From positions 166,987 to 230,986 of the forward strand of contig JAEHCM010000001.1 of the NCBI GenBank assembly GCA_020696365.1: a DNA stretch of 64,000 nt, written 5' to 3'. Shown here piece after piece: positions 1 to 64,000 of the stretch (positions are counted from its first letter, which is position 1; each line of letters opens with the position of its first letter). The translations under genes and the position numbers were made by a program. This DNA is from Thermoplasmata archaeon. Its GTDB lineage: Archaea; Thermoplasmatota; Thermoplasmata; UBA10834. The notes beneath the pieces are model-generated. The model did no database searches and was not told the origin of the DNA. It saw only the letters and a list, made by a program, of their open reading frames with translations.

Positions 1-293
1 GAGAAGATCGGGGCGGTTCGGAGGATATCCCTCGGCAAGCACTCAGGCAAGGCTGCGATCAAGCACAAGCTCGAGCTGCTGGACCTTCAAGCTCCACCGG
101 ACATGATAGAAACGCTCAGGTGCGAGATCAACCGGTTCGCCGAAAACCGTAAGTCGGACCTTTCGGATGCCGACTTCATGAAGCTGCACAAGGAAGTCGT
201 CTCAAATCGCAGAGCAGGAGCGTCGGAGAAGATACCCGTCCCCGAAAGACTCGGCAGCGTGTGAGACGCACAGTCGCTAACGGAGGGGGCATC

Positions 294-1547
294 ATGGGCA
301 AGACCATCACCGAGAAGGTATTATCCAAACACTCAGAGACTGACTGTCACGCGGGGGACATCGTCGTCGCATCAGTCGATTTCTGCATGGCTCAAGACGG
401 CACCAGCAAACTCATGATCGAGGAACTCGCAGCCCTTGGTTTCGCAACACCCAAGCCGTTGCGGGGAGCGGCAATCGTCCTGGACCACAGTTCTCCGAGT
501 CCCTCTGCGGAGGTCTCTCGGATTCACAGCGTCATCAAGGACTTCTCCGCGAAGCACGCAATCGAGCTGCACGACGTTGGCGAAGGTGTGTGCCATCAGG
601 TGGTCCCTGAATCGGGCAGGGTCCTCCCAGGAGACTTGGTGGTCGGGGCGGACTCGCACACCTGCACCTATGGCGCCCTGAACGCGTGTTCGACCGGCAT
701 GGGCTCTGCAGACGTCGCCGCGGCGGTACATACGGGCAAGCTCTGGTTCAGAGTCCCGGAGGCCCTGAAGGTCGACATATCGGGCGGCTTCAAGGACAGA
801 GTCAGCGCTAAGGACCTCATCCTCAGGTTGGTGGGGGATGTCCGCGCAGATGGCGCGACATACAAGTCGTTGGAGTTCTCCGGGGAGACGTTGCCGTCCA
901 TCAACATGGACGGCAGGATGACGATTTCGAACATGGTCGTCGAGATGGGCGCCAAGTTCGGTCCGTTTCCGTTCGACGCCGTGACCTCCTCCTGGTATGC
1001 CTCAATCGGCCTGAACCCTGCGGCTGGGGTGACCGCTGACGACGATGCATCGTACGTCCGGACCATCGATGTCGATGCCTCTGATCTGGTGCCCAAGGTA
1101 GCACGACCCGATCGGGTGGATAATGTGTGCGACGTCTCGGAATGTGCCGGGACGGAGATAGATCAGGTCTTCCTCGGCACATGCACGAACGGCCGTCTTT
1201 CGGATTTGGCGGCAGCAGCCGATATTCTCAAGGGGCGTCGAGTGAAGAAAGGCCTCAGATTGATCGTCGCTCCCGCTTCGAGGAGTGTGTTGATGAGGTC
1301 GATAGAGGCCGGAATAGTCAGTCAGCTGCTCGCAGCCGGAGCCGTGTTCGTGTCTCCTGGATGCGGTCCATGTGTCGGAACGCATGCAGGCGTGCCGTCC
1401 GACGGCGAGAGAGTCCTGTCGACGGCGAACAGGAACTTCAGCGGCCGGATGGGCAACAACAACGATGTGGAGATATACCTGGCCTCTCCTGAAACCGCCG
1501 CCGCATCCGCACTGGAAGGGCGAATAACCGATCCAAGGGAGGTATGA
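294..1547 (+). CDS. leuC: 3-isopropylmalate/(homo)aconitate dehydratase large subunit (aconitase family)
   Basis: Aconitase-family motifs DSHTCTYGALNACSTGMGSADVAAAV and GCGPCVG. Strong GGAGGGGG Shine-Dalgarno 7 nt upstream of the ATG at 294; the ORF opens at 261 but the internal Met is the more likely start. Confidence 0.85.
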   Translation: MGKTITEKVLSKHSETDCHAGDIVVASVDFCMAQDGTSKLMIEELAALGFATPKPLRGAAIVLDHSSPSPSAEVSRIHSVIKDFSAKHAIELHDVGEGVCHQVVPESGRVLPGDLVVGADSHTCTYGALNACSTGMGSADVAAAVHTGKLWFRVPEALKVDISGGFKDRVSAKDLILRLVGDVRADGATYKSLEFSGETLPSINMDGRMTISNMVVEMGAKFGPFPFDAVTSSWYASIGLNPAAGVTADDDASYVRTIDVDASDLVPKVARPDRVDNVCDVSECAGTEIDQVFLGTCTNGRLSDLAAAADILKGRRVKKGLRLIVAPASRSVLMRSIEAGIVSQLLAAGAVFVSPGCGPCVGTHAGVPSDGERVLSTANRNFSGRMGNNNDVEIYLASPETAAASALEGRITDPREV

Positions 1548-1548
1548 G

Positions 1549-2064
1549 ATGGCAGATGTGATTCTCCGAGGGCGTGCTCACAGATTCGAGCCAAACGACG
1601 ACATCAACACAGACTATATCATCTCCGGAAGGTACAAGTTCAAGATTGATGACATGAACGAACTCGCCAAGCACGTCATGGAGGACATCGCCCCTGATTT
1701 CGCATCCAAGGTTGAATCTGGAGACATCATCGTCGCAGGCAGGAACTTCGGATGCGGGTCCAGCCGCGAACAGGCTCCCAGGGCGCTGAAGGCCGCCGGT
1801 GTCTCCGCGGTCTTAGCGAAGTCCTATGCTCGAATATTCTACAGGAACTCGTTCAACATCGGCCTGCCAGTCATAGTGTGTGACACCGACTGGATCGTGG
1901 ATGGTGAGGCGATGCTGGTAGATCTGGAGAAAGGGTATGTCATGAGTGAGACGTCCGGACGACAGGCGACGTTCTCACATCTGCCGAAGACGATGCGCGT
2001 TCTCCTCAATGACGGTGGACTGATCCCTCACCTGAGGAAGCATGGGGGGTTCTCATTTGACTGA
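1549..2064 (+). CDS. leuD: 3-isopropylmalate/(homo)aconitate dehydratase small subunit
   Basis: LeuD-like sequence (GRNFGCGSSREQAP). The start is 1 nt after the leuC stop and preceded by GGGAGG. Confidence 0.85.
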   Translation: MADVILRGRAHRFEPNDDINTDYIISGRYKFKIDDMNELAKHVMEDIAPDFASKVESGDIIVAGRNFGCGSSREQAPRALKAAGVSAVLAKSYARIFYRNSFNIGLPVIVCDTDWIVDGEAMLVDLEKGYVMSETSGRQATFSHLPKTMRVLLNDGGLIPHLRKHGGFSFD

Positions 2065-3256
2065 AGATGCCAGGGCGCCTCGGGCCGATCCGAAGACGAT
2101 AGTCGTACCGTTCATCCCCGGGGATGGGATCGGGCCTGAGATAATGGCAGCCACAAGGAGAGTCCTCGATTCCTCGGTCGAGAAGGCGACGGTCGGCGCG
2201 GTCAGGTTCAGGTGGCACGAAGTCCTGGCAGGCGAGAAGGCGTACAAGGCGACGGGTTCGTGGCTCCCCGACGACACGTTGAGGGAGATCTCGGAGAACG
2301 GGCTGGCAATCAAGGGCCCTCTCACGACTCCAGTGGGTGGTGGGATACGTAGTCTGAACGTCCAGCTGAGGCAATCCCTCGACCTCTATGCCTCAGTTAG
2401 ACCTGTGCGATACTTCCCCGGCGTACCTAGTCCGGTCAAGTCTCCTGAGAAACTGGATGTCGTGATATTCAGGGAGAACACTGAGGACGTCTACAAAGGG
2501 ATTGAGTGGAAGTGCGGCTCGGATGAGGCCCTGGGAATGATCGAATACCTGCGTTCCGAGATGAATGTAGAGCTTTCGGCTGATTGCGGGATAGGCCTTA
2601 AGCCGATATCCGAGACGGCGACGAAGCGGATAGCTCGTGCGGCTCTGAGGTTCGCCGTCCTCAAGGGCAAACCCGTCGTTACCATCGTTCACAAAGGCAA
2701 CATCATGAAGCATACCGAGGGCGCCTTCAGGGAGTGGGCGTACGAACTCGCTAGAGACGAGTTCTCAGAGCATGTCATGTTCGAGGAGAGCGCCAGCATG
2801 GAAGAGGCGTCGTCGTCGGGCAAGATATTGGTGAATGACAGGATCGCCGACAACATGTTTCAGCAGGTCCTGACTCGCCCAGACGAATACTCCGTTTTCG
2901 TGACGCCGAACTTGAACGGCGATTATTTGGCCGACGCATGTGCGGCCCAGGTCGGGGGGTTGGGTGTCGCCCCGGGGGCCAACATCGGCGACCGGGTCGC
3001 GGTGTTCGAACCCGTTCATGGCACGGCCCCGAAATACGCCGGGAAGAACACCGCCAATCCGATCGCCCTGATCCTTTCAGGGGCGATGATGCTCGAGCAT
3101 CTCGGCTTGACCAGCGCATCGATGATGGTGGAAGGCGCGGTGGGGAAGACGTTGTCCCAGGGCATCATGACCGGGGACCTGGCGAGACGCTCGGGAAGAC
3201 CAGACTCGGTCAGCACGAGTGGGTTCGCGGACTCGGTCATTCATAATCTGGCTTGA
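2042..3256 (+). CDS. icd: NADP-dependent isocitrate dehydrogenase (E. coli Icd type)
   Basis: Near-identical blocks to E. coli IDH: KGPLTTPVGGGIRSLNVQLRQSLDLY, VRPVRYFPGVPSPVKSPEKLDVVIFRENTEDVY, HKGNIMKHTEGAFREW. Overlaps the leuD 3' end by 23 nt; exact start uncertain. Confidence 0.8.
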   Translation: MGGSHLTEDARAPRADPKTIVVPFIPGDGIGPEIMAATRRVLDSSVEKATVGAVRFRWHEVLAGEKAYKATGSWLPDDTLREISENGLAIKGPLTTPVGGGIRSLNVQLRQSLDLYASVRPVRYFPGVPSPVKSPEKLDVVIFRENTEDVYKGIEWKCGSDEALGMIEYLRSEMNVELSADCGIGLKPISETATKRIARAALRFAVLKGKPVVTIVHKGNIMKHTEGAFREWAYELARDEFSEHVMFEESASMEEASSSGKILVNDRIADNMFQQVLTRPDEYSVFVTPNLNGDYLADACAAQVGGLGVAPGANIGDRVAVFEPVHGTAPKYAGKNTANPIALILSGAMMLEHLGLTSASMMVEGAVGKTLSQGIMTGDLARRSGRPDSVSTSGFADSVIHNLA

Positions 3257-4562
3257 GGTCCGACTGCTCGACATCGTCCATCAGCCTTGTCCTCAGATCC
3301 TTCGTCTGTTTCTTGTCGATGTCCCTCTCCGTGAGGAAACTGAGGATCGTGGCCAGAACCGTCGTTCCGAGAATCACGATGAGGGTCGTGTTGAGGAAGA
3401 GACTCGGTAGGTCATCGGTCCATACCTCAAGGCCTGCCAGCTGGGTAGCCGGCAGCGTAGCCAGGACTGCCGCCGCAAGCCCCCTGGGCATCATGGCGAA
3501 CACGGCCTTCCCCTCCGAGCACGTAAGGTCTCCCCACTTGAATGCGCAGTTCGCTGTGAACTTCCGGGCCACAACGGCCAGAGCTATGATGAAGAGGCCC
3601 ACCACCAGATGCTCGGCCTTGAAGGTGCCGAATCCGAAAGACAGGCCGAGATACACGAAGAAGAATGTTCTGACGAAGAATGTGATCTCCGTGTGGAAGT
3701 AGTGGATGTACTCGTCGGTTAGAGCCGTCAGCGACAGAGATGTGAGCCGTTTCTTAACGAACTTGCGGTTCCCCATCGCGAGGCCGAAAGCGAGAGCGGC
3801 CACAGCGCCGGAGCTGTTCAGAGGGCCAAGCTCGACGAAACCTGCCACCATGAACAGCGCGGCGACGGTGATCATGTAGGATAGCGGCTGGTTCCGCAAC
3901 TTCTCCAATACGAACAACCAGGCCACGCCTGCAGCGAATCCGACGATTCCTCCCACAAGGAACTTCACCGAAAGCTCGCGGATAATCGCCCAGATGCTGA
4001 ACTCATCCAATTTTATGACGGAGATCAGACTCAAGGTCGCAACGATGACGAGGACGTCCGTCATCACGCTCTCCATGATTAGCATCGTCTTCGTCCTCTC
4101 TTTGATTCGCATCTTGCGAGCTATCGGTATAACGACGGCTCCAGTGGTCCCTCCCAGGATCGATCCCAGCGTGAGCGCCACCAGGAAATCTATCCCCATG
4201 ATGTAGTGAAGGGATATCGAGACTGCAGCGGCCAGCAGAATGAAGTTCATCCCGGCCAGGAATACTGAGAATTTCATGGACTCCCACACGTGGCGAATAT
4301 CAAGCGAGAGTCCCCCGTCGAAGAGTATGATTACGAGGGCGGCTGACAGGAAGATGTCCTTGAACTGGTTTATGCTGTCCAATATCTCGGTCGTCACAAG
4401 ACCGAAGCGCGTGCCCAGCAGATCAGGTCCTATGATCATCCCTAGAAGCACGAGTATGAGAACGTCGGGTATTCTGAACTTGTTGAATATCGCGTTGCCG
4501 AAGAATCCTATGAATATTATCGAACCTATAGCCAGGAATGCTGTGATCGTTCCCGGATCCAT
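3237..4562 (-). CDS. monovalent cation:proton antiporter (CPA family Na+/H+ exchanger-like) membrane protein
   Basis: 441 aa, about 11-12 hydrophobic helices, Na+/H+ exchanger-like N-terminus (IPDVLILVLLGMIIGP). TGA stop. Confidence 0.6.
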   Translation of the reverse strand: MDPGTITAFLAIGSIIFIGFFGNAIFNKFRIPDVLILVLLGMIIGPDLLGTRFGLVTTEILDSINQFKDIFLSAALVIILFDGGLSLDIRHVWESMKFSVFLAGMNFILLAAAVSISLHYIMGIDFLVALTLGSILGGTTGAVVIPIARKMRIKERTKTMLIMESVMTDVLVIVATLSLISVIKLDEFSIWAIIRELSVKFLVGGIVGFAAGVAWLFVLEKLRNQPLSYMITVAALFMVAGFVELGPLNSSGAVAALAFGLAMGNRKFVKKRLTSLSLTALTDEYIHYFHTEITFFVRTFFFVYLGLSFGFGTFKAEHLVVGLFIIALAVVARKFTANCAFKWGDLTCSEGKAVFAMMPRGLAAAVLATLPATQLAGLEVWTDDLPSLFLNTTLIVILGTTVLATILSFLTERDIDKKQTKDLRTRLMDDVEQSDLKPDYE

Positions 4563-4699
4563 CTATCAATGCACCCCATCCATCTCGCCGTCTCGGCAAT
4601 CCCGCTACTGGTTCAGACGCTTGGCCTTCATTATGGACCTTGAGAGTATTTCATGATATTGGGCGCGTGAGCGAAGCGGGTTTCGTGCACGACTAATTG

Positions 4700-4707
4700 T
4701 TTATAAA
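4700..4707 (+). promoter_or_regulatory. putative archaeal TATA box (TTTATAAA) for trxB
   Basis: AT-rich TATA-like octamer about 24-31 nt upstream of the trxB ATG in otherwise GC-rich DNA. Compatible with a leaderless or short-leader transcript. Confidence 0.35.
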
Positions 4708-4730
4708 GCCTCAACCGATTTCCTTTCGTT

Positions 4731-5708
4731 ATGTCAGTAATGGACGATTCTGGCCCTAAGACCGAGAGAGGGCCCCTGACCGACTACGACGTTGTCATAA
4801 TAGGGGCCGGTCCCGCTGGCCTCTCTGCCGGTATCTACGCGCGTCGTGCAGGAATGTCGTGCATCATTCTGGAGAAGGGTGTGCCTGGCGGCCAGGTTCT
4901 GACAAGTCCGAAGATCGAGAACTACCCAGGCTTCCCGGAAATCGAGGGGATGAAGCTGATGGATGTCATGGCCGAGCACGCAAGAATGTACGTGGACATC
5001 CGGGAAGGAGAGGAGGTCACGCGTCTCGTCAGGTCCGGCGAGCGGTTCGAGTTCACCACGACCAACGGCCGGTACTCGTCGAGAGCAGTCATCCTTGCTA
5101 CAGGTTCCTTCCACCGCAAGCTGGATGTGGAGGGGGAGGAAAGACTGTCCGGGCGCGGCGTGAGCTATTGTGCCACATGCGACGGCTTCTTCTTCAAGAA
5201 GAAGAAGGTCGTGGTCGTTGGCGGCGGAAACACCGCTCTAACGGACGCACTCTACCTTCATTCCATGGGGTGCGAGGTTTCTATCGCGCACCGAAGGGAT
5301 GCCTTCAGAGCCGACAGGCATCTGCAGGATAGCGTTGCCGACAGGAGCATAGCGATTCTCTGGGACACGGTCGTAGAAGAGATCGTCGGTGAGAACGAAG
5401 TGACCGCCGTCAAGCTCAGAAACGTGAAGACCGGCGCCGTCGACACGAAACCGGTGAGCGGCGTCTTCGTGGCGGTTGGCGAAGTGCCGAGCAGCCAGCT
5501 TGCGGCCGAGCTTGGTGTCCGGATGGATCCTGGTGGGTTCGTCACCGTCGATATGTCGTTCAGGACCAACGTTCCAAATGTCTACGCGGCCGGTGACGTC
5601 GCAGGAGGTATCAGGCAGATCGTCGCCGCGGTCCATGGAGGTGCCGCGGCTGCTCTGTCGGCCTTCGAGGATCTGGCGAAGCCGTACTACTCCCGTTCCG
5701 GCGGATGA
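4731..5708 (+). CDS. trxB: thioredoxin-disulfide reductase
   Basis: FAD motif GAGPAGLSAG, redox-active CATCDG, NAD(P) motif VVVVGGGNTA, and C-terminal AAGDVAG. Confidence 0.85.
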   Translation: MSVMDDSGPKTERGPLTDYDVVIIGAGPAGLSAGIYARRAGMSCIILEKGVPGGQVLTSPKIENYPGFPEIEGMKLMDVMAEHARMYVDIREGEEVTRLVRSGERFEFTTTNGRYSSRAVILATGSFHRKLDVEGEERLSGRGVSYCATCDGFFFKKKKVVVVGGGNTALTDALYLHSMGCEVSIAHRRDAFRADRHLQDSVADRSIAILWDTVVEEIVGENEVTAVKLRNVKTGAVDTKPVSGVFVAVGEVPSSQLAAELGVRMDPGGFVTVDMSFRTNVPNVYAAGDVAGGIRQIVAAVHGGAAAALSAFEDLAKPYYSRSGG

Positions 5709-7547
5709 TCACTTCGCTATGCGCTTGTCGAGGAACCCGACCGATCTTTCGTACAGGTCTTTCAGGTTCTTCCGCTTGCGAGGCCAGTGTCCTTCATCCT
5801 TGTACTCGTGATACTCGTATTCCTTCCCCATCTTCTCGAGTCTTCTCACGACCTCCCTGGTCTCTGTGGGTGGACACCTGACATCGCGCGCGGACGCGGT
5901 TAGCAGGATCGGCGCTCTAAGGTTTTCAAGGAAGTGAATCGGAGATCGGTCCCGGTACAGTTCAGGATTGTCTCTCGGATCCCCCATCTTGCTCAGGTCG
6001 TACGCCTTGAGATACCCTCTCTCGCTTTCGAACTCTGTGACGCAGTCGAAATAGCCGACAATCGACACCCCCGCAGCCCACATATCCGGGGCCTTCGTCA
6101 ACGCCAGCATGCATAGATATCCGCCATAGCTTGCCCCCCAGAATCCCAACCTGTCCTTATCCGCGAAACCCGTCCTCACGAGGTATTTCCCGCCGTATAT
6201 GACGTCGTTGAGGTCCCCTCCTCCCAGGTCCTTGTTGTGCAGATGCAGGAATTCGCGACCGTATCCAGTGGATCCTCGGTAGTTGGGCAAAATCACAGAG
6301 AACCCCTTGATGACAAACATCTGAACCACCTGGTCCCAGAGGTTCAGCGACTGCATCTCCGGCCCTCCGTGAGGAATGACGACTCCACGTCCGGTCGGAC
6401 CGTCTTTCGGGACGAACAGCATCGCCGATATCCGCCTTCCGTCAAATGACCGATACTTCACGCGCCTGGGCTGCGCGAACGCGTGTGTTGGGAGTTCGGC
6501 GCTCTGGAACCTCGTCAGGTGTTTGGGGCGGCCTCTCCTGACGATGAATATCTCCTCCGGTCTCATCGACGATCCGTTGACATAGATTATGCCCGAACCA
6601 TCAGGCAGCCAATGGTGACTTCTCGAGACGCCGGTCTTCTGTGAGATGGTGCGCGTCCTGCCTTTCTCCTTGACCTTGATGACCACGTTCGGATCCTGGA
6701 CCTCTAGATAGGCGAGTCTCGACCCATCAGGGGACCATTGCGGGCTATACTTGTCATTGGACGAACGCACCAGCCAGCGCTGTCTCCGGGTCGAATGGTC
6801 CAGCATCCCAATGTCGTTCGAATCGTATTCGTTGGAAACGAAGAGCAGCTTCGACCCATCGGCTGACCATTGCATGGGTTTGGCGCCATAACCCCAGATG
6901 CCGTAGTCGACGTCCTTCTTAGACAGTATACGCCTCGTCTTGCCGTTCAACGTGTTCACGGTCGAAATGTAGTCTCCATCGCTAATGCCCGTCCCGTAAG
7001 CTATCGTGCGCCCATCGGGGGACCATGCGAAATCTCTGACGGGCAGTTCCTCATTCGTGAGACGCGTGTGTCTCCCTCCCCCAGAGTCCACCATGTAGAG
7101 GTTCTCCATATCGTCCTTGCGGGTGGATACGAACGCGATTCTCCTGCCGTCAGGGGAGAACTCGGGGTTCTCATTGTCTGCGATGCTGTCCGTGACCTTT
7201 CTCGGGTTCCTACCTTTGCCGTCGATTACGAACACATCGTAATCCTCGTTCCCCTCGAAGTCCGCCTGATAGGCAATCATCATCCCACATGGCGAGTACG
7301 TCGGGGAGAGAAGAGCCTGGTCGCCAGACAGAATCCTCCTCATCTTCCCGTTCGTGAGATTCATGATGGCAAGTTCGTAGTTGCGGCCCTTGTTCACGGA
7401 GCATACCGCTCTCGCACCGTCCGGGTGTATGCTGTACTCCTGCATTTCTGTGGCCTTGAACAAGCCAGAAGTATTGACTTTGTCCACTTGTTTTGAAGGC
7501 ATTTCGATAAATCCTGTCCGATGGAAGGCACTCTTACGATTTGACAC
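5709..7547 (-). CDS. S9 family serine peptidase (acylaminoacyl/prolyl oligopeptidase-like) with N-terminal beta-propeller
   Basis: Repeated PDG/SPDG propeller motifs. C-terminal alpha/beta hydrolase with nucleophile elbow GFWGASYGGYL and a later Asp/His region. Confidence 0.75.
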   Translation of the reverse strand: MSNRKSAFHRTGFIEMPSKQVDKVNTSGLFKATEMQEYSIHPDGARAVCSVNKGRNYELAIMNLTNGKMRRILSGDQALLSPTYSPCGMMIAYQADFEGNEDYDVFVIDGKGRNPRKVTDSIADNENPEFSPDGRRIAFVSTRKDDMENLYMVDSGGGRHTRLTNEELPVRDFAWSPDGRTIAYGTGISDGDYISTVNTLNGKTRRILSKKDVDYGIWGYGAKPMQWSADGSKLLFVSNEYDSNDIGMLDHSTRRQRWLVRSSNDKYSPQWSPDGSRLAYLEVQDPNVVIKVKEKGRTRTISQKTGVSRSHHWLPDGSGIIYVNGSSMRPEEIFIVRRGRPKHLTRFQSAELPTHAFAQPRRVKYRSFDGRRISAMLFVPKDGPTGRGVVIPHGGPEMQSLNLWDQVVQMFVIKGFSVILPNYRGSTGYGREFLHLHNKDLGGGDLNDVIYGGKYLVRTGFADKDRLGFWGASYGGYLCMLALTKAPDMWAAGVSIVGYFDCVTEFESERGYLKAYDLSKMGDPRDNPELYRDRSPIHFLENLRAPILLTASARDVRCPPTETREVVRRLEKMGKEYEYHEYKDEGHWPRKRKNLKDLYERSVGFLDKRIAK

Positions 7548-7799
7548 TTTTGTCAGTGCGGTGAGCTTCAGTCACAGACTCAGTTGCGGATGATGTATCA
7601 CGGTCTTCGGAGGCCGTTCTGAGGCCTAGAACTCCATGGCTAACGAATATCCTTTAAATGAGCCGCCTCGCCGACACACCAGCCGTCGACCATGTCTAGG
7701 GCCCTCATTCCCGCATAGTCTCATCGTAGCGTGCGTCTTTCGTTTGGCGCAAGTATTAATCCGTCTCAGTCAATCTGTACACCGGAGGAGGTGAGCCGT

Positions 7800-7919
7800 T
7801 TGGTGAAAGGTAAGCTTGGTAAGACGTATCATTGCGACATCTGCGGGCAAGAGGTCAACGTGACCAAGGAAGGCGTCGGAGTGCTCGTATGCTGCAACAA
7901 GCCCATGAGGGAGATGTGA
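7800..7919 (+). CDS. desulforedoxin-like small rubredoxin-type metal-binding protein
   Basis: C-terminal KTYHCDICGQEVNVTKEGVGVLVCCNKPM matches the desulforedoxin Cys4 pattern (CxxCG...CC). The long ORF opens at 7731, but a GGAGGAGGTGA Shine-Dalgarno sits 5-9 nt before an in-frame TTG at 7800, giving a 39-aa product. Confidence 0.55.
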   Translation: MVKGKLGKTYHCDICGQEVNVTKEGVGVLVCCNKPMREM

Positions 7920-7960
7920 AGAGGGCCGTGTAATCCGTCCCCTTCGAATCATGATGAAGT

Positions 7961-8056
7961 GGGCCCGATCGGATTTGAACCGATGACCAATTGGTCACTC
8001 AGGGACCAACAAGTCCCTTATGAGCCAATCGCTCCGCCGGACTAAGCTACGGGCCC
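7961..8056 (-). tRNA. tRNA-Met/Ile2 (anticodon CAT) with a 23-nt intron between positions 37 and 38
   Basis: Minus-strand cloverleaf with 7-bp acceptor GGGCCCG/CGGGCCC, D-stem GCTT/GAGC, anticodon stem ATTGG/CCAAT and loop CTCATA-[intron]-A, and T-arm ATCGG-TTCAAAT-CCGAT. No encoded CCA. Confidence 0.8.
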
Positions 8057-8139
8057 GTGCGTTTCCTCTAAACATTATCCTACTAATTAGCGTTTCTGTG
8101 TCGTTCAGTGCGCTATCGGAGGATGTTCCGACGGCACGA

Positions 8140-8712
8140 TCAGTAGCGGTAACTTCGGGTCTTGCCCCTCTCAAGCTCGACGCCCAGGCTCAACGATATC
8201 CTGTTCGAGAAGTTGAAGTACGCTGCGACCAAGGTGGCTCGGAGTATCTCTCCGTCGTTCAACCCCGCCTCCCGCAGGTCGCCGATGTCGTCCGAGGTGA
8301 TATCCTTCGGGTCGAGGGTTATCTTCGCGGCATACGCGAGCAGCGCCTTGTTCCTCGGAGTCTCAGCCTTCTGTGAGTACTCTTTGATGAGGCTATGGAG
8401 TGCATCGCTGTCGTGCTCGACAGTCTCAAGCGCCTCCGAGTGGTGCACTGCGCCGTAAGCGCATCTGTTTGCAGCGGAAACTATGACGGCTATCATCTCC
8501 CTCTCCTCTCTGGTCAGCGGTCCTTCCCCCATGAGTATCTCGAGGTAGAGTTCCATGTTCTTCTCGAGAACCGCGGGCTCCATTCCCTGGGCCAGGAAGA
8601 TGTTGGCAATGTGCTCTCTCTCCTTCAGAATCCTGTCGTACACTTCCTTCGTCTTCCCGGACGCTTCCTCATGTTCTATCGTGTTGATCCAGGCCATTCC
8701 TTTCACCGGCAT
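8140..8712 (-). CDS. carboxymuconolactone decarboxylase-family peroxidase-related protein (AhpD-like)
   Basis: 190 aa with the AhpD-like CxxxxH motif (NRCAYGAVHH) in an all-helical CMD-family context. Confidence 0.65.
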   Translation of the reverse strand: MPVKGMAWINTIEHEEASGKTKEVYDRILKEREHIANIFLAQGMEPAVLEKNMELYLEILMGEGPLTREEREMIAVIVSAANRCAYGAVHHSEALETVEHDSDALHSLIKEYSQKAETPRNKALLAYAAKITLDPKDITSDDIGDLREAGLNDGEILRATLVAAYFNFSNRISLSLGVELERGKTRSYRY

Positions 8713-8889
8713 ATGAGACGTCTTGCCGCGGGATATTCATCGTTTCCTGCTTTAAAACCTCTCCGAGGGATGGTCCCGGAACTGACTGTTCTATCCGGAA
8801 CAACATTCTCTCGTGAATGTCATCTCTCTGTTCTCATACTGGGCGGTCAAGAAGGCGGGGCGTGGTTCAGAGGAATGAAGGCGAATGAA

Positions 8890-8965
8890 TGGCGCCGTCG
8901 AACGGGCTCGAACCGTTGACCTTCCGCTTAACAGGCGGACGCTCTACCGACTGAGCTACGACGGC
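8890..8965 (-). tRNA. tRNA-Asn (anticodon GTT), intron-less, CCA encoded
   Basis: Minus-strand GCCGTCGTAGCTCAGTCGGTAGAGCGTCCGCCTGTTAAGCGGAAGGTCAACGGTTCGAGCCCGTTCGACGGCGCCA. Perfect cloverleaf with anticodon loop CTGTTAA. Confidence 0.85.
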
Positions 8966-9059
8966 TTTGTTGGTGCGAGCCGCAGTTAACCTTACGTGGA
9001 TAATAAGCCTTTGCAAGCCCGCGACGCTGTCTGGCCGTGGCCGATGGGGAGCGGGGAAT

Positions 9060-9377
9060 CTACTCTATTGATTCCCGCAGCTCGTTGACAGTCGCGCTCA
9101 TGCTGTCCAACGTGTCCTTCAGGTGGTCGAGGAACTCCTGGATCTTCTCCGTCGTAACGGCCCCGTCCGGTGACGGTTCGATCAGACTCTCCTGTTCCAG
9201 GATTCTGAGCGAGTACCTTACCTTATGCTGTGGGTGTTGAAGCATCTCGGAGAGTCGGATTATGCCGATGGGCTCGTTGTCCATGATCGCCTTCAGCATC
9301 TGCACATGTCTCTGCAGAAGCTCGATCTCAGCCTCGATCTTGCTCGTCAGGACCGACTTACCCGCCTTTGCAGCCAT
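9060..9377 (-). CDS. small winged-helix transcriptional regulator (hypothetical)
   Basis: 105 aa with an HTH-like segment GIIRLSEMLQHPQHKVRYSLRILEQESLIE. TAG stop. Divergent from the ABC transporter operon. Confidence 0.45.
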   Translation of the reverse strand: MAAKAGKSVLTSKIEAEIELLQRHVQMLKAIMDNEPIGIIRLSEMLQHPQHKVRYSLRILEQESLIEPSPDGAVTTEKIQEFLDHLKDTLDSMSATVNELRESIE

Positions 9378-9506
9378 CGTTCATACTCCTTGCATGTGTT
9401 GATCGAAACCCAGTGGTCGTGCTACATGATAGCACATGGACGTATTTAATCCGGAAGTCGGAACCACCGTGATGGTAACCATCGGTCCAGACAAGATTGA
9501 AATAAC

Positions 9507-10262
9507 GTGCTCCGGATAGTGTCCGATACCATGGGCGTCATCGAGACGAAGGATGTGATGAAGGATTTTGGCGCGGTCAGAGCCCTCGACCGTGTGTCCA
9601 TAGATGTGCAGGCCGGGGATTTCTTCGGGTTCTTCGGCCCGAACGGTGCAGGCAAGACGACTCTGTTGAGGATACTGACTGGCCAGCTCGAGGCGACCTC
9701 GGGCAGCGTATCCGTGCTTGGCGTTGACGCTTTGAAGAATCCGATCAGGGTGAAGGAGTTGGTGGGAATCGTGCCAGAGGTCGAAAGCCCCCCGACATAT
9801 CTTACAGGGTACGAGTACCTGTACTTCGTAGGAAAAGTGCGGAAGTTGGACAAGCTTGAGGACCGGATAGATAGGTGGCTGACGTTCTTCGACCTCGACA
9901 CCAAGAAAGGGGTCATCTGTAAGGACCTGTCGAAGGGCATGAGACAGAAGCTGATGATCGCGTCCGCATTCATGCACGATCCCAAGCTGGCGTTCCTGGA
10001 CGAACCGTTCATCAACCTCGACCCTATCTATCAGAAGCTGCTCAGGGAGTTTCTGCAGGAATACGTCTCGAACGGCGGGACCATCTTCATGTGTTCGCAC
10101 ATTCTGGAGATATCGGAGAAGCTCTGCAATAGGATGGCCATTGTCGACTCCGGAAAGGTCGTCGTGCAAGGGAGCAAGGACGACCTCGTCGGCAAGGGCG
10201 AGAGTCTCGAGGAGTTCTTCCTGAGAACGATAGGAGGGAACCGGAAACGCGCACTCTCCTGA
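9507..10262 (+). CDS. ABC transporter ATP-binding protein
   Basis: Walker A GPNGAGKTT, signature LSKGMRQKL, Walker B LAFLDEP. The start may be the internal Met at 9531. Confidence 0.85.
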   Translation: MLRIVSDTMGVIETKDVMKDFGAVRALDRVSIDVQAGDFFGFFGPNGAGKTTLLRILTGQLEATSGSVSVLGVDALKNPIRVKELVGIVPEVESPPTYLTGYEYLYFVGKVRKLDKLEDRIDRWLTFFDLDTKKGVICKDLSKGMRQKLMIASAFMHDPKLAFLDEPFINLDPIYQKLLREFLQEYVSNGGTIFMCSHILEISEKLCNRMAIVDSGKVVVQGSKDDLVGKGESLEEFFLRTIGGNRKRALS

Positions 10263-10267
10263 GCCTG

Positions 10268-11716
10268 ATGCTGCGAGAGGAGTTTCGGAGCCATGCGACA
10301 TACTCCGGGACAGAGCGGTTCTTGTCGTTCCCATTCTTCGTGTTCTTCATATCTGCGACGATTGGCCTGACTCTGAACAGGATATCCGAGACGGTGTCCC
10401 TGGAAGAACTCGCTACCTTCGCACACCTCTCCGCCTTCATCTATGGCCTGAGCGTGGGTGCGTTCGGGCTCATGGGTAGACAATACCTTGAGAGGCGATA
10501 CGGCAGGAGCAACTACCTAGTGGCGATGCCGTTCCTGCTGCCCATGTCGTTCAGGAAGACATTCCTGGGCATATATCTGAGAGACGCGGTGTTCTATGTC
10601 GTTCTCCTGCTCGTCCCTGCCACCCTGGGAATCGCAGCGGTCGCCCCTGTGATGGGGTTCTCTCTTGTGAGCATAGGGTTGTTCTTCGTCGCAGTCCTGG
10701 CGACGTTCATGGTGGGCCTTTCACTCAGCTTCTTGGCGTCGGTGCTGTTCATACGGAGCACCCCGGTCTTCCTGGCGCTTACTGCTTTCGTCGCATCGGT
10801 TTTCGTACTCCATCTGGCCACCGGAAGCCCGGCTTTGAACGAGATCCTCCTGTCTGTGGAGTTCCAGATGAACGTCCGACCTCTTGGAGCGGATACCGAG
10901 GCCGCCGTCGTCAGCTTCGCCTTGTCCGCGGCGATGGCCCTGGCTATGACCATCGGAGCATGCGTACTCGTGACTGTTCGGCTGGAATCGTCGAGCCAGA
11001 TGTACCCGAGCGTACTTCCCTCGTATCACGAACGGCTCCCGATCGCACGCGGCCTCAACCGTACGTTGATATCGAAGGAACTAGTGGATCTCAGGAGGAG
11101 TGGCACGGTTGCGAAGATGTTCTTCTCACTGGTCCTGCCGCTGTTGTTCCTCGCATTCGCGGCTTGGTTCGTCAATCACGGTCTCGCCATACCGGTCGGC
11201 TTCAACACGGTCTTCTACGCGGCAATGGTCGGGTTCGTAGGGATACTGATGTACAACTGGCTGAACAACATCGACCTCTCAGAATACTACTCCCTGATAC
11301 CCGTTACCGTACCACAGCTCATAAGGGTACGGGTCGCCGTGTTTCTCATGCTCACCCTAGGGATATCTGCCTTCTTCGTCATCGGGATATCGATTATCAA
11401 CGGCGATACGGAGCTTCTTTGGCTGGCGCTTATCGTCATGTTCGTCACGTCGCTGTACATGGCCGCGTTGACGGCCTATCTCACGGGCTTGAAAACGAAC
11501 ACGTTCCTCTTCGACACCAGCATCCTCGCGAAGTTCAGCATCATGTCGTTCCTGCCGGACGTCTGCCTCACGATACTCTCGTTCAGCCTCCTCTCCAACT
11601 GGGTCGCGGCGTCCTCCGGGATATCTCTGGTCCTGTTCTCGATGCTCTTCACAACATGGATCCTCTATCGGGGAATCGAATCGAGATGGCGAACGACCTC
11701 GTTCGCGGCCGGGTGA
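10268..11716 (+). CDS. ABC transporter permease (ABC-2-like polytopic membrane protein)
   Basis: 482 aa with about 12 hydrophobic segments. Starts 6 nt after the ATPase gene. Confidence 0.6.
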   Translation: MLREEFRSHATYSGTERFLSFPFFVFFISATIGLTLNRISETVSLEELATFAHLSAFIYGLSVGAFGLMGRQYLERRYGRSNYLVAMPFLLPMSFRKTFLGIYLRDAVFYVVLLLVPATLGIAAVAPVMGFSLVSIGLFFVAVLATFMVGLSLSFLASVLFIRSTPVFLALTAFVASVFVLHLATGSPALNEILLSVEFQMNVRPLGADTEAAVVSFALSAAMALAMTIGACVLVTVRLESSSQMYPSVLPSYHERLPIARGLNRTLISKELVDLRRSGTVAKMFFSLVLPLLFLAFAAWFVNHGLAIPVGFNTVFYAAMVGFVGILMYNWLNNIDLSEYYSLIPVTVPQLIRVRVAVFLMLTLGISAFFVIGISIINGDTELLWLALIVMFVTSLYMAALTAYLTGLKTNTFLFDTSILAKFSIMSFLPDVCLTILSFSLLSNWVAASSGISLVLFSMLFTTWILYRGIESRWRTTSFAAG

Positions 11717-11741
11717 TGGAGATAAAAGGAGGTGTTCAACT

Positions 11742-12314
11742 GTGGATAGGCCGGTCTTGACAAGGCGGTTAGTACATTCCCTACTCGCGGTCGCACCAGT
11801 GTATTATCTCATCCCTGTCGATCTGCCAGTGTCGCCTCTGAAGAGATGGCATCTTCTCATCATCTTCTTCGTGGCAGTCGCCCTGTTCGAGTCCGTGAGG
11901 CTCTGGAAAGGGGTCACCTTCTTCGGCTTTCGCCCTCATGAGAGGAACTCGATCGCGTCATACGCCTGGGCCGTCGCCGGGATAACGCTCGCCCTGTGGT
12001 TGATGCCGTGGGAGGTCGCCACCCCTGTCCTGGTAGGCATGGGACTCGTAGACCCTCTCGCTGGGGAGCTGAGGCGCGTGAAACCCGCCAGATGGCTTCA
12101 GATACTGCCACCGCTCGCAGCGTACGTCGCCATCTGCATGATTGCTTTTGTGACGCTCACCGACGCACCAATCCCGGAGCTGGTCGCCATCTCATGTCTG
12201 GGTGCAGTCCTGGCCGTGGTGGCGGAGAGGCGGAGGATTCCCTACGTGGATGACGATTTCCTCATGATAATCGTCCCTGGCATCGTGATGAGCCTGCTAT
12301 GGTTGGCTTTGTAG
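11742..12314 (+). CDS. small polytopic membrane protein (possible CTP-dependent polyprenol/dolichol kinase-like family)
   Basis: 190 aa with 5-6 TM helices. TAG stop. Family assignment is weak. Confidence 0.35.
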   Translation: MDRPVLTRRLVHSLLAVAPVYYLIPVDLPVSPLKRWHLLIIFFVAVALFESVRLWKGVTFFGFRPHERNSIASYAWAVAGITLALWLMPWEVATPVLVGMGLVDPLAGELRRVKPARWLQILPPLAAYVAICMIAFVTLTDAPIPELVAISCLGAVLAVVAERRRIPYVDDDFLMIIVPGIVMSLLWLAL

Positions 12315-12343
12315 AACCTGCGCCAGACCATCGGAGGCTGCGG

Positions 12344-12667
12344 TCACTCGTCGAGTATGTCTAGCTTCCCGAACTTGCCCGTGCTCACCTGGAGTTGATT
12401 CTTGAACGATGACACCCAGCCGTTAGTTATCTTTATCTTCGCGTCGATCTCCACTTTGTCGATGTCCTCGTTCCAGAGGGTGAGGTTTACACTCTCTCCC
12501 TCGTCGTCCTTTCCGACCGCGTCACATACCCGGCCTGAAGCGTCCGACCACTTCGACTGGAACTCCCTCGGCTCGCTCTTTTCCACTACGGTGAGGACGA
12601 TCTCCTCGACTTTGGACCGGTCCTTTAGATCCTTGGCCATCATGTTGTTCGCCTGCGAGCGCCCCAA
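12344..12667 (-). CDS. OB-fold nucleic-acid-binding protein (SSB/RPA-like, hypothetical)
   Basis: 107 aa with OB-fold-like alternating beta pattern (VNLTLWNEDIDKVEIDAKIKITNGWV); assignment by sequence pattern only. Confidence 0.4.
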   Translation of the reverse strand: MGRSQANNMMAKDLKDRSKVEEIVLTVVEKSEPREFQSKWSDASGRVCDAVGKDDEGESVNLTLWNEDIDKVEIDAKIKITNGWVSSFKNQLQVSTGKFGKLDILDE

Positions 12668-12828
12668 GGAACTCCTCCCTCTAAAATACCTTTCCCCGGT
12701 TCGAACACCCCTCGAACGATGTCGAACTGCGAAGCACGACTGTGATTTTCGTACCGAGCCAGACGATTCTCACGACTTGATGTCATTCCAATTAGTCTTA
12801 TATTCTCGCACTCAGATAGGGGCCGTCC

Positions 12829-13329
12829 ATGGCTAGGATCAAGGTCATAACCGAACCGGCAGAGCTTGTGCCTATGTTCCGGGCGGTTGATACGAAGATT
12901 AAAAGGGCGGTCTTGAAACTGGTCACCCTCGAATGGCATACGATGCGAGACATCGAGAAACAGTTCGGTTCCGAGGGGAAGGAGGCTCTTACATTCTTCG
13001 AGAAGATGAAGCTGGTGGAGACCAGATGGCAGACATCCGCAGAGCTCCAGCAGCCGGAGAAGGCATATCACACCTACTACACTTCGTTCCATATCAACGC
13101 GTCTTGGCCCGTGTATGAGATCAGCGACGTCCTCGCCGCGGCCGTCATGCCTGAGAAGGAGTTCTCGAAGATCGAGAAGCAGATCTACGAGCTGGTAGGC
13201 CCCACCGGGAAGTTCGCAGGCGATGTGGCCGAAGTACTGGGAGCTACGTTCACGATGCTGAAGAGCCTCGTCAAGAGGAGCACGAAGCTCGACTACCGTG
13301 GCCATAGGGTCGAACGTATGAAGGAATGA
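12829..13329 (+). CDS. hypothetical protein (possible wHTH regulator)
   Basis: 166-aa ORF with coding-like composition and no recognisable catalytic motif. Confidence 0.35.
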   Translation: MARIKVITEPAELVPMFRAVDTKIKRAVLKLVTLEWHTMRDIEKQFGSEGKEALTFFEKMKLVETRWQTSAELQQPEKAYHTYYTSFHINASWPVYEISDVLAAAVMPEKEFSKIEKQIYELVGPTGKFAGDVAEVLGATFTMLKSLVKRSTKLDYRGHRVERMKE

Positions 13330-13353
13330 CCTCATGGTGCCGGTGATCCATGC

Positions 13354-13878
13354 ATGATTGTGGTGTTGAGGCTCGGTCATCGGCCGTCGAGAGATAAGCG
13401 TGTCACTACGCATGTGGCGCTGACTGCGCGCGCGTTCGGCGCGGCCGAGGTGTGGGTTTCGACCAAGGACGCCGAGCTGGAGAAGACGATCAACTCCGTT
13501 GTATCACGATTCGGGGGCGAGTTCGCGATACGCACCGGAATAAAATGGCGTGACGCGATGAGGTCGTGGAAAGGCAAGACAGTTCACCTGACGATGTACG
13601 GTGAGCGCATGGATGAGGTGATGCGGTCGCTGAACCCCTTGTCCGATCTGCTTATTGTGGTGGGCGCGGAGAAGGTTCCGAGGGACGCATACAACCTCGC
13701 GGATTGGAATGTATCCGTCGGCAACCAGCCTCACTCGGAGATCGCCGCATTGGCGGTATTCATGGACCGTCTCACCGGAGGCGACAGTCTGTATGCGGAG
13801 ATCGACGGTCGAATCAAGGTCGTTCCGAACCCCAGGGGGAAGACAGTCATTGACTCAGAGAAAGGGCAGGACGGATGA
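13354..13878 (+). CDS. tRNA (cytidine56-2'-O)-methyltransferase aTrm56 (SPOUT family)
   Basis: N-terminal MIVVLRLGHRPSRDKRVTTHVALTARAFGA is the hallmark of archaeal aTrm56; length about 170 aa. Confidence 0.8.
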   Translation: MIVVLRLGHRPSRDKRVTTHVALTARAFGAAEVWVSTKDAELEKTINSVVSRFGGEFAIRTGIKWRDAMRSWKGKTVHLTMYGERMDEVMRSLNPLSDLLIVVGAEKVPRDAYNLADWNVSVGNQPHSEIAALAVFMDRLTGGDSLYAEIDGRIKVVPNPRGKTVIDSEKGQDG

Positions 13879-14395
13879 GATCCCCAACCGCGAAGAGTGC
13901 TTAGCGATACTCAGGACGGCTGGCTGTACCGAGGAGGTCGTGGCCCATTGTGAGGCGGTGTCGCATGTTGCTGTCAAGATCGCGAGGCGATGCGGCGCTG
14001 GAGTACAGATCGTCGAAGCTGGAGCTCTTCTTCATGATATCGGAAGGTCGGTACGACATTCCATCGATCACGCGGTCCTAGGCGCCGAGTTGGCCCGGGA
14101 GCTAGCACTCGCCCCTCAGATCGTGATAATCATCGAGAGGCACATAGGAGCCGGCATCCTGAAGGGCGAAGCCGCAGCCCTCGGTCTGCCTGAGCGAGAC
14201 TACGTTCCGGAGACTCTCGAGGAGAAGATCGTTTCCCACGCCGACAATCTCATCGCAGGCGACAGGCGGGTGACTGTCAAGGAGACCGTGGCAGATCTGG
14301 TCAGGCGCGGTCTCAGGGACGCTGCCGTCAGAACGGTCAAGCTGCACGAGGAATTGTCTCAGATTGCGGGGATCGATGTGGACAGGATAATCTGA
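13850..14395 (+). CDS. HD-domain phosphohydrolase (HDIG)
   Basis: HD motifs (LLHDIGRS, HADNL) and the typical N-terminal IPNREECLAIL. No in-frame ATG precedes the domain; a TTG at 13850 overlapping the aTrm56 3' end is the best candidate start. The listed ORF opening at 13655 overlaps aTrm56 and is unlikely. Confidence 0.6.
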   Translation: MTQRKGRTDEIPNREECLAILRTAGCTEEVVAHCEAVSHVAVKIARRCGAGVQIVEAGALLHDIGRSVRHSIDHAVLGAELARELALAPQIVIIIERHIGAGILKGEAAALGLPERDYVPETLEEKIVSHADNLIAGDRRVTVKETVADLVRRGLRDAAVRTVKLHEELSQIAGIDVDRII

Positions 14396-14402
14396 TCAGA
14401 AT

Positions 14403-14915
14403 TCATGGTCGGTATCTGACGAACTCTCCCCTGATGTGCGCGTCCTTCAGCGCGGCGTATTCCTCAGCGTTTCTCTTCGCAGCGTCGCGCAACGATGGGT
14501 CGTCCCGCCTAACTATCCTAGCCGGAACCCCCAGCACAAGACTCCCTTCGGGGATCGTCATGCCTGATGTCACCAGGGCGTTAGCACCGATGATTGAACC
14601 GCTGCCGACATCCGCCTCGTCGAGGATGGACGCGTTCATGCCAACTATCACGCAGTCTCCTATGTGTGCCGCGTGGACGATCGCGCCATGGCCTATTGTG
14701 ACATTCTCACCTATGATGGTCGGTCTGCCCGGATTGCCGTGAATCTGACAATGCTCTTGAACGTTCGAACCCTTGCCGATCCTCACTTCTGAGAGGTCTG
14801 CCCTGATCACCGCGTACGGCCAGATGCTGCACCCTGGCCCGATGACTGCGTCACCGATGATAATCGCCTCCGGCGCGACATAGCAGCCGGGACCGACCGT
14901 TGGCACCTTAGACAC
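14403..14915 (-). CDS. gamma-class carbonic anhydrase-like / hexapeptide-repeat protein
   Basis: Left-handed beta-helix hexapeptide repeats with metal-ligand His residues (IHGNPG, GHGAIVH). Confidence 0.75.
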   Translation of the reverse strand: MSKVPTVGPGCYVAPEAIIIGDAVIGPGCSIWPYAVIRADLSEVRIGKGSNVQEHCQIHGNPGRPTIIGENVTIGHGAIVHAAHIGDCVIVGMNASILDEADVGSGSIIGANALVTSGMTIPEGSLVLGVPARIVRRDDPSLRDAAKRNAEEYAALKDAHIRGEFVRYRP

Positions 14916-14956
14916 ATAGCGCGAGAGGGCGGGCAGAAATAAAACCTTTACTTGTC

Positions 14957-15241
14957 CTAATCCGCGGCATTCTTCGTCTTCTTCGGTTTGCCCTTCTTAA
15001 GGGCGACCCTCTTCGGGAAGTACTTCAGGATTATCACGTCGCCTATCGAGCCAATCCATCTGTACGGAACGTTGACCGCCTTCGAATTCTCGACAAGCAT
15101 CGGGTTCGTGTTGCTTATGAATAGTCCTTGGACCTTGTTCTCATCTACTTCCACGACTAGGTTTGAAACGCTTCCCAAGTATATCGCTTGGTTAGTGTAA
15201 ACCTGCAGACCGATCATTTCAGAAGCTTCCTCGAGCATCAT
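14957..15241 (-). CDS. PRC-barrel domain protein
   Basis: 94 aa; PRC-barrel-like core (LQVYTNQAIYLGSVSNLVVE...) followed by a Lys-rich tail. TAG stop. Confidence 0.5.
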   Translation of the reverse strand: MMLEEASEMIGLQVYTNQAIYLGSVSNLVVEVDENKVQGLFISNTNPMLVENSKAVNVPYRWIGSIGDVIILKYFPKRVALKKGKPKKTKNAAD

Positions 15242-15416
15242 GCATCCCTACCGACCGTATCGTCCTTGAATCTTTAAATAGTTTCTCTTTGCCAGTATCT
15301 TCGTGCACGCGCGCTCAGGAGCGCGTGACAGGGCCGTTCTGTTTCGCCGTTACAGTTATGTACGGCGTGCCCAATTCGTTATTGCACAGAGGTCGCACAA
15401 TCGTGCAAACACGGTG

Positions 15417-15830
15417 ATGCTGATGTCATCCGAAGTTGAAGAGATAAGGCGAAGGAAACTCGAGGAGATGCAGACGAGAGCTACGCAGGGTGGGGATGGG
15501 TTCCCCGACTCGCCGATCGTCGTCACAGATTCGAGTTTCGAGGAGTTCATAGGAAAACACGACACGGTCGTGGTCGACTGCTGGGCGCCGTGGTGCGCCC
15601 CTTGTCGTATGTTGTCGCCGACGATAGATGCCATGGCCAAGGACTACAAGGGCAAGGTTATCTTCGGCAAGCTCAACACCGATGAGAACTTCGAGACAGC
15701 CTCGAAGTTCGGGATCATGAGCATTCCAACTCTGCTCTACTTCAGGAAGGGAGAGCTCGTTCAAAAGACAGTGGGCGCTCTCTCGCGGTCAATAATCGAT
15801 GAGCAGCTGAAAGCCCTGGGTTCACGATGA
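15417..15830 (+). CDS. trx: thioredoxin
   Basis: WCAPC active site (CWAPWCAPCRML) in a thioredoxin fold of about 137 aa starting from the internal ATG at 15417. Confidence 0.85.
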   Translation: MLMSSEVEEIRRRKLEEMQTRATQGGDGFPDSPIVVTDSSFEEFIGKHDTVVVDCWAPWCAPCRMLSPTIDAMAKDYKGKVIFGKLNTDENFETASKFGIMSIPTLLYFRKGELVQKTVGALSRSIIDEQLKALGSR

Positions 15831-15955
15831 TGTGAGCGCTCCCCCCTCTCACCCCCCTTTTCTTTCTCGTTCCGTCAGCAGTCGCCATCGACTCTCTGCT
15901 TCTGAGATGGAACTCATGAATCGACTCTGACTTGAGTGGCGAGAGAGCAGTTCTT

Positions 15956-16540
15956 CTAGATTCCCGATTTCCTTGCGGCCAGACGTATCGCCTCGGTGAC
16001 GCTGTCCCTGGGCAGTATGGTAGCAATCGGGATGTCTACGACCTTCTCTACCGTCGAGCTGACTATCGGTGCGCAGACGATGGCCGTCGCGCCGTCTCTC
16101 TCTGCTCTAACAGATGCTACAATCGCATCTTCAACCGTTGTAGCGGGGTATTCTCTCGTGCGCAACTCTCTGCCTTCTATGCTTACGGATCTCTCGACCA
16201 CCTCATCGAGAACGTGTCTCGCTGCGATGACTGCGATGAAGTTCCCTTCCTTCCTTCCCTCGAGCTCCCTGACCGACAAGAGGATTTTCCTCAGAATGTC
16301 AAGACTGGGCGATCGTTCCCCGTTGACTATCTTGTATAGCGTGCTGGATGATATGCCCGCTCTTTCGGCGAGTTCTTTCGTTGTGATTTCGAGGGAAGCG
16401 AATGTCTCTCGAAGCGTCTGCTTGAAAGCCTCGTCTGATTCCGCTGCAGCTCTCAGCAATTTGCCGTATTTGTCCACAGAATTGACCTCATTAGGCAAAT
16501 CAATGAGCGAATATTTATACAATTGTGCTATTTTAGGCAC
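15956..16540 (-). CDS. HTH-type transcriptional regulator with C-terminal regulatory domain
   Basis: Central XRE-like HTH (TTKELAERAGISSSTLYKIVNGERSPSLDIL) plus a flanking alpha/beta domain. TAG stop. Confidence 0.5.
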   Translation of the reverse strand: MPKIAQLYKYSLIDLPNEVNSVDKYGKLLRAAAESDEAFKQTLRETFASLEITTKELAERAGISSSTLYKIVNGERSPSLDILRKILLSVRELEGRKEGNFIAVIAARHVLDEVVERSVSIEGRELRTREYPATTVEDAIVASVRAERDGATAIVCAPIVSSTVEKVVDIPIATILPRDSVTEAIRLAARKSGI

Positions 16541-16598
16541 AGTATTGTGACAAGACTTATTAGGGGTCCGTAGTTAAGGAGAGCGCAGGGCTGAGACG

Positions 16599-17726
16599 AT
16601 GGAGAAGATGACTTCAATCATTGCGGTTGTGGTTGCAGCGGCGATCGTTCTTGCAGGGACTGCGCTCTACGTGCTGTACGACCTCGGCGACGACGATGGC
16701 GACGGAAATACCGTATACTATGTCGTAGAGCCTCCCTCGAGCATGAAGGGGACGCTCGCAGCCGGCCAGATCGACGGATATATCGCATGGGAACCATTCG
16801 TCTCAGATTCTGTGGTCGGCGGCGTGGGGACGGTTCTGAAGTGGTCCGGCGAGATAGTGCCGAACCACCCGTGCTGTGTGGTAGCCGTCCACGATCCGTT
16901 CATCTCAGACGACGAAGGGCAGGAGCTAGCCGCTCGTTTTCTCAAGGCCCACATGAACGCGACGGATTGGATTAATGCGGCCATGGAGAACAAGGCCAGT
17001 CCTGAGTACAATCTTCTGAAGGAAATCGCCGTCGATTTCACGATGAGGAATGAGTCCGTCGTTGAGGAAGCGCTCGACCATATGACGTTCCACTACGCTA
17101 CAGACGACGATTTCACCGTCGCACTCGAGAACTTCACCGAAATGTACCTCGACCTTGGCGTAATCGGAGAGGAGAAGATTGCCGATGGCGGCTATGAGAA
17201 CGTTACCGATTTCGTCGACCAGTACGTGAATGGCAGCTATCTGGAAATTGCCCAGTTCGTGGAGCCCGTTGACACAATACTCAACCCTGATTCCCCGATA
17301 AGGCTGGGTTTCCTGAGCGGCGATTTGCATCAACTGGCCCAGGCCGTAGCGAAGAGCAGTGAGGTTCTTGGCAATGGAAAGAGCATCTTCGAGAATTACG
17401 GCCTGAATGTCGACGACGCGATCGGCGCCCCGTTTGCGAACGGCGGTGCCGTGATGGACGCCTTCGCCGGGGGATACGTCGACATTGGCTACCTCGGGAG
17501 TCCGCCCGCCATCCTCAAGCATCTGAACGCCGAGGTAGACACGACAATACTCGCTCAGGTGAACATCGAGGGGAGCGCGATTGTCGTGAAGACCGGGTCT
17601 GGTATCGATAATCTCAATGGACTTGTCGGCAAGGTAGTCGCCACGCCCGGGGAGAGCTCGATACAGTTCCTCCTTCTGAAGATTGTGCTTCAGCAGGAGG
17701 GGTTGTCGCTCAAGATCCGGACTTGA
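16599..17726 (+). CDS. NMT1/THI5-like (NitT/TauT family) ABC substrate-binding protein, apparently circularly permuted
   Basis: N-terminal TM/signal segment. The first half resembles the C-terminal lobe of NMT1-type binding proteins (GYIAWEPFVSD); the second half resembles the N-terminal lobe (IRLGFLSGDLHQLAQ...GKVVATPGESS). Confidence 0.55.
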   Translation: MEKMTSIIAVVVAAAIVLAGTALYVLYDLGDDDGDGNTVYYVVEPPSSMKGTLAAGQIDGYIAWEPFVSDSVVGGVGTVLKWSGEIVPNHPCCVVAVHDPFISDDEGQELAARFLKAHMNATDWINAAMENKASPEYNLLKEIAVDFTMRNESVVEEALDHMTFHYATDDDFTVALENFTEMYLDLGVIGEEKIADGGYENVTDFVDQYVNGSYLEIAQFVEPVDTILNPDSPIRLGFLSGDLHQLAQAVAKSSEVLGNGKSIFENYGLNVDDAIGAPFANGGAVMDAFAGGYVDIGYLGSPPAILKHLNAEVDTTILAQVNIEGSAIVVKTGSGIDNLNGLVGKVVATPGESSIQFLLLKIVLQQEGLSLKIRT

Positions 17727-17781
17727 TGCGGACCCCCAAATCTATAGTCATCTCCCGCTCAATCATATCAGAGGGATAGGC

Positions 17782-18603
17782 ATGAAATCGCTCGCTCAAT
17801 TCATCAGGGGAACAGTACAAAGGAACTGGAGGCGTGTTCTCCTTGGGGCCCTGTCTTTAGTCGTGTTCTTCGGTGCCTGGCAGACTTATTCCTGGTACCT
17901 CAACGCGAACGATATCGGATACAAGGCGTACTTCCCGTACCCAGGCGAAGTGGCAGAGGCGTTCTTGGATTCGTTCGTGACTCCGGACTTCTCTGGCCTA
18001 CTGATGACGGATCACATCATGGCGAGCCTGAAAAGGATTTTCCTCGGTTTCACCCTCGCGTTCGCAATCGCCTTACCGGCAGGCCTGTTGATAGGAAGCT
18101 ATCTCACCGCGGAGGCCGTTGGCATGCCCATCGTCGAGATATTCAGACCAATCCCCCCGCTGGCATGGATTCCGATAGTCCTCATCGTCTTGGGCCATCT
18201 CTCGGGCCCAGTGGTGATTGTTTTTCTAGGCATCTTCTTCCCGGTGCTATTCAACGTGATTCTGGGCGTGAAGCGTGTGGATCCGCTGCTCCTCGACGCA
18301 GCGAAAACCCTTGGGGCTAAGAGGAACCACATCTTCTTCAAGGTCATATTACCGTTCACGACGCCCTATCTGATGACCGGGATCAAGGTGGGCTTGGGTA
18401 TCGGTTGGATGTGTATCGTTGCCGCGGAGATGGTCGGACAGTACGGTGGCGGTGTTGGGTACTATATCTGGGCGCGAACCGCGGAGAGCAATTACGACTA
18501 CGTCTTCGCAGGCATCGCGATGATTGCGATTCTCGGGATACTCACCACGGGCGTAGCGAGCCAGGTCGAGAGGAGGTTGTACAGATGGATGGGGATGAAG
18601 TAA
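17782..18603 (+). CDS. ABC transporter permease (NitT/TauT family)
   Basis: Six TM segments with the binding-protein-dependent permease EAA-like loop (LDAAKTLGAKRNHIFFKVILP). The start is the internal Met at 17782 with a GAGGGA Shine-Dalgarno upstream. Confidence 0.75.
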   Translation: MKSLAQFIRGTVQRNWRRVLLGALSLVVFFGAWQTYSWYLNANDIGYKAYFPYPGEVAEAFLDSFVTPDFSGLLMTDHIMASLKRIFLGFTLAFAIALPAGLLIGSYLTAEAVGMPIVEIFRPIPPLAWIPIVLIVLGHLSGPVVIVFLGIFFPVLFNVILGVKRVDPLLLDAAKTLGAKRNHIFFKVILPFTTPYLMTGIKVGLGIGWMCIVAAEMVGQYGGGVGYYIWARTAESNYDYVFAGIAMIAILGILTTGVASQVERRLYRWMGMK

Positions 18604-19379
18604 ATATCCAGATGGAAGGTCTCCTCAAGGTGTTCAGAAAGGACGACCGGGAGATCGTCGCACTGAAAGATTTCAATCTTCAAGTGGACGATGGCGAGCT
18701 CGTCTGTCTTCTCGGTCCATCGGGCTGTGGCAAGACTACAGTGCTGAGAATTGTAGCGGGGCTTGAGCCGAAGAGCGGAGGGCGCGTATCCGTAAGTGGT
18801 GAGGAGGTCTCCGGTGCGGGACCGAACAGAGGGGTCGTCTTCCAAGAGTTCGCGCTCTTCCCGTGGCGAACCGTCAGAAAGAACATAGAATTCGGCCTTG
18901 AAGTGAAGGGGATTCCTCCCTGCGAAAAGGAGGCAGTATCGTCAAGATATATCGACCTGGTAAACCTCGAAGGGTTTGAAAACGTCCATCCCCAACAGTT
19001 GTCTGGTGGGATGAAGCAGCGTGTCGGGATAGCCCGTGCATTGGCGAACGACCCCGCTGTCTTGCTCATGGACGAGCCGTTCGGTGCGCTTGACGCGCAA
19101 ACGAGGAACCTGATGCAGAAGGAGCTGTTGAGGATTTGGTCCGCCACCGAGAAGACAATTCTGTTCGTCACCCACTCCGTCGACGAGGCGGTTTTCCTCG
19201 CCGACAGGATCGTCGTGATGACCGCCCGCCCGGGCAAGGTGAAGGAGATCATACCAATACCTATCCCACGCCCTCGCGACCGGACATCCCCGGAGTTCAT
19301 TTCCGTCAGAGGCGAGGTACTATCCGTTCTGGAGACGGAGTTTGAGAAGACCATGGCCCAGGAATTGTCAGGTGACTGA
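18585..19379 (+). CDS. ABC transporter ATP-binding protein (NitT/TauT family)
   Basis: Walker A GPSGCGKTT, signature LSGGMKQRV, Walker B LLMDEPF. The start overlaps the permease 3' end. Confidence 0.85.
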   Translation: MDGDEVNIQMEGLLKVFRKDDREIVALKDFNLQVDDGELVCLLGPSGCGKTTVLRIVAGLEPKSGGRVSVSGEEVSGAGPNRGVVFQEFALFPWRTVRKNIEFGLEVKGIPPCEKEAVSSRYIDLVNLEGFENVHPQQLSGGMKQRVGIARALANDPAVLLMDEPFGALDAQTRNLMQKELLRIWSATEKTILFVTHSVDEAVFLADRIVVMTARPGKVKEIIPIPIPRPRDRTSPEFISVRGEVLSVLETEFEKTMAQELSGD

Positions 19380-19411
19380 TTACATGACAAGGCTTAATTC
19401 TTAAAGACTCG

Positions 19412-19903
19412 ATGCGGAAACACATGAGCTTCGAGCTAAATGTCGTGAGCAACACGCCTCTCACGCCACTGAGTGACAAGGCGGAAGTCGCGATACTCTT
19501 CCTCAATCAGGTAGGTTACTTCCCGAAGGGATACGATCCGAAGACGGATGCAACGGATATCAGGGACAGCGTCCCATACAGGCTCATCATCGACCATTTC
19601 CTCACCAGGCCGGAGAAGGCATGGGTGGTGGAGGATCTGGCAATCGCGCTGGGAACCACGAAGACGACCGTGTACCGTCACATCAACAAGCTGAAGGGTT
19701 TCGATATCCTTGAGGAGATCGGCGTAGAGAGGCCCGACGGCTCATCTAAGAAAGGTTACAGGGTGAGATACGGTGACCTGAGCAAGGCCTGGAACTTCAC
19801 CGAAGCGCACGTCCAGGTCGCGATGGAGAACTACAGGAAGACGGTCGACCATCTGCAGGAGCTCGTCCGGAAGAAGGGTGATAAACATGCCAAGAAAAGA
19901 TGA
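19412..19903 (+). CDS. winged-helix DNA-binding protein (hypothetical regulator)
   Basis: wHTH-like segment WVVEDLAIALGTTKTTVYRHINKLKGFDILEE. Confidence 0.4.
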   Translation: MRKHMSFELNVVSNTPLTPLSDKAEVAILFLNQVGYFPKGYDPKTDATDIRDSVPYRLIIDHFLTRPEKAWVVEDLAIALGTTKTTVYRHINKLKGFDILEEIGVERPDGSSKKGYRVRYGDLSKAWNFTEAHVQVAMENYRKTVDHLQELVRKKGDKHAKKR

Positions 19904-20171
19904 TGCGATCGCCTTGACTGAGGGGTCTCAGTACAGGGTGAAGAGCCTCGAGGCTAGAGACAAGCCGATGGAGACCATCGGCATATTCAAGGGCTATGCA
20001 GCCGTGGCGCACGACACCGCCATAGTCATGGAGCTTGAGAAGCCGCTGGGGGACAGGAAGGCGATGCTGCGCCTCATCCCATCCCACATGATCATCTCGA
20101 TAGATATCCTCAAAGCCAAGGAAGAGAAGAAGGACAAGGAGCAGGATGGGGAGGCCGCATACTTCGGCTGA
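19878..20171 (+). CDS. hypothetical small protein
   Basis: 97-aa ORF; its start overlaps the previous gene's stop, suggesting translational coupling. Confidence 0.3.
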   Translation: MINMPRKDDAIALTEGSQYRVKSLEARDKPMETIGIFKGYAAVAHDTAIVMELEKPLGDRKAMLRLIPSHMIISIDILKAKEEKKDKEQDGEAAYFG

Positions 20172-20478
20172 CTCGGTATGTGGCATGAAAATTAAGATGA
20201 ACCCCCTCGAGATCCGAGTGGTGAGGCTTCTCAAGGAGCGGTATCCCATCACCGTCGATGAGCTCCGGGACGAGCTGGTGGTCAGGCCGGATACCCTCAT
20301 GCGCGCGCTGAAGTCGCTCGTGGTCAAGCAAGTGGTCGCTCTCGAGCCGCTCACAGACATGGTCTATATACGTCTGCTCACACCTGACATCGATGTCGAA
20401 GGCGGGAGACGTAGCCGGGACACTGCCGAGAATGCGAAGCCTTGTGACCACGACGATGATTCATTCACATACATGTGA
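20146..20478 (+). CDS. small winged-helix protein (hypothetical regulator)
   Basis: wHTH-like IRVVRLLKERYPITVDELRDEL; the likely start is the internal Met at 20185. Confidence 0.35.
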   Translation: MGRPHTSADSVCGMKIKMNPLEIRVVRLLKERYPITVDELRDELVVRPDTLMRALKSLVVKQVVALEPLTDMVYIRLLTPDIDVEGGRRSRDTAENAKPCDHDDDSFTYM

Positions 20479-22096
20479 CGATACATGGGGGATTTCCTTG
20501 AATCTGACACAGATCGGCTCGGATGCAATCCCTTCGGCCTATCTGGATGAGTTCATTGGCATGCTCGCCCGTGGGGAGATATCTGATAGGGGCATGGTCC
20601 TGAGGACCAAGGCCGCCCTCTGCAAGAAGCACGGGCTCGCCCGTGTTCCGGCCAATTACGAGATCCTGGAGCACGTGCCGGCCGATCTGAGGGACGATGT
20701 AGAACACCTTCTGAGGAACAAGCCCGTGAGAACCCTGAGCGGCGTAGCCCCCGTTGCGGTGATGACCAGCCCGTCCGACTGCCCTCATGGCCGATGCCTG
20801 TATTGTCCGGGCGGTGTGACGAACAACAGCCCTCAGTCATACACTGGGAGGGAGCCTGCCGCGTTGAGGGGTGCGATGTACGAGTACGATCCCTTCCTGC
20901 AGACCAGGGCCCGACTGAAGCAGCTGAAGGCGATCGGCCACAGGACGGACAAGGTGGACCTCATCATCATGGGTGGGACATTCACCGCGCGTCCGATGGA
21001 GTATCGAACCTGGTTCGTCAAGCGATGCTTCGACGCGATGAACGGTTGCGAATCGGAAGACCTAGAATCATCCCATGCCGTGAACGAGAGCGCCCCGTCG
21101 CGATGCGTGGGGCTCACGGTCGAGACCCGACCCGATTGGTTTGGACCTGAGCAGATTTCCGATTCCATGAACCTTGGGGCGACAAAGGTCGAACTGGGCG
21201 TTCAGGTCCTCGACGACAGGATACTCGATGGTGTGAAGCGCGGGCACCATGTCGAGCATGTCGTGGCGGCTACGAGGCATGCGCGCGAGGCCGGACTCAA
21301 GATATGCTACCACCTGATGCCTGGACTGCCTGGCAGTGGCTACGACGACGATATGCGTTCCTTCGCCATGATGCTCGAGGACGAACGGTTCAAGCCAGAC
21401 ATGCTGAAGATATATCCTACTCTGGTCGTGGCGGGTACGGAGCTGCACGAGATGTGGAAGAGGGGCGAATACGTGCCCTTGTCCCTTGAGGCGGCGACCC
21501 GGCTCGTGGCTGACATGAAGAGGCGTGTTCCTCCATGGATGAGGATTCTGAGGGTGCAGAGAGACATCCCAGTGCAACTTATCGAGGCAGGGGTGAGGAA
21601 GAGTCACCTCCGTGAGCTGGTGGCGGAGGAGTTGTCGGCGGCCGGCGAGTCATGCAAGTGCATTCGATGCAGGGAAGTCGGGCACGCAAGAATGAGCGCC
21701 GACGACGCGGAATCGGAAGACACGGCGTTCAATGAGCTTTCTTATCGGGCCGCAGGTGGGACGGAGTATTTCGTCAGTTGCACCATATCGGGGACGTCGA
21801 TTCTCATCGGATATGCGAGGCTCAGATGTCCCGACGGGTCATCGCCCTCCGCTGCCATGATTCGGGAGCTCCATGTCTACGGTCAGATGGTTCCGATAGA
21901 TGAGTCGACGAAGAAGGGTCGTTGGCAGCACAGGGGCATCGGCGAAGAGCTGATATCGCACTGTGAGGAGAGAGCGTCCGCCGTTGGGTTATCTTCTATG
22001 AGAATCACGAGCGGTGTGGGTGTCAGGGAGTACTACAGGCGTCTGGGTTACGAACGGACGGGGATGTACATGACGAAACCGCTCCTCTGGGGCTGA
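20456..22096 (+). CDS. elp3: Elp3-family tRNA uridine(34) acetyltransferase (radical SAM + GNAT)
   Basis: Radical-SAM cluster motif CPHGRCLYCPGG, an Elp3-type central region, and a C-terminal GNAT acetyltransferase domain. Start uncertain; the ORF opens at 20393. Confidence 0.8.
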   Translation: MIHSHTCDDTWGISLNLTQIGSDAIPSAYLDEFIGMLARGEISDRGMVLRTKAALCKKHGLARVPANYEILEHVPADLRDDVEHLLRNKPVRTLSGVAPVAVMTSPSDCPHGRCLYCPGGVTNNSPQSYTGREPAALRGAMYEYDPFLQTRARLKQLKAIGHRTDKVDLIIMGGTFTARPMEYRTWFVKRCFDAMNGCESEDLESSHAVNESAPSRCVGLTVETRPDWFGPEQISDSMNLGATKVELGVQVLDDRILDGVKRGHHVEHVVAATRHAREAGLKICYHLMPGLPGSGYDDDMRSFAMMLEDERFKPDMLKIYPTLVVAGTELHEMWKRGEYVPLSLEAATRLVADMKRRVPPWMRILRVQRDIPVQLIEAGVRKSHLRELVAEELSAAGESCKCIRCREVGHARMSADDAESEDTAFNELSYRAAGGTEYFVSCTISGTSILIGYARLRCPDGSSPSAAMIRELHVYGQMVPIDESTKKGRWQHRGIGEELISHCEERASAVGLSSMRITSGVGVREYYRRLGYERTGMYMTKPLLWG

Positions 22097-22157
22097 ACCA
22101 GCGACGTTATGATTATATCAAATAACCCTTATCAGTTTCGATCGGAGGAGACGCCGG

Positions 22158-24038
22158 GTGCCCTGCCTTAAATGCGAACAATCCTGTGATGAGAGCACGC
22201 TTATCTGTGACGAGTGTGCCGATTCGTGCTTGGGGGAGGCGCGATTCTTCCTCAGCCCGGTTCTGATAGGCCCGAGCCTCTACGCACGTCTTAGGTCGGA
22301 AGGGTCCCTCGCCTGCCTGCTCGGCCCCGTCGCTGACGGAGAGGTCGTGCTGATGACGTCGACAGACATTCGGAGGACACTGCAGGAGGCGATTCCAGAG
22401 GGTATGTCTGACGACGAAGCCAAGGCATTCCTGGACCTCTGTAACGAGACGCTCGCCCACATGGGCGTGCCTCTGAAGTTCCATCCCTCCGCGATGCTGT
22501 TGACCACGGATGCAGCGGAGACGACGATGGCGGTTCGGATTAAGGCCGAGGCCGTGCTAGCTGGCCATGGAACTGCCGCAGTCAGTGACCTTAACTTGCG
22601 AATGGGCGTCGTGTACTGGAGTGCCCTGCGCGGCGTACTCTTGAGAGCCGCCAGCAAGAAGTGGAGGGAGGCTAAGCGGGCCGAACTGGTCTCCAAGGCG
22701 AAGGCGTACTTCTCGAAGGTCGACGAACGCGACGACCTGTTTTCCATCGCGTCCTGGAACCTGGGCATGCTGTGCTCTGAAGCTGGCGAGTGGGAGGCTG
22801 CACGGGAGCATCTGGAGCGGACGTTGAAACACTTTCCTAACGACCAGGAAGTCGCAGAGACACTCGCGATGGCGGACCTGCAGCTGGGAAATCAGATGGA
22901 CGCGCTGGCTAGGGTCGACGAGATACTCGTACAGTCTCCCTCGCCAGGCCTCTGGTCGCTCAAGGGCAGGATCCTTCTTAGCCTGGCCAAGAAGGAGGAG
23001 GCGCTCGAGTGCTTCGGCCAGGCGATATCCTCAGACCCGTGCATGATCGATGCGCACAACCTACTGATTGCCACACTTCGGTCCATGGGCAGAGATGAGG
23101 AAGCCTCGCTTGCTGAGCAGCAGAAGGCTCTGTCCAGAAGGGTCGATCTCGAGGAGAATATTTTCGAGGTCGTGGGCGAACTGACGAAGGTTTCTTCCCA
23201 ACCAGCTCTCGGTCGCCCCAGAATCCGCCAGCTTGCGAAGGCCAGAGATGAGGTCGTGGAGGAACCCGCGGAACCAGTCACTCAGCTCGATCTCGCACTC
23301 GCAGCGTTCGAGACTAAGGATTATGACATGGCTATACAGCGTGCACAGCACATTGTCGACAGCGACCCCGATTCGCGAGAGGCGAACCTCATCCTGATTG
23401 AAGCGTATGTGGCGAGTGGAGATATCCCGCAGGCATCATCAAGAGTGCATTCCTTCTACGAGCGTCACAGGAACGACCCGCACGCTTGGTACTGGCGAGG
23501 AGTGGTCGCCGACAGAGAAGGCAAATGGGGAGCGGCCGTGCAGTACTTCAGCAAGGCAGTGACGCTGGACCCCGAGCTGGCCGACGCATGGGCTGCCATG
23601 GGGTCCTCGCTGCTTGAGAACGACAAATACAACGGCGCGGACGAGAGTTTCTCACGTGCACTACAGGTCGACCCTGGTAATGAGCGGGCATGGTTTGGAA
23701 AGGGCAGGACGATGCGTGCGCTCGGCAGGTGGGGTGCTGCCATTCAGTGCCTGGACAAGTACAACTCGCTGGTTCCGAACGACAAGGATGCATGGCTTCT
23801 CAAGGGGGATATCCTCTTCGACAAGGAGAAGTACAGGCGCGCTATCGACGCTTACAACAAGTACATCGAGCTCCATCAAGCAGATTCGTACGCCCTGGGA
23901 AAGAAGGGGATCGCGTTCAACATGCTCGGCATGTTCGATGATGCCATCACGTGCCTCGAAGAGAGCGTCCGCCTCGACCCGTCGAACAGAGACGCGGTCA
24001 AATGGCTCGACACGCTGCGCGACGGGGGGTCGATCTGA
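22158..24038 (+). CDS. TPR-repeat protein with N-terminal Cys4 zinc ribbon
   Basis: N-terminal CLKCEQSCDESTLICDECADSC followed by many 34-aa TPR-like repeats. Confidence 0.7.
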   Translation: MPCLKCEQSCDESTLICDECADSCLGEARFFLSPVLIGPSLYARLRSEGSLACLLGPVADGEVVLMTSTDIRRTLQEAIPEGMSDDEAKAFLDLCNETLAHMGVPLKFHPSAMLLTTDAAETTMAVRIKAEAVLAGHGTAAVSDLNLRMGVVYWSALRGVLLRAASKKWREAKRAELVSKAKAYFSKVDERDDLFSIASWNLGMLCSEAGEWEAAREHLERTLKHFPNDQEVAETLAMADLQLGNQMDALARVDEILVQSPSPGLWSLKGRILLSLAKKEEALECFGQAISSDPCMIDAHNLLIATLRSMGRDEEASLAEQQKALSRRVDLEENIFEVVGELTKVSSQPALGRPRIRQLAKARDEVVEEPAEPVTQLDLALAAFETKDYDMAIQRAQHIVDSDPDSREANLILIEAYVASGDIPQASSRVHSFYERHRNDPHAWYWRGVVADREGKWGAAVQYFSKAVTLDPELADAWAAMGSSLLENDKYNGADESFSRALQVDPGNERAWFGKGRTMRALGRWGAAIQCLDKYNSLVPNDKDAWLLKGDILFDKEKYRRAIDAYNKYIELHQADSYALGKKGIAFNMLGMFDDAITCLEESVRLDPSNRDAVKWLDTLRDGGSI

Positions 24039-26647
24039 TGGTCGAACTCGACAAGATTCTCAGCGAGCGGTCCGACGAGAGGATAATCTCGGCCCTTCAC
24101 GCGGTGTCGGAGTACGACTTCAAGAAGTACGTCGAGCGCGTGCTCGGGTATCTGGGCCTGAAGGTGGCTCGGAGCCGTGTCCGTGCAGATTTCATCATAG
24201 CCGACTGCGTCCACAGACCAGACGATGCGAAGTACGTCGTCTTCTTCTCAAGGCGCGACGAGGGCGTCTCCAAGCAGTCTCTAGTCAGTCTGATAGGATA
24301 CATGAAGCGGGTAGAGGCCCGGAACGGGCTTGTGCTCTCGACGTCGTCGATACTGCCCGCCGCCGTGAAAGCAGCAGAGGCGAACAACGTAGGCGTCGCT
24401 GACGGGCCGAAGCTCGCAGCACTGATACGCAGGTTCGACCTAGACCACGACCTCATCCACGAAGCGGACATTGCGAAGGAACGTGGCAGGCATGCGTCCG
24501 TCGCAGGCCTCGATGGGACCGTTGCGAAGATGATGGCTGAAGGACACGAAGCCCTTTCCAGCAGAGATTATGTGAATGCCCTCGAGTGCTTCGATCAGGC
24601 GATTCTGCTCCATGAGGGGTACGATGTTGCCTGGAGGGTGAAGGCGATCGTATTGGATGAGATGGGATTCCACGAACAGGCCCTCGAGTGCTTCAAGCGC
24701 GCTATCGACATGAATCCCGACAGCGACGAAACGTGGTTCGCCCTAGGCAACTGTCTGTACTCACTGTCGAGTCACGATGACGAGCTTAGGTGCTACGACA
24801 GGGCGCTGGAGATCAACCCACTACACACGAAGGCACTCGTGAACAAGGGATACGCCCTTCATAGGCTCGGCCGGTACCGGGAGGCACTCGACGCATACGA
24901 CGCGGTGCTGAAGAGGAGCTACCGATTGGAGAAGGTGCACAACAACAGAGGGGTGACCCTCCATAAGCTGGGCAGGAACGAGGAGGCGCTGGAATCCTAT
25001 GCCCGCGCGATAGCCCTCAGACAGGAGTATTCCGAGGCCTGGCTCAACAAGGGCAATCTATTGCACGAGCTCGGAAAGGACGATGAGGCGTTCGAGGCGT
25101 TCATTCACCTGACGGATCTAAGGCCCGACTCCGCGACGGCCTGGTATCTCAGAGGCGTGGTCGCTGCGGCGCTCGGACGAAAGTCGCAGGCCAAGAAATC
25201 TCTGGAGGAGAGCCTGAGACTTGATCCTGACGGCTCGCAGTCGAAACAGATGCTGGAGGACATCAAGGGTGGCGACGAGGAACCGATCGTAGATCCCCTT
25301 CGCCTTATGGAGGGGTTATTCTCGCCGGAGCCAGAGGTCGAAGCCGAGGCGTCCGTCGAGATCGAGCCCCCTTCGCACCCCGAGACCGACGTCGACTTAG
25401 GGGTTCAAGAAGAGTCCGTTGAGCAGCTGGCCGAGGAACTCTACGGGGACAGGGCGGAGTTCCTACTTCTTCTCGGAAGACTCGATGAAGCTTATGACTT
25501 GATCGGGAAGTCCTTGCGCCTGGAGGGTGACAATTCGAGGCTCCTGACTGCTGCCGGGAACGTTCTCTTCAGACAGGGCAAGTTCGAGGCTGCGATTAGA
25601 ACCTACGAGCATGCGTACGCGGTCGACCCAAGACACGCGCCGGCCATCTACAATCTGCACATGGCGCTCATGGTGGCGGGTGAGGCTGACCTTGCGCTGA
25701 AGATGAGCGAGTCGCTGAGGGAGCTGGGGGGCGGTTGGCAAGAACGGGCAACATCCGCGTTGGAGGCGCAGAAGAGGAAAGACTATCGGCAGGCGATCGA
25801 GGACATCGAGACCGCCCTGGCATCTGCGAACTTGGCCATGCTAGTCAACTACAAGGGCGTCCTGCAGCTCCTATCGCACGACACTGACGGTGCTTTGGAG
25901 ACCTTCGGCAGGCTGATATCGTCGACTTTCGACCCGTCGGAGGCACATAACAACCTGGGGGTCGCCAATCTCTGGAAGGGCAACCTGGGGGGCGCCGTCT
26001 CCGAGTTCGACAAGGCGGTCAGAATGAAGAAGAACAACCCAACCGCATGGAACAACAGGGGATGTATATTGTACAGGGAGGAGCGGTTGCGGGAGGCGGT
26101 CGCTTGCTTCGAGGAATCACTCGTCATCAACCCGACTGCGGCGGCCATGACGAACAAAGGATTCAGCCAACTCTCTCTCGATATGCTCGAGGAAGCTACC
26201 GTCACATTCGAACAATCCATCAAGATACTGGAGACACCCGAGGCATACAACAACAAAGGGATAGCTCTCAGGAGGCAGGGAAGGCTCGACGAGGCGATCA
26301 CCGCGTTCAGAGAGGCCCTCAGGATCGCGCCTCAGTTCGAGGACACGAGCACGAACCTCCGTGAGGCGCTCGCCCGCCAGTCCACCAATACGAAGGTGAA
26401 GGCCGAGACCGAGAGTGCGGAGATACCTTCGCCCCCTTCGCCGGACACGGACGACGAGGAGGCCGGCAAATCCGACCGTCTGGAGTTGCTGCGACACGAG
26501 ACGGAGGGCACGCTGAAGGAGATGAGAAAGGCGGAGCTGGAGGCCATATGCATCGCCGTCAGCGTCAGCTCGAAAGGGACGAAGAAAGAACTGACATCAA
26601 GGATTCTCAGGGAGAGGCGACGCCTGCTTAGACAGAGAAGACGATAA
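24038..26647 (+). CDS. large TPR-repeat protein with N-terminal Mrr-cat-like domain and C-terminal SAP-like motif
   Basis: ATGA start/stop overlap with the upstream TPR gene. An N-terminal restriction-endonuclease-fold-like segment of about 150 aa, at least 15 TPR units, then a C-terminal KAELEAICIAVSVSSKGTKKELTSRIL segment. Confidence 0.65.
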   Translation: MVELDKILSERSDERIISALHAVSEYDFKKYVERVLGYLGLKVARSRVRADFIIADCVHRPDDAKYVVFFSRRDEGVSKQSLVSLIGYMKRVEARNGLVLSTSSILPAAVKAAEANNVGVADGPKLAALIRRFDLDHDLIHEADIAKERGRHASVAGLDGTVAKMMAEGHEALSSRDYVNALECFDQAILLHEGYDVAWRVKAIVLDEMGFHEQALECFKRAIDMNPDSDETWFALGNCLYSLSSHDDELRCYDRALEINPLHTKALVNKGYALHRLGRYREALDAYDAVLKRSYRLEKVHNNRGVTLHKLGRNEEALESYARAIALRQEYSEAWLNKGNLLHELGKDDEAFEAFIHLTDLRPDSATAWYLRGVVAAALGRKSQAKKSLEESLRLDPDGSQSKQMLEDIKGGDEEPIVDPLRLMEGLFSPEPEVEAEASVEIEPPSHPETDVDLGVQEESVEQLAEELYGDRAEFLLLLGRLDEAYDLIGKSLRLEGDNSRLLTAAGNVLFRQGKFEAAIRTYEHAYAVDPRHAPAIYNLHMALMVAGEADLALKMSESLRELGGGWQERATSALEAQKRKDYRQAIEDIETALASANLAMLVNYKGVLQLLSHDTDGALETFGRLISSTFDPSEAHNNLGVANLWKGNLGGAVSEFDKAVRMKKNNPTAWNNRGCILYREERLREAVACFEESLVINPTAAAMTNKGFSQLSLDMLEEATVTFEQSIKILETPEAYNNKGIALRRQGRLDEAITAFREALRIAPQFEDTSTNLREALARQSTNTKVKAETESAEIPSPPSPDTDDEEAGKSDRLELLRHETEGTLKEMRKAELEAICIAVSVSSKGTKKELTSRILRERRRLLRQRRR

Positions 26648-26677
26648 TGCGCATAACTCCCGGAGGCGCTGACCCGG

Positions 26678-26923
26678 TCAGGCGATGTTCATGACAACGA
26701 CGTCTCGGACAGCCCTCATCTCGCTGAACGGAAGCACCAGTCTGCCGTCGGAATCGGTCTTGAACAGCCGTGGCTCGACTTCCTCAGCCGGTATCACGAG
26801 GACGTTCTGAAGCTCGCCAGTCTTCGTATCTATGAGAAAATTCTCTATCATGCCGAGTATCTGGCCATCATTGGTCATCACGGTCTTGCCCTTCAGCTCG
26901 GTAATGAATTTACGCATTGTCAT
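26678..26923 (-). CDS. PRC-barrel domain protein
   Basis: 81-aa small beta-barrel protein (LKGKTVMTNDGQILGMIENFLID). Confidence 0.45.
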   Translation of the reverse strand: MTMRKFITELKGKTVMTNDGQILGMIENFLIDTKTGELQNVLVIPAEEVEPRLFKTDSDGRLVLPFSEMRAVRDVVVMNIA

Positions 26924-26934
26924 CCCATCTCCAA

Positions 26935-29154
26935 CTACCTGTAGTAGCCAAGGGCGTTATCATCTTTGGCCCTCTTAGATATTGCGGTTACCATTTCCTT
27001 GGCCAGTGATTCATACAACTTTGCAGTTTCCTGGTCCGTTGAAGCTCTAACGAGCTTCAGCGCCTCCTCGAAGTTGCTCGAAGTGACCTTGTTCGCCCCC
27101 TTCTTGTGTCTGAGCGCGATGAGGCCCGCCTCTCGGCACAGGTTCTCGAGGTCGGCTCCGACGTATCCTTCGGTCTTCTCGGCGATCGTGTCGAGGTCGA
27201 CTCTTTCGAGCGGCATGTTGCGGGTGTGCACCTCCAGAATCTTCCGCCTGCTTGCAGTATCAGGCAACGGGATGAGGAGCAGTTTGTCGAATCTTCCTGG
27301 ACGCAGCAGCGCCTTGTCGAGGATGTCCGGACGGTTGGTCGCCGCTATCACGAACACGTTGTCCAGTGAGTCCATGCCGTCCATGGAGGTGAGGAGTTGA
27401 TTGACCACCCTCTCCGTCGCACCAGAGTCGTGATGGCTCCCGCGCTTGGGTGCGATCGCGTCGATTTCGTCCAGGAAGACGATCGATGGCGCGACCTGCT
27501 TCGCTTTCTTGAATATCATCCTGACGGCCTTCTCGCTCTCCCCGACCCACTTAGACATGATCTCCGGACCCTTGATGGAGATGAAGTTGGCTTTGGATTC
27601 GTTCGCTATAGCGCGCGCGACGAGCGTCTTCCCCGTTCCAGGCGCTCCGTACAGCAGTATCCCATTGGAGGGCTTGATCCCGAGCCTGATGAAGGAATCC
27701 GGGTCATCCAAAGGCAGCTCAATCGACTCACTCATCGCCTTCTTGACCTCTTCCAGGCCTCCGACGTCCTCCCAGGTCGCCTTCGGTATCTCGACGAAGA
27801 CCTCTCTCAACGCGCTCGGCTCGATCTCCCGCAGCGCATCCTGGAAGTCCTGCGCTGTCACGCGCATCTTCTCGAGTATCTCTGTCTGGATGGGCTTGCC
27901 GAACTCGATGTCCGGGAGGTATCTTCTCAGGGCGCGCATAGCGCTCTCACGCGCGAGCGCCGCCAGGTCGGCTCCGACGAAGCCGTGCGTGGTGTCCGAG
28001 ATGCGGTCCAGCTTCACGCCCTCGAGAGGCATTCCCCTGGTATGTATCATCAATATCTCAAGCCGGCCTTCGGAGGTCGGGGCGCCGATCTCTATCTCCC
28101 TGTCGAACCTGCCAGGCCGACGAAGCGCCGGGTCGACGGCATCTTCCCTGTTGGTCGCCGCGATGACGATGACATTCCCTCTGGATGTCAGTCCGTCCAT
28201 GAGCGTCAGGAGCTGGGCGACAACCCTTCGCTCGACCTCTCCCTGCACCTCGTCTCTCTTCGGTGCGATCGAGTCCAGTTCGTCTATGAATATCACAGAG
28301 GGGGCGTTCTTCTCGGCTTCGGAGAATATCTCTCGAAGGCGCTCCTCGCTCTGACCGTAGAACTTTGACATAATCTCAGGGCCTTGTATCGCGAAGAAGC
28401 TCGCTCCAGCCTCGTTGGCCACGGCTCGTGCGATCAGAGTCTTGCCAGTGCCCGGAGGTCCATAGAGCAAGATCCCCTTCGGAGGATCGATTCCAAGCCT
28501 GGAGAATATCTCAGGGTGCTTGAGTGGGAGCTCGATCATCTCCCTTATCCTCTGCAGCACCGCCTCCAACCCGCCGACGTCCTCGTAGGTCACAGATGGT
28601 CGTGTGAGCTCAGTCACCTCGATCGGTTCAGTCCTGACGGAGAGATCGGTGAACTCGCTTACCTGGACTATTCCGTTAGGCGTGGTGGAGGCGACGACGA
28701 ACGGGAGGAATCCTCCCATCAGCGCGATGTTCGGAATGATGATTTCGTCTCCTTTGACCACTGCGCGGTTCAGGAGGCCTTTCTTGAACAGTCCTTCCAC
28801 CCCCTGGCCGAATCTGACCCTCTTACCATGTGGTATCTTGGGAGCGACGATGATCTTCTTCGCAGGCTGCGCCTCCGCCTTCCTCACGACTACCTTCTCG
28901 CCGATTGAAATGCCAGCGTTTCCTCGGATCATTCCGTCGATCCTGATAACGCCCTTGCCCTCATCCTCATGGGCCGCTCTGAAGACCTTCGCTGCGGTCA
29001 TCTTCTTGCCCGTGACCTCTATGATCTCTCCGACATCGATCCTCAGAGTCTTCCTTGTCTCGGAATCGATTCTTGCCCGTCCAAGACCGACCTCCGATTG
29101 ATGATGAGCCCTCGCGACTTTCAACGTGACCGTGTTCGCAGCCTTCTTCGACAT
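26935..29154 (-). CDS. cdc48: CDC48/VCP-like AAA+ ATPase (double AAA domain)
   Basis: CDC48 N-domain followed by two AAA cassettes, each with Walker [15 protein letters not shown] / [14 protein letters not shown] and a second-region-of-homology motif. TAG stop. Confidence 0.9.
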
Positions 29155-29403
29155 TCGATGCGTAATCCTCCAGGCCGTGCAAAAAGCTTTGGGAAGCAGT
29201 GCGGGGTCAGCGGGGTAGCGAGTTGAGGTTCGAAATATCGCGACGGAAAATGCCCGTCATTCGTCACAGGAGATGCACACAATAGCACATGTGGACATTG
29301 CGCTCCCCCCGGTCCGTACGCGTGCAAGGCGCCTGGCTCATTCAGGGTTGGAGAGAAAGCATTAAAATGCCCCCTCTCATTCGAATAGCAGCGAGGCTTT
29401 GGA

Positions 29404-30288
29404 ATGTACGAAGTTCGTTTTCATGGCCGCGGCGGACAGGGGGCGGTGATGGCCGCTCAGGCGCTCGCGAGTGCGGCGCATGCTGAGGGAGGTTACGCCA
29501 CTGCTTTCCCGTTCTTTGGGGCTGAGAGGAGAGGCGCTCCCGTGCTTGCGTTCACAAGGATCGATGACAAGAGGATATACAGGAAGACGCAGGTGTACGA
29601 GCCAGACTTCGTCGTGGTGCTGGACGAGGGTCTGCTTGAGACAATCAACGTCGTCGAAGGGTTGCGAGACGGCGGGATCGTCGTTATCAACTCTGCGAAG
29701 AAGCCTGAGGATATCGATGTGGGCATGGATGTGAAGATCGCCACCATCGATGCTACGAGCGTCGCGCTCGAGATACTGAAGCGACCGGCCACGAATTCTC
29801 CGATACTCGGCGCCTTCTCGAAGGCAACGGATCTTGTCAAGATTGAATCCATCGAAAAGGGCATTATGCAGGTGTTCGGAGATCGGTTGGGCCCGAAGAT
29901 CGGTGAGAAGAACGCGAAGGCAGCTCGTGCGGCGTACGAGAAGACCGTTGTCGGCATCTCCCACGGAAGGCGCCAGCTGAAAGCTACAGCGAAGTGGCTG
30001 CCGGATGTGAACGAGTTGCCCATGGGGGTCGCGTGTGAATCGATCAAGACGGCTGCTGGCCCCGTCGGCCCAGGATCCTTCGTAGAGAGCAAGACCGGCA
30101 GCTGGAAAGTGTTCAGACCTGAGTACGACAAGGAGAAGTGCACCATGTGCAACTTCTGCTGGTTCTATTGTCCTGAGGGATGCATATACAGAAAGGATGA
30201 TCACATGGACTTCGACATGGACTACTGCAAGGGCTGCGGAATATGTGCGAATGAGTGCCCGGTCGAGGCCATCAGGATGGTGAGGTGA
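29404..30288 (+). CDS. porCD: pyruvate:ferredoxin oxidoreductase gamma-delta fusion
   Basis: N-terminal PorG ([15 protein letters not shown]) fused in one ORF to a PorD 2x[4Fe-4S] ferredoxin ([24 protein letters not shown]). Confidence 0.8.
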
Positions 30289-30293
30289 TTCCT

Positions 30294-31475
30294 ATGGTGT
30301 CGAAGATATGCACTGGTAACTACGCTGCGGCTTACGGTTCGATGCGGTCGAGGGCAAGGGTGGTGGCAGCCTATCCGATCACGCCTCAGACGTTCATCGT
30401 GGAGCACATATCGGAGTTCGTCAACAATGGGGAGATGGACTGCGAATACATCGAGGTGGAGAGCGAACATTCCGCGATGAGCGCCTGCGTGTCCGCAAGC
30501 GCCTCCGGCGTACGCACGTTCACCGCGACATCCTCCCAGGGGTTGGCGTTGATGCACGAGCTTCTGCCGATTGCCAGCGGTATGAGGTTGCCCGTCGTTA
30601 TGGCTGTCGTGAACAGGGCGATAGCTGCCCCGATAAACATCTGGGTGGAGCACAACGACATAATGCCAGAGCGTGACTCCGGATGGCTGCAGGTGTTCTG
30701 CGATAACAATCAGGAGGTTCAGGACATGATCCTCCAGGCATACCGCATCGCCGAGGACAAGCGCGTGGCACTTCCGATGGCGGTCTGCCTCGACGCGTTC
30801 ATACTCTCGCACACCGTTGAACCGGTGGATCTTATCGAACAGGAGGATGCAGACCGATACGTCCCCGATTACAGCCCTCCGAGCCCGATCCTCGACCCAG
30901 ACGATGTCAGGGCGGTCGGCGTGTTCACACCGCCGGACTACATGATGGAATGCAGGTGGCAGACCGACGACGCCATGAGGCGGTCTGCTGAGGTGATTCG
31001 CGAAACGAACGCAGCATTCGTCAAGCGGTTTGGAAGGGACCATGGCGGACTCATAGACCCGTATATGGTCGACGACGCAGACGTCGTGCTCGTGACCATG
31101 GGGACGGCAAGCTCTACCGCGCACGAGGTCGTGGACGACATGAGGGGCGAGGGCAAGAAGGTAGGTCTCGTCAAGCTGAGATTCTGGCGCCCGTACCCCG
31201 GGCGCGAGCTCCGGGCGATAGCTGAGAAGGTCAAAGCCGTCGGTGTGTTCGACAGGGCGGTTTCGTACGGGGTCGGAGGCCCGTCGTTCATCGAGCTAAG
31301 GAACGCCGCATACGGCCTTGACGTGCCGATAATGAACTTCATAGGGGGATTGGGTGGCCGGGACGTCTCCCTTGCCGACGTCCGCTTCATGTACGAGCGT
31401 CTGCTCGAGACCGCCAAGACGGGCAAGGTCAGGCGTGATGTGACATGGATGGGCACCCGGGGGGTGGAGCAGTGA
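30294..31475 (+). CDS. porA: pyruvate:ferredoxin oxidoreductase alpha subunit
   Basis: N-terminal GNYAAAYGSMRSRARVVAAYPITPQT typical of PorA. Confidence 0.85.
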   Translation: MVSKICTGNYAAAYGSMRSRARVVAAYPITPQTFIVEHISEFVNNGEMDCEYIEVESEHSAMSACVSASASGVRTFTATSSQGLALMHELLPIASGMRLPVVMAVVNRAIAAPINIWVEHNDIMPERDSGWLQVFCDNNQEVQDMILQAYRIAEDKRVALPMAVCLDAFILSHTVEPVDLIEQEDADRYVPDYSPPSPILDPDDVRAVGVFTPPDYMMECRWQTDDAMRRSAEVIRETNAAFVKRFGRDHGGLIDPYMVDDADVVLVTMGTASSTAHEVVDDMRGEGKKVGLVKLRFWRPYPGRELRAIAEKVKAVGVFDRAVSYGVGGPSFIELRNAAYGLDVPIMNFIGGLGGRDVSLADVRFMYERLLETAKTGKVRRDVTWMGTRGVEQ

Positions 31476-32362
31476 AGCTGAAGGAACTACCTGATGAGGA
31501 GTTGTTCACCCGTGGACACACCGCCTGTGCGGGATGCGGTGCAGCTATCGCTGTGAGGAACCTGATCAAGATCATAGGAAGAAACACGATGGTCGTCAAC
31601 CCTGCATGTTGTCTCCTGATTTTCGGCGCGACGTATCCGTACCTCGCATGGAAGGTGCCGTTCCATCACGTGGCGTTCGAGAACACCGCTGCCTGTGCGA
31701 CTGGGATGTCAAGGGCGATGAAGGTCCGCGGCAAGGAGGACACGGTCATCATGGGCATCGCAGGCGACGGTGGCACCGCTGACATCGGTATCCAGGCCCT
31801 CTCAGGCGCCGCCGAGAGGAACGAGGACATACTCTACGTCATGTATGACAACGAAGCCTACATGAACACCGGTATCCAGCGCTCGGGATCGACCCCCTTC
31901 GGCGCGTGGACGACGACCACTCCAGTGGGCAAGGTGAAGGCGGGAAAGACCGATTTCAAGAAGGACATGCCTCTCATAATGATGGCCCACAACGTGCCCT
32001 ATGTCGCGACCGCCTCGATAGGCAACATACAGGATTTCATAAACAAGTTCGAGAAGGCCAAGCGGATCAAGGGGTTCAGGTACATCCAGGTGTTCACGCC
32101 ATGTCCAACAGGCTGGAGGCACGACACCGCGAAGACGATCGAGATCGCTAAGCTGGCCGTCGAAACCGGTATGTGGACGCTGTACGAGTGCGAGAACGGC
32201 AAGGTCACCGTGAACCGGAAGCCCAAGATGACGCCGATCTCGGAATACCTGAAGCTCCAGGGGCGGTTCAGACACATGACCGAGGCCGACGTCGAGAAGC
32301 TCCAGAATTGGGTCGTCAATAAGTGGGAAACCGACGAGAAGTACGCTCAGTGCAGGCAATGA
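31445..32362 (+). CDS. porB: pyruvate:ferredoxin oxidoreductase beta subunit (TPP-binding)
   Basis: GHTACAGCG motif and TPP-binding GDGG. A GTG at 31472 overlapping the porA stop (GTGA) is an alternative start. Confidence 0.85.
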   Translation: MDGHPGGGAVKLKELPDEELFTRGHTACAGCGAAIAVRNLIKIIGRNTMVVNPACCLLIFGATYPYLAWKVPFHHVAFENTAACATGMSRAMKVRGKEDTVIMGIAGDGGTADIGIQALSGAAERNEDILYVMYDNEAYMNTGIQRSGSTPFGAWTTTTPVGKVKAGKTDFKKDMPLIMMAHNVPYVATASIGNIQDFINKFEKAKRIKGFRYIQVFTPCPTGWRHDTAKTIEIAKLAVETGMWTLYECENGKVTVNRKPKMTPISEYLKLQGRFRHMTEADVEKLQNWVVNKWETDEKYAQCRQ

Positions 32363-32388
32363 GTCGCGGTTCCAGAGAAATCCTCTCT

Positions 32389-33231
32389 CTACAGCCTCTT
32401 TCTCATCTCTGTCTGTTTGAGCGTCACCGCGAAATCGAACAGGTCGAGCATCCTACGGTTGGCGTCGTTGTCATCGATGTTGTAGACCGCTATCTTGAAT
32501 GTGCCTAGCTCCCATAGTCGGTTCACGGCGAACTTCGCCAGGCAAGTGCCGACGCCTTTCCTTCCATGCTCTGGGTCCACGCCGAGGAACGGTATGAATC
32601 CAGTGCCTGCGACCCGCCTGAGCAGTACGAACCCCTCGTCGTTCCTGTATATCTCGCAGGTTCTGGCTGACTCCTCGAGCGCGCACCGCTTCCGACGCTG
32701 CCAACAGGTTCCGGCGTACGACCGCTCGTGTAGGGCCAAGATGTTCTCCAGGTGAGATCTTCTTGGTGGCTGTCCGAATCCCGCGAACTGCGTTGCGTTG
32801 CCCTCTGCCGAGAGGTAAGCCACTCTTGGGATGTAACCCAGCCGTTCATAGAGTTTCTCCGCGGCCAGGTTTCCCTCGATCACCTCTAGGAGTACCTCTT
32901 CTGCCCCTTCTTCCTCGGCATATCTCTCCGCAGCCTCCATCAGCCTCGCACCGACGCCTTGGTTCCTCATCCGAGGAACGACCCCCAGACCGCCGATCCA
33001 TGCTTCCGTTCCATCCACGACTGGGTTGACGTATCCGACGATTTCGTCGCCTGAGAGCGCCACGATGATGTCTTCCAGTTTGCCCCCAACCGATCTCATG
33101 AACTCCGCGAAGAACTCCCGAGACGACCGAATCGGGATGATGTAATCGGCGAATATCTCGTTCTGGGCATCGATCAGTGCGTCGAGCTGCTGCGTGGAAA
33201 GACGTTTCAGCACCAACTCGTCAGCGCTCAT
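32389..33231 (-). CDS. GNAT family N-acetyltransferase (tandem GNAT-like halves)
   Basis: Acetyl-CoA binding motif RNQGVGARLM in the first half and a second GNAT-like motif GRKGVGTCLAKFA. Confidence 0.65.
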   Translation of the reverse strand: MSADELVLKRLSTQQLDALIDAQNEIFADYIIPIRSSREFFAEFMRSVGGKLEDIIVALSGDEIVGYVNPVVDGTEAWIGGLGVVPRMRNQGVGARLMEAAERYAEEEGAEEVLLEVIEGNLAAEKLYERLGYIPRVAYLSAEGNATQFAGFGQPPRRSHLENILALHERSYAGTCWQRRKRCALEESARTCEIYRNDEGFVLLRRVAGTGFIPFLGVDPEHGRKGVGTCLAKFAVNRLWELGTFKIAVYNIDDNDANRRMLDLFDFAVTLKQTEMRKRL

Positions 33232-33244
33232 CTCCCGCCGCCCT

Positions 33245-34729
33245 TTACGCCGACTCCGGCTTCATATGAGGGAAGAGGATGACCTCTTTGATCGAAGGTG
33301 CGTTCGTCACGAGCATGGCGAACCGGTCTATCCCTATGCCCAGTCCTCCTGTGGGGGGCAGGCCGTACTCTAGCGCACGCACATAGTCGCTGTCAATCGG
33401 GTGAGTTTCCTCGTCCCCTTCCTGCTTGAGCCTGTCCTGCTCCCTGAACCTTTGCTCCTGCTCCACGGGGTCGTTCAGCTCGGAGAAGGCATTCGCGAGC
33501 TCCCACCCGTTTATGAACAGTTCAAACCTCTCCACGAGGTCTGGCGCGCCTCTCTTCCTCTTCGCGAGCGGTGAGACACCCACGGGATGATCTACGATGA
33601 ACACCGGGTCGATGAGGCTCGGTTGGACCTTCTGGTCGAACATCAATGCGATTATCTTGCCCATGTCCTGGCAGTCCTCTACGTCCCGGACTCCTAGCTG
33701 GACCGCTGCGTCCCTCGCGTCATCGACGGTCCTGAGAGTCGAAACATCGAAACCCGTGTGCTTTCGGATCGCCTCAGTCATGGTGATCCGTGGCCATGGC
33801 TTTGCGAAGTTCAGGACCTTGTCACCATACTGGATCTTCTCGGTCCCCGTGATGTGCATCGCCGTGTCGTACATGATCGATTCGGTCAGATCCATTATCG
33901 CGTTGTAATCGACGTACGCCTGGTAGAGCTCCAACGAGGTGTACTCCGGATAGTGCTGGGCGTCTATGTCTTCGTTCCTGAAGTTCTTGCCGAACTCGTA
34001 CACGCTTTCTAGGTTGCCAACGATGCATCTCTTGTGGTACAGCTCAGGTGCAATCCTAAGGTAGAGATCGATGTCTAGGTAGTTGTGGTGGGTGACGAAC
34101 GGCCGCGCCAGCGCACCGCCGTACAACGGCTGGAGTATCGGAGTCTCGACTTCGATGAACTCCTTCTCGTTGAGCCAGTTTCGCATGAAAGCCACCAACC
34201 TGCTCCTCTTGATGAACCGGTCACGGACCTCCTCGTTCATCATCAGATCGAGATACCTCTGCCTGTACCTCATCTGGACGTCCTGGAGTCCATGGAACTT
34301 CTCTGGTAGGGGCGTGAGCGCCTTGCTAAGCACCTGGAATTCACTAACTGCGACGGTTATCTCTCCCATCTTGGTCCTGAACACGTTGCCCTTCACCCCG
34401 ACCACGTCCCCACGGTCCATCACGAGGAAGAGTTCCCAAGCATCCTTGCCGATATCGTTCAATTTGAAGTAGAGCTGGACCTTTCCATCTCGGTCCACCA
34501 AGTCTGCGAAGCCCGCTTTGCCATGGATCCGCTTGGCCATCACACGACCCGCCGCGGAGACGACCTTGCCGCTCTTGTCCTGGCCAACGTCCGCGAACTC
34601 CTTCCTCAAACCTGCTGAAGTGTGCGTTCGCTCGAAGCTGTAGGTCTGGTACGGATCGAATCCCATCGACTTCATTGTCTCGAGATTCTTCCTCATCTGG
34701 GCCTTAAGGTCGCTCTCCGGTTCTGGCAT
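33245..34729 (-). CDS. lysS: lysine--tRNA ligase, class II
   Basis: Class II aaRS motifs, an N-terminal OB anticodon-binding domain, and the LysRS-II signature GLGIGIDRFAML. Confidence 0.85.
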   Translation of the reverse strand: MPEPESDLKAQMRKNLETMKSMGFDPYQTYSFERTHTSAGLRKEFADVGQDKSGKVVSAAGRVMAKRIHGKAGFADLVDRDGKVQLYFKLNDIGKDAWELFLVMDRGDVVGVKGNVFRTKMGEITVAVSEFQVLSKALTPLPEKFHGLQDVQMRYRQRYLDLMMNEEVRDRFIKRSRLVAFMRNWLNEKEFIEVETPILQPLYGGALARPFVTHHNYLDIDLYLRIAPELYHKRCIVGNLESVYEFGKNFRNEDIDAQHYPEYTSLELYQAYVDYNAIMDLTESIMYDTAMHITGTEKIQYGDKVLNFAKPWPRITMTEAIRKHTGFDVSTLRTVDDARDAAVQLGVRDVEDCQDMGKIIALMFDQKVQPSLIDPVFIVDHPVGVSPLAKRKRGAPDLVERFELFINGWELANAFSELNDPVEQEQRFREQDRLKQEGDEETHPIDSDYVRALEYGLPPTGGLGIGIDRFAMLVTNAPSIKEVILFPHMKPESA

Positions 34730-34881
34730 CAGGCATCTCCCCTGCTGGGTGTGCTCTCATATCCAAAGGGCGTACTTAAACGTAATCCGCCCATCCTCAG
34801 CTCCATCATCCACTCACTACCGCTCGCTCTCATGTTACTCACCAGAATTCGGTCGAAACCCGCCTGTCTCGGCAGTTTTCG

Positions 34882-35274
34882 CTAGCTCTTCTTCTCGGCC
34901 TCTTCAATCGCCGCTAGAAGTTCTTCGATCCTAAACGGTTTGAGGAGAAATCCCTTGGCTCCAGCTGCCATGGCCTCCTTCTCGATGTGCAGGTCGGCAC
35001 TGCCGAAGAAAACCGTGGCCGTAGGGTCAATGCGAAGAATCTCCTGCGTGGCGCTCACGCCGTCCCTGACGGGCATCCTCTGGTCCATGATGATCACCAC
35101 GGGCTTCTCCTTCATGTCCCTGTATTTGCGAACTGCCTCTTCGCCGTCGGATGCAACTCCGATGACCTCGTGACCGTTTGCCTCGAGTATATCCCGATAC
35201 AGTTCGACGATGAACTTCTCATCGTCAACAAGGAAGACCGTGACGATTCTACAACCTCCGAATGAGCCCCTTGA
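34882..35274 (-). CDS. single-domain response regulator receiver (CheY-like); no canonical start codon
   Basis: The reading frame is open from an in-frame stop at 35275-35277 and encodes a complete receiver: phospho-acceptor region VFLVDDE, IIMDQRMPVRDG, conserved T/S and LLKPF. The only ATG (35115) lies mid-domain, and no ATG/GTG/TTG precedes the DD motif. Confidence 0.5.
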   Translation of the reverse strand, partial: SRGSFGGCRIVTVFLVDDEKFIVELYRDILEANGHEVIGVASDGEEAVRKYRDMKEKPVVIIMDQRMPVRDGVSATQEILRIDPTATVFFGSADLHIEKEAMAAGAKGFLLKPFRIEELLAAIEEAEKKS

Positions 35275-35469
35275 TCAGCCCGTCCTCGACGCCAGAACTC
35301 AGTCCGGCTTCCTGTGTGACTTGCGTGTCCAGGTGGGATTGTACTAATTATCCTGTAGCTTATATAATGATTTTCCTAATGTCGCATCCTCTTTTCCCGT
35401 CGTCGGTCCGTGCTCGCTGGAACCACAAACTCTTATATAGTAAGACCTGCAATTGAGCACCTGAGATTC

Positions 35470-35637
35470 ATGGCGAAGAACAAGAAGAACGAGGGGTTTC
35501 ACTCTGCCGCCGGGTTGATACGGTACTTCGACGCCGAGGACGACAAGGCGCTTAAGGTCAGCCCCTGGGTCGTCGTGGGTTTCTGCATTGGCGTTTCTGC
35601 CCTAGTGCTTATTCTCGGTACACTGTACCCGACATGA
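35470..35637 (+). CDS. secG: preprotein translocase subunit Sec61beta (SecG)
   Basis: 55 aa with the SAAGLIRYFDAEDD motif plus one C-terminal TM helix; the start is the internal ATG at 35470. Confidence 0.75.
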   Translation: MAKNKKNEGFHSAAGLIRYFDAEDDKALKVSPWVVVGFCIGVSALVLILGTLYPT

Positions 35638-35685
35638 TCGGACACGCGACTCTGTTGGGAAGCGCATAGCACAGGACTGTACATC

Positions 35686-35705
35686 GTCAGTCTGAAATCT
35701 GACGA
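35686..35705 (+). terminator. possible hairpin downstream of secG
   Basis: CGTCAG-N8-CTGACG inverted repeat about 50 nt after the secG stop, followed by AT-rich sequence. Confidence 0.2.
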
Positions 35706-35788
35706 AATCAATAAATATCATTCCCGCTCTCGCTCGTCCACTTGAGGGATTGAACATGGCTAGATCGTTGACCGTGTTTGGTAGTCTT

Positions 35789-35806
35789 CATGCGTGATCA
35801 CGCATG
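35789..35806. promoter_or_regulatory. 18-bp perfect palindrome upstream of the his operon
   Basis: CATGCGTGATCACGCATG is its own reverse complement. Lies about 105 nt upstream of the hisG start. Confidence 0.35.
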
Positions 35807-35911
35807 GCCCAAACCGATTCCTCGAGATATTGTTGATTCGTTGCAACTTCCCAGCGGAGGCTGTGCCGAGGTATGCGGCGGTTTCGACATGGGACGATTG
35901 GAGGAGTTGTC

Positions 35912-36778
35912 TTGACAGTGCTCAGAATAGCGGTTCCGAACAAGGGGAGACTGAATCAGAGCTCGGTCCGGCTCATGAATCGGATAGGGTTCCCTATCTC
36001 GGACTCCAACAGCAGAACGCTGATAGCCGAGTTCGGGAAGGGGAGATACCAGATCCTGCTGGCCAGGGCTCAGGATATACCCGAATTCGTCGAGATGGGC
36101 GTTGCGGACCTCGGTATAACCGGCCTCGACCTCGTGCTCGAAACGAACAGGAGCGTCGAAAGAATCAGAACACTCGATTATGGGAAGTGCCGGCTAGTCG
36201 TCGCCGTCCCCGACGAATCGGTTGTGACCGGCGTCACTCAGATCGAAGACGGGTGCACCGTCGCAACATCCTTCCCGAACTTGACCCGGGAGTATTTCTC
36301 GAACATCGGGAAGAACGTTAAGATCGCCACCGTGACCGGAGCGACCGAGGTGACCCCTCAGATAGGTCTCGCGGACGTGATCACAGACCTGACAGAGACA
36401 GGTTCGACCTTGAAGCTCAACCACCTCAAGGAGGTGGGTGTGGTCATGGAGTCCGTCGCCGTGCTGATTGGGAACAAGGCGGCGCTCGAGGCGAAGGCTG
36501 GGCGCGTCGAGGAGGTGACCAGTGCCATAGATAGCGTGATCGCCGCCTCTAGGAAGAGATATCTGATGGCGAACGTCCCCAAAGACACCCTTTCCAATCT
36601 GGAGAATCTGATTCCAGGAGTCTCCGGACCTACCATAATGAACATCATCGGACGAGAGGACATGGTCGCAATTCATGCTGTCGTCAGCGAGGACGCGGTG
36701 AACGGAATAATCGCGGTTCTCAAGGAGATAGGCGGAACGGGAATCCTAATAGTCCCGATTGAAAGGATGGTTCTCTGA
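35912..36778 (+). CDS. hisG: ATP phosphoribosyltransferase (long form)
   Basis: LRIAVPNKGRL N-terminus and the C-terminal regulatory domain. A TTG start at 35912 is preceded by GGAGGAG; the listed ORF opens at 35873. Confidence 0.8.
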   Translation: MTVLRIAVPNKGRLNQSSVRLMNRIGFPISDSNSRTLIAEFGKGRYQILLARAQDIPEFVEMGVADLGITGLDLVLETNRSVERIRTLDYGKCRLVVAVPDESVVTGVTQIEDGCTVATSFPNLTREYFSNIGKNVKIATVTGATEVTPQIGLADVITDLTETGSTLKLNHLKEVGVVMESVAVLIGNKAALEAKAGRVEEVTSAIDSVIAASRKRYLMANVPKDTLSNLENLIPGVSGPTIMNIIGREDMVAIHAVVSEDAVNGIIAVLKEIGGTGILIVPIERMVL

Positions 36779-36779
36779 C

Positions 36780-38063
36780 ATGTTGAGATACGATTACAGC
36801 TCGATGTCTGCCGACGACATGAGAGAGGTGCTTCGGAGAGGTGGCACCTCGATGGACAATGCGGTCACGGTCGCTCGCCCCATCGTCGAGGCTGTGCGGC
36901 GCGGAGGAGACCGTGCCCTGATGAGATATGCGCGGAAGTTCGATGGATTCAAGGGCGGGTCGTTTCTCGTTACCAGAGATGCCATGGACGCTGCGATATC
37001 GCGCGTATCCTCGCCGATTCTCGCGTCGCTGAAACTCAGCAAGAAGAGGATACAGGTATATCACAAGAAGCAGCGTCTGAACGCCTTCGAATTCGAGGAT
37101 TCGTGCGGGGTGTTCGGTCAGAAAGTCGTACCTCTTGAACGGGTCGGCATATACATACCCGGCGGAACCGCAACCTACGCAACCTCCGTCCTTATGACCG
37201 CGGTGCCGGCCAAGGTCGCTGGCGTTGAGGAGATAGTGATGTGCACGCCGGCAAGAAACGGCAGGGTCGAAGATGTTGTTCTCGCAGCTGCTTTCATCGC
37301 CGGCGTGGACGAGATATACTCCGTTGGCGGAGCCCAAGGGATCGCCGCGATGGCCTATGGGACGGAGAGCATCCCAGTGGTGTCAAAGATCGTCGGGCCT
37401 GGCGGGTCAATCGTCAGCGCCGCCAAGATGGTGGTCCGCTCGGACTGCGAGATTGATTCCATTGCTGGTCCGTCGGAAGTGCTCATAATCGCCGACAGCA
37501 CCGCGGAAGCAACGCTCGTTGCCAGTGAGATGGTCGCGCAGCTTGAACACGACCCGGCGGCGGTCGCGGTCTTGGTCTCACCCTCTTCTCGCCTGCTCGA
37601 CCAGACTTTCCTGGCGCTGAAGCAGATGATTGGACGGGCAGATCGCAAGGACATCTTGGAGAGGTCATTCGATGAAGGAGCCGTCTTCCTCAAGGTGAGA
37701 AACATGTCTCAGGCGGTGGAGTTCTCGAACGCGTACGCCCCAGAGCACCTCCTCGTGGACACCAGGAACCCGCGTGAGCTTCTCAAATCTATTCGAAACG
37801 CCGGCTCGGTATTCCTTGGTCAGATATCGTCGGTCGCCTTTGGCGACTACTGCTCTGGCCCCAATCACGTTCTACCGACGATGGGGACCGCCCGGTCAAG
37901 ATCCGCCCTGTCTGTGTACGATTTCCTGAAGATAGTGCCTTATCAGCAGTTGAGCGTGCAAGGTGCGGCCAAGCTCGCCCCTGTGGTGGCGGTGCTGGCA
38001 GAGGCCGAGGGGCTGCCAAACCACGCCATAGCTGCGCGCTTGAGAGCCAGGGGTGTTCGCTGA
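36780..38063 (+). CDS. hisD: histidinol dehydrogenase
   Basis: HisD motifs (IYIPGGTATYATSVLM, AYAPEHL). Confidence 0.85.
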   Translation: MLRYDYSSMSADDMREVLRRGGTSMDNAVTVARPIVEAVRRGGDRALMRYARKFDGFKGGSFLVTRDAMDAAISRVSSPILASLKLSKKRIQVYHKKQRLNAFEFEDSCGVFGQKVVPLERVGIYIPGGTATYATSVLMTAVPAKVAGVEEIVMCTPARNGRVEDVVLAAAFIAGVDEIYSVGGAQGIAAMAYGTESIPVVSKIVGPGGSIVSAAKMVVRSDCEIDSIAGPSEVLIIADSTAEATLVASEMVAQLEHDPAAVAVLVSPSSRLLDQTFLALKQMIGRADRKDILERSFDEGAVFLKVRNMSQAVEFSNAYAPEHLLVDTRNPRELLKSIRNAGSVFLGQISSVAFGDYCSGPNHVLPTMGTARSRSALSVYDFLKIVPYQQLSVQGAAKLAPVVAVLAEAEGLPNHAIAARLRARGVR

Positions 38064-39127
38064 TGCCATCAATCGGAGAATTGAGGAGAAGAGCGCTGGA
38101 ATCACTGAGCCGTCCATCATATACCCTTGCCAACACGAACATATTGTCGTTGAACAACAACGCAAATCTGTTCGGCGTTAATCCAGCTGTGAAAGAGGTT
38201 GCAGAGTCGTTCGACTTCTCGAGACTCTGGGCATATCCAAGCGAGGACTCGGACGCCCTGAGACTGCGCCTTGCGTCGGAGTTCGACGCATCCCCGACCG
38301 AGATAATCGTCGGAAACGGCTCTGACGATCTGCTGGACATCGTCTGCAAGAGTTTCATCAATCCTGGCGATGTCTTCTGCCAACCCACACCCACGTTCAG
38401 GATGTACAAGTTCTACGCTCAGGCAAACTTCGCATCGATTGACGAGAAGGTATTGAACGACGATTTCTCCCTTCGAACCGATGATATAATCCTGGCGCGG
38501 GCGAAACTCGTCGCACTCTGCCAGCCCAATAATCCAACCGCAAACCTCATGGATCCGAGAGATGTGAGGAGGATCCTTTCCGAGTCGGAAGGAATAACAA
38601 TCCTGGACGAGGCCTACTCGGATTTCTGCGATTCCGACATGCTCGCAGATGTGATGGAAAGCGAGAGGGGAATCGACATAAGGACATTCTCCAAGGCATA
38701 CGGACTCGCAGGTCTTCGCGTTGGCTTTGCCATATCCCGTAAGGAGATCGTAGACGAGCTGAGACGGGTCAGGACGCCGTTCGGTCTCAATTCGTTCACC
38801 GAGGCGGTAGCTATCGCTGCGCTCGACAACAAGGGCTGGGTTACGGAGAAGATTCAGGAGATGAAGGTAGAGCGGGAGCGCCTGTCAAGGCAGATGCAGT
38901 CGCTAGGCTTCCAGGTCTATCCTTCGGACTGCAACTTCCTGCTCTGTGGCTCACCCGTGAGCACCGACAAACTCGTTGGAGCCCTTGAGGCGCGAGGAGT
39001 GGCAATCAGGGACTTCGGATCGTATCCCCTTCTTGAGAACCACGTCCGCGTGACGGTTGGCCCAAGAGCGCTCATGGATCGTTATCTTGAGATTCTGCGT
39101 CCGCTTATGGCTGAGGTATTGACATGA
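38063..39127 (+). CDS. hisC: histidinol-phosphate aminotransferase
   Basis: Class II aminotransferase with the PLP lysine context FSKAYGLAGLRVGF. Confidence 0.85.
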   Translation: MPSIGELRRRALESLSRPSYTLANTNILSLNNNANLFGVNPAVKEVAESFDFSRLWAYPSEDSDALRLRLASEFDASPTEIIVGNGSDDLLDIVCKSFINPGDVFCQPTPTFRMYKFYAQANFASIDEKVLNDDFSLRTDDIILARAKLVALCQPNNPTANLMDPRDVRRILSESEGITILDEAYSDFCDSDMLADVMESERGIDIRTFSKAYGLAGLRVGFAISRKEIVDELRRVRTPFGLNSFTEAVAIAALDNKGWVTEKIQEMKVERERLSRQMQSLGFQVYPSDCNFLLCGSPVSTDKLVGALEARGVAIRDFGSYPLLENHVRVTVGPRALMDRYLEILRPLMAEVLT

Positions 39128-39723
39128 AGGTGACCGTTGCGGACTATGGAGTCGGCAACCTCCACAGTATCTCCAAGGGACTCGAGAGGGTCGGCGCGGT
39201 CGTTGAGGTCTCGTCTGACCCTGGTGAGCTGGCGAACGCCAGGTGCATCGTCTTCCCCGGCGTGGGCGCATTCGGGGCCGCCATGGAAGTCCTACGACCA
39301 GCGCTCACAGACATACGGACTGCGATACAGTCCGGGGTTCCAACCCTCGGCATCTGTCTGGGGATGCAGATACTGTTCGAGAGAAGCGAGGAGTCCGTCG
39401 GAGAGGGGGTGTCAGTCATCCCTGGGTGTGCAAGGAGGCTTCAGGCGCCGAGGGTCCCGCACATGGGTTGGAACGAAGTGGATCACTCCGGCGACGGGCT
39501 GTTCGAAGCCATCGATTCGGGGGAACAGTTCTACTTCGCCAACTCCTACGTGTGCTTCCCGACCGAAAAGGTCTCAATATCGGAAACGGAATACGGTGAG
39601 AGGTTTCCATCAGCAGTGAGGAAGGGAACAATCTTCGGAGTGCAATTCCATCCGGAGAAGAGCAGCGCTCCCGGCCTCAGGTTGCTCTCGAACTTCATCA
39701 GGATAGCGGAGGAATCAGCATGA
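39124..39723 (+). CDS. hisH: imidazole glycerol phosphate synthase, glutaminase subunit
   Basis: Class I glutamine amidotransferase triad context GICLGMQ ... HMGWN ... HPE. Confidence 0.85.
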   Translation: MKVTVADYGVGNLHSISKGLERVGAVVEVSSDPGELANARCIVFPGVGAFGAAMEVLRPALTDIRTAIQSGVPTLGICLGMQILFERSEESVGEGVSVIPGCARRLQAPRVPHMGWNEVDHSGDGLFEAIDSGEQFYFANSYVCFPTEKVSISETEYGERFPSAVRKGTIFGVQFHPEKSSAPGLRLLSNFIRIAEESA

Positions 39724-40430
39724 AAGTGATACCAGCCGTGGATGTAAGGGGGGGCAAGAGCGTCCAGTTGGTCGGTGGAAAGCCTGGCACGGAGCGTGTC
39801 GAGATCGAGGATGTCGCCGGTCTGGCCAGGAAATGGCAGAGGGATGGTGCCGAGATGATACATATCATCGACCTCGACTCGGCCATGGACGTGGGGAACA
39901 ACGAGGAGCTGATCGAGAACGTGATAGGCGCTCTATCCATCCCCGTCCAGGTCGGTGGCGGCATCAGGACCGCGGCTAAGGTCCACAGGTTGTTCGAGAT
40001 CGGCTGCGAGCGGGTCATCATCGGCACCAGGGCGATCCAGGACCGCTCCTTCGTGGAAGAGCTGGCCAAGCAATACTCCGACGGTATAGTCGTCGCCCTC
40101 GATTCCGCGGCAGACCGGGTATTGATTAAGGGCTGGCAGGAGAGCTCTGGAAAGGACATAGTCTCTGTCGCCAAGGACCTGGAATCGTTCCCTATCTGGG
40201 GCTTCCTCTACACAAACGTGGATGTAGAGGGGAGGTTGCAAGGCATCAACCCGATCCCGATAAGCAGGCTCATACGGACGACGGGGAAGCCAGTGATCGT
40301 CTCAGGCGGGATATCTACCCGGTCTGACCTGGCGCTCCTCCGCGGAATGGGGGTAGATTCGGTCGTCGTAGGGATGGCTATCTACACGGGAGCGGTGAAT
40401 TTCAAGAGAGTGGTGAGGGAGTTCAGTTGA
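39720..40430 (+). CDS. hisA: ProFAR isomerase
   Basis: MKVIPAVDVRGGKSVQLVGG N-terminus and (beta/alpha)8 HisA pattern. Confidence 0.85.
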   Translation: MKVIPAVDVRGGKSVQLVGGKPGTERVEIEDVAGLARKWQRDGAEMIHIIDLDSAMDVGNNEELIENVIGALSIPVQVGGGIRTAAKVHRLFEIGCERVIIGTRAIQDRSFVEELAKQYSDGIVVALDSAADRVLIKGWQESSGKDIVSVAKDLESFPIWGFLYTNVDVEGRLQGINPIPISRLIRTTGKPVIVSGGISTRSDLALLRGMGVDSVVVGMAIYTGAVNFKRVVREFS

Positions 40431-40993
40431 ATCCAGAGGCAGTCAAGCGCTCCGCCCGGGTCGTCCGGGAGACAAGGGAGACCAGGGTGTGCGCAGAGGT
40501 GACAATAGACGGTACAGGCGACGCGAAGTGCGATATCCCGGACGAGTTCCTCAGACACATGGTCGAGACGCTTGGGAGATATTCCGGCATCGACCTGGTC
40601 ATAGAGGCCAAGGGAGATATCGATCATCACTTGATCGAGGACGTCGCGATAACCCTAGGACGTGCCTTCCGCGAGGCCATCGCCGAATCGCCCGTCAGAA
40701 GGATAGCGAACGCCGTCGTACCCATGGACGAGGCCCTCGTGCAGGTCACGGTGGATTTGATCGACCGCCCCTACGTGCATTTGGAGCTCCCTGACCAGAT
40801 GTACTCGCATTTCATAAGGTCGTTCGCGATGGAGATGCGGGCAACGATTCACACTGTGGTTGTCAGAGGAGTAGATGACCACCACATAGTCGAGGCGACG
40901 TTCAAAGCACTCGGCAGGGCCCTGGGAGAGGCGATGTCTCGTACGGAGTCGTCGGTATCGACCAAAGCCTCCGTCAAATGGGGTGTCGGCTGA
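40427..40993 (+). CDS. hisB: imidazoleglycerol-phosphate dehydratase
   Basis: IGPD motifs (RETRETRV, IDHHLIEDVAITLG, RGVDDHHIVEATFKALGRAL). Confidence 0.85.
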   Translation: MNPEAVKRSARVVRETRETRVCAEVTIDGTGDAKCDIPDEFLRHMVETLGRYSGIDLVIEAKGDIDHHLIEDVAITLGRAFREAIAESPVRRIANAVVPMDEALVQVTVDLIDRPYVHLELPDQMYSHFIRSFAMEMRATIHTVVVRGVDDHHIVEATFKALGRALGEAMSRTESSVSTKASVKWGVG

Positions 40994-41757
40994 TGCCGCT
41001 AGCGAAGAGGATCATACCTTGCTTGGACGTCCGCGACGGCGTCGTAGTCAAGGGCATTTGCTTCAAGGGACTGACGGAGGTCGGCGACCCGCCGACGCTG
41101 GCAGTGAAGTACCAGGAGCAGGGTGCGGACGAGATCGTGTTCCTCGATGTGAAAGCCTCGTTGGCAGGCGCCGAGACACTGCGTGCCGCAGTACAGAAGA
41201 CGGCCGAGCAGCTCTTCGTGCCTCTTACGGTAGGTGGGGGGATCAGGACCTTCGAAGACGTCAGGCAGATGCTTCGCGTGGGAGCAGACAAGATATCAAT
41301 CAACACCGCAGCCGTTGCGGACCCTACTCTGATTTCTAGATGTGCGGGGGCATTTGGCAGCCAGTGCGTCGTTGTCGCCGTGGATGCAAAGCGTACAGGC
41401 GACAGCTGGGAGGTTTATACTCACTCTGGGACGAGGCCTTCTGGGCGCGATGTGGTCGATTGGACGAGAGAGGTCTGTGAGTTGGGCGCAGGAGAGATAC
41501 TACTGACTAGCATGGACTGCGACGGCATGAAGAACGGGTACGACCTCGAGCTCACCCGGAGGATAGTGCGGGAGGTGAGCGTGCCCGTCATTGCCTCGGG
41601 AGGGTGCGGCAACATCGAGCATGTGACGGAGGTCCTTTCGGCAGGCGAGGCGGACGCTGCGCTCGCGGCATCGATATTCCACTATGGCCAGCACACGGTA
41701 CGCGATGTGAAGGAAGCGCTCGTTGAAAGGGGAATCCCCGTGAGGAGATGCAGCTGA
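40993..41757 (+). CDS. hisF: imidazole glycerol phosphate synthase, cyclase subunit
   Basis: RIIPCLDVRDGVVVKG start and TGATG coupling with the hisB stop. Confidence 0.85.
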   Translation: MPLAKRIIPCLDVRDGVVVKGICFKGLTEVGDPPTLAVKYQEQGADEIVFLDVKASLAGAETLRAAVQKTAEQLFVPLTVGGGIRTFEDVRQMLRVGADKISINTAAVADPTLISRCAGAFGSQCVVVAVDAKRTGDSWEVYTHSGTRPSGRDVVDWTREVCELGAGEILLTSMDCDGMKNGYDLELTRRIVREVSVPVIASGGCGNIEHVTEVLSAGEADAALAASIFHYGQHTVRDVKEALVERGIPVRRCS

Positions 41758-42332
41758 TGGCTAAGAGCGCTCTCATCCCGGTAGTCGTTCAGGACGTCAG
41801 GAACAACAATGTCCTGATGGTGGCCTTCACGAATGACGAGGCGCTCGAACTCACGAAGAAGACTGGATACATGCACTTCTGGAGCAGGTCAAGGCAGAGC
41901 ATATGGAAGAAGGGCGAGACATCAGGCAACGTCCAGAGGGTCGTGGAACTGCTGACGGACTGCGACGGAGACGCGATCCTCGCACGCGTGGAACAGACTG
42001 GTGTGGCATGCCACACAGGGACATACTCTTGCTTCTTCGACAAACCTTTGGGACAGAACGATGTCGTGTCGGAGCTGTGGAGTGTGTTCGATGAGAGGAA
42101 AGGGAGCCAGTGTGAGTCCTCCTACACCTGCCGGCTGATGAGCAATCGGAACTTACTCCTGAAGAAGATCGCTGAGGAGAGTTCCGAAGTGATACTAGCT
42201 GCAAAGGACAGGAACAGAGGTGAGGTCGTCTACGAGGCGGCCGATCTGATGTACCATCTGCTCGTGCTTCTGTACGACGAAGGCATTACGCTGGATGAGG
42301 TCTACAAGGAACTGGAGGGAAGAAGAAAATGA
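41757..42332 (+). CDS. hisIE: bifunctional phosphoribosyl-AMP cyclohydrolase / phosphoribosyl-ATP pyrophosphatase
   Basis: HisI segment (VQRVVELLTDCDGDAILARVEQTGVACHTGTYSCFF) followed by a HisE MazG-like segment (EVVYEAADLMYHLLVLL). TGATG coupling with hisF. Confidence 0.85.
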   Translation: MAKSALIPVVVQDVRNNNVLMVAFTNDEALELTKKTGYMHFWSRSRQSIWKKGETSGNVQRVVELLTDCDGDAILARVEQTGVACHTGTYSCFFDKPLGQNDVVSELWSVFDERKGSQCESSYTCRLMSNRNLLLKKIAEESSEVILAAKDRNRGEVVYEAADLMYHLLVLLYDEGITLDEVYKELEGRRK

Positions 42333-42997
42333 GGGCGAGACGTTGCGACTTCCATACGCACACGATATTCAGCGACGGAGAACTGATTCCGATGGAACTC
42401 ATTCGAAGGGCTGCTGTGGCAGACCACAGAGCGGTTGCGATAACCGATCACGCGTCGTTCTCGAGCTTAGATTGGATTATCGGGCAGGTGGCAAAGGACT
42501 GTGCCAAGGCAGACGCATGGGGGATCGACGCGATTCCCGGCGTGGAGATCACCCACGTGCCGGTCAAGTACCTTGACGAATCCATCCGTCTCGCTAGGAA
42601 GGCAGGAGCGGAGATCGTTGTCGTGCACGGAGAGACCCCGGTCGAGCCTGTGGAGAACGGGACCAACCACGCTGCGGTATCGAACCCCGATGTCGACATA
42701 CTGGCACACCCTGGAATGATGTCAGAGGATGATGCGCTCCTCGCCGCAAAGAACGAAGTGTTTCTAGAGATCTCATGTCGGAGGGGTCATTCCCTGTCGA
42801 ATGGGCATGTCGCATCGATGGCCGCGAACGCCGGGGCGAGGTTGCTCGTCAACACAGACATGCACTCCCCCGAGGACCTGAGTTCAATGGCCACCGCAAC
42901 CGCTGTCGCCAGAGGGGCGGGCCTCGATCCAGACCGGACCAGGGAAGCGCTTGTCACCAATCCTGAGACACTGCTTCGCAAGCTGGGAAGGCTCTAG
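42329..42997 (+). CDS. hisK: histidinol-phosphatase, PHP family
   Basis: PHP-domain metal ligands (CDFHTHTIFSDG, ITDHAS, VVHGETP) at the end of the his cluster. Confidence 0.7.
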   Translation: MRARRCDFHTHTIFSDGELIPMELIRRAAVADHRAVAITDHASFSSLDWIIGQVAKDCAKADAWGIDAIPGVEITHVPVKYLDESIRLARKAGAEIVVVHGETPVEPVENGTNHAAVSNPDVDILAHPGMMSEDDALLAAKNEVFLEISCRRGHSLSNGHVASMAANAGARLLVNTDMHSPEDLSSMATATAVARGAGLDPDRTREALVTNPETLLRKLGRL

Positions 42998-43023
42998 TCT
43001 GCGTCTTATTAACTTTCGGCATC

Positions 43024-43033
43024 TATATTAATA
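43024..43033 (+). promoter_or_regulatory. putative TATA box for nikR
   Basis: TATATTAATA, containing the palindromic TATTAATA, 32-41 nt upstream of the nikR ATG. Confidence 0.3.
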
Positions 43034-43064
43034 ACGCTGAAATACCGACATCGCCATAGCGGCG

Positions 43065-43466
43065 ATGAAGAAAATGATAGTCAGTCTTTCGGTTCCCGAG
43101 GCGCTGCTGGATCAGTTCGACGAGGTTCTTCGTTCGAAGGGATTCCGGTCGCGTTCTGACGCAGTGAGAGAAGCTATGCGCGCGTTTCTGGATGAGGCCG
43201 ATTGGGAGAGTTCCGACGGCGAGAACCAGCTGGTCGTGACTACCATCTACGACGAGCACGGCCCTCGCGGCGAGCTCTCGGCCCTGCAGCACAGACACGA
43301 GGAGATACAGATGATGCTCCACCTGCACCTGGAGAAAGGACAATGCATGGAGCTTTTCATCGCGAGAGGATCGAACGCCGTGCTACGCGAGATCCTGGGC
43401 AAGTTGCGTAGAATCAAGGGCGTGAGGTCAATCAGATTCATCTCGACCGCGAGCGGCATCCGTTAA
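43065..43466 (+). CDS. nikR: nickel-responsive transcriptional regulator NikR
   Basis: N-terminal ribbon-helix-helix (MKKMIVSLSVPEALLDQFDEV) plus a C-terminal ACT-like domain with the high-affinity Ni site ligands H-x13-H-x-H-x5-C (HEEIQMMLHLHLEKGQC). Confidence 0.85.
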   Translation: MKKMIVSLSVPEALLDQFDEVLRSKGFRSRSDAVREAMRAFLDEADWESSDGENQLVVTTIYDEHGPRGELSALQHRHEEIQMMLHLHLEKGQCMELFIARGSNAVLREILGKLRRIKGVRSIRFISTASGIR

Positions 43467-43637
43467 GTGCTCAACCATTGACGGCTCCGCGGAGTCGTCA
43501 GTCCGGTAGAGAGCTCACGCCCCTCTCCTAAGCTTGTCAGATTCTACACGCCATCGATTCTGAACATGCAAAACCAGGTTAAGAAAAACAGAAAGGAAGG
43601 GAGAGCGAGTCTCCCAGTTTCAACCAGCTCTTGTCCC

Positions 43638-44795
43638 TCAGTTGTAGTCTACGAGGAAGTCATACCAGCCCAGATCGACTGCGAAGTCGACCTCGGCGTA
43701 TGCTGGAGAATAGAAGGACCAGTCTCCCCTTACTCCCCACCATATCGTGAGACCTCTCGCGTCCTCGGCTCCCTGGCCTCCCGAGACCGCTAGGACTGAG
43801 CTGTCCACAAGAGCAACCATGTTGGCAGTCGCGGTCCTCAGGTCGGCGTCGCTTATCTTGGAGTTCGCCAGCAGCGTGTCGCCGAGGTCTGCCATGTCGA
43901 CATGCTTGTATGTCGCCCATGCGGCATATGAGTCCTTCAGTGCAGTCTTGTAGTATCTCGCGTACGCGCCGAGGTTTGCATGCATCTCCGCGACCCATGT
44001 ATCGAGTGTCGCTATCGAGCCTCCAATGACTCCAACGTCGACCGCCGACAATCCTACCGTCGTGGCCCAGCTCAGAGGATCGTAGTAGGCGGCCCAACCG
44101 TCGACCATGTCAACAGCGACCTGTGCTGGCGTTCTCGAGGAGTCCTGTGCGACAGACGTCCACATCAAATCGTACGGAAATCCATTCTCCGGTATAGTCT
44201 CCTCCGATGCGACCATCAGGTCCACAAGGCCGGTCTGTGCGACTTCATAGACGACCTCTACGGCGGCCATGTTGCATGCGTCGAATGACAGGATGTCTAT
44301 GGAGACGCCAGCGCCTTCGATGGCGGTCTGCAGTTCATCCATCGTAATCTCATCACCGGAGGTCGAGTCATCGCTTATGTACCTCCACGCATAGCCATGG
44401 TCCCACATGGTTATCCCGAGTTTGTCGGACGGATAGAGCGTCGCAACTTCCGTGATGAACCACTGGAACGTGGCGCCGTCTCCGTAATTCATCTCCTCGT
44501 AAGTGTCGACCAGAGTGACGACACCGCCAGAGATCTCGTACAGCGAGCTTCCATTCTGGGCGACCCAGTCCATCATCGCGACGATGTTCACATCAGAGTT
44601 CGCCGGTATGTTCTCGAGAGCTGGACGGCTGAAGTCCTCCCAATACCGTTCAAGGTTGTTGTCCCCGTTGACATAGATCGCTAATGTCCACGAAGTGGTT
44701 TCTCCCTTTGCGTGCATAGTCATTGCCAGGCTAGGCACGACGAGAAGGGAGGCAATCAAAATACCCAGGCCCACTTTAGATATATGTCCCCTCAA
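43638..44795 (-). CDS. secreted clostripain-family (C11) cysteine peptidase
   Basis: N-terminal signal/TM segment. C11 hallmarks: AIYVNGDNNLE, catalytic His context MWDHGYAW, catalytic Cys context LSFDACNMA. Confidence 0.7.
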   Translation of the reverse strand: MRGHISKVGLGILIASLLVVPSLAMTMHAKGETTSWTLAIYVNGDNNLERYWEDFSRPALENIPANSDVNIVAMMDWVAQNGSSLYEISGGVVTLVDTYEEMNYGDGATFQWFITEVATLYPSDKLGITMWDHGYAWRYISDDSTSGDEITMDELQTAIEGAGVSIDILSFDACNMAAVEVVYEVAQTGLVDLMVASEETIPENGFPYDLMWTSVAQDSSRTPAQVAVDMVDGWAAYYDPLSWATTVGLSAVDVGVIGGSIATLDTWVAEMHANLGAYARYYKTALKDSYAAWATYKHVDMADLGDTLLANSKISDADLRTATANMVALVDSSVLAVSGGQGAEDARGLTIWWGVRGDWSFYSPAYAEVDFAVDLGWYDFLVDYN

Positions 44796-45117
44796 TCATT
44801 CACCCCCGTGGGAAACCACTTCGCTTTACATCTGCAAAGCTTCCCCACTCGATGGGTGAATGGTCGGATGACTATTAGAATCTGGCTCAGCTTGGCAGAG
44901 GCCGTCTCGTGCGATGCGCCTTTAAAGTCGAACGTTTGTGATCCGACTCTGATGGCTGCCAACCGAATATCTTCTCAATTGGATGAGCCCTAATCGGCCA
45001 TCAGCCTAATGCGGGGCGCGGGAGTACTGACCCCCCCCGCGGCTCCTACTGGGGCAGTTCGTGGTAGGGGAAATCAATATTAGCGGGCTATGCGATGGGA
45101 AGCCGTGAGGTGGTGAG

Positions 45118-45405
45118 ATGATGGACGTCTCGAAGATGAACGGTGTGAAGGTGATTACCGCCAATTCCTACACGTTGGGAGAGGTGGAAGGTGCGAACGT
45201 CGACACTAATAGCTGGAAGATGACCCACGTCAAGATAGGGTTGAGTGACGAGGCGACACGCGAGCTCGGGTACTCGAAACCGCTCCTCGGGTCTGTGAAG
45301 ATATGCCTTCCGGTGGATTCCATCGCCGGTTACGGCGATGTCATGACTCTGAAGAAGTCCATTATGGAGCTGAAGGGCTCTGATGAATGCAAGGCCAAGC
45401 GCTGA
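45118..45405 (+). CDS. PRC-barrel domain protein
   Basis: 95-aa small beta-barrel protein ([30 protein letters not shown]). Confidence 0.45.
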
Positions 45406-45433
45406 CGGTCAGCCACGGGATGAGGTGTTCGGC

Positions 45434-46093
45434 ATGGGCTGCGACGGAGGGTTGACGACGGGGATTCCTCTGCTCGGCGATAAGTTACCAGAGCTTGAGG
45501 TTCAAACGACACATGGCAAGATGAAGCTCCCAGAAGCCTTCGCGGGCAAGTGGTTCGTGCTTTTCAGCCATCCAGGTGACTTCACACCTGTGTGCACCAC
45601 GGAGTTCGTGGCCTTCGCGAAGATGCACGAGGAGTTCAGGAAGGAGAATTGCGAGCTCATTGGGCTTTCAGTAGACCAGGTGTTCTCCCACATCAAGTGG
45701 ATTGAGTGGATAAAGGAGAAGCTCGAAGTGGAGGTTACCTTCCCAGTCATAGCCGATGGCTCTGCAAACGTCGCGAAGACGCTGGGAATGATACATCCTG
45801 GCAAGGGTACAAACACCGTTAGGGCGGTGTTCTTTGTGGACCCTGAGGGCAAGATCAGGCTCATGATGTACTACCCGCAGGAGATTGGCAGGAACATGAA
45901 CGAAATCCTCAGGGCCGTCAAGGCGCTGAAGCGATCCGACGAGAACAAGGTCGCTATGCCTGCGAACTGGCCGAAGAACGACTTCCTGGGCGACAAGGTG
46001 ATAATTCCTCCCGCCACGGACGAGAAGACCGCGAAGGAACGACTGTCGAAGTACGACTGCTACGACTGGTGGTTCTGCACGAAGGAGCTGTGA
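45434..46093 (+). CDS. peroxiredoxin (1-Cys/Prx6-like AhpC/TSA family)
   Basis: Peroxidatic Cys motif [12 protein letters not shown]. About 219 aa from the internal ATG at 45434; the ORF opens at 45383. Confidence 0.85.
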
Positions 46094-46165
46094 CTCGCCT
46101 GTCTCCCGAGCCTCTTGGGGCATATCGTTCCGAGTGGGGACCCTCGTAGCGAGAAAGGTTGGTTA

Positions 46166-46270
46166 TGGCGCTCCCGCCGGGATTTGAACCCGGGTATCGA
46201 ACTTTCTCCGGGCGAGTCTGAACTCGCTCGCGAGAGGCTCGAATGATTGGCCGGACTACACTACGGGAGC
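46166..46270 (-). tRNA. tRNA-Glu (anticodon CTC) with a 27-nt intron after position 37; CCA encoded
   Basis: Minus-strand acceptor GCTCCCG/CGGGAGC, archaeal Glu-type D-arm GTGTAGTCCGGCCAATCAT, anticodon stem CGAGC/GTTCG with loop CTCTCG-[intron]-A, and T-arm CCGGG-TTCAAAT-CCCGG. Confidence 0.75.
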
Positions 46271-46369
46271 CTGGTTCAAGCATCCAAATCGGGAGGCTTT
46301 ACATAAACGTTTGGGGTCGAGTTCCTCTTCGTAGAGCGCACTCGCGTTGGAGCCGCTGAAACGCCGCAT

Positions 46370-47188
46370 TCACAGGTCCTCGTCGCCTTCCCTCCAATCC
46401 AGGCCTGGAGTTCTGAGCCCAATCTTCACCACTGCTGGAACCTTTCGTTTGTGTGACGACGATCTGACCATTTTGACGACCCTGTCTATCTTATCCTTTG
46501 GGACGCCTGTACGCTCTATCGCAACATTGCTGTCGAGCCCGAGTTCTATCGTGAGGAGGACTGAGTCGAGGTCTTCGTAGCTCATGCCTATCTCCTTCTC
46601 GTCCGTCTGTTCCGGCCATAAGCCTGCAGAAGGCGCCCTGCCGATGATCTTCTCTGGAATGCCGAGGACTTTCGCCAGCTGGCGTACCTCCGTCTTGTAC
46701 AGGTCTCCTATGGGCTCCAGGTCCGCCCCGCCGTCTCCATGCTTCGTGAAGTATCCAATCAGCAGCTCGCTCTTGTTGCTCGTTCCGAGAACGAGCCTCT
46801 CGTCCTTGCCGGCGAAATGATAGAGGAGAATCATCCTGCAGCGCGCCTTGATGTTCGCCAATCCCCTCCGGCCGATCTTCGCGCCAACTGCGCGTGAGAA
46901 TGACTCGACAGCATCAGAGATGTCTATGATCCTGTGCTGGACTCCCTCAAGCTCACACAACATCGTTGCATCCTCAAGGTCTCCTCTGGGGGAATCCTTC
47001 TCTGGCATGATTAGGCCGAGCACCTTCCCCTTGCCAACAGCTCCGACTGCCAATCTGAGGACGACGGCGGAATCTATCCCTCCGCTTACGCCTAGGACAT
47101 ATCCCTTCGCCCCGGTCTTCCTCAGCTTCTCAGCAATGAAATGCTCGATGATGCTCTCAGTACCGTTCTTGAGGATGGGTGCCGTCAT
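46370..47188 (-). CDS. nadE: NH3-dependent NAD+ synthetase
   Basis: PP-loop SGGIDSAV and NadE C-terminal region. Confidence 0.85.
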   Translation of the reverse strand: MTAPILKNGTESIIEHFIAEKLRKTGAKGYVLGVSGGIDSAVVLRLAVGAVGKGKVLGLIMPEKDSPRGDLEDATMLCELEGVQHRIIDISDAVESFSRAVGAKIGRRGLANIKARCRMILLYHFAGKDERLVLGTSNKSELLIGYFTKHGDGGADLEPIGDLYKTEVRQLAKVLGIPEKIIGRAPSAGLWPEQTDEKEIGMSYEDLDSVLLTIELGLDSNVAIERTGVPKDKIDRVVKMVRSSSHKRKVPAVVKIGLRTPGLDWREGDEDL

Positions 47189-47287
47189 CGGCGTTGTGAT
47201 GGGTGGGTCCGGATATAGCCGTTATGGTCAGATGCGAGAATGGTTCCATCCGAATCATAATCTACCGGCGATGCGGTTCTTCATAGG

Positions 47288-48130
47288 ATGACCAAAGTCG
47301 GAGTCGTGCTGGCTCAGGTCAACTGTCCGTTGCATGACAAAGGTGCCAACCTGAGGAGGATGACCCAGGTAGTCAAACGGGCCAAGGGGGATATTGTCAT
47401 CTTCCCTGAGTTGAACGTGACGGGCTACATGCCCAGGGACGATTTATTCAAGGTCGCCGAGCCTGCGGATGGGCCGACAGTCAAGAAAATCGTCAAGTTG
47501 GCGAAGGACTCTCAGAAGGACATCGTCTTCGGGATGCCGATCCAGGACGAGAGGGACCACGGACATCTCTTCAACTCCGCACTTGTCGCGACTGGACATG
47601 GCTGCCTGTTCAGATATGACAAGATGTACCTGCCGAATTTCGGTCCGTTTGAGGAGAGGATGTTCTTCACCGGTGGAAGGGGTGCCGTCGTGGCTGAGGG
47701 AATGCACGCCAGGATTGGGCTCACAGTGTGCTACGACATCTTCTTCCCGGAATTGGCCAAGCTCGAGTCTCTGATGGGTGCACAGCTGCTGGTGAACCTG
47801 TCTGCCTCTCCGACCACATCTAGGTCGAGCTTCGAGAAGGTACTCCCAGCGCGTGCGGTGGAGAACGGCTTGTTCGTCGCCTTCACGAACATGGTAGGCG
47901 TGCACGGCGGTCTGGTGTTCAGCGGGGGAAGCCTGATGTACGACCCTTGCGGAGAGCCCCTGGCGAGGGCCGCCGACCTGAAGGAAGATGTGGTGGATGC
48001 AGGGATGGACCTGCATGAAATCGCTCTCACCCGCAGGTTCAGACCTCTGGCAAGGGACATTCGCCCCGAGGTTCTTGACGAGATCCGCTCACTGCTCCGG
48101 GTCAGGTCTGGTGACGACGCCCTCAGGTAG
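47288..48130 (+). CDS. carbon-nitrogen hydrolase (nitrilase superfamily)
   Basis: CN-hydrolase E-K-C triad contexts (IVIFPEL, RYDKMYL, LTVCYDIFFPE). Divergent from nadE. Confidence 0.75.
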   Translation: MTKVGVVLAQVNCPLHDKGANLRRMTQVVKRAKGDIVIFPELNVTGYMPRDDLFKVAEPADGPTVKKIVKLAKDSQKDIVFGMPIQDERDHGHLFNSALVATGHGCLFRYDKMYLPNFGPFEERMFFTGGRGAVVAEGMHARIGLTVCYDIFFPELAKLESLMGAQLLVNLSASPTTSRSSFEKVLPARAVENGLFVAFTNMVGVHGGLVFSGGSLMYDPCGEPLARAADLKEDVVDAGMDLHEIALTRRFRPLARDIRPEVLDEIRSLLRVRSGDDALR

Positions 48131-48228
48131 AGGGGGGGGTGGCTCACGAGGCGTCTTCATCTCGTTCCAGCATTTCGTGCGTGGATTCGGATATTCTTAA
48201 ATATGAACATCATTTTGGAGGTATCCAA

Positions 48229-48334
48229 GCTGAGGTAGCCCAGCCCGGTAAGGCGCGAGCCTGGAGTCTTGATGATTCAAGCCAGTCAGCTCGTGGCGCT
48301 CTGCGCCTCGGGAGTTCAAATCTCCCCCTCAGCG
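48229..48334 (+). tRNA. tRNA-Ser (anticodon GGA) with a 21-nt intron after position 37
   Basis: Acceptor GCTGAGG/CCTCAGC with discriminator G, 3-bp D-stem, anticodon stem CGAGC/GCTCG with loop CTGGAG-[intron]-A, long variable arm GGCGC-TCT-GCGCC, and T-arm GGGAG-TTCAAAT-CTCCC. Confidence 0.75.
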
Positions 48335-48400
48335 CCTTGTCATATCTTGCTGTTCTCGTGTGGACTGGAAGATTCATACGCGGAACGCAGATTTGCGATG

Positions 48401-48408
48401 TTATAAAA
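48401..48408 (+). promoter_or_regulatory. putative TATA box (TTATAAAA) for the receiver/kinase gene
   Basis: AT-rich octamer about 50 nt upstream of the ATG at 48460, immediately downstream of tRNA-Ser. Confidence 0.3.
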
Positions 48409-48459
48409 TACCCCCCCAGGCTATGGCTATTTCGGTCGGTTCGAAAGGATTTGAAATGG

Positions 48460-48756
48460 ATGAGCGACCCTGAGATCAATGTTCTGCTTGTGGACGACGA
48501 GCCCGAGTTCGCGGAGCTCGTGCATTTCTTTCTAGGCAAGCAACACGATATCACCGTTCATTCGACGAACACTGTCACGAAAGCGCTAGAAATGATTGAT
48601 ACGACGGAGTACGACGCCATTGTGTCCGACTACATGATGCCCGAGATTAACGGCATAGACTTCCTGAAAATACTGAGGGCAAAAGGCAGTTCGATCCCCT
48701 TCATCCTCCTGACGGGTCGGGGGAGGGAGGATGTCGCCGTCCAGGCCCTTAACTAG
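48460..48756 (+). CDS. response-regulator receiver domain truncated by an in-frame TAG
   Basis: NVLLVDDEPEF ... DAIVSDYMMPEINGIDF ... ILLTGRG ... AVQALN then TAG. The stop falls where the receiver alpha4-beta5 GADxY element normally follows. Confidence 0.6.
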   Translation: MSDPEINVLLVDDEPEFAELVHFFLGKQHDITVHSTNTVTKALEMIDTTEYDAIVSDYMMPEINGIDFLKILRAKGSSIPFILLTGRGREDVAVQALN

Positions 48757-48771
48757 GGGGCGGATTTCTAC

Positions 48772-49899
48772 GTGGAGAAGCACGGAGACCCGAAGACGAT
48801 ATTCGCTGAGCTGGCCAACGCCACGAAGCAGTGCGTTGAGAAGAGGGTGGCGCTCGAATCACTCATGGAAACCCAGAATCGATTCGAGTCTTTCATGGAT
48901 CATAGTCCTACCATATCCTTCATAAAGGACCTTCAGGGTCAATATGTGTTCGTGAACAGGGAATACGCGATTATGCTCAATATCCGCAAAGAGGATATCG
49001 TCGGCAGGACAGATTTAGATCTTTGGCCCAAAGCAGCGGCCGAGTCGTTCCGCGAAGCCGACAAGAGAATAACATCATCGGGAATCGGCGAAAAGTTCTC
49101 TGAGGTCATTGAGCAGTCGGACGGCGTGCACGAGTATCTGACTTTCAAGTTCCCCCTCGTCAACTCAAAGGGGAAGGGCACTCTCCTCGGGGGTGTGTCC
49201 TTTGATGTTACGGACATGAAGAGGTACGAGTCAGCGCTTGAACTGGCGAACACCAAGTTAGGAATCCTCGGGGATCTGACCCGCCATGACGCCATCAACC
49301 AGGTCTCTGTGCTTGAGGGGTGGCTGTCACTACTGAAGGAAGATGAATGCGCCGCGGAATTGAGGAACCATCTGGAGAATATGACCGTTGCGACCAAAAC
49401 CCTCAGGGAACAGCTCGAGTTCGCTGGAGAGTATGAAGCTGTGGGGGCGGATAATCAGGCATGGACCGATATCCAGGAGGCTTGCGTGGACGTTTGGGGC
49501 AAGATGGCGGTAGATGACATCATGTTCGAATGCCAATGCTCTGGGTTTGAGGTGCTAGTCGATCCGATGTTCCCCAAGGTGATTCGAAACCTCGTGGATA
49601 ACACTGCGAGGCACGGAGAGGGTGCGGAGATGATCCGCATCTTCTGCCAGGAGACACCTGACGGCCTACGCCTGGTCTATGAGGATGACGGTGCGGGAAT
49701 CGCCTCCGAGGCGAAGGTCAAGATCTTCGACAAAGGCTTCGGAACCAACTCTGGCTTTGGCCTCTACCTGATTCGGGAGTTGCTGAGGATAAGCGATGCG
49801 AGACTCCGCGAGGTTGGCGAGCACGGCAAAGGAGTCCGCTTCGAGATTGTTTTCCCTGAGGGCAGGTATCGCCGCAAGATGGCTAGCGAGAAGGGGTAA
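48772..49899 (+). CDS. PAS-domain sensor histidine kinase, in frame with the upstream receiver through the TAG
   Basis: The frame continues G-ADFYVEKHGDP (the receiver C-terminus), then a PAS domain, a HisKA-like H-box LTRHDAINQ, and HATPase_c (NLVDNTARHG, DDGAGI, GFGLYL). The listed start is GTG at 48772. Confidence 0.7.
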   Translation: MEKHGDPKTIFAELANATKQCVEKRVALESLMETQNRFESFMDHSPTISFIKDLQGQYVFVNREYAIMLNIRKEDIVGRTDLDLWPKAAAESFREADKRITSSGIGEKFSEVIEQSDGVHEYLTFKFPLVNSKGKGTLLGGVSFDVTDMKRYESALELANTKLGILGDLTRHDAINQVSVLEGWLSLLKEDECAAELRNHLENMTVATKTLREQLEFAGEYEAVGADNQAWTDIQEACVDVWGKMAVDDIMFECQCSGFEVLVDPMFPKVIRNLVDNTARHGEGAEMIRIFCQETPDGLRLVYEDDGAGIASEAKVKIFDKGFGTNSGFGLYLIRELLRISDARLREVGEHGKGVRFEIVFPEGRYRRKMASEKG

Positions 49900-49933
49900 T
49901 CGTTTATAGCCGTGAGCATCTAGAAGCCCCCGA

Positions 49934-50599
49934 ATGAATGGTCGCGACGGCAGGGTCAGTGGCCCGAGACGCCTCTCTTCGATGTCCCGGCAGCGGGTGA
50001 TCGAGGCACAGCTGTCTTGGATATCCTGCACGGTCTTGTTCTTCTCTACAGTCTACGTCTTGCTGAAGTTCGACGTGCTTTGGATCGTATTCGGAATCGT
50101 TGCGCTGTCCCTCTATGTGCTCCCGATTGTCACTTTTCGTAACCCCTTCAAGGCACTCCCGTGGGAGATGACGATCCTCCTTTCATCTCCAATCTTACTT
50201 CACGTATCTGAGGGTTCGCGGTTGATGAGCGAGCATGTCGCATGGTGGGACGACGTCACATCGCTCGCTTTTGCCTTCTCATTGTCAACGATTGGCTTCC
50301 TGCTGACCATCGAGTTGCATATGTACACGGCCGTTCGCATGAACAGGACTTTCTCCTCGTTCTTCGTTATGATGTTCACTCTCTCGATGTCAGGTTTCTG
50401 GCTCCTGGGCGAGTACATCGGGGACGAGGTGTTCGGAACGTCGAACCTGCAGACGAATGACGCAGTCATGGTCCAACTGCTTTGGGCCCTGATCGGGGGG
50501 CTGCTGATGGGGCTTCTGTATGCGGCGTATACGCGGGCGATGCCTGACCAGCGCAGGCGCACCCTCGGTCTCCTGCTCATGTGGGAGGTGCAGAGATGA
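49934..50599 (+). CDS. conserved polytopic membrane protein (family A paralogue 1)
   Basis: Multiple TM helices; paralogous to the next gene (WDDVTSLAFAFSLSTIGF ... GEYIGDEVFG). Confidence 0.45.
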   Translation: MNGRDGRVSGPRRLSSMSRQRVIEAQLSWISCTVLFFSTVYVLLKFDVLWIVFGIVALSLYVLPIVTFRNPFKALPWEMTILLSSPILLHVSEGSRLMSEHVAWWDDVTSLAFAFSLSTIGFLLTIELHMYTAVRMNRTFSSFFVMMFTLSMSGFWLLGEYIGDEVFGTSNLQTNDAVMVQLLWALIGGLLMGLLYAAYTRAMPDQRRRTLGLLLMWEVQR

Positions 50600-51240
50600 A
50601 GGAAGGGTTGAAGCTGGCTTCGCGCGCCATGCAAGCAGGAATGGTCGGGCTCGCTATATCGGGCCTACTCATGCGCGAGTACACGTACATCCCCGCAGCA
50701 TTGATCGCGGTATTCATCAGCACCCTCCCGAGCGTCATAAGACGCGATCTCAACCTGGTTCTGCCGGTCGAGCTCAACTTCTGGATCGTCCTCGCGTTGT
50801 TCGTACACATCGTCGGCAGCTTCTCCGGGTTCTATGATAACCTTCCGGGCTGGGACCATCTGACACATGCGATGTCCGCCTCGTTAGTGGCGGCGTTGGG
50901 CTTCGTCGTTGTTACTGCTGTGGACAAATACGCAGACAGCATCTATCTCCCTCCTGCATTTATCGCACTCTTCATCATCATGTTCACGATGGCCATCGGC
51001 GTGATCTGGGAGCTAACGGAGTACTTGGTGGATGAGCTCACTGGCAACCATCTCCAGTATTCGCTGACCGACACGATGAGGGACCTATTGTTCGACACAA
51101 TAGGTGGTTTACTGGTGGCGTCCGTGGGATCGTTCTACCTAACGCACACTTCCATCGACCACTTCGTCGATACACTCCAAGTCGACAAGGCGAAGGAGAG
51201 GGTCAAGGAGGTTCTAGAGAGACGTGCCAGGAGAAAGTGA
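50596..51240 (+). CDS. conserved polytopic membrane protein (family A paralogue 2)
   Basis: ATGA overlap with the upstream paralogue; WDHLTHAMSASLVAALGF ... ELTEYLVDELTG aligns with paralogue 1. Confidence 0.45.
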   Translation: MKEGLKLASRAMQAGMVGLAISGLLMREYTYIPAALIAVFISTLPSVIRRDLNLVLPVELNFWIVLALFVHIVGSFSGFYDNLPGWDHLTHAMSASLVAALGFVVVTAVDKYADSIYLPPAFIALFIIMFTMAIGVIWELTEYLVDELTGNHLQYSLTDTMRDLLFDTIGGLLVASVGSFYLTHTSIDHFVDTLQVDKAKERVKEVLERRARRK

Positions 51241-51245
51241 TTCGG

Positions 51246-51851
51246 TCAGCGCCGTGAGATGTGGTCCACGACTTCAGCGAGGTCATCCTGCGTGTTGACA
51301 TTGATGAAGCTCTCGAGATGGGGGTCGAACCGCCTGATGTCTTCCTCGTCCACTGTTGCCAGATTGAGCAAATGGTATGCGTCTTTTGGCCTTCTCCGCC
51401 CAGAGGCGACGGTCTGTTCGAAAGCATCCAAGCAGGTCTTCCGGCGATAGCAGGCGTGGAGTGGTTCCAGATAGCCACGAACGAAGGGCACCGCCCCGTC
51501 CTTGCCTTCGCCGTTGTTCACGACAGCCCTGCACATCTCTGGCCTGAGGAGAGGGGTGTCACACGGGCTGACGACAACATAATCGCCTCCTGCCGCCCTC
51601 ATCGCGGTTGTCAACCCATGGAGTGGCCCGATCCCTTCTCTCTCGTCTTCGACTATTATCGTGTCATTTGAGAGGAATCTTGCATATTCCTCAGCTCGTC
51701 CTCCCGCTACGGCCACAACGACCTCGTCTGCCAGCATCCGCATCGTCGCTACTACTCTGCTGACCATTGGCTCATCGTTGAGCATGACAAGCCCTTTCTC
51801 CTGGCCGAAACGTGTGCTTGTTCCGCCGGAGAGCACAATCCCCGTCAGCAT
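51246..51851 (-). CDS. mobA: molybdenum cofactor guanylyltransferase
   Basis: GIVLSGGTSTRFG nucleotide-binding motif and PCDTP. The start is taken at the internal Met; the ORF extends to 51989. Confidence 0.75.
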   Translation of the reverse strand: MLTGIVLSGGTSTRFGQEKGLVMLNDEPMVSRVVATMRMLADEVVVAVAGGRAEEYARFLSNDTIIVEDEREGIGPLHGLTTAMRAAGGDYVVVSPCDTPLLRPEMCRAVVNNGEGKDGAVPFVRGYLEPLHACYRRKTCLDAFEQTVASGRRRPKDAYHLLNLATVDEEDIRRFDPHLESFINVNTQDDLAEVVDHISRR

Positions 51852-51972
51852 GTCCACGGGATATCTGGTCGTTCCACATGAACTTTGTCTGGAGAACAGG
51901 TTGGTTAGTGCCCCGGTTTGGCCAAAAAGGTTATAATGGCCGACCATTTTCGAACGCTTGCGGGAGAGCGAG

Positions 51973-53019
51973 ATGCCGAAGATAACCATGGCTCAGGGAG
52001 CTGGCGGGGAGAGGATGCAGGAGTTCATCCGTGAGTTCGTGCTGAAAGAGCTTGAGCACGATTTCGGAGATATTCCGCTGGGAGCCCTCGACGACGCCGC
52101 AGTTGTCGATGGCATCGTGTTCACCACTGACTCATACACCGTCAAACCGTTGTTCTTCCCCGGAGGCGACATCGGCACGCTGGCGGTGGCTGGTACTGTC
52201 AATGACGTCTCCGTCATGGGTGCGACGCCCATAGCGCTGTCGTGCGGAATGATAATCGAGGAGGGGTTCTCCGAGGACGACCTTCACCGTGTCATGAGCA
52301 GCCTGAACAGAACCTCAAGATCGGCAGGTGTGAGGATAGTCACGGGCGATACCAAGGTGGTTGAGAAAGGCGCGGTCGATGAATTGTTCATAAATACGAG
52401 CGGGATCGGGAGACGTTCTATCCACCTCGACGCGAATCTGGAGCGTGTCCGTGCTGCGCGGGAATTTCTATGGGATTGGCCAAACGACTCGGGAGTCGCT
52501 GATGGCGACGTTCTCATCGTCTCGGGATCGATAGGCAACCACGGGGTCGCACTACTGTCATTCCGTGAGGGATATGGGTTCGAAACCGAGGTCCAGACCG
52601 ATGCGGCTCCCTTGAACCACCTGACCGAGTCAGCGGTGAAGGTCGGAGGCGTAGTCGCGATGAAGGATCCCACGCGGGGTGGCCTGGCAAATCTCCTGAA
52701 CGAATGGGCCGAGAAGTCCAAGGTAGGTCTCGTCGTGCGAGAAGAAGATATCCCTATCGACGACCCCGTCCTGGCTGCGTGCGAGATGCTGGGCATCGAC
52801 CCTCTCGAGATTGGAAACGAGGGCAAGGTCGTCCTGGCGGTGGTGCCCGATGCGGCTGAGGAAGTCCTGAAGGTGATCAGGAAGACTCCGGAGGGATCGA
52901 ACGCGCGAATCTTTGGCAGAGCCTCGAAAGACGTCGAGGGCGTACTGCTAGAGACGCAGACCGGGGGGAAGCGGTTGGTCGAGCCTCCCGTGGGAGACCC
53001 CGTCCCGAGGATATGCTAG
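51973..53019 (+). CDS. hypE: [NiFe] hydrogenase maturation protein HypE
   Basis: AIR-synthase-related fold, N-terminal ITMAQGAGG, C-terminal PRIC tail typical of HypE. Confidence 0.8.
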   Translation: MPKITMAQGAGGERMQEFIREFVLKELEHDFGDIPLGALDDAAVVDGIVFTTDSYTVKPLFFPGGDIGTLAVAGTVNDVSVMGATPIALSCGMIIEEGFSEDDLHRVMSSLNRTSRSAGVRIVTGDTKVVEKGAVDELFINTSGIGRRSIHLDANLERVRAAREFLWDWPNDSGVADGDVLIVSGSIGNHGVALLSFREGYGFETEVQTDAAPLNHLTESAVKVGGVVAMKDPTRGGLANLLNEWAEKSKVGLVVREEDIPIDDPVLAACEMLGIDPLEIGNEGKVVLAVVPDAAEEVLKVIRKTPEGSNARIFGRASKDVEGVLLETQTGGKRLVEPPVGDPVPRIC

Positions 53020-53033
53020 CGGTCTATGCCGAT

Positions 53034-53522
53034 TTAATCATCTGAGACGAACTCTGATACGATCCTATCCACAATGGATGGGATGGCGGCTGCGACCGGA
53101 GGGGTCATGCTCTCGCTGACGTTCACGATGTCGTCGGCCTCGATGGCGACGAAGAAGACCTCCTTCGGCATCTTCTCCGGCACGATCTTTCTCCCCATAG
53201 CAAGCGCCGTCGCAATGTTGATGCCGTGAGGCGACGACCCGTGCACGGTCCTCTCGAACGCACTCTCTTCGAGCACATGGAATTCCCCTGGTCTCCCCTC
53301 GTCCGTCACGATGGCGTCCACGATGACCACTCTGTCGTAGCCCAGAACCATGTCCAGAAGCTCCAAACCGCTCGCGGGCAGCTCCTCCACATCCACGCCT
53401 TCGAGCCCGAGGTCCCTGAGCTTTCTCGCAACGTGAATGCCCACACCATCATCGGAGAGTATCGGGTTACCGACGCCCACTATCAACGTCCGGGGACGAT
53501 GCCGTTCATCAGAGATGCTCAT
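53034..53522 (-). CDS. hydrogenase maturation endopeptidase (HycI/HyaD/FrhD family)
   Basis: LIVGVGNPILSDDGVGIHV N-terminus and conserved Asp/His metal ligands. Confidence 0.8.
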   Translation of the reverse strand: MSISDERHRPRTLIVGVGNPILSDDGVGIHVARKLRDLGLEGVDVEELPASGLELLDMVLGYDRVVIVDAIVTDEGRPGEFHVLEESAFERTVHGSSPHGINIATALAMGRKIVPEKMPKEVFFVAIEADDIVNVSESMTPPVAAAIPSIVDRIVSEFVSDD

Positions 53523-53594
53523 GGAGATACCTCACCGCCTAGCATGGTGGAAAAACATGTCGTCGAGGGGAGCCGCCCCTCGTGTGACAACACA

Positions 53595-55109
53595 TCAGAA
53601 GTTTCTCACGGTCTTCAGCTTCGACCCGTCGGCGCGTCTCACGTTTATCTCAAGGGCCGGAGAGCCGTTCAGAGCGTGTGTTCCGCAGGAGTTGCATGGG
53701 TCGTAGCATCGGAACGCCATCTCGACCTTGTTCAGCAGTCCTTGGGAGACTTCGCCGTTCTTGATCAAGGCCTTCGCCGCCTGCACGACGCTCGTGTTGA
53801 TCGCAGCGTTGTTGTTCGTCGTCGCTACGATCATGTTGATCTTCGTGCATAGCCCGTCCTTGTCCGAGGCGTAGTGGTGTATCAGCGTACCTCTGGGAGC
53901 TTCGCATATGCCCACGCCTTCCGTCGGCTCCTTGAACTCGCCTCGGGTGTCATCGCTCGTTATGACATCGTCGGTGACCAGCTCGAGCATCCTCTCCGTA
54001 GCGTGCTGCAGCTCGATCACCCTCGCCCAGTGGAACGCGAGCGTGTGATGGACTGGTCCTGTCACTCCCAAGTCCTTCACGGTCTTGGCCAATGCCTCGT
54101 ACTCCGCCTGTGCGAGAGGGGTTGTGTAGCCCTCGCAGACGTTTATCCTGCCGAGGGGTCCGACCCTGTATATCCCGCTTGACGGGCCTGTGGTGAAACC
54201 GTTCCAGCCGACGCTCTTCAGATATGGCATCTTCATGTATGACCACGGTTCGACGTGCTCGGCGATGACGTCGAGATACTCGCTCGGCTTGAACTTGACG
54301 ACCTCCTTGCCGGCCTGGTCGACGACCCGTATGTCTCCGTCGTAGAAGTTGCTCTTGTTGTCCTTGTCGACCATGCCCATGTAGTATGTCTCGAGGTAAT
54401 ACGCGTCCTGGTTCAGGATGAGTCCGAGGTAGTCCTGGTTGGCCAGCACGACATCGTGGAACAGCTTCGTCGTGAACTTGCCGAACTCGACGCACGACCT
54501 GGCCATCTCCTCCATCTGAACGCGCTCCTCCTCGCTTATCTGCTTCGAGACGCCGCCGGGTAGGCCAAAGCACGGATGCGTGGCCCTCCCTCCGACGATC
54601 TCCTGCACCTTCTGACCATACGAGCGGTGCTTGATGACCTCTGCGCCGATCTCGACGCCGACGGCATCCACCACTCCCAGGATATTCCTCTTGTTGGATG
54701 GCGCTGACGGTCCCAGCACGAAGTCGGGCGCTGCGAGCGCGTAGAAGTGTGCTATGTGGCTGTGGGTGTACTGTCCCATGTAGAACAGCTCTCTCAGTTT
54801 TGTCGCCGTTTCCGTCGGGGTGGCGTCGAACACCGCGTCAAGCGTCTTGGTCGACGCTATGTGATGCGCGGCCGGGCAGACGCCACACAGCCGGTTGGTG
54901 ATTATGGGCAGTTCCTGCACATGTCTGCCGATGCAGAACCTCTCGAAGCCTCTGAGTTCAGGAACTTGCCAGTAGGCGTTGGCCACGTTCCCCTCGTCGT
55001 TCAGGAAGATCTCGATCTTGCCGTGTCCTTCGAGCCTCGTGACCGGGTCGATCGTGAGTTTCTTCTCGGTCGTCTTGGTTGTCGTATCGTTGATTATCGG
55101 TCCGGACAT
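53595..55109 (-). CDS. mvhA: [NiFe] hydrogenase large subunit (Mvh/Vht-type, F420-non-reducing)
   Basis: N-terminal RLEGHGKIEI, proximal CxxC (RLCGVCPAAH) and C-terminal DPCNSCGTH Ni ligands, plus a C-terminal extension. Confidence 0.85.
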   Translation of the reverse strand: MSGPIINDTTTKTTEKKLTIDPVTRLEGHGKIEIFLNDEGNVANAYWQVPELRGFERFCIGRHVQELPIITNRLCGVCPAAHHIASTKTLDAVFDATPTETATKLRELFYMGQYTHSHIAHFYALAAPDFVLGPSAPSNKRNILGVVDAVGVEIGAEVIKHRSYGQKVQEIVGGRATHPCFGLPGGVSKQISEEERVQMEEMARSCVEFGKFTTKLFHDVVLANQDYLGLILNQDAYYLETYYMGMVDKDNKSNFYDGDIRVVDQAGKEVVKFKPSEYLDVIAEHVEPWSYMKMPYLKSVGWNGFTTGPSSGIYRVGPLGRINVCEGYTTPLAQAEYEALAKTVKDLGVTGPVHHTLAFHWARVIELQHATERMLELVTDDVITSDDTRGEFKEPTEGVGICEAPRGTLIHHYASDKDGLCTKINMIVATTNNNAAINTSVVQAAKALIKNGEVSQGLLNKVEMAFRCYDPCNSCGTHALNGSPALEINVRRADGSKLKTVRNF

Positions 55110-55115
55110 CTTGAA

Positions 55116-56129
55116 TCACCCCTTCCTCTTGCGTTCCTTCACAGTCCTCTTGAGGAGGGACTTGGGGAGCGTGAAGGCGTAGAAAGTCCCGATCGGGTCT
55201 TTCACCTGCATCATAAGTTCTATTATCTGCTCCTCACTTAACTTTGACTCCGAATCCGTGATGTTGAGGATCGAAGCTAGCGCGCTCAGCATGCTACCTC
55301 CGTGGTCCATAACGGCCTTCGTCGGGCCCATGCAACCCCTACAGGGCATGTTGGCGACCGGGCACATCGCACCACAGCCCGCGCGCGTCGCGGGCCCTAT
55401 GCATATTATACCCTGGTCCAACAGGCACTTCTTAGGGTCGGCCTTGATCTCATAAGCCTGATAGATCCTGTCGATCCTCCGGTCCGTCTCGACCCGTTCC
55501 CGGTCGCATTCGTCGCAGAGCGTCTTGTCGGATGCGATGACAGTGCCCTTCGGCGGCAGAGGCGCCCCCTCCTTCACGTGCTTCAGGACAGCGCCGACTG
55601 CCACCATGATGAGGTCGACCGTAGGCGGACAACCGGGCATGAAGTAGTCGACATCTACGACCTCGTCAAGGGTCTTCACGGTGTCGTAGAATTCCGGCAG
55701 GGTCAACTCTCCCTCTGGCACCTTCACACTCGTCTGCGGCGTCACGAATTCGGGATTGTCGGTCGACTCGGTGTCCTTGTAGACTGTCTGGAACACCTCC
55801 TCCTTGTTCGTCACATTCGCGAGGCCCGGCGTCCCGCCGAAGCATGCGCACGATCCGAAGCTTATCATTATGACGGACTTCTCCCTCAGCACCTTCGCGA
55901 CATGTTCGTTCTCGCTGTTCCTTATCGCTCCGTTGTAGAACGCTACCGTGATTGACTTGTCCGGCATCTGCTCCAATTCGTGTAGCTTGCCGTCGAAGCC
56001 TATCGGCCAGAACACCACCTCGGCTATGGCGTGCAAATCCAGTATACTTGCGTCTATGTCCAGGAGCGCGACGTCGCATCCCCCGCAGCCCGCGCCCCAG
56101 TACTGCGCAATCTTGATCTTATCTGCCAT
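55116..56129 (-). CDS. mvhG: [NiFe] hydrogenase small subunit (F420-non-reducing type)
   Basis: YWGAGCGGCDVA N-terminal cluster motif, FGSCACFGG, and distal cluster cysteines. Confidence 0.85.
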   Translation of the reverse strand: MADKIKIAQYWGAGCGGCDVALLDIDASILDLHAIAEVVFWPIGFDGKLHELEQMPDKSITVAFYNGAIRNSENEHVAKVLREKSVIMISFGSCACFGGTPGLANVTNKEEVFQTVYKDTESTDNPEFVTPQTSVKVPEGELTLPEFYDTVKTLDEVVDVDYFMPGCPPTVDLIMVAVGAVLKHVKEGAPLPPKGTVIASDKTLCDECDRERVETDRRIDRIYQAYEIKADPKKCLLDQGIICIGPATRAGCGAMCPVANMPCRGCMGPTKAVMDHGGSMLSALASILNITDSESKLSEEQIIELMMQVKDPIGTFYAFTLPKSLLKRTVKERKRKG

Positions 56130-56131
56130 GT

Positions 56132-56515
56132 TCAGCTCACCTCCTTGGTTGAAGCGTCACTCCTCGGTACCGCCTTGTACTGCGGCGACTGTCCAGTCAT
56201 GCCGACCTGCTCGATCAGCCTCCACCGCTTGAGGGCTATTATGTGCCTGACTATCTCGGGCTTCGGCAGGCCTGTCGCGTCGTGCAGTTCGTGCACGGTC
56301 TGCGGACTGGCTTCCATCTGCAGTAGGAGCATGTTCCTCTCGAGCTCCACTGCCGCGGCCTTCTGCAGTATGAAACTGTATCGCCCGTCGGTGATCGTCT
56401 CCCCGAACACGTTTTCCTCAGTGGTCAGCGAGCCCTTCTTTCCGAGCAGCCAACGTATCCTCTCTCCCTCGAGAGTCCTCAGCGCTGCGTGTATCTTGAC
56501 CTCTCTCGGGTTCAT
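56132..56515 (-). CDS. small wHTH-like protein co-transcribed with mvhD (unknown function)
   Basis: 127 aa; homologous to the C-terminal domain of the MvhD-fusion protein at 60014..60310 (LLLQMEASPQTVHELHDATGLPKPEIVRHIIALKRWRLIEQ versus LILELARIRPISVKQLGMVMEVPTDRILRHIVLLRQNSMIAME). Confidence 0.5.
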   Translation of the reverse strand: MNPREVKIHAALRTLEGERIRWLLGKKGSLTTEENVFGETITDGRYSFILQKAAAVELERNMLLLQMEASPQTVHELHDATGLPKPEIVRHIIALKRWRLIEQVGMTGQSPQYKAVPRSDASTKEVS

Positions 56516-56517
56516 CC

Positions 56518-56979
56518 TCAGTCACCACCTCTCATGGGGGACGGTCCGATCTCCTCAATCGTCTTCGTGAACTCGACCATCGTCTTCTGGAACTTCTCGC
56601 CCTCTCCGGCCGAGATCCACTCAAGCCTCAGCCTGTCAGGGTCATATCCGAACTGCTGGAGGAGTATCCTCAGAAGCGCGATCCTCCTGCGGGTCCTGTA
56701 GTTGCCTCCTATGTAGTGGCAGTCCGCCGGATGGCAGCCTGCGACCAACACGCCGTCGGCCCCTTTCTGGATCGCCCTCAGGACGAACTCCGGGTCCACT
56801 CTCGCGGAGCACATTACCCTTATCACCCTGAAGTGCGGGGGCATCTGCATCCTGCTGACACCCGCCAGGTCCGCGCCTGCGTAAGAGCACCAGTTGCAGC
56901 AGAACACGATTATCTTCGGCTCGAAGTCCTCGCCCTCGGCCTTCTCCTCGCTCTGGGCGCTCGGCGTTGTGCTGCTCAT
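56518..56979 (-). CDS. mvhD: MvhD (methyl-viologen-reducing hydrogenase delta subunit, [2Fe-2S])
   Basis: CCNWCSY...RVMCSARV...AGCHPADCHY pattern of MvhD. Confidence 0.85.
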   Translation of the reverse strand: MSSTTPSAQSEEKAEGEDFEPKIIVFCCNWCSYAGADLAGVSRMQMPPHFRVIRVMCSARVDPEFVLRAIQKGADGVLVAGCHPADCHYIGGNYRTRRRIALLRILLQQFGYDPDRLRLEWISAGEGEKFQKTMVEFTKTIEEIGPSPMRGGD

Positions 56980-59900
56980 TGCTTCACCTCCTGGTTCTCC
57001 GCGGCATCCTCAAGCGCCGCGTCTATCATCGCCACAATCTGCTCGTCACTGAAGCCCATCTGTGTTAGCGCTCCAGATGGACATGCGCCCACGCACGCTC
57101 CGCAGCCCTTGCACAGGCCCACGTTGATATCGAGGGTCTTCTTCTTCTCGTCCTTTTTGTCGGGGACGATCTCGAGCGCCTTGTACTCGCACGTCGGGAC
57201 ACATATGCCGCAGCCGTCGCAGAGCGTCTCGTCGAGGAACGCGACGATGCCCTCCGCCTCGAGGGTCGTCTTCGACAGTACGGTCATCGCGCGCGATACG
57301 GTGGCCAGACCCTGTCCGATGCACTCGTCCAGGAACTTCGGCCCGTGCGCCAGACCGGCGACGTACACTCCCTCCGTGGCGAAGTCGACCGGCCTGAGTT
57401 TCATGTGCGCCTCAAGGAAGAATCCCTCCTTCGTAATGGGCACCTTCAGCATCGGCGCGAGCTCCTCGGAGCCGTCACTCGGCCGCGTGCCTGCGGCGAG
57501 CACCAGGTTGTCAGGCGTGAGCACGACCTCCTTGCCAGTGTCCTCGTCCGTCACGCGCACCTCGATCTTGCCGCCCTTGTCCTCGACCTGCGGCTTGGTG
57601 CCGTCTTCGAACCTTATGAAGGTCACGCCCTTCTCGGCAGCCTCTTTGTAGTACTTCTCGCGGAAGCCGTAGGTCCTGATGTCCCTGTAGAGAACGAAGA
57701 CCTTCGCATCGGGGTCCTTCTCCTTCACCTTGATCGCCGCGGTCATCGTGCCCGTGCAACACACGCGCGAGCAGTTCGGATGGCCTTCCTCACGCGAGCC
57801 GACGCACTGTATGAACGCGTACGAGTCTCCCTTGACCTCGCCCTTCTTGAGCTTGTCCTTGAACTCGAGCAGGGTCATCACGCCGGGGTTTTTGCCGTAG
57901 AGGTACTCGCCATCCGGCTTGTACTCCTGCGCCCCAACGGCGACTATGACCGTGCCGTGCTCCATCTCCTCGCCGGACTCGAGCGTCGTCTTGAAGTTGC
58001 CGACATACCCGTCGATGCTCTTGACCTTCTTGCCGGTGTAGACAGTTATGTTCGGGTCGGAGGCGACCTCCTTCGCGAGCGACTGGACGTACTCCACCGG
58101 GTCGTCCCCGGACGGGAGGTAGTGCAGCTTCAGCAGGGTGCCGCCCAGCTCTTTCTCCTTCTCGACCAGATGAACCTTGACGCCCTGCTTCGCCAGCTCG
58201 AGCGCCGCCACCATGCCGGACGCGCCTCCGCCGACCACGAGCGCCTGCTGGTTGACATTGATTGTCAGGTTCTCCAGCGATTCCAGCAACCTGGACTTCG
58301 CAACGGCCATGCGCACGAGATCCTTCGCCTTCTTCGTCGCAGCTGCGGGTTCGTGCATGTGTATCCACGAGCATTGGTCCCGTATGTTCGCCATCTCGAA
58401 CAGGTACGCGTTGAGCCCGGCCTCCTTGATGGTGTTCTGGAACAGCGGCTCGTGCGTCCTGGGCGTGCAGCTCGCGACGACGACCCTGTTCAGGTTGTGC
58501 TCCTTCACCATCTGTTTGATCTTCTCCTGCGTGTCCTGCGAGCAAGTATACAGGTTCTCCTCCGCATACACGACGTTCGGAAGGGACCTCGCGTACTCAG
58601 CCACCGACGGCACCTTGACGACGCCGCCTATGTTGATCCCGCAGTGACACACGAACACGCCTATCCGCGGCTCCTGCTCCGAGACGTCTATCTCGGCAGG
58701 ATACTCCTTCTTCGTGACGAGCGTGTCCCTGGCAGATGCGATCTCGGACGCGGCCTTCGCCGCCGCCCCGCTCGCCTCCGCGACTGTCATCGGGATGTCC
58801 TTCGGCGACGAGAACGCGCCACTGACGAACACTCCCGGACGGGATGTGCTGACAGGGGTGAACGCCCCGGTCTCGCAGAAACCGTCGTCGTTCAGGCTGA
58901 AATTCATGACCTTGCTGAGCGCCTCGGCGTCCTCCGGAGGCCTCAGGCCCACTGCGAGCACGACCAGCCCGAACTCCTCCTCCTTGGGCTCCCCCTTCTC
59001 CACGTACTTGAGTATCAGGTTCTTCGTCTTCGGGTCCTCGAACACGGATGCAACCCTGGAACGGACGAACTCGATGCCGTACTCGTCCTTGGCCCTGTTG
59101 TAGTACTCCTCGAATTCCTTGCCGAAGGCCCTCATGTCCATGAAGAATATCTTGGGCTTGATGTTCCCGCCATGCTCCTTGGCTATGATGGCCTCCTTGA
59201 TGGAGTACATGCAGCAGACGCCGGAACAGTACTCGTTGCCGACCTTCTCGTCCCTCGAGCCGACGCATTGTATGAACGCTATCTTCTCGGGTATGTCCCC
59301 GTCCGAAGGTCTCATGACCGTGCCGAAGTGCGGTCCTGTGGCGCTGAGTATCCTCTCGAACTCGATGCTCGAGACGACGTTCTGGTACACGCCGTACCCG
59401 TACTCCGCCTTGAGCCTCGCGTCGAACTCGTCGAAGCCAGGCGATACGATGATCGAGCCGACCTTGATCTCGAAGTCCTTCTCCTTCTGATCGTATTCGA
59501 CCGCGTCGGCCTTGCACTCCTCCGCGCATATGCCGCAGCCGATGCACTTCTCCGGGTCGATCGAGTAGATGAGGGGCACTGCCTGCGGGTACTTGACGAA
59601 TATCGCCTTCCGCACCTTCGTGTTCTCGTTGTACTCGTCAGTCGTCTCTATCGGACACTTCTGGGCGCAGCTACCACAGCCCGTACATTTCGAGGCGTCC
59701 ACTCTGAGCGCCCTCTGCTTGCCGGTCACCGTGAAGTTGCCCTCCTGTCCGTCGACTTTGACGATGTCCGCGTTCGTTATCAGATCGATGTTGTGGTGCC
59801 TCCCGGTCGCGACGAGCTTCGGCGCCATGATGCACATGGCGCAGTCGTTCGTCGGGAAGGTCTTGTCGAGCTGGGCCATCGCGCCGCCTATGCTCGGTTG

Positions 59901-60017
59901 CTTCTCGACCAGGTATACTTTGAACCCTGAGTCGGCCAGGTCGAGCGCCGACTGCAGGCCTGAGATGCCGCCTCCGACGACCATGACCGCTCCAATCTTG
60001 TCAGTAGCTGCCATCAC
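56976..60017 (-). CDS. hdrA: tandem HdrA-like flavoprotein (QmoA-like FAD/ferredoxin module fused to a complete HdrA)
   Basis: 1013 aa. The N-terminal half is an HdrA FAD domain (VVGGGISG, DKTFPTNDCAMC, two inserted CxxCxxCxxxCP) lacking the N-terminal Cys cluster. Then a complete HdrA: VFVCHCGINIGG, second FAD site VVGGGASGMVAA, CSRVCCTG, and C-terminal 2x[4Fe-4S]. Confidence 0.8.
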   Translation of the reverse strand: MMAATDKIGAVMVVGGGISGLQSALDLADSGFKVYLVEKQPSIGGAMAQLDKTFPTNDCAMCIMAPKLVATGRHHNIDLITNADIVKVDGQEGNFTVTGKQRALRVDASKCTGCGSCAQKCPIETTDEYNENTKVRKAIFVKYPQAVPLIYSIDPEKCIGCGICAEECKADAVEYDQKEKDFEIKVGSIIVSPGFDEFDARLKAEYGYGVYQNVVSSIEFERILSATGPHFGTVMRPSDGDIPEKIAFIQCVGSRDEKVGNEYCSGVCCMYSIKEAIIAKEHGGNIKPKIFFMDMRAFGKEFEEYYNRAKDEYGIEFVRSRVASVFEDPKTKNLILKYVEKGEPKEEEFGLVVLAVGLRPPEDAEALSKVMNFSLNDDGFCETGAFTPVSTSRPGVFVSGAFSSPKDIPMTVAEASGAAAKAASEIASARDTLVTKKEYPAEIDVSEQEPRIGVFVCHCGINIGGVVKVPSVAEYARSLPNVVYAEENLYTCSQDTQEKIKQMVKEHNLNRVVVASCTPRTHEPLFQNTIKEAGLNAYLFEMANIRDQCSWIHMHEPAAATKKAKDLVRMAVAKSRLLESLENLTINVNQQALVVGGGASGMVAALELAKQGVKVHLVEKEKELGGTLLKLHYLPSGDDPVEYVQSLAKEVASDPNITVYTGKKVKSIDGYVGNFKTTLESGEEMEHGTVIVAVGAQEYKPDGEYLYGKNPGVMTLLEFKDKLKKGEVKGDSYAFIQCVGSREEGHPNCSRVCCTGTMTAAIKVKEKDPDAKVFVLYRDIRTYGFREKYYKEAAEKGVTFIRFEDGTKPQVEDKGGKIEVRVTDEDTGKEVVLTPDNLVLAAGTRPSDGSEELAPMLKVPITKEGFFLEAHMKLRPVDFATEGVYVAGLAHGPKFLDECIGQGLATVSRAMTVLSKTTLEAEGIVAFLDETLCDGCGICVPTCEYKALEIVPDKKDEKKKTLDINVGLCKGCGACVGACPSGALTQMGFSDEQIVAMIDAALEDAAENQEVKQ

Positions 60018-60880
60018 TGCTCACCTCCGATCTCGATGGTCTTGTAGAGCGGTGTGAACCCCTCCGGGTGCTCCATCGCGATCATGCTGTTCTGTCTGAG
60101 TAGGACGATGTGCCTGAGTATCCTGTCCGTGGGTACCTCCATGACCATGCCCAGCTGTTTCACCGATATGGGTCTTATCCGTGCCAACTCGAGTATCAGC
60201 GCCCTCTCGAATTCCTCCTCCGTTGCGACATCTATGATGCCGCTGAGTTTCTCGGGATCGAGCTTGTCACCGTACGCGTTCCCCTTGCTGAGGAGGTTGA
60301 ACTCCTTCCCAACCAGGGCCTTCAATCTGAAAGTCTCGGAGGCGTCGTCAGCGGCTGCGACCTTCGCCTTCATCATATCATCCGTGTGTATCTTGCTCGG
60401 TCCTAGTTTCTGGATCTCCTCGGTGAATTCCGTTACGACCTTGGAGAACTTCTCTCCCTCGGACGCCGAGACCCATTCGAGCCTCAGCCGCCCTTCGTCG
60501 ACCCCCGCTTCTCTGAGCAGCCTCTTCATCAGGTTCACGCGCTTCTCCGTGTGGTAATTGCCCGTCATGTAGTGACAGTCGTTCAGGTGACATCCTCCGA
60601 TGAGGATGCCGTCGGCACCAGCCTCGAAGACTTCGAGTACAATGTGTGGGCTCACCCTCGTGGAGCACATCACCCTGACGAGGCGGATGTTCGTCGGATA
60701 CTGGAACCTGCTGACGCCGCATAGGTCGGCGCCTGCGTACGAGCACCAGTTGCAGAGGAAGCCGACGATCTTCGGCTCCCATTCCTTGTCGGCCTCGGCC
60801 TTCTTCTTGCCGTGATGAGCGGTGTGATGCTTCTCCGTCATGTCCTCACACCTCCTCCAAGGCCGCTTTTGCCTCCGCAA
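60014..60880 (-). CDS. MvhD-like [2Fe-2S] protein fused to a C-terminal wHTH-like domain
   Basis: N-terminal FLCNWCSY...RVMCSTRV...GGCHLNDCHY (MvhD) with a C-terminal domain of about 100 aa homologous to the ORF at 56132..56515. The likely start is the internal Met at 60841. Confidence 0.75.
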   Translation of the reverse strand: MRRQKRPWRRCEDMTEKHHTAHHGKKKAEADKEWEPKIVGFLCNWCSYAGADLCGVSRFQYPTNIRLVRVMCSTRVSPHIVLEVFEAGADGILIGGCHLNDCHYMTGNYHTEKRVNLMKRLLREAGVDEGRLRLEWVSASEGEKFSKVVTEFTEEIQKLGPSKIHTDDMMKAKVAAADDASETFRLKALVGKEFNLLSKGNAYGDKLDPEKLSGIIDVATEEEFERALILELARIRPISVKQLGMVMEVPTDRILRHIVLLRQNSMIAMEHPEGFTPLYKTIEIGGEQ

Positions 60881-62720
60881 GCAGCTGCTGATCGGTGTAA
60901 TGTGTCATGGTGATGGCACCCTCCGGGCAAGTGGCACCGCAACAACCACAGCCCTTGCACGCTGCGACGATCACCTCGGTGATACCCTCTTCGTTCTTCC
61001 TCAGGGCGCTGTATGGGCACGTTTCGACGCATGTCCCGCAGCCAGTGCACTTCGTCTCGTCGACTATTGAAGTGAGCGCCTCGGCCTGGACGAACCCGTT
61101 CGCAAGAGGTATCGATGCCCTCGAGGCAGCAGCAGCAGCCTGAGAGACGGCCTCCGAGATGTCGGCCGGTCCTCTGCAAGTCCCGCAGACGTACACTCCA
61201 TCGGTCGCGAAGTCCACCGGTCTCAGCTTGACATGCGCCTCTTGGAAGAAGCCGTCTTGTCCGAGCGGGACCTTCAGCAGCTGCGATAGTGTGGCAGCGT
61301 CTGGCTGGGCCACGAGCGGAGTCGAGAGTATGACCAAGTCAACGGGCATCGTCCTCTCCATCTTCAGCGTCTCGTGGAAGTATCCGACCTCGAGCTTTCC
61401 GTCCTTAACGGATACCTTCGGAAGGTTGTCCGGTAGGTATCTGACGAACTTGACTCTCTTCTCCCTAGCCTTGTTGAACTCGAGCTCGTGTTCGACGCCG
61501 TACGACATGACGTCCCTGTTGAACACCGTGACCTCGACACCACTGGACGGAGCGGCCTCCTCGCCGGCCTCATCCTCGTCACCTCGGCCTCTGCCCCGCC
61601 TTCTTCGCCTTCTGTCAGACCCCTCTTCCTCCGCCTTCTTCTCGGCGGCGGGTTCTTCCACGACCTCTCCTGTCTCCGCTGCCTTCTCCTCGGTCACGCC
61701 GAGCATGTTGTCGCGATTCTCGGCAATGTTTATCGCGCTCTTGATCGCGACGTTGCAGCAGACCCTGGAGCAGTATGAGACCTTCTGCCCTCTCGCGCCA
61801 ACGCATTGTATGAAAGCGACGCTCTTCAGCTTGGGCAGTTCCTTCTTGTTGCAGAGCTCCTCGAACTCTGTGGATGTGATGACGTTCGGGTGTTCCTTGT
61901 ACCCGAACAACCCCTCGGGTACCAGCGGGACCGCGCCCGTGGCCACGATGATGGTGCCAACCTTGACTTCTTTGGCCTCAGCCCCGTCCCCTCCTATGGA
62001 GATATCATAGTTGCCTATGAACCCCTCCACCGATGCGACGTGCGAGTTGAGGTGCTGTGTGATGTTCTTGTGGGCGTTCACCTTGTCGATGAGTGGCTTG
62101 ATCGTCTCGTTGGCGCTCTTGGTGGTCATCATGAGGCCGTGCAGGTTCTTCACGAACCCTCCGAGCTCCTCGTCCTTCTCGACGAGGTGCACCGGGAATC
62201 CCATGTTCGCCAGCGACAGCGCTGCCGTCATCCCGGACACGCCGCCTCCGACGACGAGCGCGGTGGGCGTAACATCGACCTTCGTCTCCTCCTGGGGCTC
62301 CAGGAATCGGGCTCTCGCAACACCCATCCTGACCAAGTCCTTCGCCTTCTGGGTCGCCTTCTCCTTCTCTTTCATGTGGACCCACGAGCAGTGCTCACGG
62401 ATGTTGACGAACGTGAACATGTACTTGTTCACGCCAGCAGCCTCGCATGTCCGTTGGAAGAGAGGGGCGTGCGTCCTGGGTGTGCAGCTCGACACTATCA
62501 CTCTGTCGAGGTTGTGTTCCTTGATGCTATCCTTGATGTTGTTGAGACCGTCCTCGGCACATGTGTAGAGGTTGTCCGCTGCGTACGCAACGTCCGGGAG
62601 GGTTGACGCATACTCGGTCACGGCCTTCACATCGACAAAGCCGCCTATGTTGGACCCACAGTGGCAGATGAATACTCCGATCCGTGGTTTCTCCTTCTCG
62701 GTGCTTGTGTTCTCGGGCAT
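60846..62720 (-). CDS. hdrA: heterodisulfide reductase subunit A-like flavoprotein
   Basis: VFICHCGSNIGG N-terminal Cys domain, FAD site LVVGGGVSGMTAA, CSRVCC, and C-terminal ferredoxin CTGCGTCVETCP ... CKGCGCCGATCP. Carries a low-complexity insertion around 61535..61715. Confidence 0.85.
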   Translation of the reverse strand: MPENTSTEKEKPRIGVFICHCGSNIGGFVDVKAVTEYASTLPDVAYAADNLYTCAEDGLNNIKDSIKEHNLDRVIVSSCTPRTHAPLFQRTCEAAGVNKYMFTFVNIREHCSWVHMKEKEKATQKAKDLVRMGVARARFLEPQEETKVDVTPTALVVGGGVSGMTAALSLANMGFPVHLVEKDEELGGFVKNLHGLMMTTKSANETIKPLIDKVNAHKNITQHLNSHVASVEGFIGNYDISIGGDGAEAKEVKVGTIIVATGAVPLVPEGLFGYKEHPNVITSTEFEELCNKKELPKLKSVAFIQCVGARGQKVSYCSRVCCNVAIKSAINIAENRDNMLGVTEEKAAETGEVVEEPAAEKKAEEEGSDRRRRRRGRGRGDEDEAGEEAAPSSGVEVTVFNRDVMSYGVEHELEFNKAREKRVKFVRYLPDNLPKVSVKDGKLEVGYFHETLKMERTMPVDLVILSTPLVAQPDAATLSQLLKVPLGQDGFFQEAHVKLRPVDFATDGVYVCGTCRGPADISEAVSQAAAAASRASIPLANGFVQAEALTSIVDETKCTGCGTCVETCPYSALRKNEEGITEVIVAACKGCGCCGATCPEGAITMTHYTDQQLLAEAKAALEEV

Positions 62721-62726
62721 GTCTGT

Positions 62727-64000
62727 TCACCCTCCTCCTGAATTGGCGAGGACTTCCGCTGCCTTGGCAGCCGCACTCGATCCCTGGGCAACGGATTCCG
62801 GGATGTCGGCCGGTCCTGCGCAATATCCCGCGAGGTATATCCCGGGCAGGTCGCTCTTGCCGAAGTCCAGGATGCTGTCGGGAGACTCGAAGAAACCGAA
62901 TTCCGTTAGCTTCAACCCGAGCTTCTTCGCCAGTTCGATAGTGTCCTTCCTGGGAACGAGCGTCGTCGCGAGCACGACTGCGTCGAACTCCTCCGTCTGC
63001 TGCTTGCCCCCCACGTCGAAGACGACCACCGGATTGTTGGTCTCCGCGTTCTCCTGTACGGTTGCATCGGAGTTGATGTAGCTGACTCCGTAATCGCTCT
63101 TAGCCCTCTCGATGTACTCGTTGAAGCCTTTCGCGCAGGCCCTCATGTCCTTGTAGAATATCGTCGAATTGGCGTCTTCATAGTGTTCCCTGGCGAGCAT
63201 AGCCTCCTTTGTGGCATGCATGCAGCACACCGAACAGCAATAGGGATGCCCCACCTGCGGGTTTCTCGATCCGACGCACTGGATGAACGCCAGTTTCTTC
63301 GGATGCTCCCCATCGGATCGCCTCACTATGTGTCCTCCAGTGGGTCCCGAGGCGTTGATCATACGCTCATACTCCATCGCCGTGTAGACGTTGGGATACT
63401 TCTTGTAGCCGTACTCTGAGGCGGATGTCGGGTCCCACACATCGAAGCCCGTGGCGACTATGACCGCCCCCGGATTCAGCGTTACGACCTGGTCCTTCAT
63501 GTTGTAGTCGATGGCATTGGGGCCACACGCAATGGCGCACGCCTCGCACTGGGAGCACGGTCCGCAGTTCACACATCGAGCCGCCTCCTTGAGCGCCTCC
63601 TCCTTCGTGAACACCCTCTCGACCTCCTCGAAAGAGGTCTTGCGCTTATCATCCGGAATGTGTTGCCTGAGGACACGCTCGCTCTTCGGGATATCTCCGT
63701 CCATTCGCGCCTTGATGTCTTCGAGCGTGATCACATGCTCATTCTTCTCCTCTGGTTCCGGCTCGATGCTCTCCCCGTTCAACGACTTCTCGATGTATCG
63801 AGCGGCCTTGTTGCCAGCCGCGAACGCCTCGACAGCCGACGCGGGTCCTGAAACGGCATCTCCGCCTGCGAAGACGCCTGGGATGTTGGTGCTTAGGTTG
63901 CCGGGGTTGACCTCCAGGGTCTTCCACTTCGTGACCGCTAGATCCTTCGAGCCAAGGGCGTCCAGGTCCGGCGCCTGGCTCACTGCTGGGATGACCGTGT
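62727..64000 (-). CDS. partial (5' end beyond window): HdrA/QmoA-like FAD-ferredoxin module preceded by an NAD(P)H-oxidoreductase-like C-terminal GD motif
   Basis: The visible part has GVFAGGDAVSGPASAVEAFAAGNKAARYI (end of a pyridine-nucleotide-disulfide oxidoreductase fold), then CVNCGPCSQCEACAIACGP, then an HdrA-like FAD domain (AFIQCVGSR ... YCCSVCCM). The frame stays open to the window edge. Confidence 0.6.
   Translation of the reverse strand, partial: TVIPAVSQAPDLDALGSKDLAVTKWKTLEVNPGNLSTNIPGVFAGGDAVSGPASAVEAFAAGNKAARYIEKSLNGESIEPEPEEKNEHVITLEDIKARMDGDIPKSERVLRQHIPDDKRKTSFEEVERVFTKEEALKEAARCVNCGPCSQCEACAIACGPNAIDYNMKDQVVTLNPGAVIVATGFDVWDPTSASEYGYKKYPNVYTAMEYERMINASGPTGGHIVRRSDGEHPKKLAFIQCVGSRNPQVGHPYCCSVCCMHATKEAMLAREHYEDANSTIFYKDMRACAKGFNEYIERAKSDYGVSYINSDATVQENAETNNPVVVFDVGGKQQTEEFDAVVLATTLVPRKDTIELAKKLGLKLTEFGFFESPDSILDFGKSDLPGIYLAGYCAGPADIPESVAQGSSAAAKAAEVLANSGGG

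Follow-up and report, generated by a model that had tools for sequence, protein, structure and literature searches.

An in-frame TAG in the receiver domain of a Thermoplasmata hybrid histidine kinase gene is most likely a very recent, strain-specific nonsense mutation

Population genomics of bacteria and archaea has documented two-component sensor genes that a nonsense mutation has turned into pseudogenes in individual strains. In-frame TAG codons have also been described in pyrrolysine-using members of the Thermoplasmata. 'Candidatus Methanomethylophilus alvus', which carries a complete pyl cassette and uses TAG for only 1.6% of its stops, has in-frame TAGs, predicted to encode pyrrolysine, that arose in genes with no such codon in their homologues (Borrel et al. 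2014, PMC4153887), and Methanomassiliicoccus luminyensis retains 11.3% TAG stops despite its pyl genes (PMC4153887). Non-methanogenic Thermoplasmata orders basal to Methanomassiliicoccales have been reported to be without pylBCDS (bioRxiv 10.1101/2020.03.09.984617).

The gene analyzed here lies in a 64,000-nucleotide stretch of a Thermoplasmata contig (the window) and encodes a receiver, a PAS domain and a histidine kinase, in an order and over a length that match those of 'PAS domain S-box' proteins that are frequent in methanogens such as Methanomicrobiales and in Thermoplasmata (for example P0031, P0043 and P0050; 33-38% identity, 471-481 aa). Members of this receiver-PAS-kinase family present all receiver, H-box and ATP-binding motifs, and nothing sets the intact orthologues P0001 and P0243 apart from the rest. 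In contrast, the window copy has a premature TAG at codon 99 and, as written, encodes fragments only. The locus resembles described nonsense pseudogenes in its one-base stop, its intact sister alleles, its raised dN/dS and the independent disruption of the same gene in another lineage, and it departs from them only in that both disruptions fall in the receiver domain. It also resembles the M. alvus TAG genes outside the methylamine methyltransferases, in that an in-frame TAG faces a sense codon in homologues and the host belongs to the Thermoplasmata. Unlike M. alvus, however, the window contains no pyl gene, 14.5% of its stops are TAG, the in-frame TAG is missing in near-identical strains, and one of the relatives (L001) carries a TAA in the same domain.

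Translation of the window defines a single receiver-PAS-histidine kinase frame of 479 codons at 48460-49899 (forward strand, as for all features below), in which the TAG at 48754-48756 is the sole internal stop; the frame closes with a normal TAA at 49897-49899, a stop that is TAA in all orthologues. A preliminary description of this DNA had reported the TAG as interrupting a receiver that continues in frame into a kinase, and the Pfam results agree with it: with an X placed at codon 99, Response_reg spans the TAG (E 4.8e-24, profile positions 1-109 of 111, residues 8-117). An open frame of 380 codons with matching domains beyond the TAG is not a product of chance. The 98 codons that precede the stop (48460..48753) cover the receiver from beta1 to alpha4, and their product alone matches Response_reg over profile positions 1-89 of 111 (E 5e-20); a 101-aa call of the same fragment results from an alternative TTG start at 48451. 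This part contains the acidic pair D12/D13, the phospho-acceptor D57 in 'VSDY' and T86 in 'LLTG', whereas the conserved Lys107 ('VEKH') lies after the TAG, so that the full active-site set requires the TAG to be read through.

The position of the stop within the fold was examined on the intact orthologue P0001, whose AlphaFold model (mean pLDDT 80) places alpha4 at 93-101, the leucine equivalent to codon 99 at residue 102, beta5 at 106-109 and alpha5 at 114-150. The codon-99 equivalent thus sits directly after helix alpha4, in agreement with alignments to solved receivers, and the complete (beta-alpha)5 fold is not encoded as written, because the open reading frame ends after alpha4. The remainder of the receiver (48757..48810), comprising the GAD motif, beta5 'FYVE', Lys107 and the start of alpha5, is delimited by Pfam, the P0001 model and the solved-receiver alignment alike. 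The earlier proposal of a stump without beta5 and alpha5 is consequently upheld, and so is the view that the TAG stands in place of a hydrophobic residue before GAD. The GTG at 48772 was said to lie within a receiver helix; in the P0001 model the corresponding residue, Val105, is instead in strand beta5, two residues before Lys107. In the family alignment, codon 99 corresponds to a column with L, N, R, S, H, A or E, and with such variability a read-through product would probably fold and work.

Downstream of the receiver, the frame encodes a PAS domain (48898..49221, residues 147-254; Pfam PAS_4, E 3e-12), with PAS-like strands and helices in the model. It is followed by a dimerization and phosphotransfer region (49222..49449) and by HATPase_c (49576..49860, residues 373-467; Pfam E 4e-13). 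In the P0001 model the dimerization region consists of two long helices (254-296 and 302-331), and the window carries in it the H-box 'LTRHD' with His276 (codon 49285-49287). Its 'TRHD' lines up with an 'ITRHD' in other members of the family and constitutes a divergent H-box; HisKA itself has no Pfam match in the read-through product. The kinase had been described as a complete HisKA/HATPase_c pair: the HATPase_c match and the H-box histidine bear this out, but the HisKA assignment by Pfam does not. The N box 'DNTARHG', the G1 box 'DDGAG' and the G2 box 'GFGLYL' are all intact in the window copy, which therefore presents the ATP-binding boxes and the phospho-accepting histidine in a two-helix domain that characterize a histidine kinase. 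Apart from the TAG, its conserved kinase and receiver motifs are undamaged.

Upstream of the gene, a TATA-like element read from the sequence (TTATAAAATA, 48401..48410) lies about 50 nt 5' of the start and is a probable archaeal promoter of the kinase gene; it is largely kept in relatives L002 and L003, and two of its bases are altered in L001. Within the gene, public annotation predicts a 375-codon frame starting at the GTG (48772..49899), which would be a possible re-initiation product, and the next in-frame ATG is at 48865 (Met136). No clear Shine-Dalgarno sequence precedes GTG 48772, with only a weak G-run (GGGGG at 48757-48761) upstream of it.

To establish the origin of the TAG, we compared five alleles of the gene: that of the window and those of L056, an ENA contig encoding the intact 479-aa protein P0243; L001, a JGI metagenome contig with 97.3% identity over 7.2 kb and full synteny; L003, an NCBI Thermoplasmata MAG (96% identity); and L002, a Logan contig (92.9% identity). 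On the basis of their nucleotide identity (96-98%), L001 and L003 probably belong to the same species as the window. At the codon equivalent to the TAG, all four relatives have TTG (Leu), including L056, whose gene is 99.3% identical and differs at 10 of 1440 nt, and in a protein search P0001, P0002, P0088 and P0243 read 'QALNLGADFY' across this position. Since TTG is present in all four relatives, including the nearly identical L056, the TAG is derived and arose after the split from the L056 allele. The comparison shows it to be a strain-specific, single T>A change at 48755, unique among the five alleles. Orthologues with separate receiver and kinase genes had been named beforehand as a finding that would speak against an interrupted gene, and the orthologues are fused. 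Further searches returned no exact match for the 38-nt TAG site in genome or metagenome contig collections, only relatives at 47% identity or less in a protein-guided metagenome scan, and no new close relatives in a receiver-plus-linker protein search for more shortened alleles.

At codon 99 a single base separates the window from all its relatives, as would be expected if the stop were a sequencing or consensus error and the true codon were TTG. We consider this very unlikely. Logan contig L055 (SRR26538805) is 100% identical to window positions 48252-52655 (4.4 kb), TAG included, and proteins P0241 (101 aa), P0242 (98 aa) and P0244 (375 aa), which derive from an NCBI contig that is very probably the source of the window and from the Logan assembly of SRR26538805, correspond exactly to the two fragments of the window. 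Two different assemblers hence give the same base, making an assembler artefact improbable, although L055 and the source genome probably go back to one sequencing run and a library-level artefact keeps a small probability. Furthermore, the kinase gene is the only interrupted one among the approximately 55 genes of the window, and no indels were detected in coding regions relative to the relatives, indicating that the assembly is not generally error-prone. A second candidate, a gene at 18318 seemingly interrupted by TAA, was rejected, since the ORF concerned lies in the wrong frame of an ABC permease gene that is itself intact. The window allele also carries eight further private amino-acid changes, which argue for a genuinely distinct lineage. 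The sequencing error offered earlier as one explanation thus loses ground, and the recent nonsense mutation offered alongside it gains support from the TTG of the four relatives, the intact allele only 10 nt away and the recurrence of the TAG in a second assembly.

The two other explanations put forward in the preliminary description, programmed read-through and pyrrolysine insertion, would have the full-length hybrid kinase still made, through low-level natural read-through or a pyrrolysyl-tRNA. The membership of the organism in the Thermoplasmata is in keeping with such decoding, as is the range of residues, Arg, His and Glu among them, that family members carry at position 99. Against it, the TAG is absent from all four relatives and thus unconserved among strains of 96-99% identity, and L001, at 97.3% identity, carries in the same domain a TAA, which pyrrolysine cannot explain. 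The predominance of amino-acid replacements among the differences specific to the window allele argues against continued purifying selection, and the closest genomes are sediment Thermoplasmata MAGs rather than named Methanomassiliicoccales, the basal non-methanogenic orders having been reported without pylBCDS. A PYLIS-like stem-loop 3' of a TAG is helpful, but not obligatory, for pyrrolysine insertion; here, no stable structure is predicted downstream of the codon, the 107 nt from the TAG folding at -31.7 kcal/mol and shuffled versions at -30.5 kcal/mol on average (z = -0.37). Decoding of the TAG, whether by pyrrolysyl-tRNA or by natural read-through, is accordingly not supported and we regard it as highly improbable.

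Stop codon usage was surveyed in the 55 curated genes of the window, which end in TGA (43), TAG (8, 14.5%) or TAA (4). The TAG-ending genes include cdc48, as had been noted previously, together with those for a CN hydrolase and a HypE-like protein, and the TAG stops of the latter two are kept in relatives. Moreover, among twelve related genomes the genes for AspRS, PORb, Sec61-beta and a GNAT protein end at one and the same position in TAG in some and in TGA or TAA in others, and the HycI stop is TAA in the window and TAG in L002, so that the exchange affects conserved and essential genes. Judging from these comparisons, TAG is an ordinary, interchangeable stop across the clade and is not avoided. 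This usage is not decisive, since M. luminyensis keeps its TAG stops together with pyl and the proportion seen in the window does not exclude a pyl system.

Pfam analysis of the ORFs in the 64-kb window detected no pyl synthesis genes, PylS or methylamine methyltransferases, and none of its three tRNAs has a CUA anticodon. One is Asn(GTT); the other two, both with an intron, have a CAU anticodon (7960-8056) or read as Ser(GGA) (48229-48334) and were rejected as suppressor candidates on their anticodons. In a search with the M. alvus PylS enzyme the best 120 matches were all of the Methanomethylophilaceae type, with no tie to this clade, and a literature search on pyrrolysine in Thermoprofundales yielded nothing usable. 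It is a remote prospect that the genome has pyl and that some of the translation through the new TAG inserts pyrrolysine, at a surface position tolerant of substitution. Were this so, the locus would show a sense codon of a signalling protein in the course of being taken over by the 22nd amino acid, and would place pyrrolysine in a lineage of sediment Thermoplasmata beyond the methanogens known to use it.

We then analyzed selection on the gene. Its dN/dS is about 0.5 against L001 as well as against L002, compared to 0.06-0.27 in seven or eight neighbouring genes, in comparisons that involve small counts and very close strains. It is known that dN/dS is inflated between very close strains. The window differs from L001 by 9 synonymous and 16 nonsynonymous changes (excess over neighbours, Fisher p = 0.0013) and from L002 by 36 synonymous and 65 nonsynonymous changes (Fisher p = 6e-13). 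Relative to L056 there are 1 synonymous, 8 nonsynonymous and 1 nonsense change, all of them private to the window and none to L056. The adjacent DUF2238 genes, located in the same low-divergence segment, also show more nonsynonymous (5) than synonymous (2) differences. On these small counts from very close strains, the kinase gene is under what appears to be weak constraint.

The gene is also broken in L001, by an independent TAC>TAA change at codon 51 of the receiver, just before the phospho-acceptor Asp, and the same allele presents a Gly>Cys replacement in the G2 box of the kinase. Given that about 3.6% of random substitutions create a stop, we estimate that near-neutral evolution could account for two lineages having gained one stop apiece. 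The location of the two stops is less readily accommodated: the first 99 codons hold about 14% of the stop-creating opportunities, and under uniform neutral decay the nominal probability of both stops falling there is about 0.02-0.03. It is the only indication that the kinase portion might still be of use.

The confinement of both stops (codons 51 and 99) to the receiver, with none in the 380 kinase codons, would be expected if loss of the receiver were tolerated or even favoured and a receiver-less PAS-kinase, made from an internal start, escaped control by its own receiver. Consistent with such a functional split, in-frame starts occur 6-8 codons past each stop (in L001, ATG-ATG at codons 59-60), the H, N, G1 and G2 boxes of the window are intact, and public gene callers predict 375-aa and 421-aa products. 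Nevertheless, by our own estimate chance alone would put a start-like codon no more than 8 codons from a stop about four times in ten, no convincing Shine-Dalgarno sequence or promoter precedes GTG 48772 or ATG 48865, and dN/dS after the stop is not low (0.66, window versus L001). The G2-box Gly>Cys of L001 argues for decay rather than for a working kinase, and the argument from stop position is post hoc and involves two events only. We therefore deem a functional split unlikely.

Taken together, these data make it probable, in our judgement by a good measure, that the TAG is a very recent, strain-specific nonsense mutation in a dispensable sensor gene at the start of its decay. The stop is one base away from a sense codon kept in close relatives, and purifying selection appears relaxed, with the small counts and very close strains of these comparisons. 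The weak constraint on the locus and the different stop in the same domain of another strain make a dispensable gene starting to decay the simplest reading. On this reading, the T>A change at 48755 converted TTG (Leu99) into TAG in a PAS histidine kinase gene with an N-terminal receiver. Translation would then halt at codon 99, leaving a 98-residue receiver stump devoid of beta5, Lys107 and alpha5 that could not be expected to act as a phospho-switch. The full-length hybrid kinase would be lost, and the downstream PAS-kinase would be either silent or produced at a low level from GTG 48772 or ATG 48865. The otherwise undamaged motifs of the window copy indicate that the mutation is very young, and the function of the gene may not yet be lost. 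Events of this kind are already known; the gene has most probably been broken (or split) by an ordinary mutation not long ago, and recoding of its stop codon is improbable.

For annotation, the two adjacent calls, 'response regulator' (98 or 101 aa) and 'PAS kinase' (375 aa), are best joined into a single hybrid-kinase gene marked as disrupted, and its fragments should be counted neither as two signalling proteins nor as a pyrrolysine candidate. Beyond this correction the locus has little significance, except that two closely related strains have independently shortened the same receiver domain.

The locus also occurs in a longer, multi-PAS form, an allele or paralogue represented by P0246 (at least 869 aa) and P0088 in Thermoplasmata MAGs. 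The long form shares with the window the same upstream neighbours (NAD synthase, CN hydrolase and tRNA-Ser), a nearly identical receiver and a C-terminal PAS-kinase that is 73% identical, but it has about 390 extra residues, containing sensor domains that include PAS, between the receiver and the last PAS domain. The gene type seen in the window resembles a short form produced by internal deletion. Together with the independent shortening of the receiver in two strains, the coexistence of short and long sensor architectures makes the locus a small natural example of fast sensor-kinase turnover in uncultured sediment archaea.

Regarding the host, the best matches of the window AspRS are to MAGs classified as Thermoplasmata or 'Methanobacteriota' (93-70% identity), with isolate UBA10834 at 65%. 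To judge by their isolate names, the nearest MAGs may come from mud, sediment and the subsurface. A clostripain-family peptidase and an S9 peptidase are among the other products encoded in the window.

The kinase locus occurs in two architectures. The short form, of 479 aa, is present in the window and in three contigs, namely L001 (JGI metagenome), L056 (ENA) and L002 (Logan), and the long form, which reaches at least 869 aa, is found in L003 (an NCBI Thermoplasmata metagenome-assembled genome, MAG) and in P0246, a multi-PAS protein from a Thermoplasmata MAG. The receivers of the two forms are near-identical and their C-terminal PAS-kinase portions are 73% identical, with the approximately 390 extra residues of the long form corresponding to further sensor domains, PAS among them. 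Between the window and L003, DNA identity drops sharply just past the receiver linker (window about 48865 onward), in a pattern that resembles the aftermath of an internal deletion or recombination.

Comparison of window positions 48460-51240 with L056 revealed mosaic divergence along the locus. The kinase gene shows a synonymous divergence of approximately 0.003 and the two DUF2238 genes one of 0-0.012, compared to approximately 0.08-0.09 in the genes for NAD synthase, CN hydrolase and MobA. Within the kinase gene, dS between the window and L002 is 0.02 in the PAS region, as opposed to 0.2 in the catalytic domain. These patterns suggest recent recombination.

In L001 (Ga0589154_00033467; 97.3% identity to the window over the kinase locus), the receiver of the kinase gene carries its own nonsense change, TAC to TAA at codon 51 (equivalent to window 48610-48612). 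The same strain presents a Gly to Cys substitution in the kinase G2 box (49759-49761) and two changes in a TATA-like element upstream of the gene (48401-48410).

None of the indel differences seen among strains falls within a coding region. The intergenic homopolymers G8 (48132-48139) and C7 (48411-48417) are one to several bases longer in the window than in its relatives. Gene content also differs, as L056 harbors an extra MscS-type channel gene (1722-2672), flanked by the genes for peroxiredoxin and NAD synthase, that is absent from the window (46093-46370), and the DNA upstream of this gene is just 90% identical to the window.

The kinase gene is preceded, at a distance of 125 nt, by an intron-containing Ser(GGA) tRNA (48229-48334, + strand) that ARAGORN did not detect. 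This tRNA has a long variable arm, and its insert measures approximately 24 nt. A second intron-containing tRNA, with a CAU anticodon and an insert of approximately 25 nt (7960-8056, - strand), was assigned no type by ARAGORN.

Upstream of AspRS, the window encodes a stand-alone CheY-like receiver of approximately 121 aa, terminated by TAG (34882-35247, - strand), with counterparts in contigs of related species (L004-L007, about 2480-2850). ORF finders return only a 77-aa piece of this gene, starting at an internal ATG. No ATG, GTG or TTG precedes the beta1 strand; what is conserved at the 5' end, in the window as in four related species, is an invariant GGAGGT followed after a 6-nt spacer by ATC, suggesting that ATC is a conserved non-canonical start codon.

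No methanogenesis genes were seen within the 64-kb window. A hydrogenase/heterodisulfide-reductase-like block (53034-63983, - strand) encodes a HycI protease together with the large and small NiFe subunits. Also encoded there are two FlpD/MvhD-domain proteins and three HdrA-like proteins, one of which is a 1012-aa flavoprotein that contains several ferredoxin domains.

Follow-up and report, generated by a model that had tools for sequence, protein, structure and literature searches.

With a probability of roughly 0.7, taken jointly, the end of the 64,000-nucleotide stretch of DNA analysed here (the window) holds a transcription unit that lacks its first ~480 codons and is the second one in a conserved ~21-kb island of 15 genes, and this island encodes an Mvh hydrogenase working with HdrA pseudo-dimers, for which a reversible flavin-based bifurcation/confurcation linking H2, ferredoxin and NADP(H) is the most likely chemistry suggested by the sequence. 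The features concerned are the following:

51958..53019, plus strand: hypE, convergent with the operon (TIGR02124 hypE 4e-116, 387.6 bits vs. a 251.6-bit cut-off).
53034..53522, minus strand: hydrogenase maturation endopeptidase of the HycI/HybD/FrhD family, 162 aa, closing the operon (Pfam HycI 1.6e-11; TIGR00072 108.7 bits vs. a cut-off of 47.45).
53595..55109, minus strand: mvhA, large subunit of a cytoplasmic group-3-type [NiFe] hydrogenase, 504 aa (7t2r_D 2.8e-114; 5odc_F MvhA 3e-113).
55116..56129, minus strand: mvhG, [NiFe]-hydrogenase small subunit, 337 aa (Pfam Oxidored_q6; 5odc_E MvhG 4e-72, full length; NCBIfam VhuG 9e-66).
56132..56515, minus strand: stand-alone MvhD-associated winged-helix (wH) protein, 127 aa (Pfam HTH_IclR 26.3 bits and HTH_5 22.9 bits, both above cut-off).
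56518..56979, minus strand: mvhD, [2Fe-2S] adaptor, 153 aa (Pfam FlpD 2.5e-55; NCBIfam VhuD 1.4e-38).
56976..60017, minus strand: fused double hdrA, type II, BamE-type, 1013 aa (phmmer vs. 5odc_A 1.5e-215, in three pieces).
About 56979-58676, minus strand: module 2 of the fused HdrA, residues 448-1013 (N-terminal Fe-S, FAD and C-terminal ferredoxin domains).
About 58677-60017, minus strand: module 1 of the fused HdrA, residues 1-447 (FAD domain with Cys59/Cys62, inserted 2x[4Fe-4S] ferredoxin domain, Glu and Lys274).
60014..60841, minus strand: mvhD-wH fusion, 275 aa (Pfam FlpD 5.9e-53; 5odc_D 1.4e-53 over residues 19-152).
60846..62720, minus strand: hdrA', m2-type HdrA, 624 aa (phmmer vs. 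5odc_A 3e-133; MAFFT alignment with M. wolfeii HdrA).
62727..64000, minus strand: 3' part of hdrL, type III HdrA, cut by the window edge (Pfam Pyr_redox_2 and Fer4_20).

The nine minus-strand genes, from 53034 to the window edge, were all found where a first-pass annotation had placed them, with the same identities and order, as a collinear HdrA/MvhD/MvhG/MvhA/protease run. Since the junctions of these tightly packed genes range from -4 to +6 nt, with the exception of 72 nt before the protease gene, they look like one operon. Comparison of the window with the relatives L001, L004 and L005 gave dN/dS ratios of 0.04-0.17 for each of the nine genes, i.e. purifying selection, and none is therefore a pseudogene; the values were 0.05-0.11 for hdrL, 0.07-0.10 for hdrA', 0.10-0.14 for the fused hdrA and 0.08-0.11 for the wH gene. 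The earlier description of an expanded multi-flavin Mvh/HdrA locus thus stands, its extra HdrA copies being intact and conserved, but the count of three HdrA modules was too low, as four HdrA-type flavin domains are present in the window.

The reverse complement of the window, read back from 64000, aligns with positions 9999-21266 of L001 at 93.4% nucleotide identity, right up to the window end. L001 is one of nine Thermoplasmata species representatives (L001-L008 and L012) with 73-97% amino acid identity and identical gene order. Upstream, all nine carry hdrA, hdrC, hdrB, mvhD, a fused hdrA, an mvhD-hdrC-hdrB fusion, a 160-bp gap and hdrL, so that this last fusion lies, in relatives, about 160 bp past window position 64000. 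The first hdrA of the series is of the canonical four-domain type, and within the window there is no complete four-domain HdrA able to form a symmetric homodimer. Both HdrB-type proteins of the island have two complete CCG motifs. The reported absence of HdrBC or HdrD was consequently an effect of the window edge. Judging from these relatives, the upstream half of the island is presumably also present in the window's own genome, and the whole would read hypF-hypA-hypD / hdrA hdrC hdrB mvhD / fused-hdrA mvhD-hdrCB // hdrL hdrA' mvhD-wH / fused-hdrA mvhD wH / mvhG mvhA protease / hypE, where hypF/A/D are taken from L085, in which they precede the island, and hypE, as read in the window, bounds it downstream. 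Counted over the whole island, there are seven HdrA-type FAD domains, four MvhD domains and one NAD(P)H module.

As for the HdrA modules, they fall into two classes, with 44-56% identity within and 32-37% between classes. [quoted passage not shown] On this domain content, the HdrA copies are complementary halves rather than redundant paralogues. The 1013-aa protein, previously taken as internally duplicated, is instead a fusion of the two classes, because its halves are only 34% identical to one another and 44-56% identical to modules of the same type elsewhere in the cluster. Its three phmmer pieces pair residues 12-380, 448-601 and 855-1005 with 147-517, 2-155 and 506-653 of 5odc_A, and its module 2 FAD domain lacks Cys194/197, the inserted ferredoxin domain, Glu356 and Lys409 (Thr759 instead). 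No HdrC/B-type partner of this protein is encoded in its own operon. HdrA' comprises an N-terminal Fe-S domain, a FAD domain that lacks both Cys194/197 and the inserted ferredoxin domain (query 242 to 248 spanning HdrA 234 to 315 in the phmmer alignment with 5odc_A), and a C-terminal 2x[4Fe-4S] ferredoxin domain; an acidic/basic insert at residues ~335-392 is kept in archaeal orthologues. Unlike module 2 of the fused proteins, HdrA' retains Glu356 and Lys409 (Lys327 here), and the rule of one bifurcating flavin per pseudo-dimer may therefore fail for the HdrL pair.

The partial ORF at the window edge had been described as an HdrA-like flavoprotein, which holds for its core, although the gene is in fact an hdrL, in which this core is split by a module for NAD(P)H that resembles NfnB/GltD. 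Of this module, the window has just the last ~77 residues (about 63768-63998) at the C-terminal end, its FAD and NAD(P)H motifs being located past position 64000; then come the latter half of the inserted ferredoxin domain, CVNCGPCSQCEACAIACGP, and the C-half of HdrA's FAD (thioredoxin-reductase) domain, without a C-terminal ferredoxin domain. The L001 orthologue of 901 aa, 97% identical to the partial ORF over 422 aa, maps to HdrA 143-290, an NfnB/GltD-like stretch and HdrA 293-567. Its module (residues 153-627, 475 aa) contains the motif GGGNAAMD...YRR and matches 9bov_A (3e-132), NfnA 9n5u (2e-125) and NfnI 5jca_L (3e-96). Thus, the NAD(P)H module suggested for a search near the operon start is inside the partial ORF itself, and the third substrate, left unclear at first, is partly accounted for. 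In L009, L011 and L012, the hdrL position is occupied by a 431-aa protein without the NfnB insertion, which argues that NAD(P)H was not essential to the ancestral module.

The two MvhD copies of the window (the 153-aa protein, with the canonical cysteines FCCNWC...GCHPADCHY, and the mvhD-wH fusion) both match Pfam FlpD. The fusion, whose start is most likely ATG 60841 (275 aa) rather than TTG 60880, consists of an MvhD [2Fe-2S] adaptor (residues 19-152) and a C-terminal winged helix (~170-270); its last 120 aa were unmatched in the 5odc_D search. Over 98 aa, the extension seen in the first pass shares 29% identity (E 4e-12) with the homologous, cysteine-free 127-aa protein, whose wHTH-like nature is borne out by its Pfam matches, and which is the split counterpart of the fusion's C-terminal domain. 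The family is small, with 241 representative matches among 1.84 billion proteins, and 71 of the 77 matches longer than 160 aa contain an MvhD domain. In every relative, the wH gene keeps its position, 2 nt from both mvhD and mvhG. In Geobacter metallireducens, BamF is an MvhD homologue whose wHTH docks the input module, forming a protein-protein interface in the cryo-EM structure of a class II benzoyl-CoA reductase (bioRxiv 10.64898/2026.04.10.717634), and BamF, as described there, is comparable to the mvhD-wH fusion in length and layout. Because members of its family almost always come joined to MvhD, an arrangement resembling that of BamF, the 127-aa protein is probably a docking subunit between MvhD/HdrA and the hydrogenase.

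MvhA possesses both Ni-Fe cysteine motifs (RLCGVCPAAHH and DPCNSCGTH) and a cleavable 26-aa C-terminal extension, and its best solved relative is the large subunit of 7T2R. From the observed gene content, domain maps, cofactor motifs, conservation and synteny, we infer the subunit pairing, electron path and substrates as follows. The MvhD [2Fe-2S] adaptors would connect the cytoplasmic MvhAG hydrogenase to asymmetric pseudo-dimers of HdrA, which come as one fused chain (1013 aa, BamE-like) or as two separate ones (HdrL with HdrA'). The m2-type half would provide the MvhD docking and electron-entry side, and the m1-type half the bifurcating FAD and the low-potential exit. In HdrL, the flavin module interrupting the low-potential ferredoxin domain could serve as an NAD(P)H port. 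The winged helix, which is joined to one MvhD and encoded separately next to the other, may act as a docking element, and the HdrBC-type modules encoded just upstream as a further high-potential outlet, towards a thiol/disulfide or a protein acceptor as for BamD, which is HdrBC-like and reduces ETF (bioRxiv 10.64898/2026.04.10.717634). The earlier suggestion that the substrate may not be a heterodisulfide is compatible with this scheme.

All part types have been described before (HdrL in 2009, ANME in 2022, HdrA types II/III in 2025 and BamDEF in 2026), so that the architecture, although outside the canonical one, is not unprecedented. MvhADG-HdrABC of M. wolfeii and M. thermolithotrophicus (PDB 5ODC; Hdr-Vhu-Fwd super-assembly), in which VhuD and the N- and C-terminal regions of HdrA bind the input module, is matched over full length by MvhA, MvhG and MvhD (3e-113, 4e-72 and 1.4e-53), with recognisable HdrA domains and all cluster-binding cysteines; it differs from the island by the latter's numerous FAD and MvhD domains, NAD(P)H module and lack of the MvhB polyferredoxin. 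HdrL1-3 of Desulfobacterium autotrophicum (HdrL 2009), HdrABC/HdrL of Syntrophobacter fumaroxidans, HdrA9-11 of ANME-1 and the type III HdrA cluster with mvhADG of Bathyarchaeota (A10; Microbiol Spectr 2025) share with the window an HdrA core whose inserted ferredoxin domain contains a GltD/NfnB-like insertion of ~475-500 aa; a second hdrA and mvhD come next, with a link to mvhGA in some cases. The window differs in its Thermoplasmata host, a core without N-domain and C-terminal ferredoxin domain, an operon that also encodes wH adaptors and a type II HdrA fusion, the missing insertion in some sister species and the absence of selenocysteine. In ANME archaea, heterodimer logic, fused HdrA and NfnB-inserted HdrA have been reported (Chadwick et al. 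2022); their tandem or fused HdrA (HdrA5/6, 12/13 and 3/4) and type II HdrA show the same complementary distribution of N-terminal domain and Cys197, which implies a heterodimer or a self-contained pseudo-dimer. The domain order of the window fusion is permuted vis-à-vis HdrA3/4, the Cys197-bearing half coming first as in BamE, and the partner is Mvh instead of FdhB/Molybdop. Moreover, Lys409 and Glu356 of the second FAD domain, reportedly conserved in 75% of the type II sequences of methane-metabolising archaea (Microbiol Spectr 2025), are lacking in it. The electron-bifurcating NAD(P)+/ferredoxin hydrogenases (NiFe-HydABCSL, PDB 7T2R) and NfnAB carry out the chemistry proposed here (H2 <-> ferredoxin + NAD(P)H), a functional analogy only: the bifurcating module would be HdrA-type, not HydBC/Bfu-type, and the insertion is closest to NfnB-type modules but, unlike NfnAB, without an NfnA partner.

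An ordinary MvhADG-HdrABC heterodisulfide reductase locus of a Methanomassiliicoccales-related methanogen, with CoM-S-S-CoB as acceptor and the extra HdrA as accessory isoenzymes, seems rather unlikely. The canonical hdrA with hdrC, hdrB and mvhD upstream in all relatives, mvhGA closing the cluster, the complete CCG motifs and a few remoter loci bearing Methanomassiliicoccales or Methanosarcinales names would fit it, and the first pass had held that hdrBC immediately upstream, with a single functional hdrA, would make the locus an ordinary one. The relatives do have hdrBC there, but the other hdrA copies are not pseudogenes (dN/dS as above), the three extra pseudo-dimers being subject to strong purifying selection and structurally specialised. 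Furthermore, no HdrA-like protein of the window reaches the NCBIfam HdrA or HdrA2 equivalog cut-offs (methanogen HdrA), MvhA scores 403 bits against the 800-bit VhuA cut-off, and the host is not known as a methanogen. The hdrL-hdrA'-mvhD-mvhGA backbone is common in non-methanogenic Chloroflexota and Desulfobacterota (hdrA, mvhD, hdrCB, hdrL, hdrA', mvhD, mvhG, mvhA and hycI in many Chloroflexota loci), hdr/mvh genes without mcr are kept in lineages basal to Methanomassiliicoccales and, more weakly, the ~30 window ORFs scanned yielded no methanogenesis marker. It is likewise unlikely, and slightly more so, that the operon is regulated by the 127-aa protein and by the MvhD fusion's C-terminal domain as ArsR/IclR-type transcription factors, the fusion possibly sensing redox via its [2Fe-2S] cluster, and that they are not structural subunits: the Pfam matches and the public annotation of orthologues as ArsR family regulators are countered by the frequent MvhD fusion, the invariant 2-nt spacing, the BamF precedent and the lack of cysteine or obvious ligand site in the 127-aa protein.

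A sulfur-metabolism Hdr-like system (DsrC, Qmo or sHdr type), with HdrBC acting on a protein-bound tri- or disulfide, is improbable. HdrABC/HdrL of S. fumaroxidans, for which it was proposed with DsrC as acceptor, is abundant only under sulfate-reducing conditions, hdrL1-mvhD of D. autotrophicum adjoins dsrABC, and the CCG motifs are intact here; the cluster, however, sits among hydrogenase maturation genes, and dsr, apr, qmoC, lipoate-binding-protein and sulfur-carrier genes were not found among the ORFs scanned at 43-64 kb, selected ORFs further upstream in the window and the scanned flanks of relatives. Far less probable still is a dearomatising system of the class II benzoyl-CoA reductase (BamB-I) type, or another reductase driven to very low potential by a BamDEF-like module. 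BamE, as described in the same preprint, is an HdrA fusion in which one FAD bifurcates (Lys280, Cys59-Cys62) and the other does not (Gln768). The 1013-aa protein is collinear with it (Cys59/Cys62 shared, Lys274 vs. Lys280, non-Lys in the second FAD domain), both systems have a winged-helix MvhD adaptor, and the upstream MvhD-HdrCB fusion of the relatives resembles BamD as a presumed high-potential outlet. Yet the input module is a [NiFe] hydrogenase instead of BamGHI, the wH is a separate gene in one island unit, selenocysteine is absent and hyp genes form the flanks. The AOR-family tungsten subunit BamB, BamC and HydBC-like BamGHI were not found among the ORFs scanned at 43-64 kb of the window, the L001 island genes upstream of hdrL and the 10 kb that precede the island in L085. 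A hydrogenase-linked pseudo-dimer system is the preferred reading for this locus of an uncultured sediment archaeon of the Thermoplasmata. Concerning the DNA itself, tRNAs with introns were found, which counted towards its archaeal origin.

The minus-strand run of Mvh and HdrA genes that the first-pass annotation had placed between 53034 and 64000 was borne out by searches against Pfam, NCBIfam and PDB sequences, which identified nine contiguous ORFs (5odc being the solved MvhADG-HdrABC complex of methanogens):

53034-53522, minus strand: HycI-family maturation protease (TIGR00072, 108.7 bits)
53595-55109, minus strand: [NiFe] hydrogenase large subunit (5odc_F, MvhA, 3e-113; 7t2r_D, 2.8e-114)
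55116-56129, minus strand: [NiFe] hydrogenase small subunit (5odc_E, MvhG, 4e-72)
56132-56515, minus strand: winged-helix protein of 127 aa (Pfam)
56518-56979, minus strand: MvhD (Pfam FlpD, 2.5e-55)
56976-60017, minus strand: double HdrA of 1013 aa (Pfam; PDB sequence match to 5odc_A)
60014-60841, minus strand: MvhD with a C-terminal extension (Pfam FlpD, 5.9e-53; 5odc_D, 1.4e-53)
60846-62720, minus strand: HdrA-like protein of 624 aa, HdrA' (Pfam; PDB sequence match)
62727 to the window edge, minus strand: ORF truncated by the edge (Pfam)

Since the gene junctions range from -4 to +6 nt, with the exception of 72 nt before the protease, the nine genes look like a single operon. The dN/dS ratio between the window and three relatives lies between 0.04 and 0.17 in each of them; none is decaying, which rules out that the extra hdrA copies are pseudogenes, one half of the case (the other being hdrBC immediately upstream) in which the first-pass annotation would have reduced the cluster to an ordinary one. 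As in MvhADG-HdrABC, large and small subunits of group 3c type are accompanied by the HycI protease, and the [2Fe-2S] adaptor MvhD is represented by two FlpD domains. The large subunit carries the Ni-Fe cysteine motifs RLCGVCPAAHH and DPCNSCGTH and a C-terminal extension of 26 residues, and scores 403 bits against a cut-off of 800 for the NCBIfam VhuA equivalog.

Beyond position 64000, the locus was followed in related genomes, since no identical sequence is recorded for the 624-aa HdrA and MvhA and MvhD turned up on contigs of 2-4.5 kb only. When species-representative genomes were scanned with the partial ORF, the matches comprised Thermoplasmata MAGs (73-97% identity) and many loci of Chloroflexota and Desulfobacterota (42-50%). 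Read from 64000 backwards, the reverse complement of the window matches positions 9999-21266 of L001, one of the Thermoplasmata relatives, with 93.4% nucleotide identity up to the window edge. Upstream of hdrL, the full-length form of the partial ORF, L001 and eight further Thermoplasmata species representatives all have their genes in one order:

Gene 1: hdrA, canonical, with all four domains
Gene 2: hdrC
Gene 3: hdrB, with two CCG motifs
Gene 4: mvhD
Gene 5: second fused HdrA, 1011 aa
Gene 6: MvhD-HdrC-HdrB fusion, 533 aa, with two CCG motifs
Spacer: 160 bp between gene 6 and hdrL, with an invariant CAACGAAACACATAA element
From the spacer onward: hdrL (901 aa), then the same genes as in the window

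Upstream of the canonical hdrA, hypF, hypA and hypD were found in one relative (L085), and hypE lies downstream of the protease in the window. Judging from the nine relatives, hyp genes would thus enclose an island of 15 genes and ~21 kb, and the window would hold roughly two thirds of its second unit. No HdrC or HdrB is encoded within the 64-kb window, and the cluster had accordingly been described as having no HdrBC or HdrD in sight. In the nine relatives, HdrC/HdrB-type genes with complete CCG motifs occur twice within 9 kb upstream, and the 93% nucleotide identity and conserved synteny suggest that this genome also has them there, so that their absence would be an effect of the window edge. 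As for the spacer between hdrL and the mvhD-hdrCB fusion (8406-8567 in L001), it and its counterparts in L002-L008 contain the invariant element CAACGAAACACATAA(A/G)A, ~100 nt upstream of the hdrL start. This element is a candidate for an archaeal promoter or operator inside the island, and would then divide the latter into two transcription units.

The L001 orthologue of the partial ORF (97% identity over the shared 422 aa) reads in order as HdrA 143-290, NfnB-like residues 153-627 and HdrA 293-567, that is, an HdrA core of the m1 type described below, with a 475-residue module sitting inside the inserted ferredoxin domain. This module is closest to solved NfnB/GltD-like NADPH-binding parts (9bov_A, 3e-132; NfnA 9n5u, 2e-125; NfnI large subunit 5jca_L, 3e-96) and possesses a Fer4_20 cluster region, a GAGPAG FAD motif and a second Rossmann motif, GGGNAAMD...YRR; its last ~77 residues and everything downstream lie within the window. 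HdrL is characterised by an inserted ferredoxin domain interrupted by a GltD/NfnB-like FAD/NAD(P)H module that has two [4Fe-4S] clusters, and by linkage to a second hdrA and mvhD: here hdrA' follows at +6 nt and then the extended mvhD, likewise in the bacterial loci. The partial ORF is thus assigned, through its orthologue, as a predicted HdrL, the NfnB-inserted HdrA9-11 of ANME-1 or "type III" HdrA, and the NAD(P)H module that was to be looked for beyond 64000 turned up in the partial gene itself. At the hdrL position of three related Thermoplasmata (L009 779-2077, L011 2261-3556 and L012 9614-10909), a 431-432-aa HdrA core is encoded without the NfnB/GltD insertion; because of these sister species, the predicted NAD(P)H port is a lineage-variable add-on, gained or lost within this Thermoplasmata lineage.

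The domain maps against solved HdrA, MvhA, MvhG and MvhD are unambiguous. Those of the HdrA proteins, made by mapping onto the solved M. wolfeii HdrA and by residue-level alignment, separated two module types (Cys194, Cys197, Glu356 and Lys409 follow the numbering of methanogen HdrA):

Type m1, first half of both fused proteins and the HdrL core: N-terminal Fe-S domain absent, Cys194/Cys197 pair present, eight-cysteine inserted ferredoxin domain present, C-terminal ferredoxin domain absent
Type m2, second half of both fused proteins and the 624-aa protein: N-terminal Fe-S domain present, Cys194/Cys197 pair absent, eight-cysteine inserted ferredoxin domain absent, C-terminal ferredoxin domain present

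The GGGxxG FAD motif is intact in every module, as are the four cysteines of the FAD-proximal cluster. Both the m1-type modules and the 624-aa protein retain Glu356 and Lys409, the hallmark of bifurcation according to a 2025 HdrA survey. In the 1013-aa protein, which matches 5odc_A in three pieces and has FAD motifs at residues 15 (GGGISG) and 596 (GGGASG), module 1 carries Cys59/62 and the inserted ferredoxin domain, keeps the Glu and Lys274, and shares 49% identity with M. wolfeii HdrA across 421 residues; in module 2, Glu356 is replaced by Lys and Lys409 by Thr759. The second half of the 1011-aa paralogue has Gly and Ala at these two positions. The 1013-aa protein therefore combines two FAD domains with complementary accessory domains in one polypeptide and has the hallmark in the first FAD domain only, as in type II or BamE-type HdrA. 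Because identity is 44-56% within a module type and 32-37% between types, it is a fusion of two different HdrA classes rather than the internally duplicated protein described in the first-pass annotation: its halves are 34% identical, vs. 56% with the same-type half of the paralogue. HdrL and the 624-aa protein would represent the same m1/m2 pair, left unfused.

None of the HdrA-like proteins of the window is, by domain map and alignment, a complete four-domain HdrA able to homodimerise; the canonical form was found only upstream in the relatives, and the NCBIfam HdrA and HdrA2 equivalogs are not reached (1030 bits vs. a cut-off of 1100, and 742 vs. 1400). Exactly one MvhD follows each pseudo-dimer. 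This fits a unit with a single docking site, given that VhuD and the N- and C-terminal regions of HdrA jointly bind the input module. A separate observation concerns residues ~335-392 of HdrA' (61545-61718, minus strand), where a low-complexity insert of ~58 residues, an acidic stretch followed by ERRRRRRGRGR, stands directly after the Lys409-equivalent helix. It is kept in the archaeal orthologues examined, most with the RRRRRRGR core (L010 and L032 deviate), and is missing in both bacterial orthologues aligned (L028 and L033).

Over its C-terminal ~100 residues, the MvhD fusion shows homology to the 127-aa protein (E 4e-12). By default the latter would be taken for a transcription factor: public annotations label the stand-alone form an ArsR regulator, and its wHTH fold exceeds the Pfam cut-offs (HTH_IclR, 26.3 bits vs. 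22; HTH_5, 22.9 vs. 22). A profile of both winged-helix domains retrieved only 241 representative proteins among 1.84 billion, and the members of the family cluster carry generic names only; 71 of the 77 matches longer than 160 residues (92%) also contain an MvhD domain, which argues for a structural role and disfavours a regulatory one. Three points speak for the 127-aa protein as a probable subunit of the complex: this fusion pattern, the lack of cysteines in its sequence, and a gene position always between mvhD and mvhG. An MvhD-associated winged-helix subunit of this kind should not be annotated as an ArsR regulator. The fusion family also occurs in one Asgard archaeon, as a 260-aa protein of Candidatus Heimdallarchaeota archaeon (P0205, UCG04241.1) annotated 'hydrogenase iron-sulfur subunit'. 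In the winged-helix-fused MvhD (60719-60757, minus strand), the motif is FLCNWC...ADLCG in 17/17 orthologues, and FCCNWC...ADLAG in the other three MvhD paralogues of the island: Leu replaces the first cysteine of the CC pair, and a new cysteine appears 12 residues downstream. This shift may be relevant to the redox-active Cys/Sec close to the [2Fe-2S] cluster, a residue discussed for MvhD and BamF.

A structural precedent is the BamDEF module of class II benzoyl-CoA reductase from Geobacter metallireducens, known by cryo-EM (bioRxiv 10.64898/2026.04.10.717634). BamF, an MvhD homologue, exceeds the usual length by more than 100 residues, and its winged helix docks the input module; the layout of the extended MvhD, FlpD followed by a domain homologous to the Pfam-positive wHTH protein, resembles it by the published description. 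BamE is a fused HdrA dimer; its bifurcating FAD is accompanied by Cys59-Cys62 and Lys280, its non-bifurcating second FAD by Gln768, and by these published positions Cys59/Cys62, Lys274 and Thr759 of the 1013-aa protein are collinear with it. BamD, which is HdrBC-like, hands electrons to ETF and not to a disulfide. The likeness could be extended to a dearomatising enzyme of the benzoyl-CoA reductase kind, but this reading fails on the genes missing from the scanned ORFs: the tungsten AOR-family subunit BamB, BamC and the HydBC-like input module BamGHI were all absent from those between 43 and 64 kb of the window, from the L001 island genes that precede hdrL, and from the 10 kb in front of the island in L085. 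That the locus is a plain MvhADG-HdrABC of methanogens is rather improbable, being undermined by the below-threshold equivalog scores, by the specialisation and conservation of the additional HdrA modules, and by the occurrence of the same backbone (hdrA, mvhD, hdrCB, hdrL, hdrA', mvhD, mvhG, mvhA, hycI) in many Chloroflexota loci; no methanogenesis marker was present among the window ORFs scanned, with the analysis covering 64 kb of this genome and 21-kb slices of relatives. A sulfur-linked role of the Hdr system has precedent in sulfate reducers but no local support. For module 1 of the 1013-aa protein, labelled QmoA-like in the first-pass annotation, neither a qmoC nor an apr-like ORF was seen in the scanned neighbourhood (window, L001 island and L085 flank).

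The window itself contains a [NiFe] hydrogenase with its protease, two MvhD adaptors, two winged-helix elements and two asymmetric HdrA pseudo-dimers, one of which, the HdrL pair, carries the NfnB-like module. We give this structural and organisational reading of the locus a probability of about 0.7. In the mechanism proposed on this basis, H2 would be oxidised at MvhA and the electrons passed via MvhG to MvhD; they would enter at the C-terminal ferredoxin domain of the m2 half and proceed to the FAD of the paired m1 half. Bifurcation there would send the high-potential electron out via the FAD-proximal cluster. The low-potential one would pass a composite site of the N-domain and Cys59-62 and the inserted ferredoxin domain, and would end on ferredoxin or, in the case of HdrL, in the NfnB-like module. 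For the window operon alone, the simplest balanced chemistry would be a reversible H2 <-> ferredoxin + NADP(H) reaction, which could run as H2-evolving confurcation at the low H2 pressure of sediments; this specific reaction is a tentative proposal, with odds somewhat short of even. The upstream operon would add two further HdrBC-type outlets, with a disulfide or a protein, ETF for example, as the possible acceptor. It is conceivable, but rather improbable, that the 15 genes build a single hydrogenase-fed super-complex, with a canonical HdrA dimer, three asymmetric pseudo-dimers and four MvhD adaptors, two of them with winged-helix docking, in which at least two flavin-based bifurcations would be coupled in series as in class II benzoyl-CoA reductase. 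Were this the case, a non-methanogenic sediment archaeon could interconvert H2, NADPH, ferredoxin and a thiol/disulfide or protein acceptor, by a multi-bifurcation [NiFe] hydrogenase machine without characterised counterpart.

Every building block of the locus is already described in the literature. HdrL was reported in 2009 (Desulfobacterium autotrophicum), complementary tandem and fused HdrA as well as NfnB-inserted HdrA (HdrA9-11, ANME-1) in ANME in 2022, and the BamDEF structure in 2026; the 2025 survey distinguished types I, Ia, II and III of HdrA and included a Bathyarchaeota cluster in which type III occurs with mvhADG. Fused HdrA has been reported in many archaeal phyla, and hdr/mvh homologues of non-methanogenic Thermoplasmata have been mentioned without dissection. 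With these precedents, and with hdrBC upstream in the relatives, the multi-HdrA architecture is less exceptional than it had seemed. The locus contributes a Thermoplasmata example with HdrA types I, II and III in one hydrogenase island between hyp genes, a BamE-like (not ANME-like) domain order with Lys409/Glu356 lost in the second FAD domain, and a split form of the MvhD-winged-helix adaptor. Anaerobic sediment archaea and bacteria widely possess complexes with HdrL (type III) or fused (type II) HdrA, and none of the complexes coupled to a hydrogenase has been characterised biochemically. Compact and strongly conserved, with all three HdrA architectures beside one [NiFe] hydrogenase, an NAD(P)H port and BamF-like adaptors, the locus is a good candidate for expression and structural work on how energy-starved, probably non-methanogenic Thermoplasmata balance their H2, NAD(P)H and ferredoxin pools. 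"HdrABC/MvhADG" matches in such MAGs should not be taken as evidence of heterodisulfide metabolism.

Elsewhere in the window, a NikR-like nickel-responsive regulator is encoded at 43065-43466 (plus strand), ~10 kb from the [NiFe] hydrogenase, with 100.6 bits, just under the subfamily cut-off of 111 bits. A PAS sensor histidine kinase is found at 48772-49899, and mobA (51246-51989) runs into the start of hypE. Of the three tRNA genes found, two are 97-106 nt long and probably contain introns, which indicates an archaeal origin: the one at 7959-8056 (minus strand) was not assigned an anticodon by ARAGORN, and the one at 48229-48334 (plus strand), detected by Rfam only, overlaps a probably spurious 205-aa ORF (48139-48756). 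Most archaea use a class I lysyl-tRNA synthetase, and the class II (bacterial-type) enzyme encoded at 33245-34729 (minus strand; NF001756, 664.5 bits) would be unusual in an archaeal genome.

Follow-up and report, generated by a model that had tools for sequence, protein, structure and literature searches.

Why should a winged-helix (WH) module accompany the [2Fe-2S] adaptor MvhD, fused to it at one place in an operon and standing free beside it at another? Flavin-based electron bifurcation has HdrA/MvhD modules at its core, be it in methanogens, in sulfate reducers, in degraders of aromatic compounds, or in many uncultured archaea. The window analyzed here, a stretch of 64,000 nucleotides from a Thermoplasmata archaeon, holds two paralogous units of such genes in one operon, with the following features.

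62727..64000, minus strand: HdrA N-half-like gene, cut by the window end (Pfam Pyr_redox_2, Fer4_20)
60846..62720, minus strand: HdrA-like protein of C-terminal-half type, 624 aa, directly upstream of the fusion gene (Pfam, synteny)
60014..60841, minus strand: mvhD-WH fusion gene, 275 aa, counted from the ATG at 60841
60401..60769, minus strand: part of the fusion encoding its MvhD domain, a [2Fe-2S] adaptor; residues 38-160 in 288-aa ORF numbering (Pfam FlpD, 5.9e-53)
about 60032..60379, minus strand: WH module of the fusion, residues ~168-283 (BLASTP E = 8e-13; family profile, 1.9e-38)
56976..60017, minus strand: tandem (duplicated) HdrA-like flavoprotein, 1013 aa (Pfam Pyr_redox_2 in three stretches, NAD_binding_8 twice, Fer4 four times)
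56518..56979, minus strand: second mvhD, 153 aa, without extension (Pfam FlpD, 2.5e-55, 186.2 bits)
56132..56515, minus strand: WH gene standing free between mvhD and mvhG, 127 aa, Cys-free, with its own ribosome-binding site
55116..56129, minus strand: mvhG, [NiFe]-hydrogenase small subunit, 337 aa (Pfam Oxidored_q6)
53595..55109, minus strand: mvhA, [NiFe]-hydrogenase large subunit, 504 aa (Pfam NiFeSe_Hases)
53034..53522, minus strand: HycI-like protease for hydrogenase maturation, final gene of the cluster (Pfam HycI)

The fusion gene had been described in the initial annotation as an MvhD copy spanning 60014..60880. Its identity as MvhD holds, the FlpD profile matching over its full length (positions 1-123 of 123; 178.5 bits, cut-off 22.3), as it also does in the second mvhD, but its extent needs revision. 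The mechanical ORF of 288 aa extends to a TTG at 60880, whereas the ATG at 60841, which lies 4 nt past the stop codon of the upstream hdrA-like gene and is preceded by the ribosome-binding site GGAGGAGGTG, is the likely start, giving a protein of 275 aa. Residues 23-168 share 55% identity (E = 1e-62) with the product of the second mvhD, and both copies carry the CNWCSY motif. Cysteines C43, C72, C97, and C102 of the MvhD domain were invariant in an alignment of 19 diverse fusions and, going by solved MvhD structures, are assumed to be the ligands of the [2Fe-2S] cluster. In the two-domain AF2 model of the fusion (pLDDT 83.2, pTM 0.82), the MvhD part superposes on 5odh_D with an rmsd of 1.2 A and a TM of 0.93; the values for 5odh_D, 8rvu_F, and 7bkb_F together (rmsd 1.2-1.3 A, target TM 0.92-0.95) identify an MvhD fold.

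Canonical MvhD, VhuD, and FlpD proteins (PF02662) are those of the Mvh-Hdr, Fdh-Hdr-Fmd, and Elp-Hdr complexes. In Foldseek alignments, identity to the solved chains is 51-55% for the 153-aa MvhD and for the first 130 aa of the fusion, and superpositions lie at 1.2-1.3 A. The fusion differs from those chains in its extension past the MvhD domain, which exceeds 100 aa (161-288 in the numbering of the 288-aa ORF): the solved chains measure 129-141 aa, have no C-terminal module, and are accompanied by no separate WH subunit. The module is therefore absent from the textbook Mvh/Hdr complex, as first proposed; since canonical Mvh-Hdr complexes work without it, MvhD as such does not depend on it for function.

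The C-terminal domain of the fusion had also been held to be homologous to the 127-aa protein, and the two indeed align. BLASTP of the 288-aa against the 127-aa ORF, both on the minus strand, matched fusion residues 171-282 to ORF residues 5-116 over 112 columns without a gap (50.1 bits, E = 8e-13; 29% identity, 52% positives), and these two copies are the only members of the family in the window. The domain, put at about 100 aa at first, is somewhat larger, at about 115 aa. Its N-terminal part is helical and bears the signature RxRWLxGK...GNV[YF]GE; a predicted winged helix follows. In the fusion, AF2 places helices at residues 168-181, 184-191, 193-198, and 209-235, a helix-turn-helix (HTH) at 240-247 and 251-263, and a wing at 267-281. 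The model of the 127-aa protein (pLDDT 87.4, pTM 0.79) ends in a beta-wing with strands at 101-107 and 110-115 and a disordered tail; in neither model does a helix follow the wing. The motif (I/V)RHI(V/I)xL(K/R), from which a winged helix had originally been surmised, corresponds to the second (recognition) helix of the predicted winged HTH (wHTH), residues 85-97 of the 127-aa ORF. Pfam profiles agree with this predicted fold, HTH_IclR (26.3 bits) and HTH_5 (22.9 bits) both matching the free ORF above their cut-offs of 22, and HTH_5 giving no match to the fused copy in the Pfam search. So do the Foldseek matches, weak throughout (E >= 1.7e-3, query TM about 0.45): ArsR/SmtB and Zalpha are the nearest folds, and the Foldseek and PDB sequence matches comprise ArsR/SmtB, HlyU, NolR, and similar proteins.

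In the second unit, the free WH gene is placed as initially noted, right downstream of mvhD, with only GG between the mvhD stop and its own ATG; its stop is followed by the ACATG of mvhG. Gaps to the neighboring genes measure 2 and 5 nt, with a GGAGG-type ribosome-binding site at each, and the pair of MvhD (153 aa) and WH (127 aa) chains is collinear with the 275-aa fusion. Joining of the pair by read-through or frameshifting was considered and rejected, because the ORFs lie in different frames, because the 127-aa ORF has its own ribosome-binding site and ATG, and because the split is kept in 40 loci from different assemblies. An identity of the module as a thiol carrier of the DsrC/TusE type was rejected as well, because it lacks cysteines; none occurs within the WH module of the two-domain fusion, and the mean is 0.03 per protein in the free subfamily of 120 members.

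Is the module then a generic HTH that happens to lie next to mvhD? Searched with a family profile, 1.84 billion representatives yielded only 255 relatives at E <= 1e-3. Among the best 150 of these, 72 carry an MvhD domain in the same chain, N-terminal to the module, and HdrA-MvhD-WH triple fusions form chains of 417-810 aa. More than 120 further clusters at 90% identity are MvhD-WH fusions of 257-261 aa, one of them from Bathyarchaeota. A word-index search with a diverse WH profile retrieved 29 proteins, with little taxonomic gain, and the sole tblastn match on plasmids was a plain MvhD in Ilyobacter that spans 48% of the query and lacks the WH part. Free-standing members adjoin mvhD or hdrA in every context inspected; distant ones lie 0-2 nt before hdrA-hdrC-hdrB (L050, L052). 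The Rosetta-stone pattern of fusion and adjacency, which the initial annotation had drawn from this operon, hence recurs beyond it. By these sequence comparisons, the family is small and specific, no generic HTH, and keeps company with MvhD/HdrA electron-bifurcation genes across many archaea and in some bacteria. Neither finding that would have counted against the initial annotation, a lack of similarity between the two segments or a generic fold with no tie to mvhD, was made.

Gene order around the module is equally constant. The order mvhD-WH-mvhG-mvhA was found in all 40 Thermoplasmata loci covering the site, and a tandem hdrA of about 1,000 aa follows every fused mvhD-WH, both in 31 Thermoplasmata loci and in five Bathyarchaeota-type and other loci (L047, L054-L056, and L059). 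In a bacterial locus (L057), hdrA comes first, then mvhD-WH, then an NfnB-like gene. Relative to the window, median identity over 35 loci was 74% for WH, 80% for MvhD, 84% for MvhG, and 85% for MvhA; in the same comparison, HypE reached 75% and HycI 68%. The WH gene is under strong purifying selection and tightly embedded in the operon. The HdrA N-half-like gene has no in-frame stop at the window edge, its frame running past position 64000, and its homolog in a related locus (L001) has at least 594 aa. The promoter of this operon lies outside the window. Upstream regions of related operons carry a conserved AACGAAACAGATAA box, which resembles BRE/TATA elements, and a cursory look revealed no obvious palindrome in these promoter regions.

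We consider it probable that the module of about 115 aa is an accessory protein-protein docking element of MvhD in HdrA-based bifurcating complexes and no transcription factor. In the first unit, a split tandem HdrA (62727.. and 60846..62720) would be followed by MvhD-WH as a single chain. In the second, a fused tandem HdrA, the 1013-aa protein with its pair of FAD/NAD-binding regions and its several 4Fe-4S domains, would precede MvhD and WH, here separate chains coupled in translation, with the MvhGA hydrogenase next to them. This pairing of HdrA with MvhD was set by the gene order of bamE-bamF, the gene order of the operon itself being compatible with either the upstream or the downstream hdrA. 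The [2Fe-2S] relay of MvhD would link the HdrA flavoprotein to a module for electron input, in this operon the [NiFe] hydrogenase MvhAG. WH may pack on MvhD and, with a second surface, clamp the adaptor to a neighbor, probably tandem HdrA or the input module. Such a clamp would fix the geometry, or the permitted swing, of the relay.

The closest precedent is the class II benzoyl-CoA reductase of Geobacter metallireducens, for which a 2026 cryo-EM preprint describes BamF as an MvhD that exceeds the known ones by more than 100 aa and whose wHTH interfaces with BamI, and BamE, its working partner, as a fused HdrA dimer (bioRxiv 10.64898/2026.04.10.717634). BamF and the fusion share the MvhD [2Fe-2S] adaptor and, C-terminal to it, an extension exceeding 100 aa with a wHTH, the extensions being compared by description only, and both have a fused double HdrA as partner, BamE there and, by gene adjacency, the 1013-aa HdrA here. 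They differ in the input module, HydBC-like BamGHI there and the [NiFe] hydrogenase MvhAG here, and in that the module also occurs as a separate polypeptide in the Thermoplasmata operon. Moreover, BamF has selenocysteine at the CNWC position, and both copies in the window have Cys. Selenoproteins of this kind, with an upstream in-frame TGA read as selenocysteine, were suspected for the many public MvhD-WH calls starting with MCSGRVDP. The idea was ruled out, since the upstream DNA of two such loci (L059 and L058) translates to an intact CNWCSY motif and ordinary starts, TTG in one case and ATG in others; the public starts are mis-called. Fusion, synteny, and the BamF precedent together lead us to infer that WH is physically part of the complex.

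Several observations count against docking. The wHTH half passes the Pfam cut-offs of ArsR/IclR-type DNA-binding HTH domains, the nearest solved folds are those of DNA-binding repressors and Zalpha, and the free Thermoplasmata subfamily, with a median pI of 9.75 and a net charge near +5, is basic, as could suit binding to nucleic acid. In Bathyarchaeota-type clusters, furthermore, the MvhD beside mvhGA has no WH module, and canonical Mvh-Hdr complexes do without it as well.

The first three of these points would suit a true DNA-binding domain of the ArsR/SmtB kind, with the free 127-aa protein autoregulating the hdr/mvh operon and the fusions tethering the regulator for co-expression. In addition, 34 of 70 diverse family members have weak HTH_5 matches (E <= 0.01), and public annotation names the free form an ArsR family transcriptional regulator. 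The module does share with ArsR/SmtB proteins (Pfam HTH_5, HTH_20) the core of HTH and beta-wing and the recognition-helix pattern VLxHxxxL; HTH_5 matches it marginally, above threshold in the free ORF and with no hit in the fused copy, and its structural matches are all weak. It departs from them in having, at its N-terminus, an additional conserved subdomain that holds the GNV[YF]GE loop, and in lacking both a C-terminal dimerization helix (alpha5) past the wing and the Cys or other residues of a metal or thiol sensor. Across the family, conservation peaks in the N-terminal RxRWLxGK and GNV[YF]GE motifs, outside the HTH; over the 10-residue block of the motif loop, mean pLDDT is about 70 in the free protein versus about 88 in the fusion model. 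Whereas the free subfamily is basic, the family as a whole is slightly acidic (median pI 6.3). The setting of the gene likewise speaks against a regulator: it lies in mid-operon between two structural genes, at gaps of 2-5 nt, among redox-enzyme genes, and half of the family is fused to the Fe-S adaptor of large complexes, HdrA-MvhD-WH chains included. The promoter regions of related operons, with their BRE/TATA-like box, yielded no obvious conserved palindrome on cursory inspection, and the wHTH of BamF contacts a protein, BamI (bioRxiv 10.64898/2026.04.10.717634). We therefore regard autoregulation as unlikely and infer that the WH module does not bind DNA.

An equally improbable reading is that of an effector-binding or allosteric subunit, which would tune electron flow beyond docking. 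It draws on the same evidence of complex association as the docking module, and the conserved charged and aromatic positions of the family (R19, R21, K26, N35, E39, E57, R60, H91, and Y113) could form a recognition site for a ligand or partner. Its model would be DsrD, a small wHTH protein of dsr operons that in some organisms forms one chain with DsrB; it activates DsrAB, acting on the enzyme, dissimilatory sulfite reductase, and not on DNA. The likeness to DsrD, a small wHTH in a redox-enzyme operon, free or fused, is by analogy only; the partner enzyme is another one, no relationship was detectable, and the 50 best Foldseek matches include no DsrD structure. The module showed neither a motif for ligand binding nor a cofactor site, and the sole structural precedent, BamF, describes an interface role. 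Of the two functions first proposed, regulatory or scaffolding, the evidence favors scaffolding or docking.

Very unlikely, finally, is a PutA-like switch responding to redox or assembly state, in which WH would dock the relay to tandem HdrA as a structural part and, once released or reshaped, leave in its basic free form to bind DNA: the intact ArsR-like HTH and the basic free form, alongside the strict linkage to MvhD/HdrA, would fit it, but it is purely speculative, no operator was identified, and the fused forms cannot leave the complex; if true, it would couple the load of the bifurcating hydrogenase directly to transcription of its own operon.

Read as a docking element, the module goes with MvhD whenever that adaptor pairs with tandem HdrA, be it in the same chain, as a separate one, or encoded ahead of hdrA. 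This reading would correct a widespread mis-annotation, that of the free form as a transcriptional regulator of the ArsR family, and likewise the label of the fused form, "delta subunit/predicted transcriptional regulator". The 127-aa protein and the 275-aa fusion, each with a good AF2 model, are targets for structural work. A conserved docking module would help to predict the composition of bifurcating complexes from genomes, and our analysis suggests that the group 3c hydrogenase of Thermoplasmata has an unrecognized extra subunit.

Judged by its closest relatives, which are Thermoplasmata MAGs, the window comes from an uncultured Thermoplasmata archaeon. A single minus-strand gene cluster takes up its final 11 kb. 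The genes of this cluster, and the divergent hypE, are as follows.

Genes of the mvh/hdr cluster and the adjoining hypE
62727..64000, minus strand, HdrA N-half-like gene, cut at the window end
60846..62720, minus strand, HdrA-like gene, 624 aa
60014..60880, minus strand, MvhD with a C-terminal extension
56976..60017, minus strand, tandem (duplicated) HdrA, 1013 aa
56518..56979, minus strand, plain MvhD, 153 aa
56132..56515, minus strand, 127-aa ORF (free WH)
55116..56129, minus strand, mvhG
53595..55109, minus strand, mvhA
53034..53522, minus strand, HycI-type protease
51958..53019, divergent to the cluster, hypE

Between the first hdrA-like gene and mvhA, every junction measures 1-7 nt or overlaps, and a GGAGG-type ribosome-binding site (RBS) precedes each cluster gene. 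The mechanical ORF of the extended mvhD has a TTG start and shares 35 nt with the upstream hdrA-like gene (60841..60880). A start at the ATG at 60841 is most likely, as this codon has the RBS GGAGGAGGTG and lies 4 nt past the stop of the upstream gene; the protein would then be 275 aa long. No hdrB or hdrC was found in the cluster (53595..64000).

The initial annotation had proposed that the extension, a winged-helix-like domain of about 100 aa, is homologous to the 127-aa ORF. BLASTP confirmed the homology and lengthened the module, hereafter WH, to about 115 aa: residues 171-282 of the extended MvhD align without gaps to residues 5-116 of the ORF (29% identity, 52% positives, E = 8e-13). Residues 23-168 share 55% identity with the 153-aa MvhD, and the two alignments together make the MvhD(153)-ORF(127) pair collinear with the single-chain fusion, split exactly at the domain boundary. 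Since mvhD and the ORF lie in different frames and the ORF has its own RBS and ATG, these are two true genes rather than an artefact of sequencing, and 40 independent assemblies keep the split.

The free ORF matched the Pfam models HTH_IclR (26.3 bits) and HTH_5 (22.9 bits) marginally (cut-off 22 each), and the fused copy matched nothing in Pfam beyond FlpD. Pfam has no model spanning the entire module, and diverse members gave only scattered weak wHTH matches. The AlphaFold2 model of the free protein is confident (120 homologues, pLDDT 87.4, pTM 0.79) and comprises three short helices, a long helix (43-69), a helix-turn-helix (HTH; 74-81 and 85-97), and a two-stranded wing (101-115), with no helix past the wing. 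The RHI motif from which a winged helix had been suggested sits in the recognition helix of this predicted fold. Foldseek against the PDB retrieved ArsR/SmtB, HlyU, NolR, and Zalpha structures, all weakly (best E = 1.7e-3, query TM of about 0.45), and a search of PDB sequences with the family profile gave an agreeing picture. Among 70 diverse members, the best-conserved positions fall in the N-terminal part, outside the HTH, and include the signature R19-x-R21-W22-L-x-G25-K26 and the loop G34-N35-V36-[YF]37-G38-E39; E57, R60, I63, P71-x-S73-V74, V88-L89-x-H91, L95, and P111-x-Y113 are also conserved. The module contains no cysteines.

In the model of the 288-aa fusion (128 sequences, pLDDT 83.2, pTM 0.82), the N-terminal part superposes onto solved MvhD with an rmsd of 1.2 A. 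Every MvhD with a solved structure has 129-141 aa, and no solved chain was found to hold both MvhD and WH parts. Mean pLDDT of the 10-residue block with the GNV[YF]GE loop is about 88 in the fusion versus about 70 in the free protein, which is only a hint that WH may pack against MvhD.

Searched exhaustively with the profile, 1.84 billion cluster representatives contained only 255 WH relatives at E <= 1e-3, 123 of them at E <= 1e-10. Among the 150 best, 72 carry an MvhD domain directly N-terminal of WH, some of them within HdrA-MvhD-WH chains (417-810 aa); a further 70 are short and represent free forms or fragments, and 8 are longer without MvhD. Three of these eight (P0131, 756 aa; P0142, 516 aa; P0169, 364 aa) have two WH copies each, and no MvhD or HdrA domain was detected in them. 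Full-length fusion queries added more than 120 clusters of 257-261-aa MvhD-WH proteins, one named Bathyarchaeota and several labelled by JGI 'coenzyme F420-reducing hydrogenase delta subunit/predicted transcriptional regulator'. Public MvhD-WH calls often start late, at 'MCSGRVDP' or similar (L058:953-1756, L059:9881-10660, L059:13749-14657); selenocysteine was rejected for these, CNWCSY lying upstream behind TTG (one case) or ATG starts (the others). Within the window, the stretch at 20104..20475 (plus strand) matched the diverse WH profile weakly (E = 0.0017), over the wHTH part only, and is probably an unrelated winged-helix regulator.

One genome per species was scanned, with ORFs labelled by the window proteins, which gave 46 loci; every one belongs to a Thermoplasmata-type MAG, some of these being Methanomassiliicoccales-like. 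The order mvhD-WH-mvhG-mvhA occurred in all 40 loci covering those positions, and on contigs of sufficient reach the genes run hdrA(N)-hdrA(C)-[mvhD-WH]-tandem hdrA-mvhD-WH-mvhG-mvhA-hycI. In five loci (L014, L030, L044, L054, and L059), the pair of mvhD-WH and a tandem hdrA of about 1000 aa occurs in two or three consecutive copies, in the manner of a modular unit. Bathyarchaeota-type loci show such pairs followed by mvhD(146)-hdrC-hdrB-mvhG-mvhA; what lies between mvhG and the last mvhD is hdrC-hdrB in L054-L056 and the free WH in the window. A second cluster in L056, on the opposite strand, ends in mvhD(143) and a 112-aa free WH. Free members that are more remotely related precede hdrA-hdrC-hdrB by 0-2 nt. 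One fusion is flanked on both sides by a tandem hdrA; its cluster includes an AsrAB-like NAD(P)H module and has no hydrogenase. One locus, bacterial-looking given its nearby bacterial-type ribosomal protein L21p and L27 genes, has the order hdrA, mvhD-WH, NfnB-like gene. From these varied contexts, the constant neighbor of WH is MvhD and/or HdrA, not the hydrogenase. Profile search and synteny therefore support the original interpretation of a module specifically linked to MvhD/HdrA.

Across 35 loci, median identity to the window copy was 74% for the free WH, compared with 80% for MvhD, 84% for MvhG, 85% for MvhA, 81.5% for tandem HdrA, 75% for HypE, and 68% for HycI; by this sequence measure, the free WH evolves like an enzyme component. 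In seven loci (L007, L010, L011, L012, L033, L035, and L045), a conserved BRE/TATA-like box, AACGAAACAGATAA, stands about 130 nt ahead of the first hdrA gene, with TTACGGAA about 15-20 nt after the box. This is probably the promoter of the operon, followed by a long leader; in the window, the corresponding stretch falls past base 64000. The upstream regions of these seven loci contain no obvious palindromic operator.

Comparative genomics of cultured Methanomassiliicoccales described an HdrA of unusual length, with two FAD sites, adjoining mvhDGA. The accession numbers of hdrA, mvhD1, mvhG, and mvhA run consecutively in these strains (PMC4153887, Table 6), implying that a separate gene between mvhD and mvhG is not annotated there. 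The free WH gene is present in the Methanomassiliicoccales-like MAG loci L036-L040.

Literature on MvhD combined with 'winged helix', 'helix-turn-helix', or 'ArsR' gave one relevant match, a 2026 preprint on the cryo-EM structure of the Geobacter metallireducens class II benzoyl-CoA reductase, in which BamF, an extended MvhD whose wHTH meets BamI, connects BamE, 'a fused HdrA dimer', with the input module BamGHI (bioRxiv 10.64898/2026.04.10.717634). The BamF structure shows experimentally that a wHTH of this type can act as a protein interface. BamF/BamE and the MvhD-WH/1013-aa HdrA of the window share their architecture and partner type; the two extensions are putatively homologous.

Elsewhere in the window, a complete-looking histidine biosynthesis operon (35873..42997, plus strand; hisG, hisD, hisC, hisH, hisA, hisB, hisF, hisIE, together with a PHP-domain gene for a possible histidinol phosphatase) provides ordinary housekeeping context. 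Two tRNA genes, 7959..8056 (97 nt) and 48229..48334 (106 nt), exceed standard tRNA length, which suggests introns in both. The 5' portion of the mechanical ORF 48139..48756 contains the second of these, and the response-regulator domain of that ORF appears only from residue 115 onward; the actual start of the response-regulator gene is probably beyond the tRNA.

WH is most economically read as a docking or accessory part of MvhD, the adaptor in HdrA-type bifurcating complexes. It would be either fused to MvhD or made as a separate, translationally coupled subunit, and might contact the tandem HdrA, the input module (as BamF does BamI), or MvhD itself. That WH is instead a true ArsR-like autoregulator, the main rival, would account for the above-threshold HTH matches, the DNA-binding nearest folds, and the basic character of the free Thermoplasmata subfamily (pI 9.75). 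However, the family as a whole is slightly acidic and massively fused to an Fe-S adaptor, the free gene stands mid-operon, the module lacks both the ArsR alpha5 helix and sensor residues, its conservation peaks outside the HTH, and the wHTH of BamF serves as a protein interface, so we consider autoregulation unlikely. An allosteric role, by analogy to DsrD, would also be rather improbable, and moonlighting seems very doubtful. WH, the putative docking module, accompanies MvhD/HdrA specifically and widely, is largely unannotated, and has one recent structural precedent.
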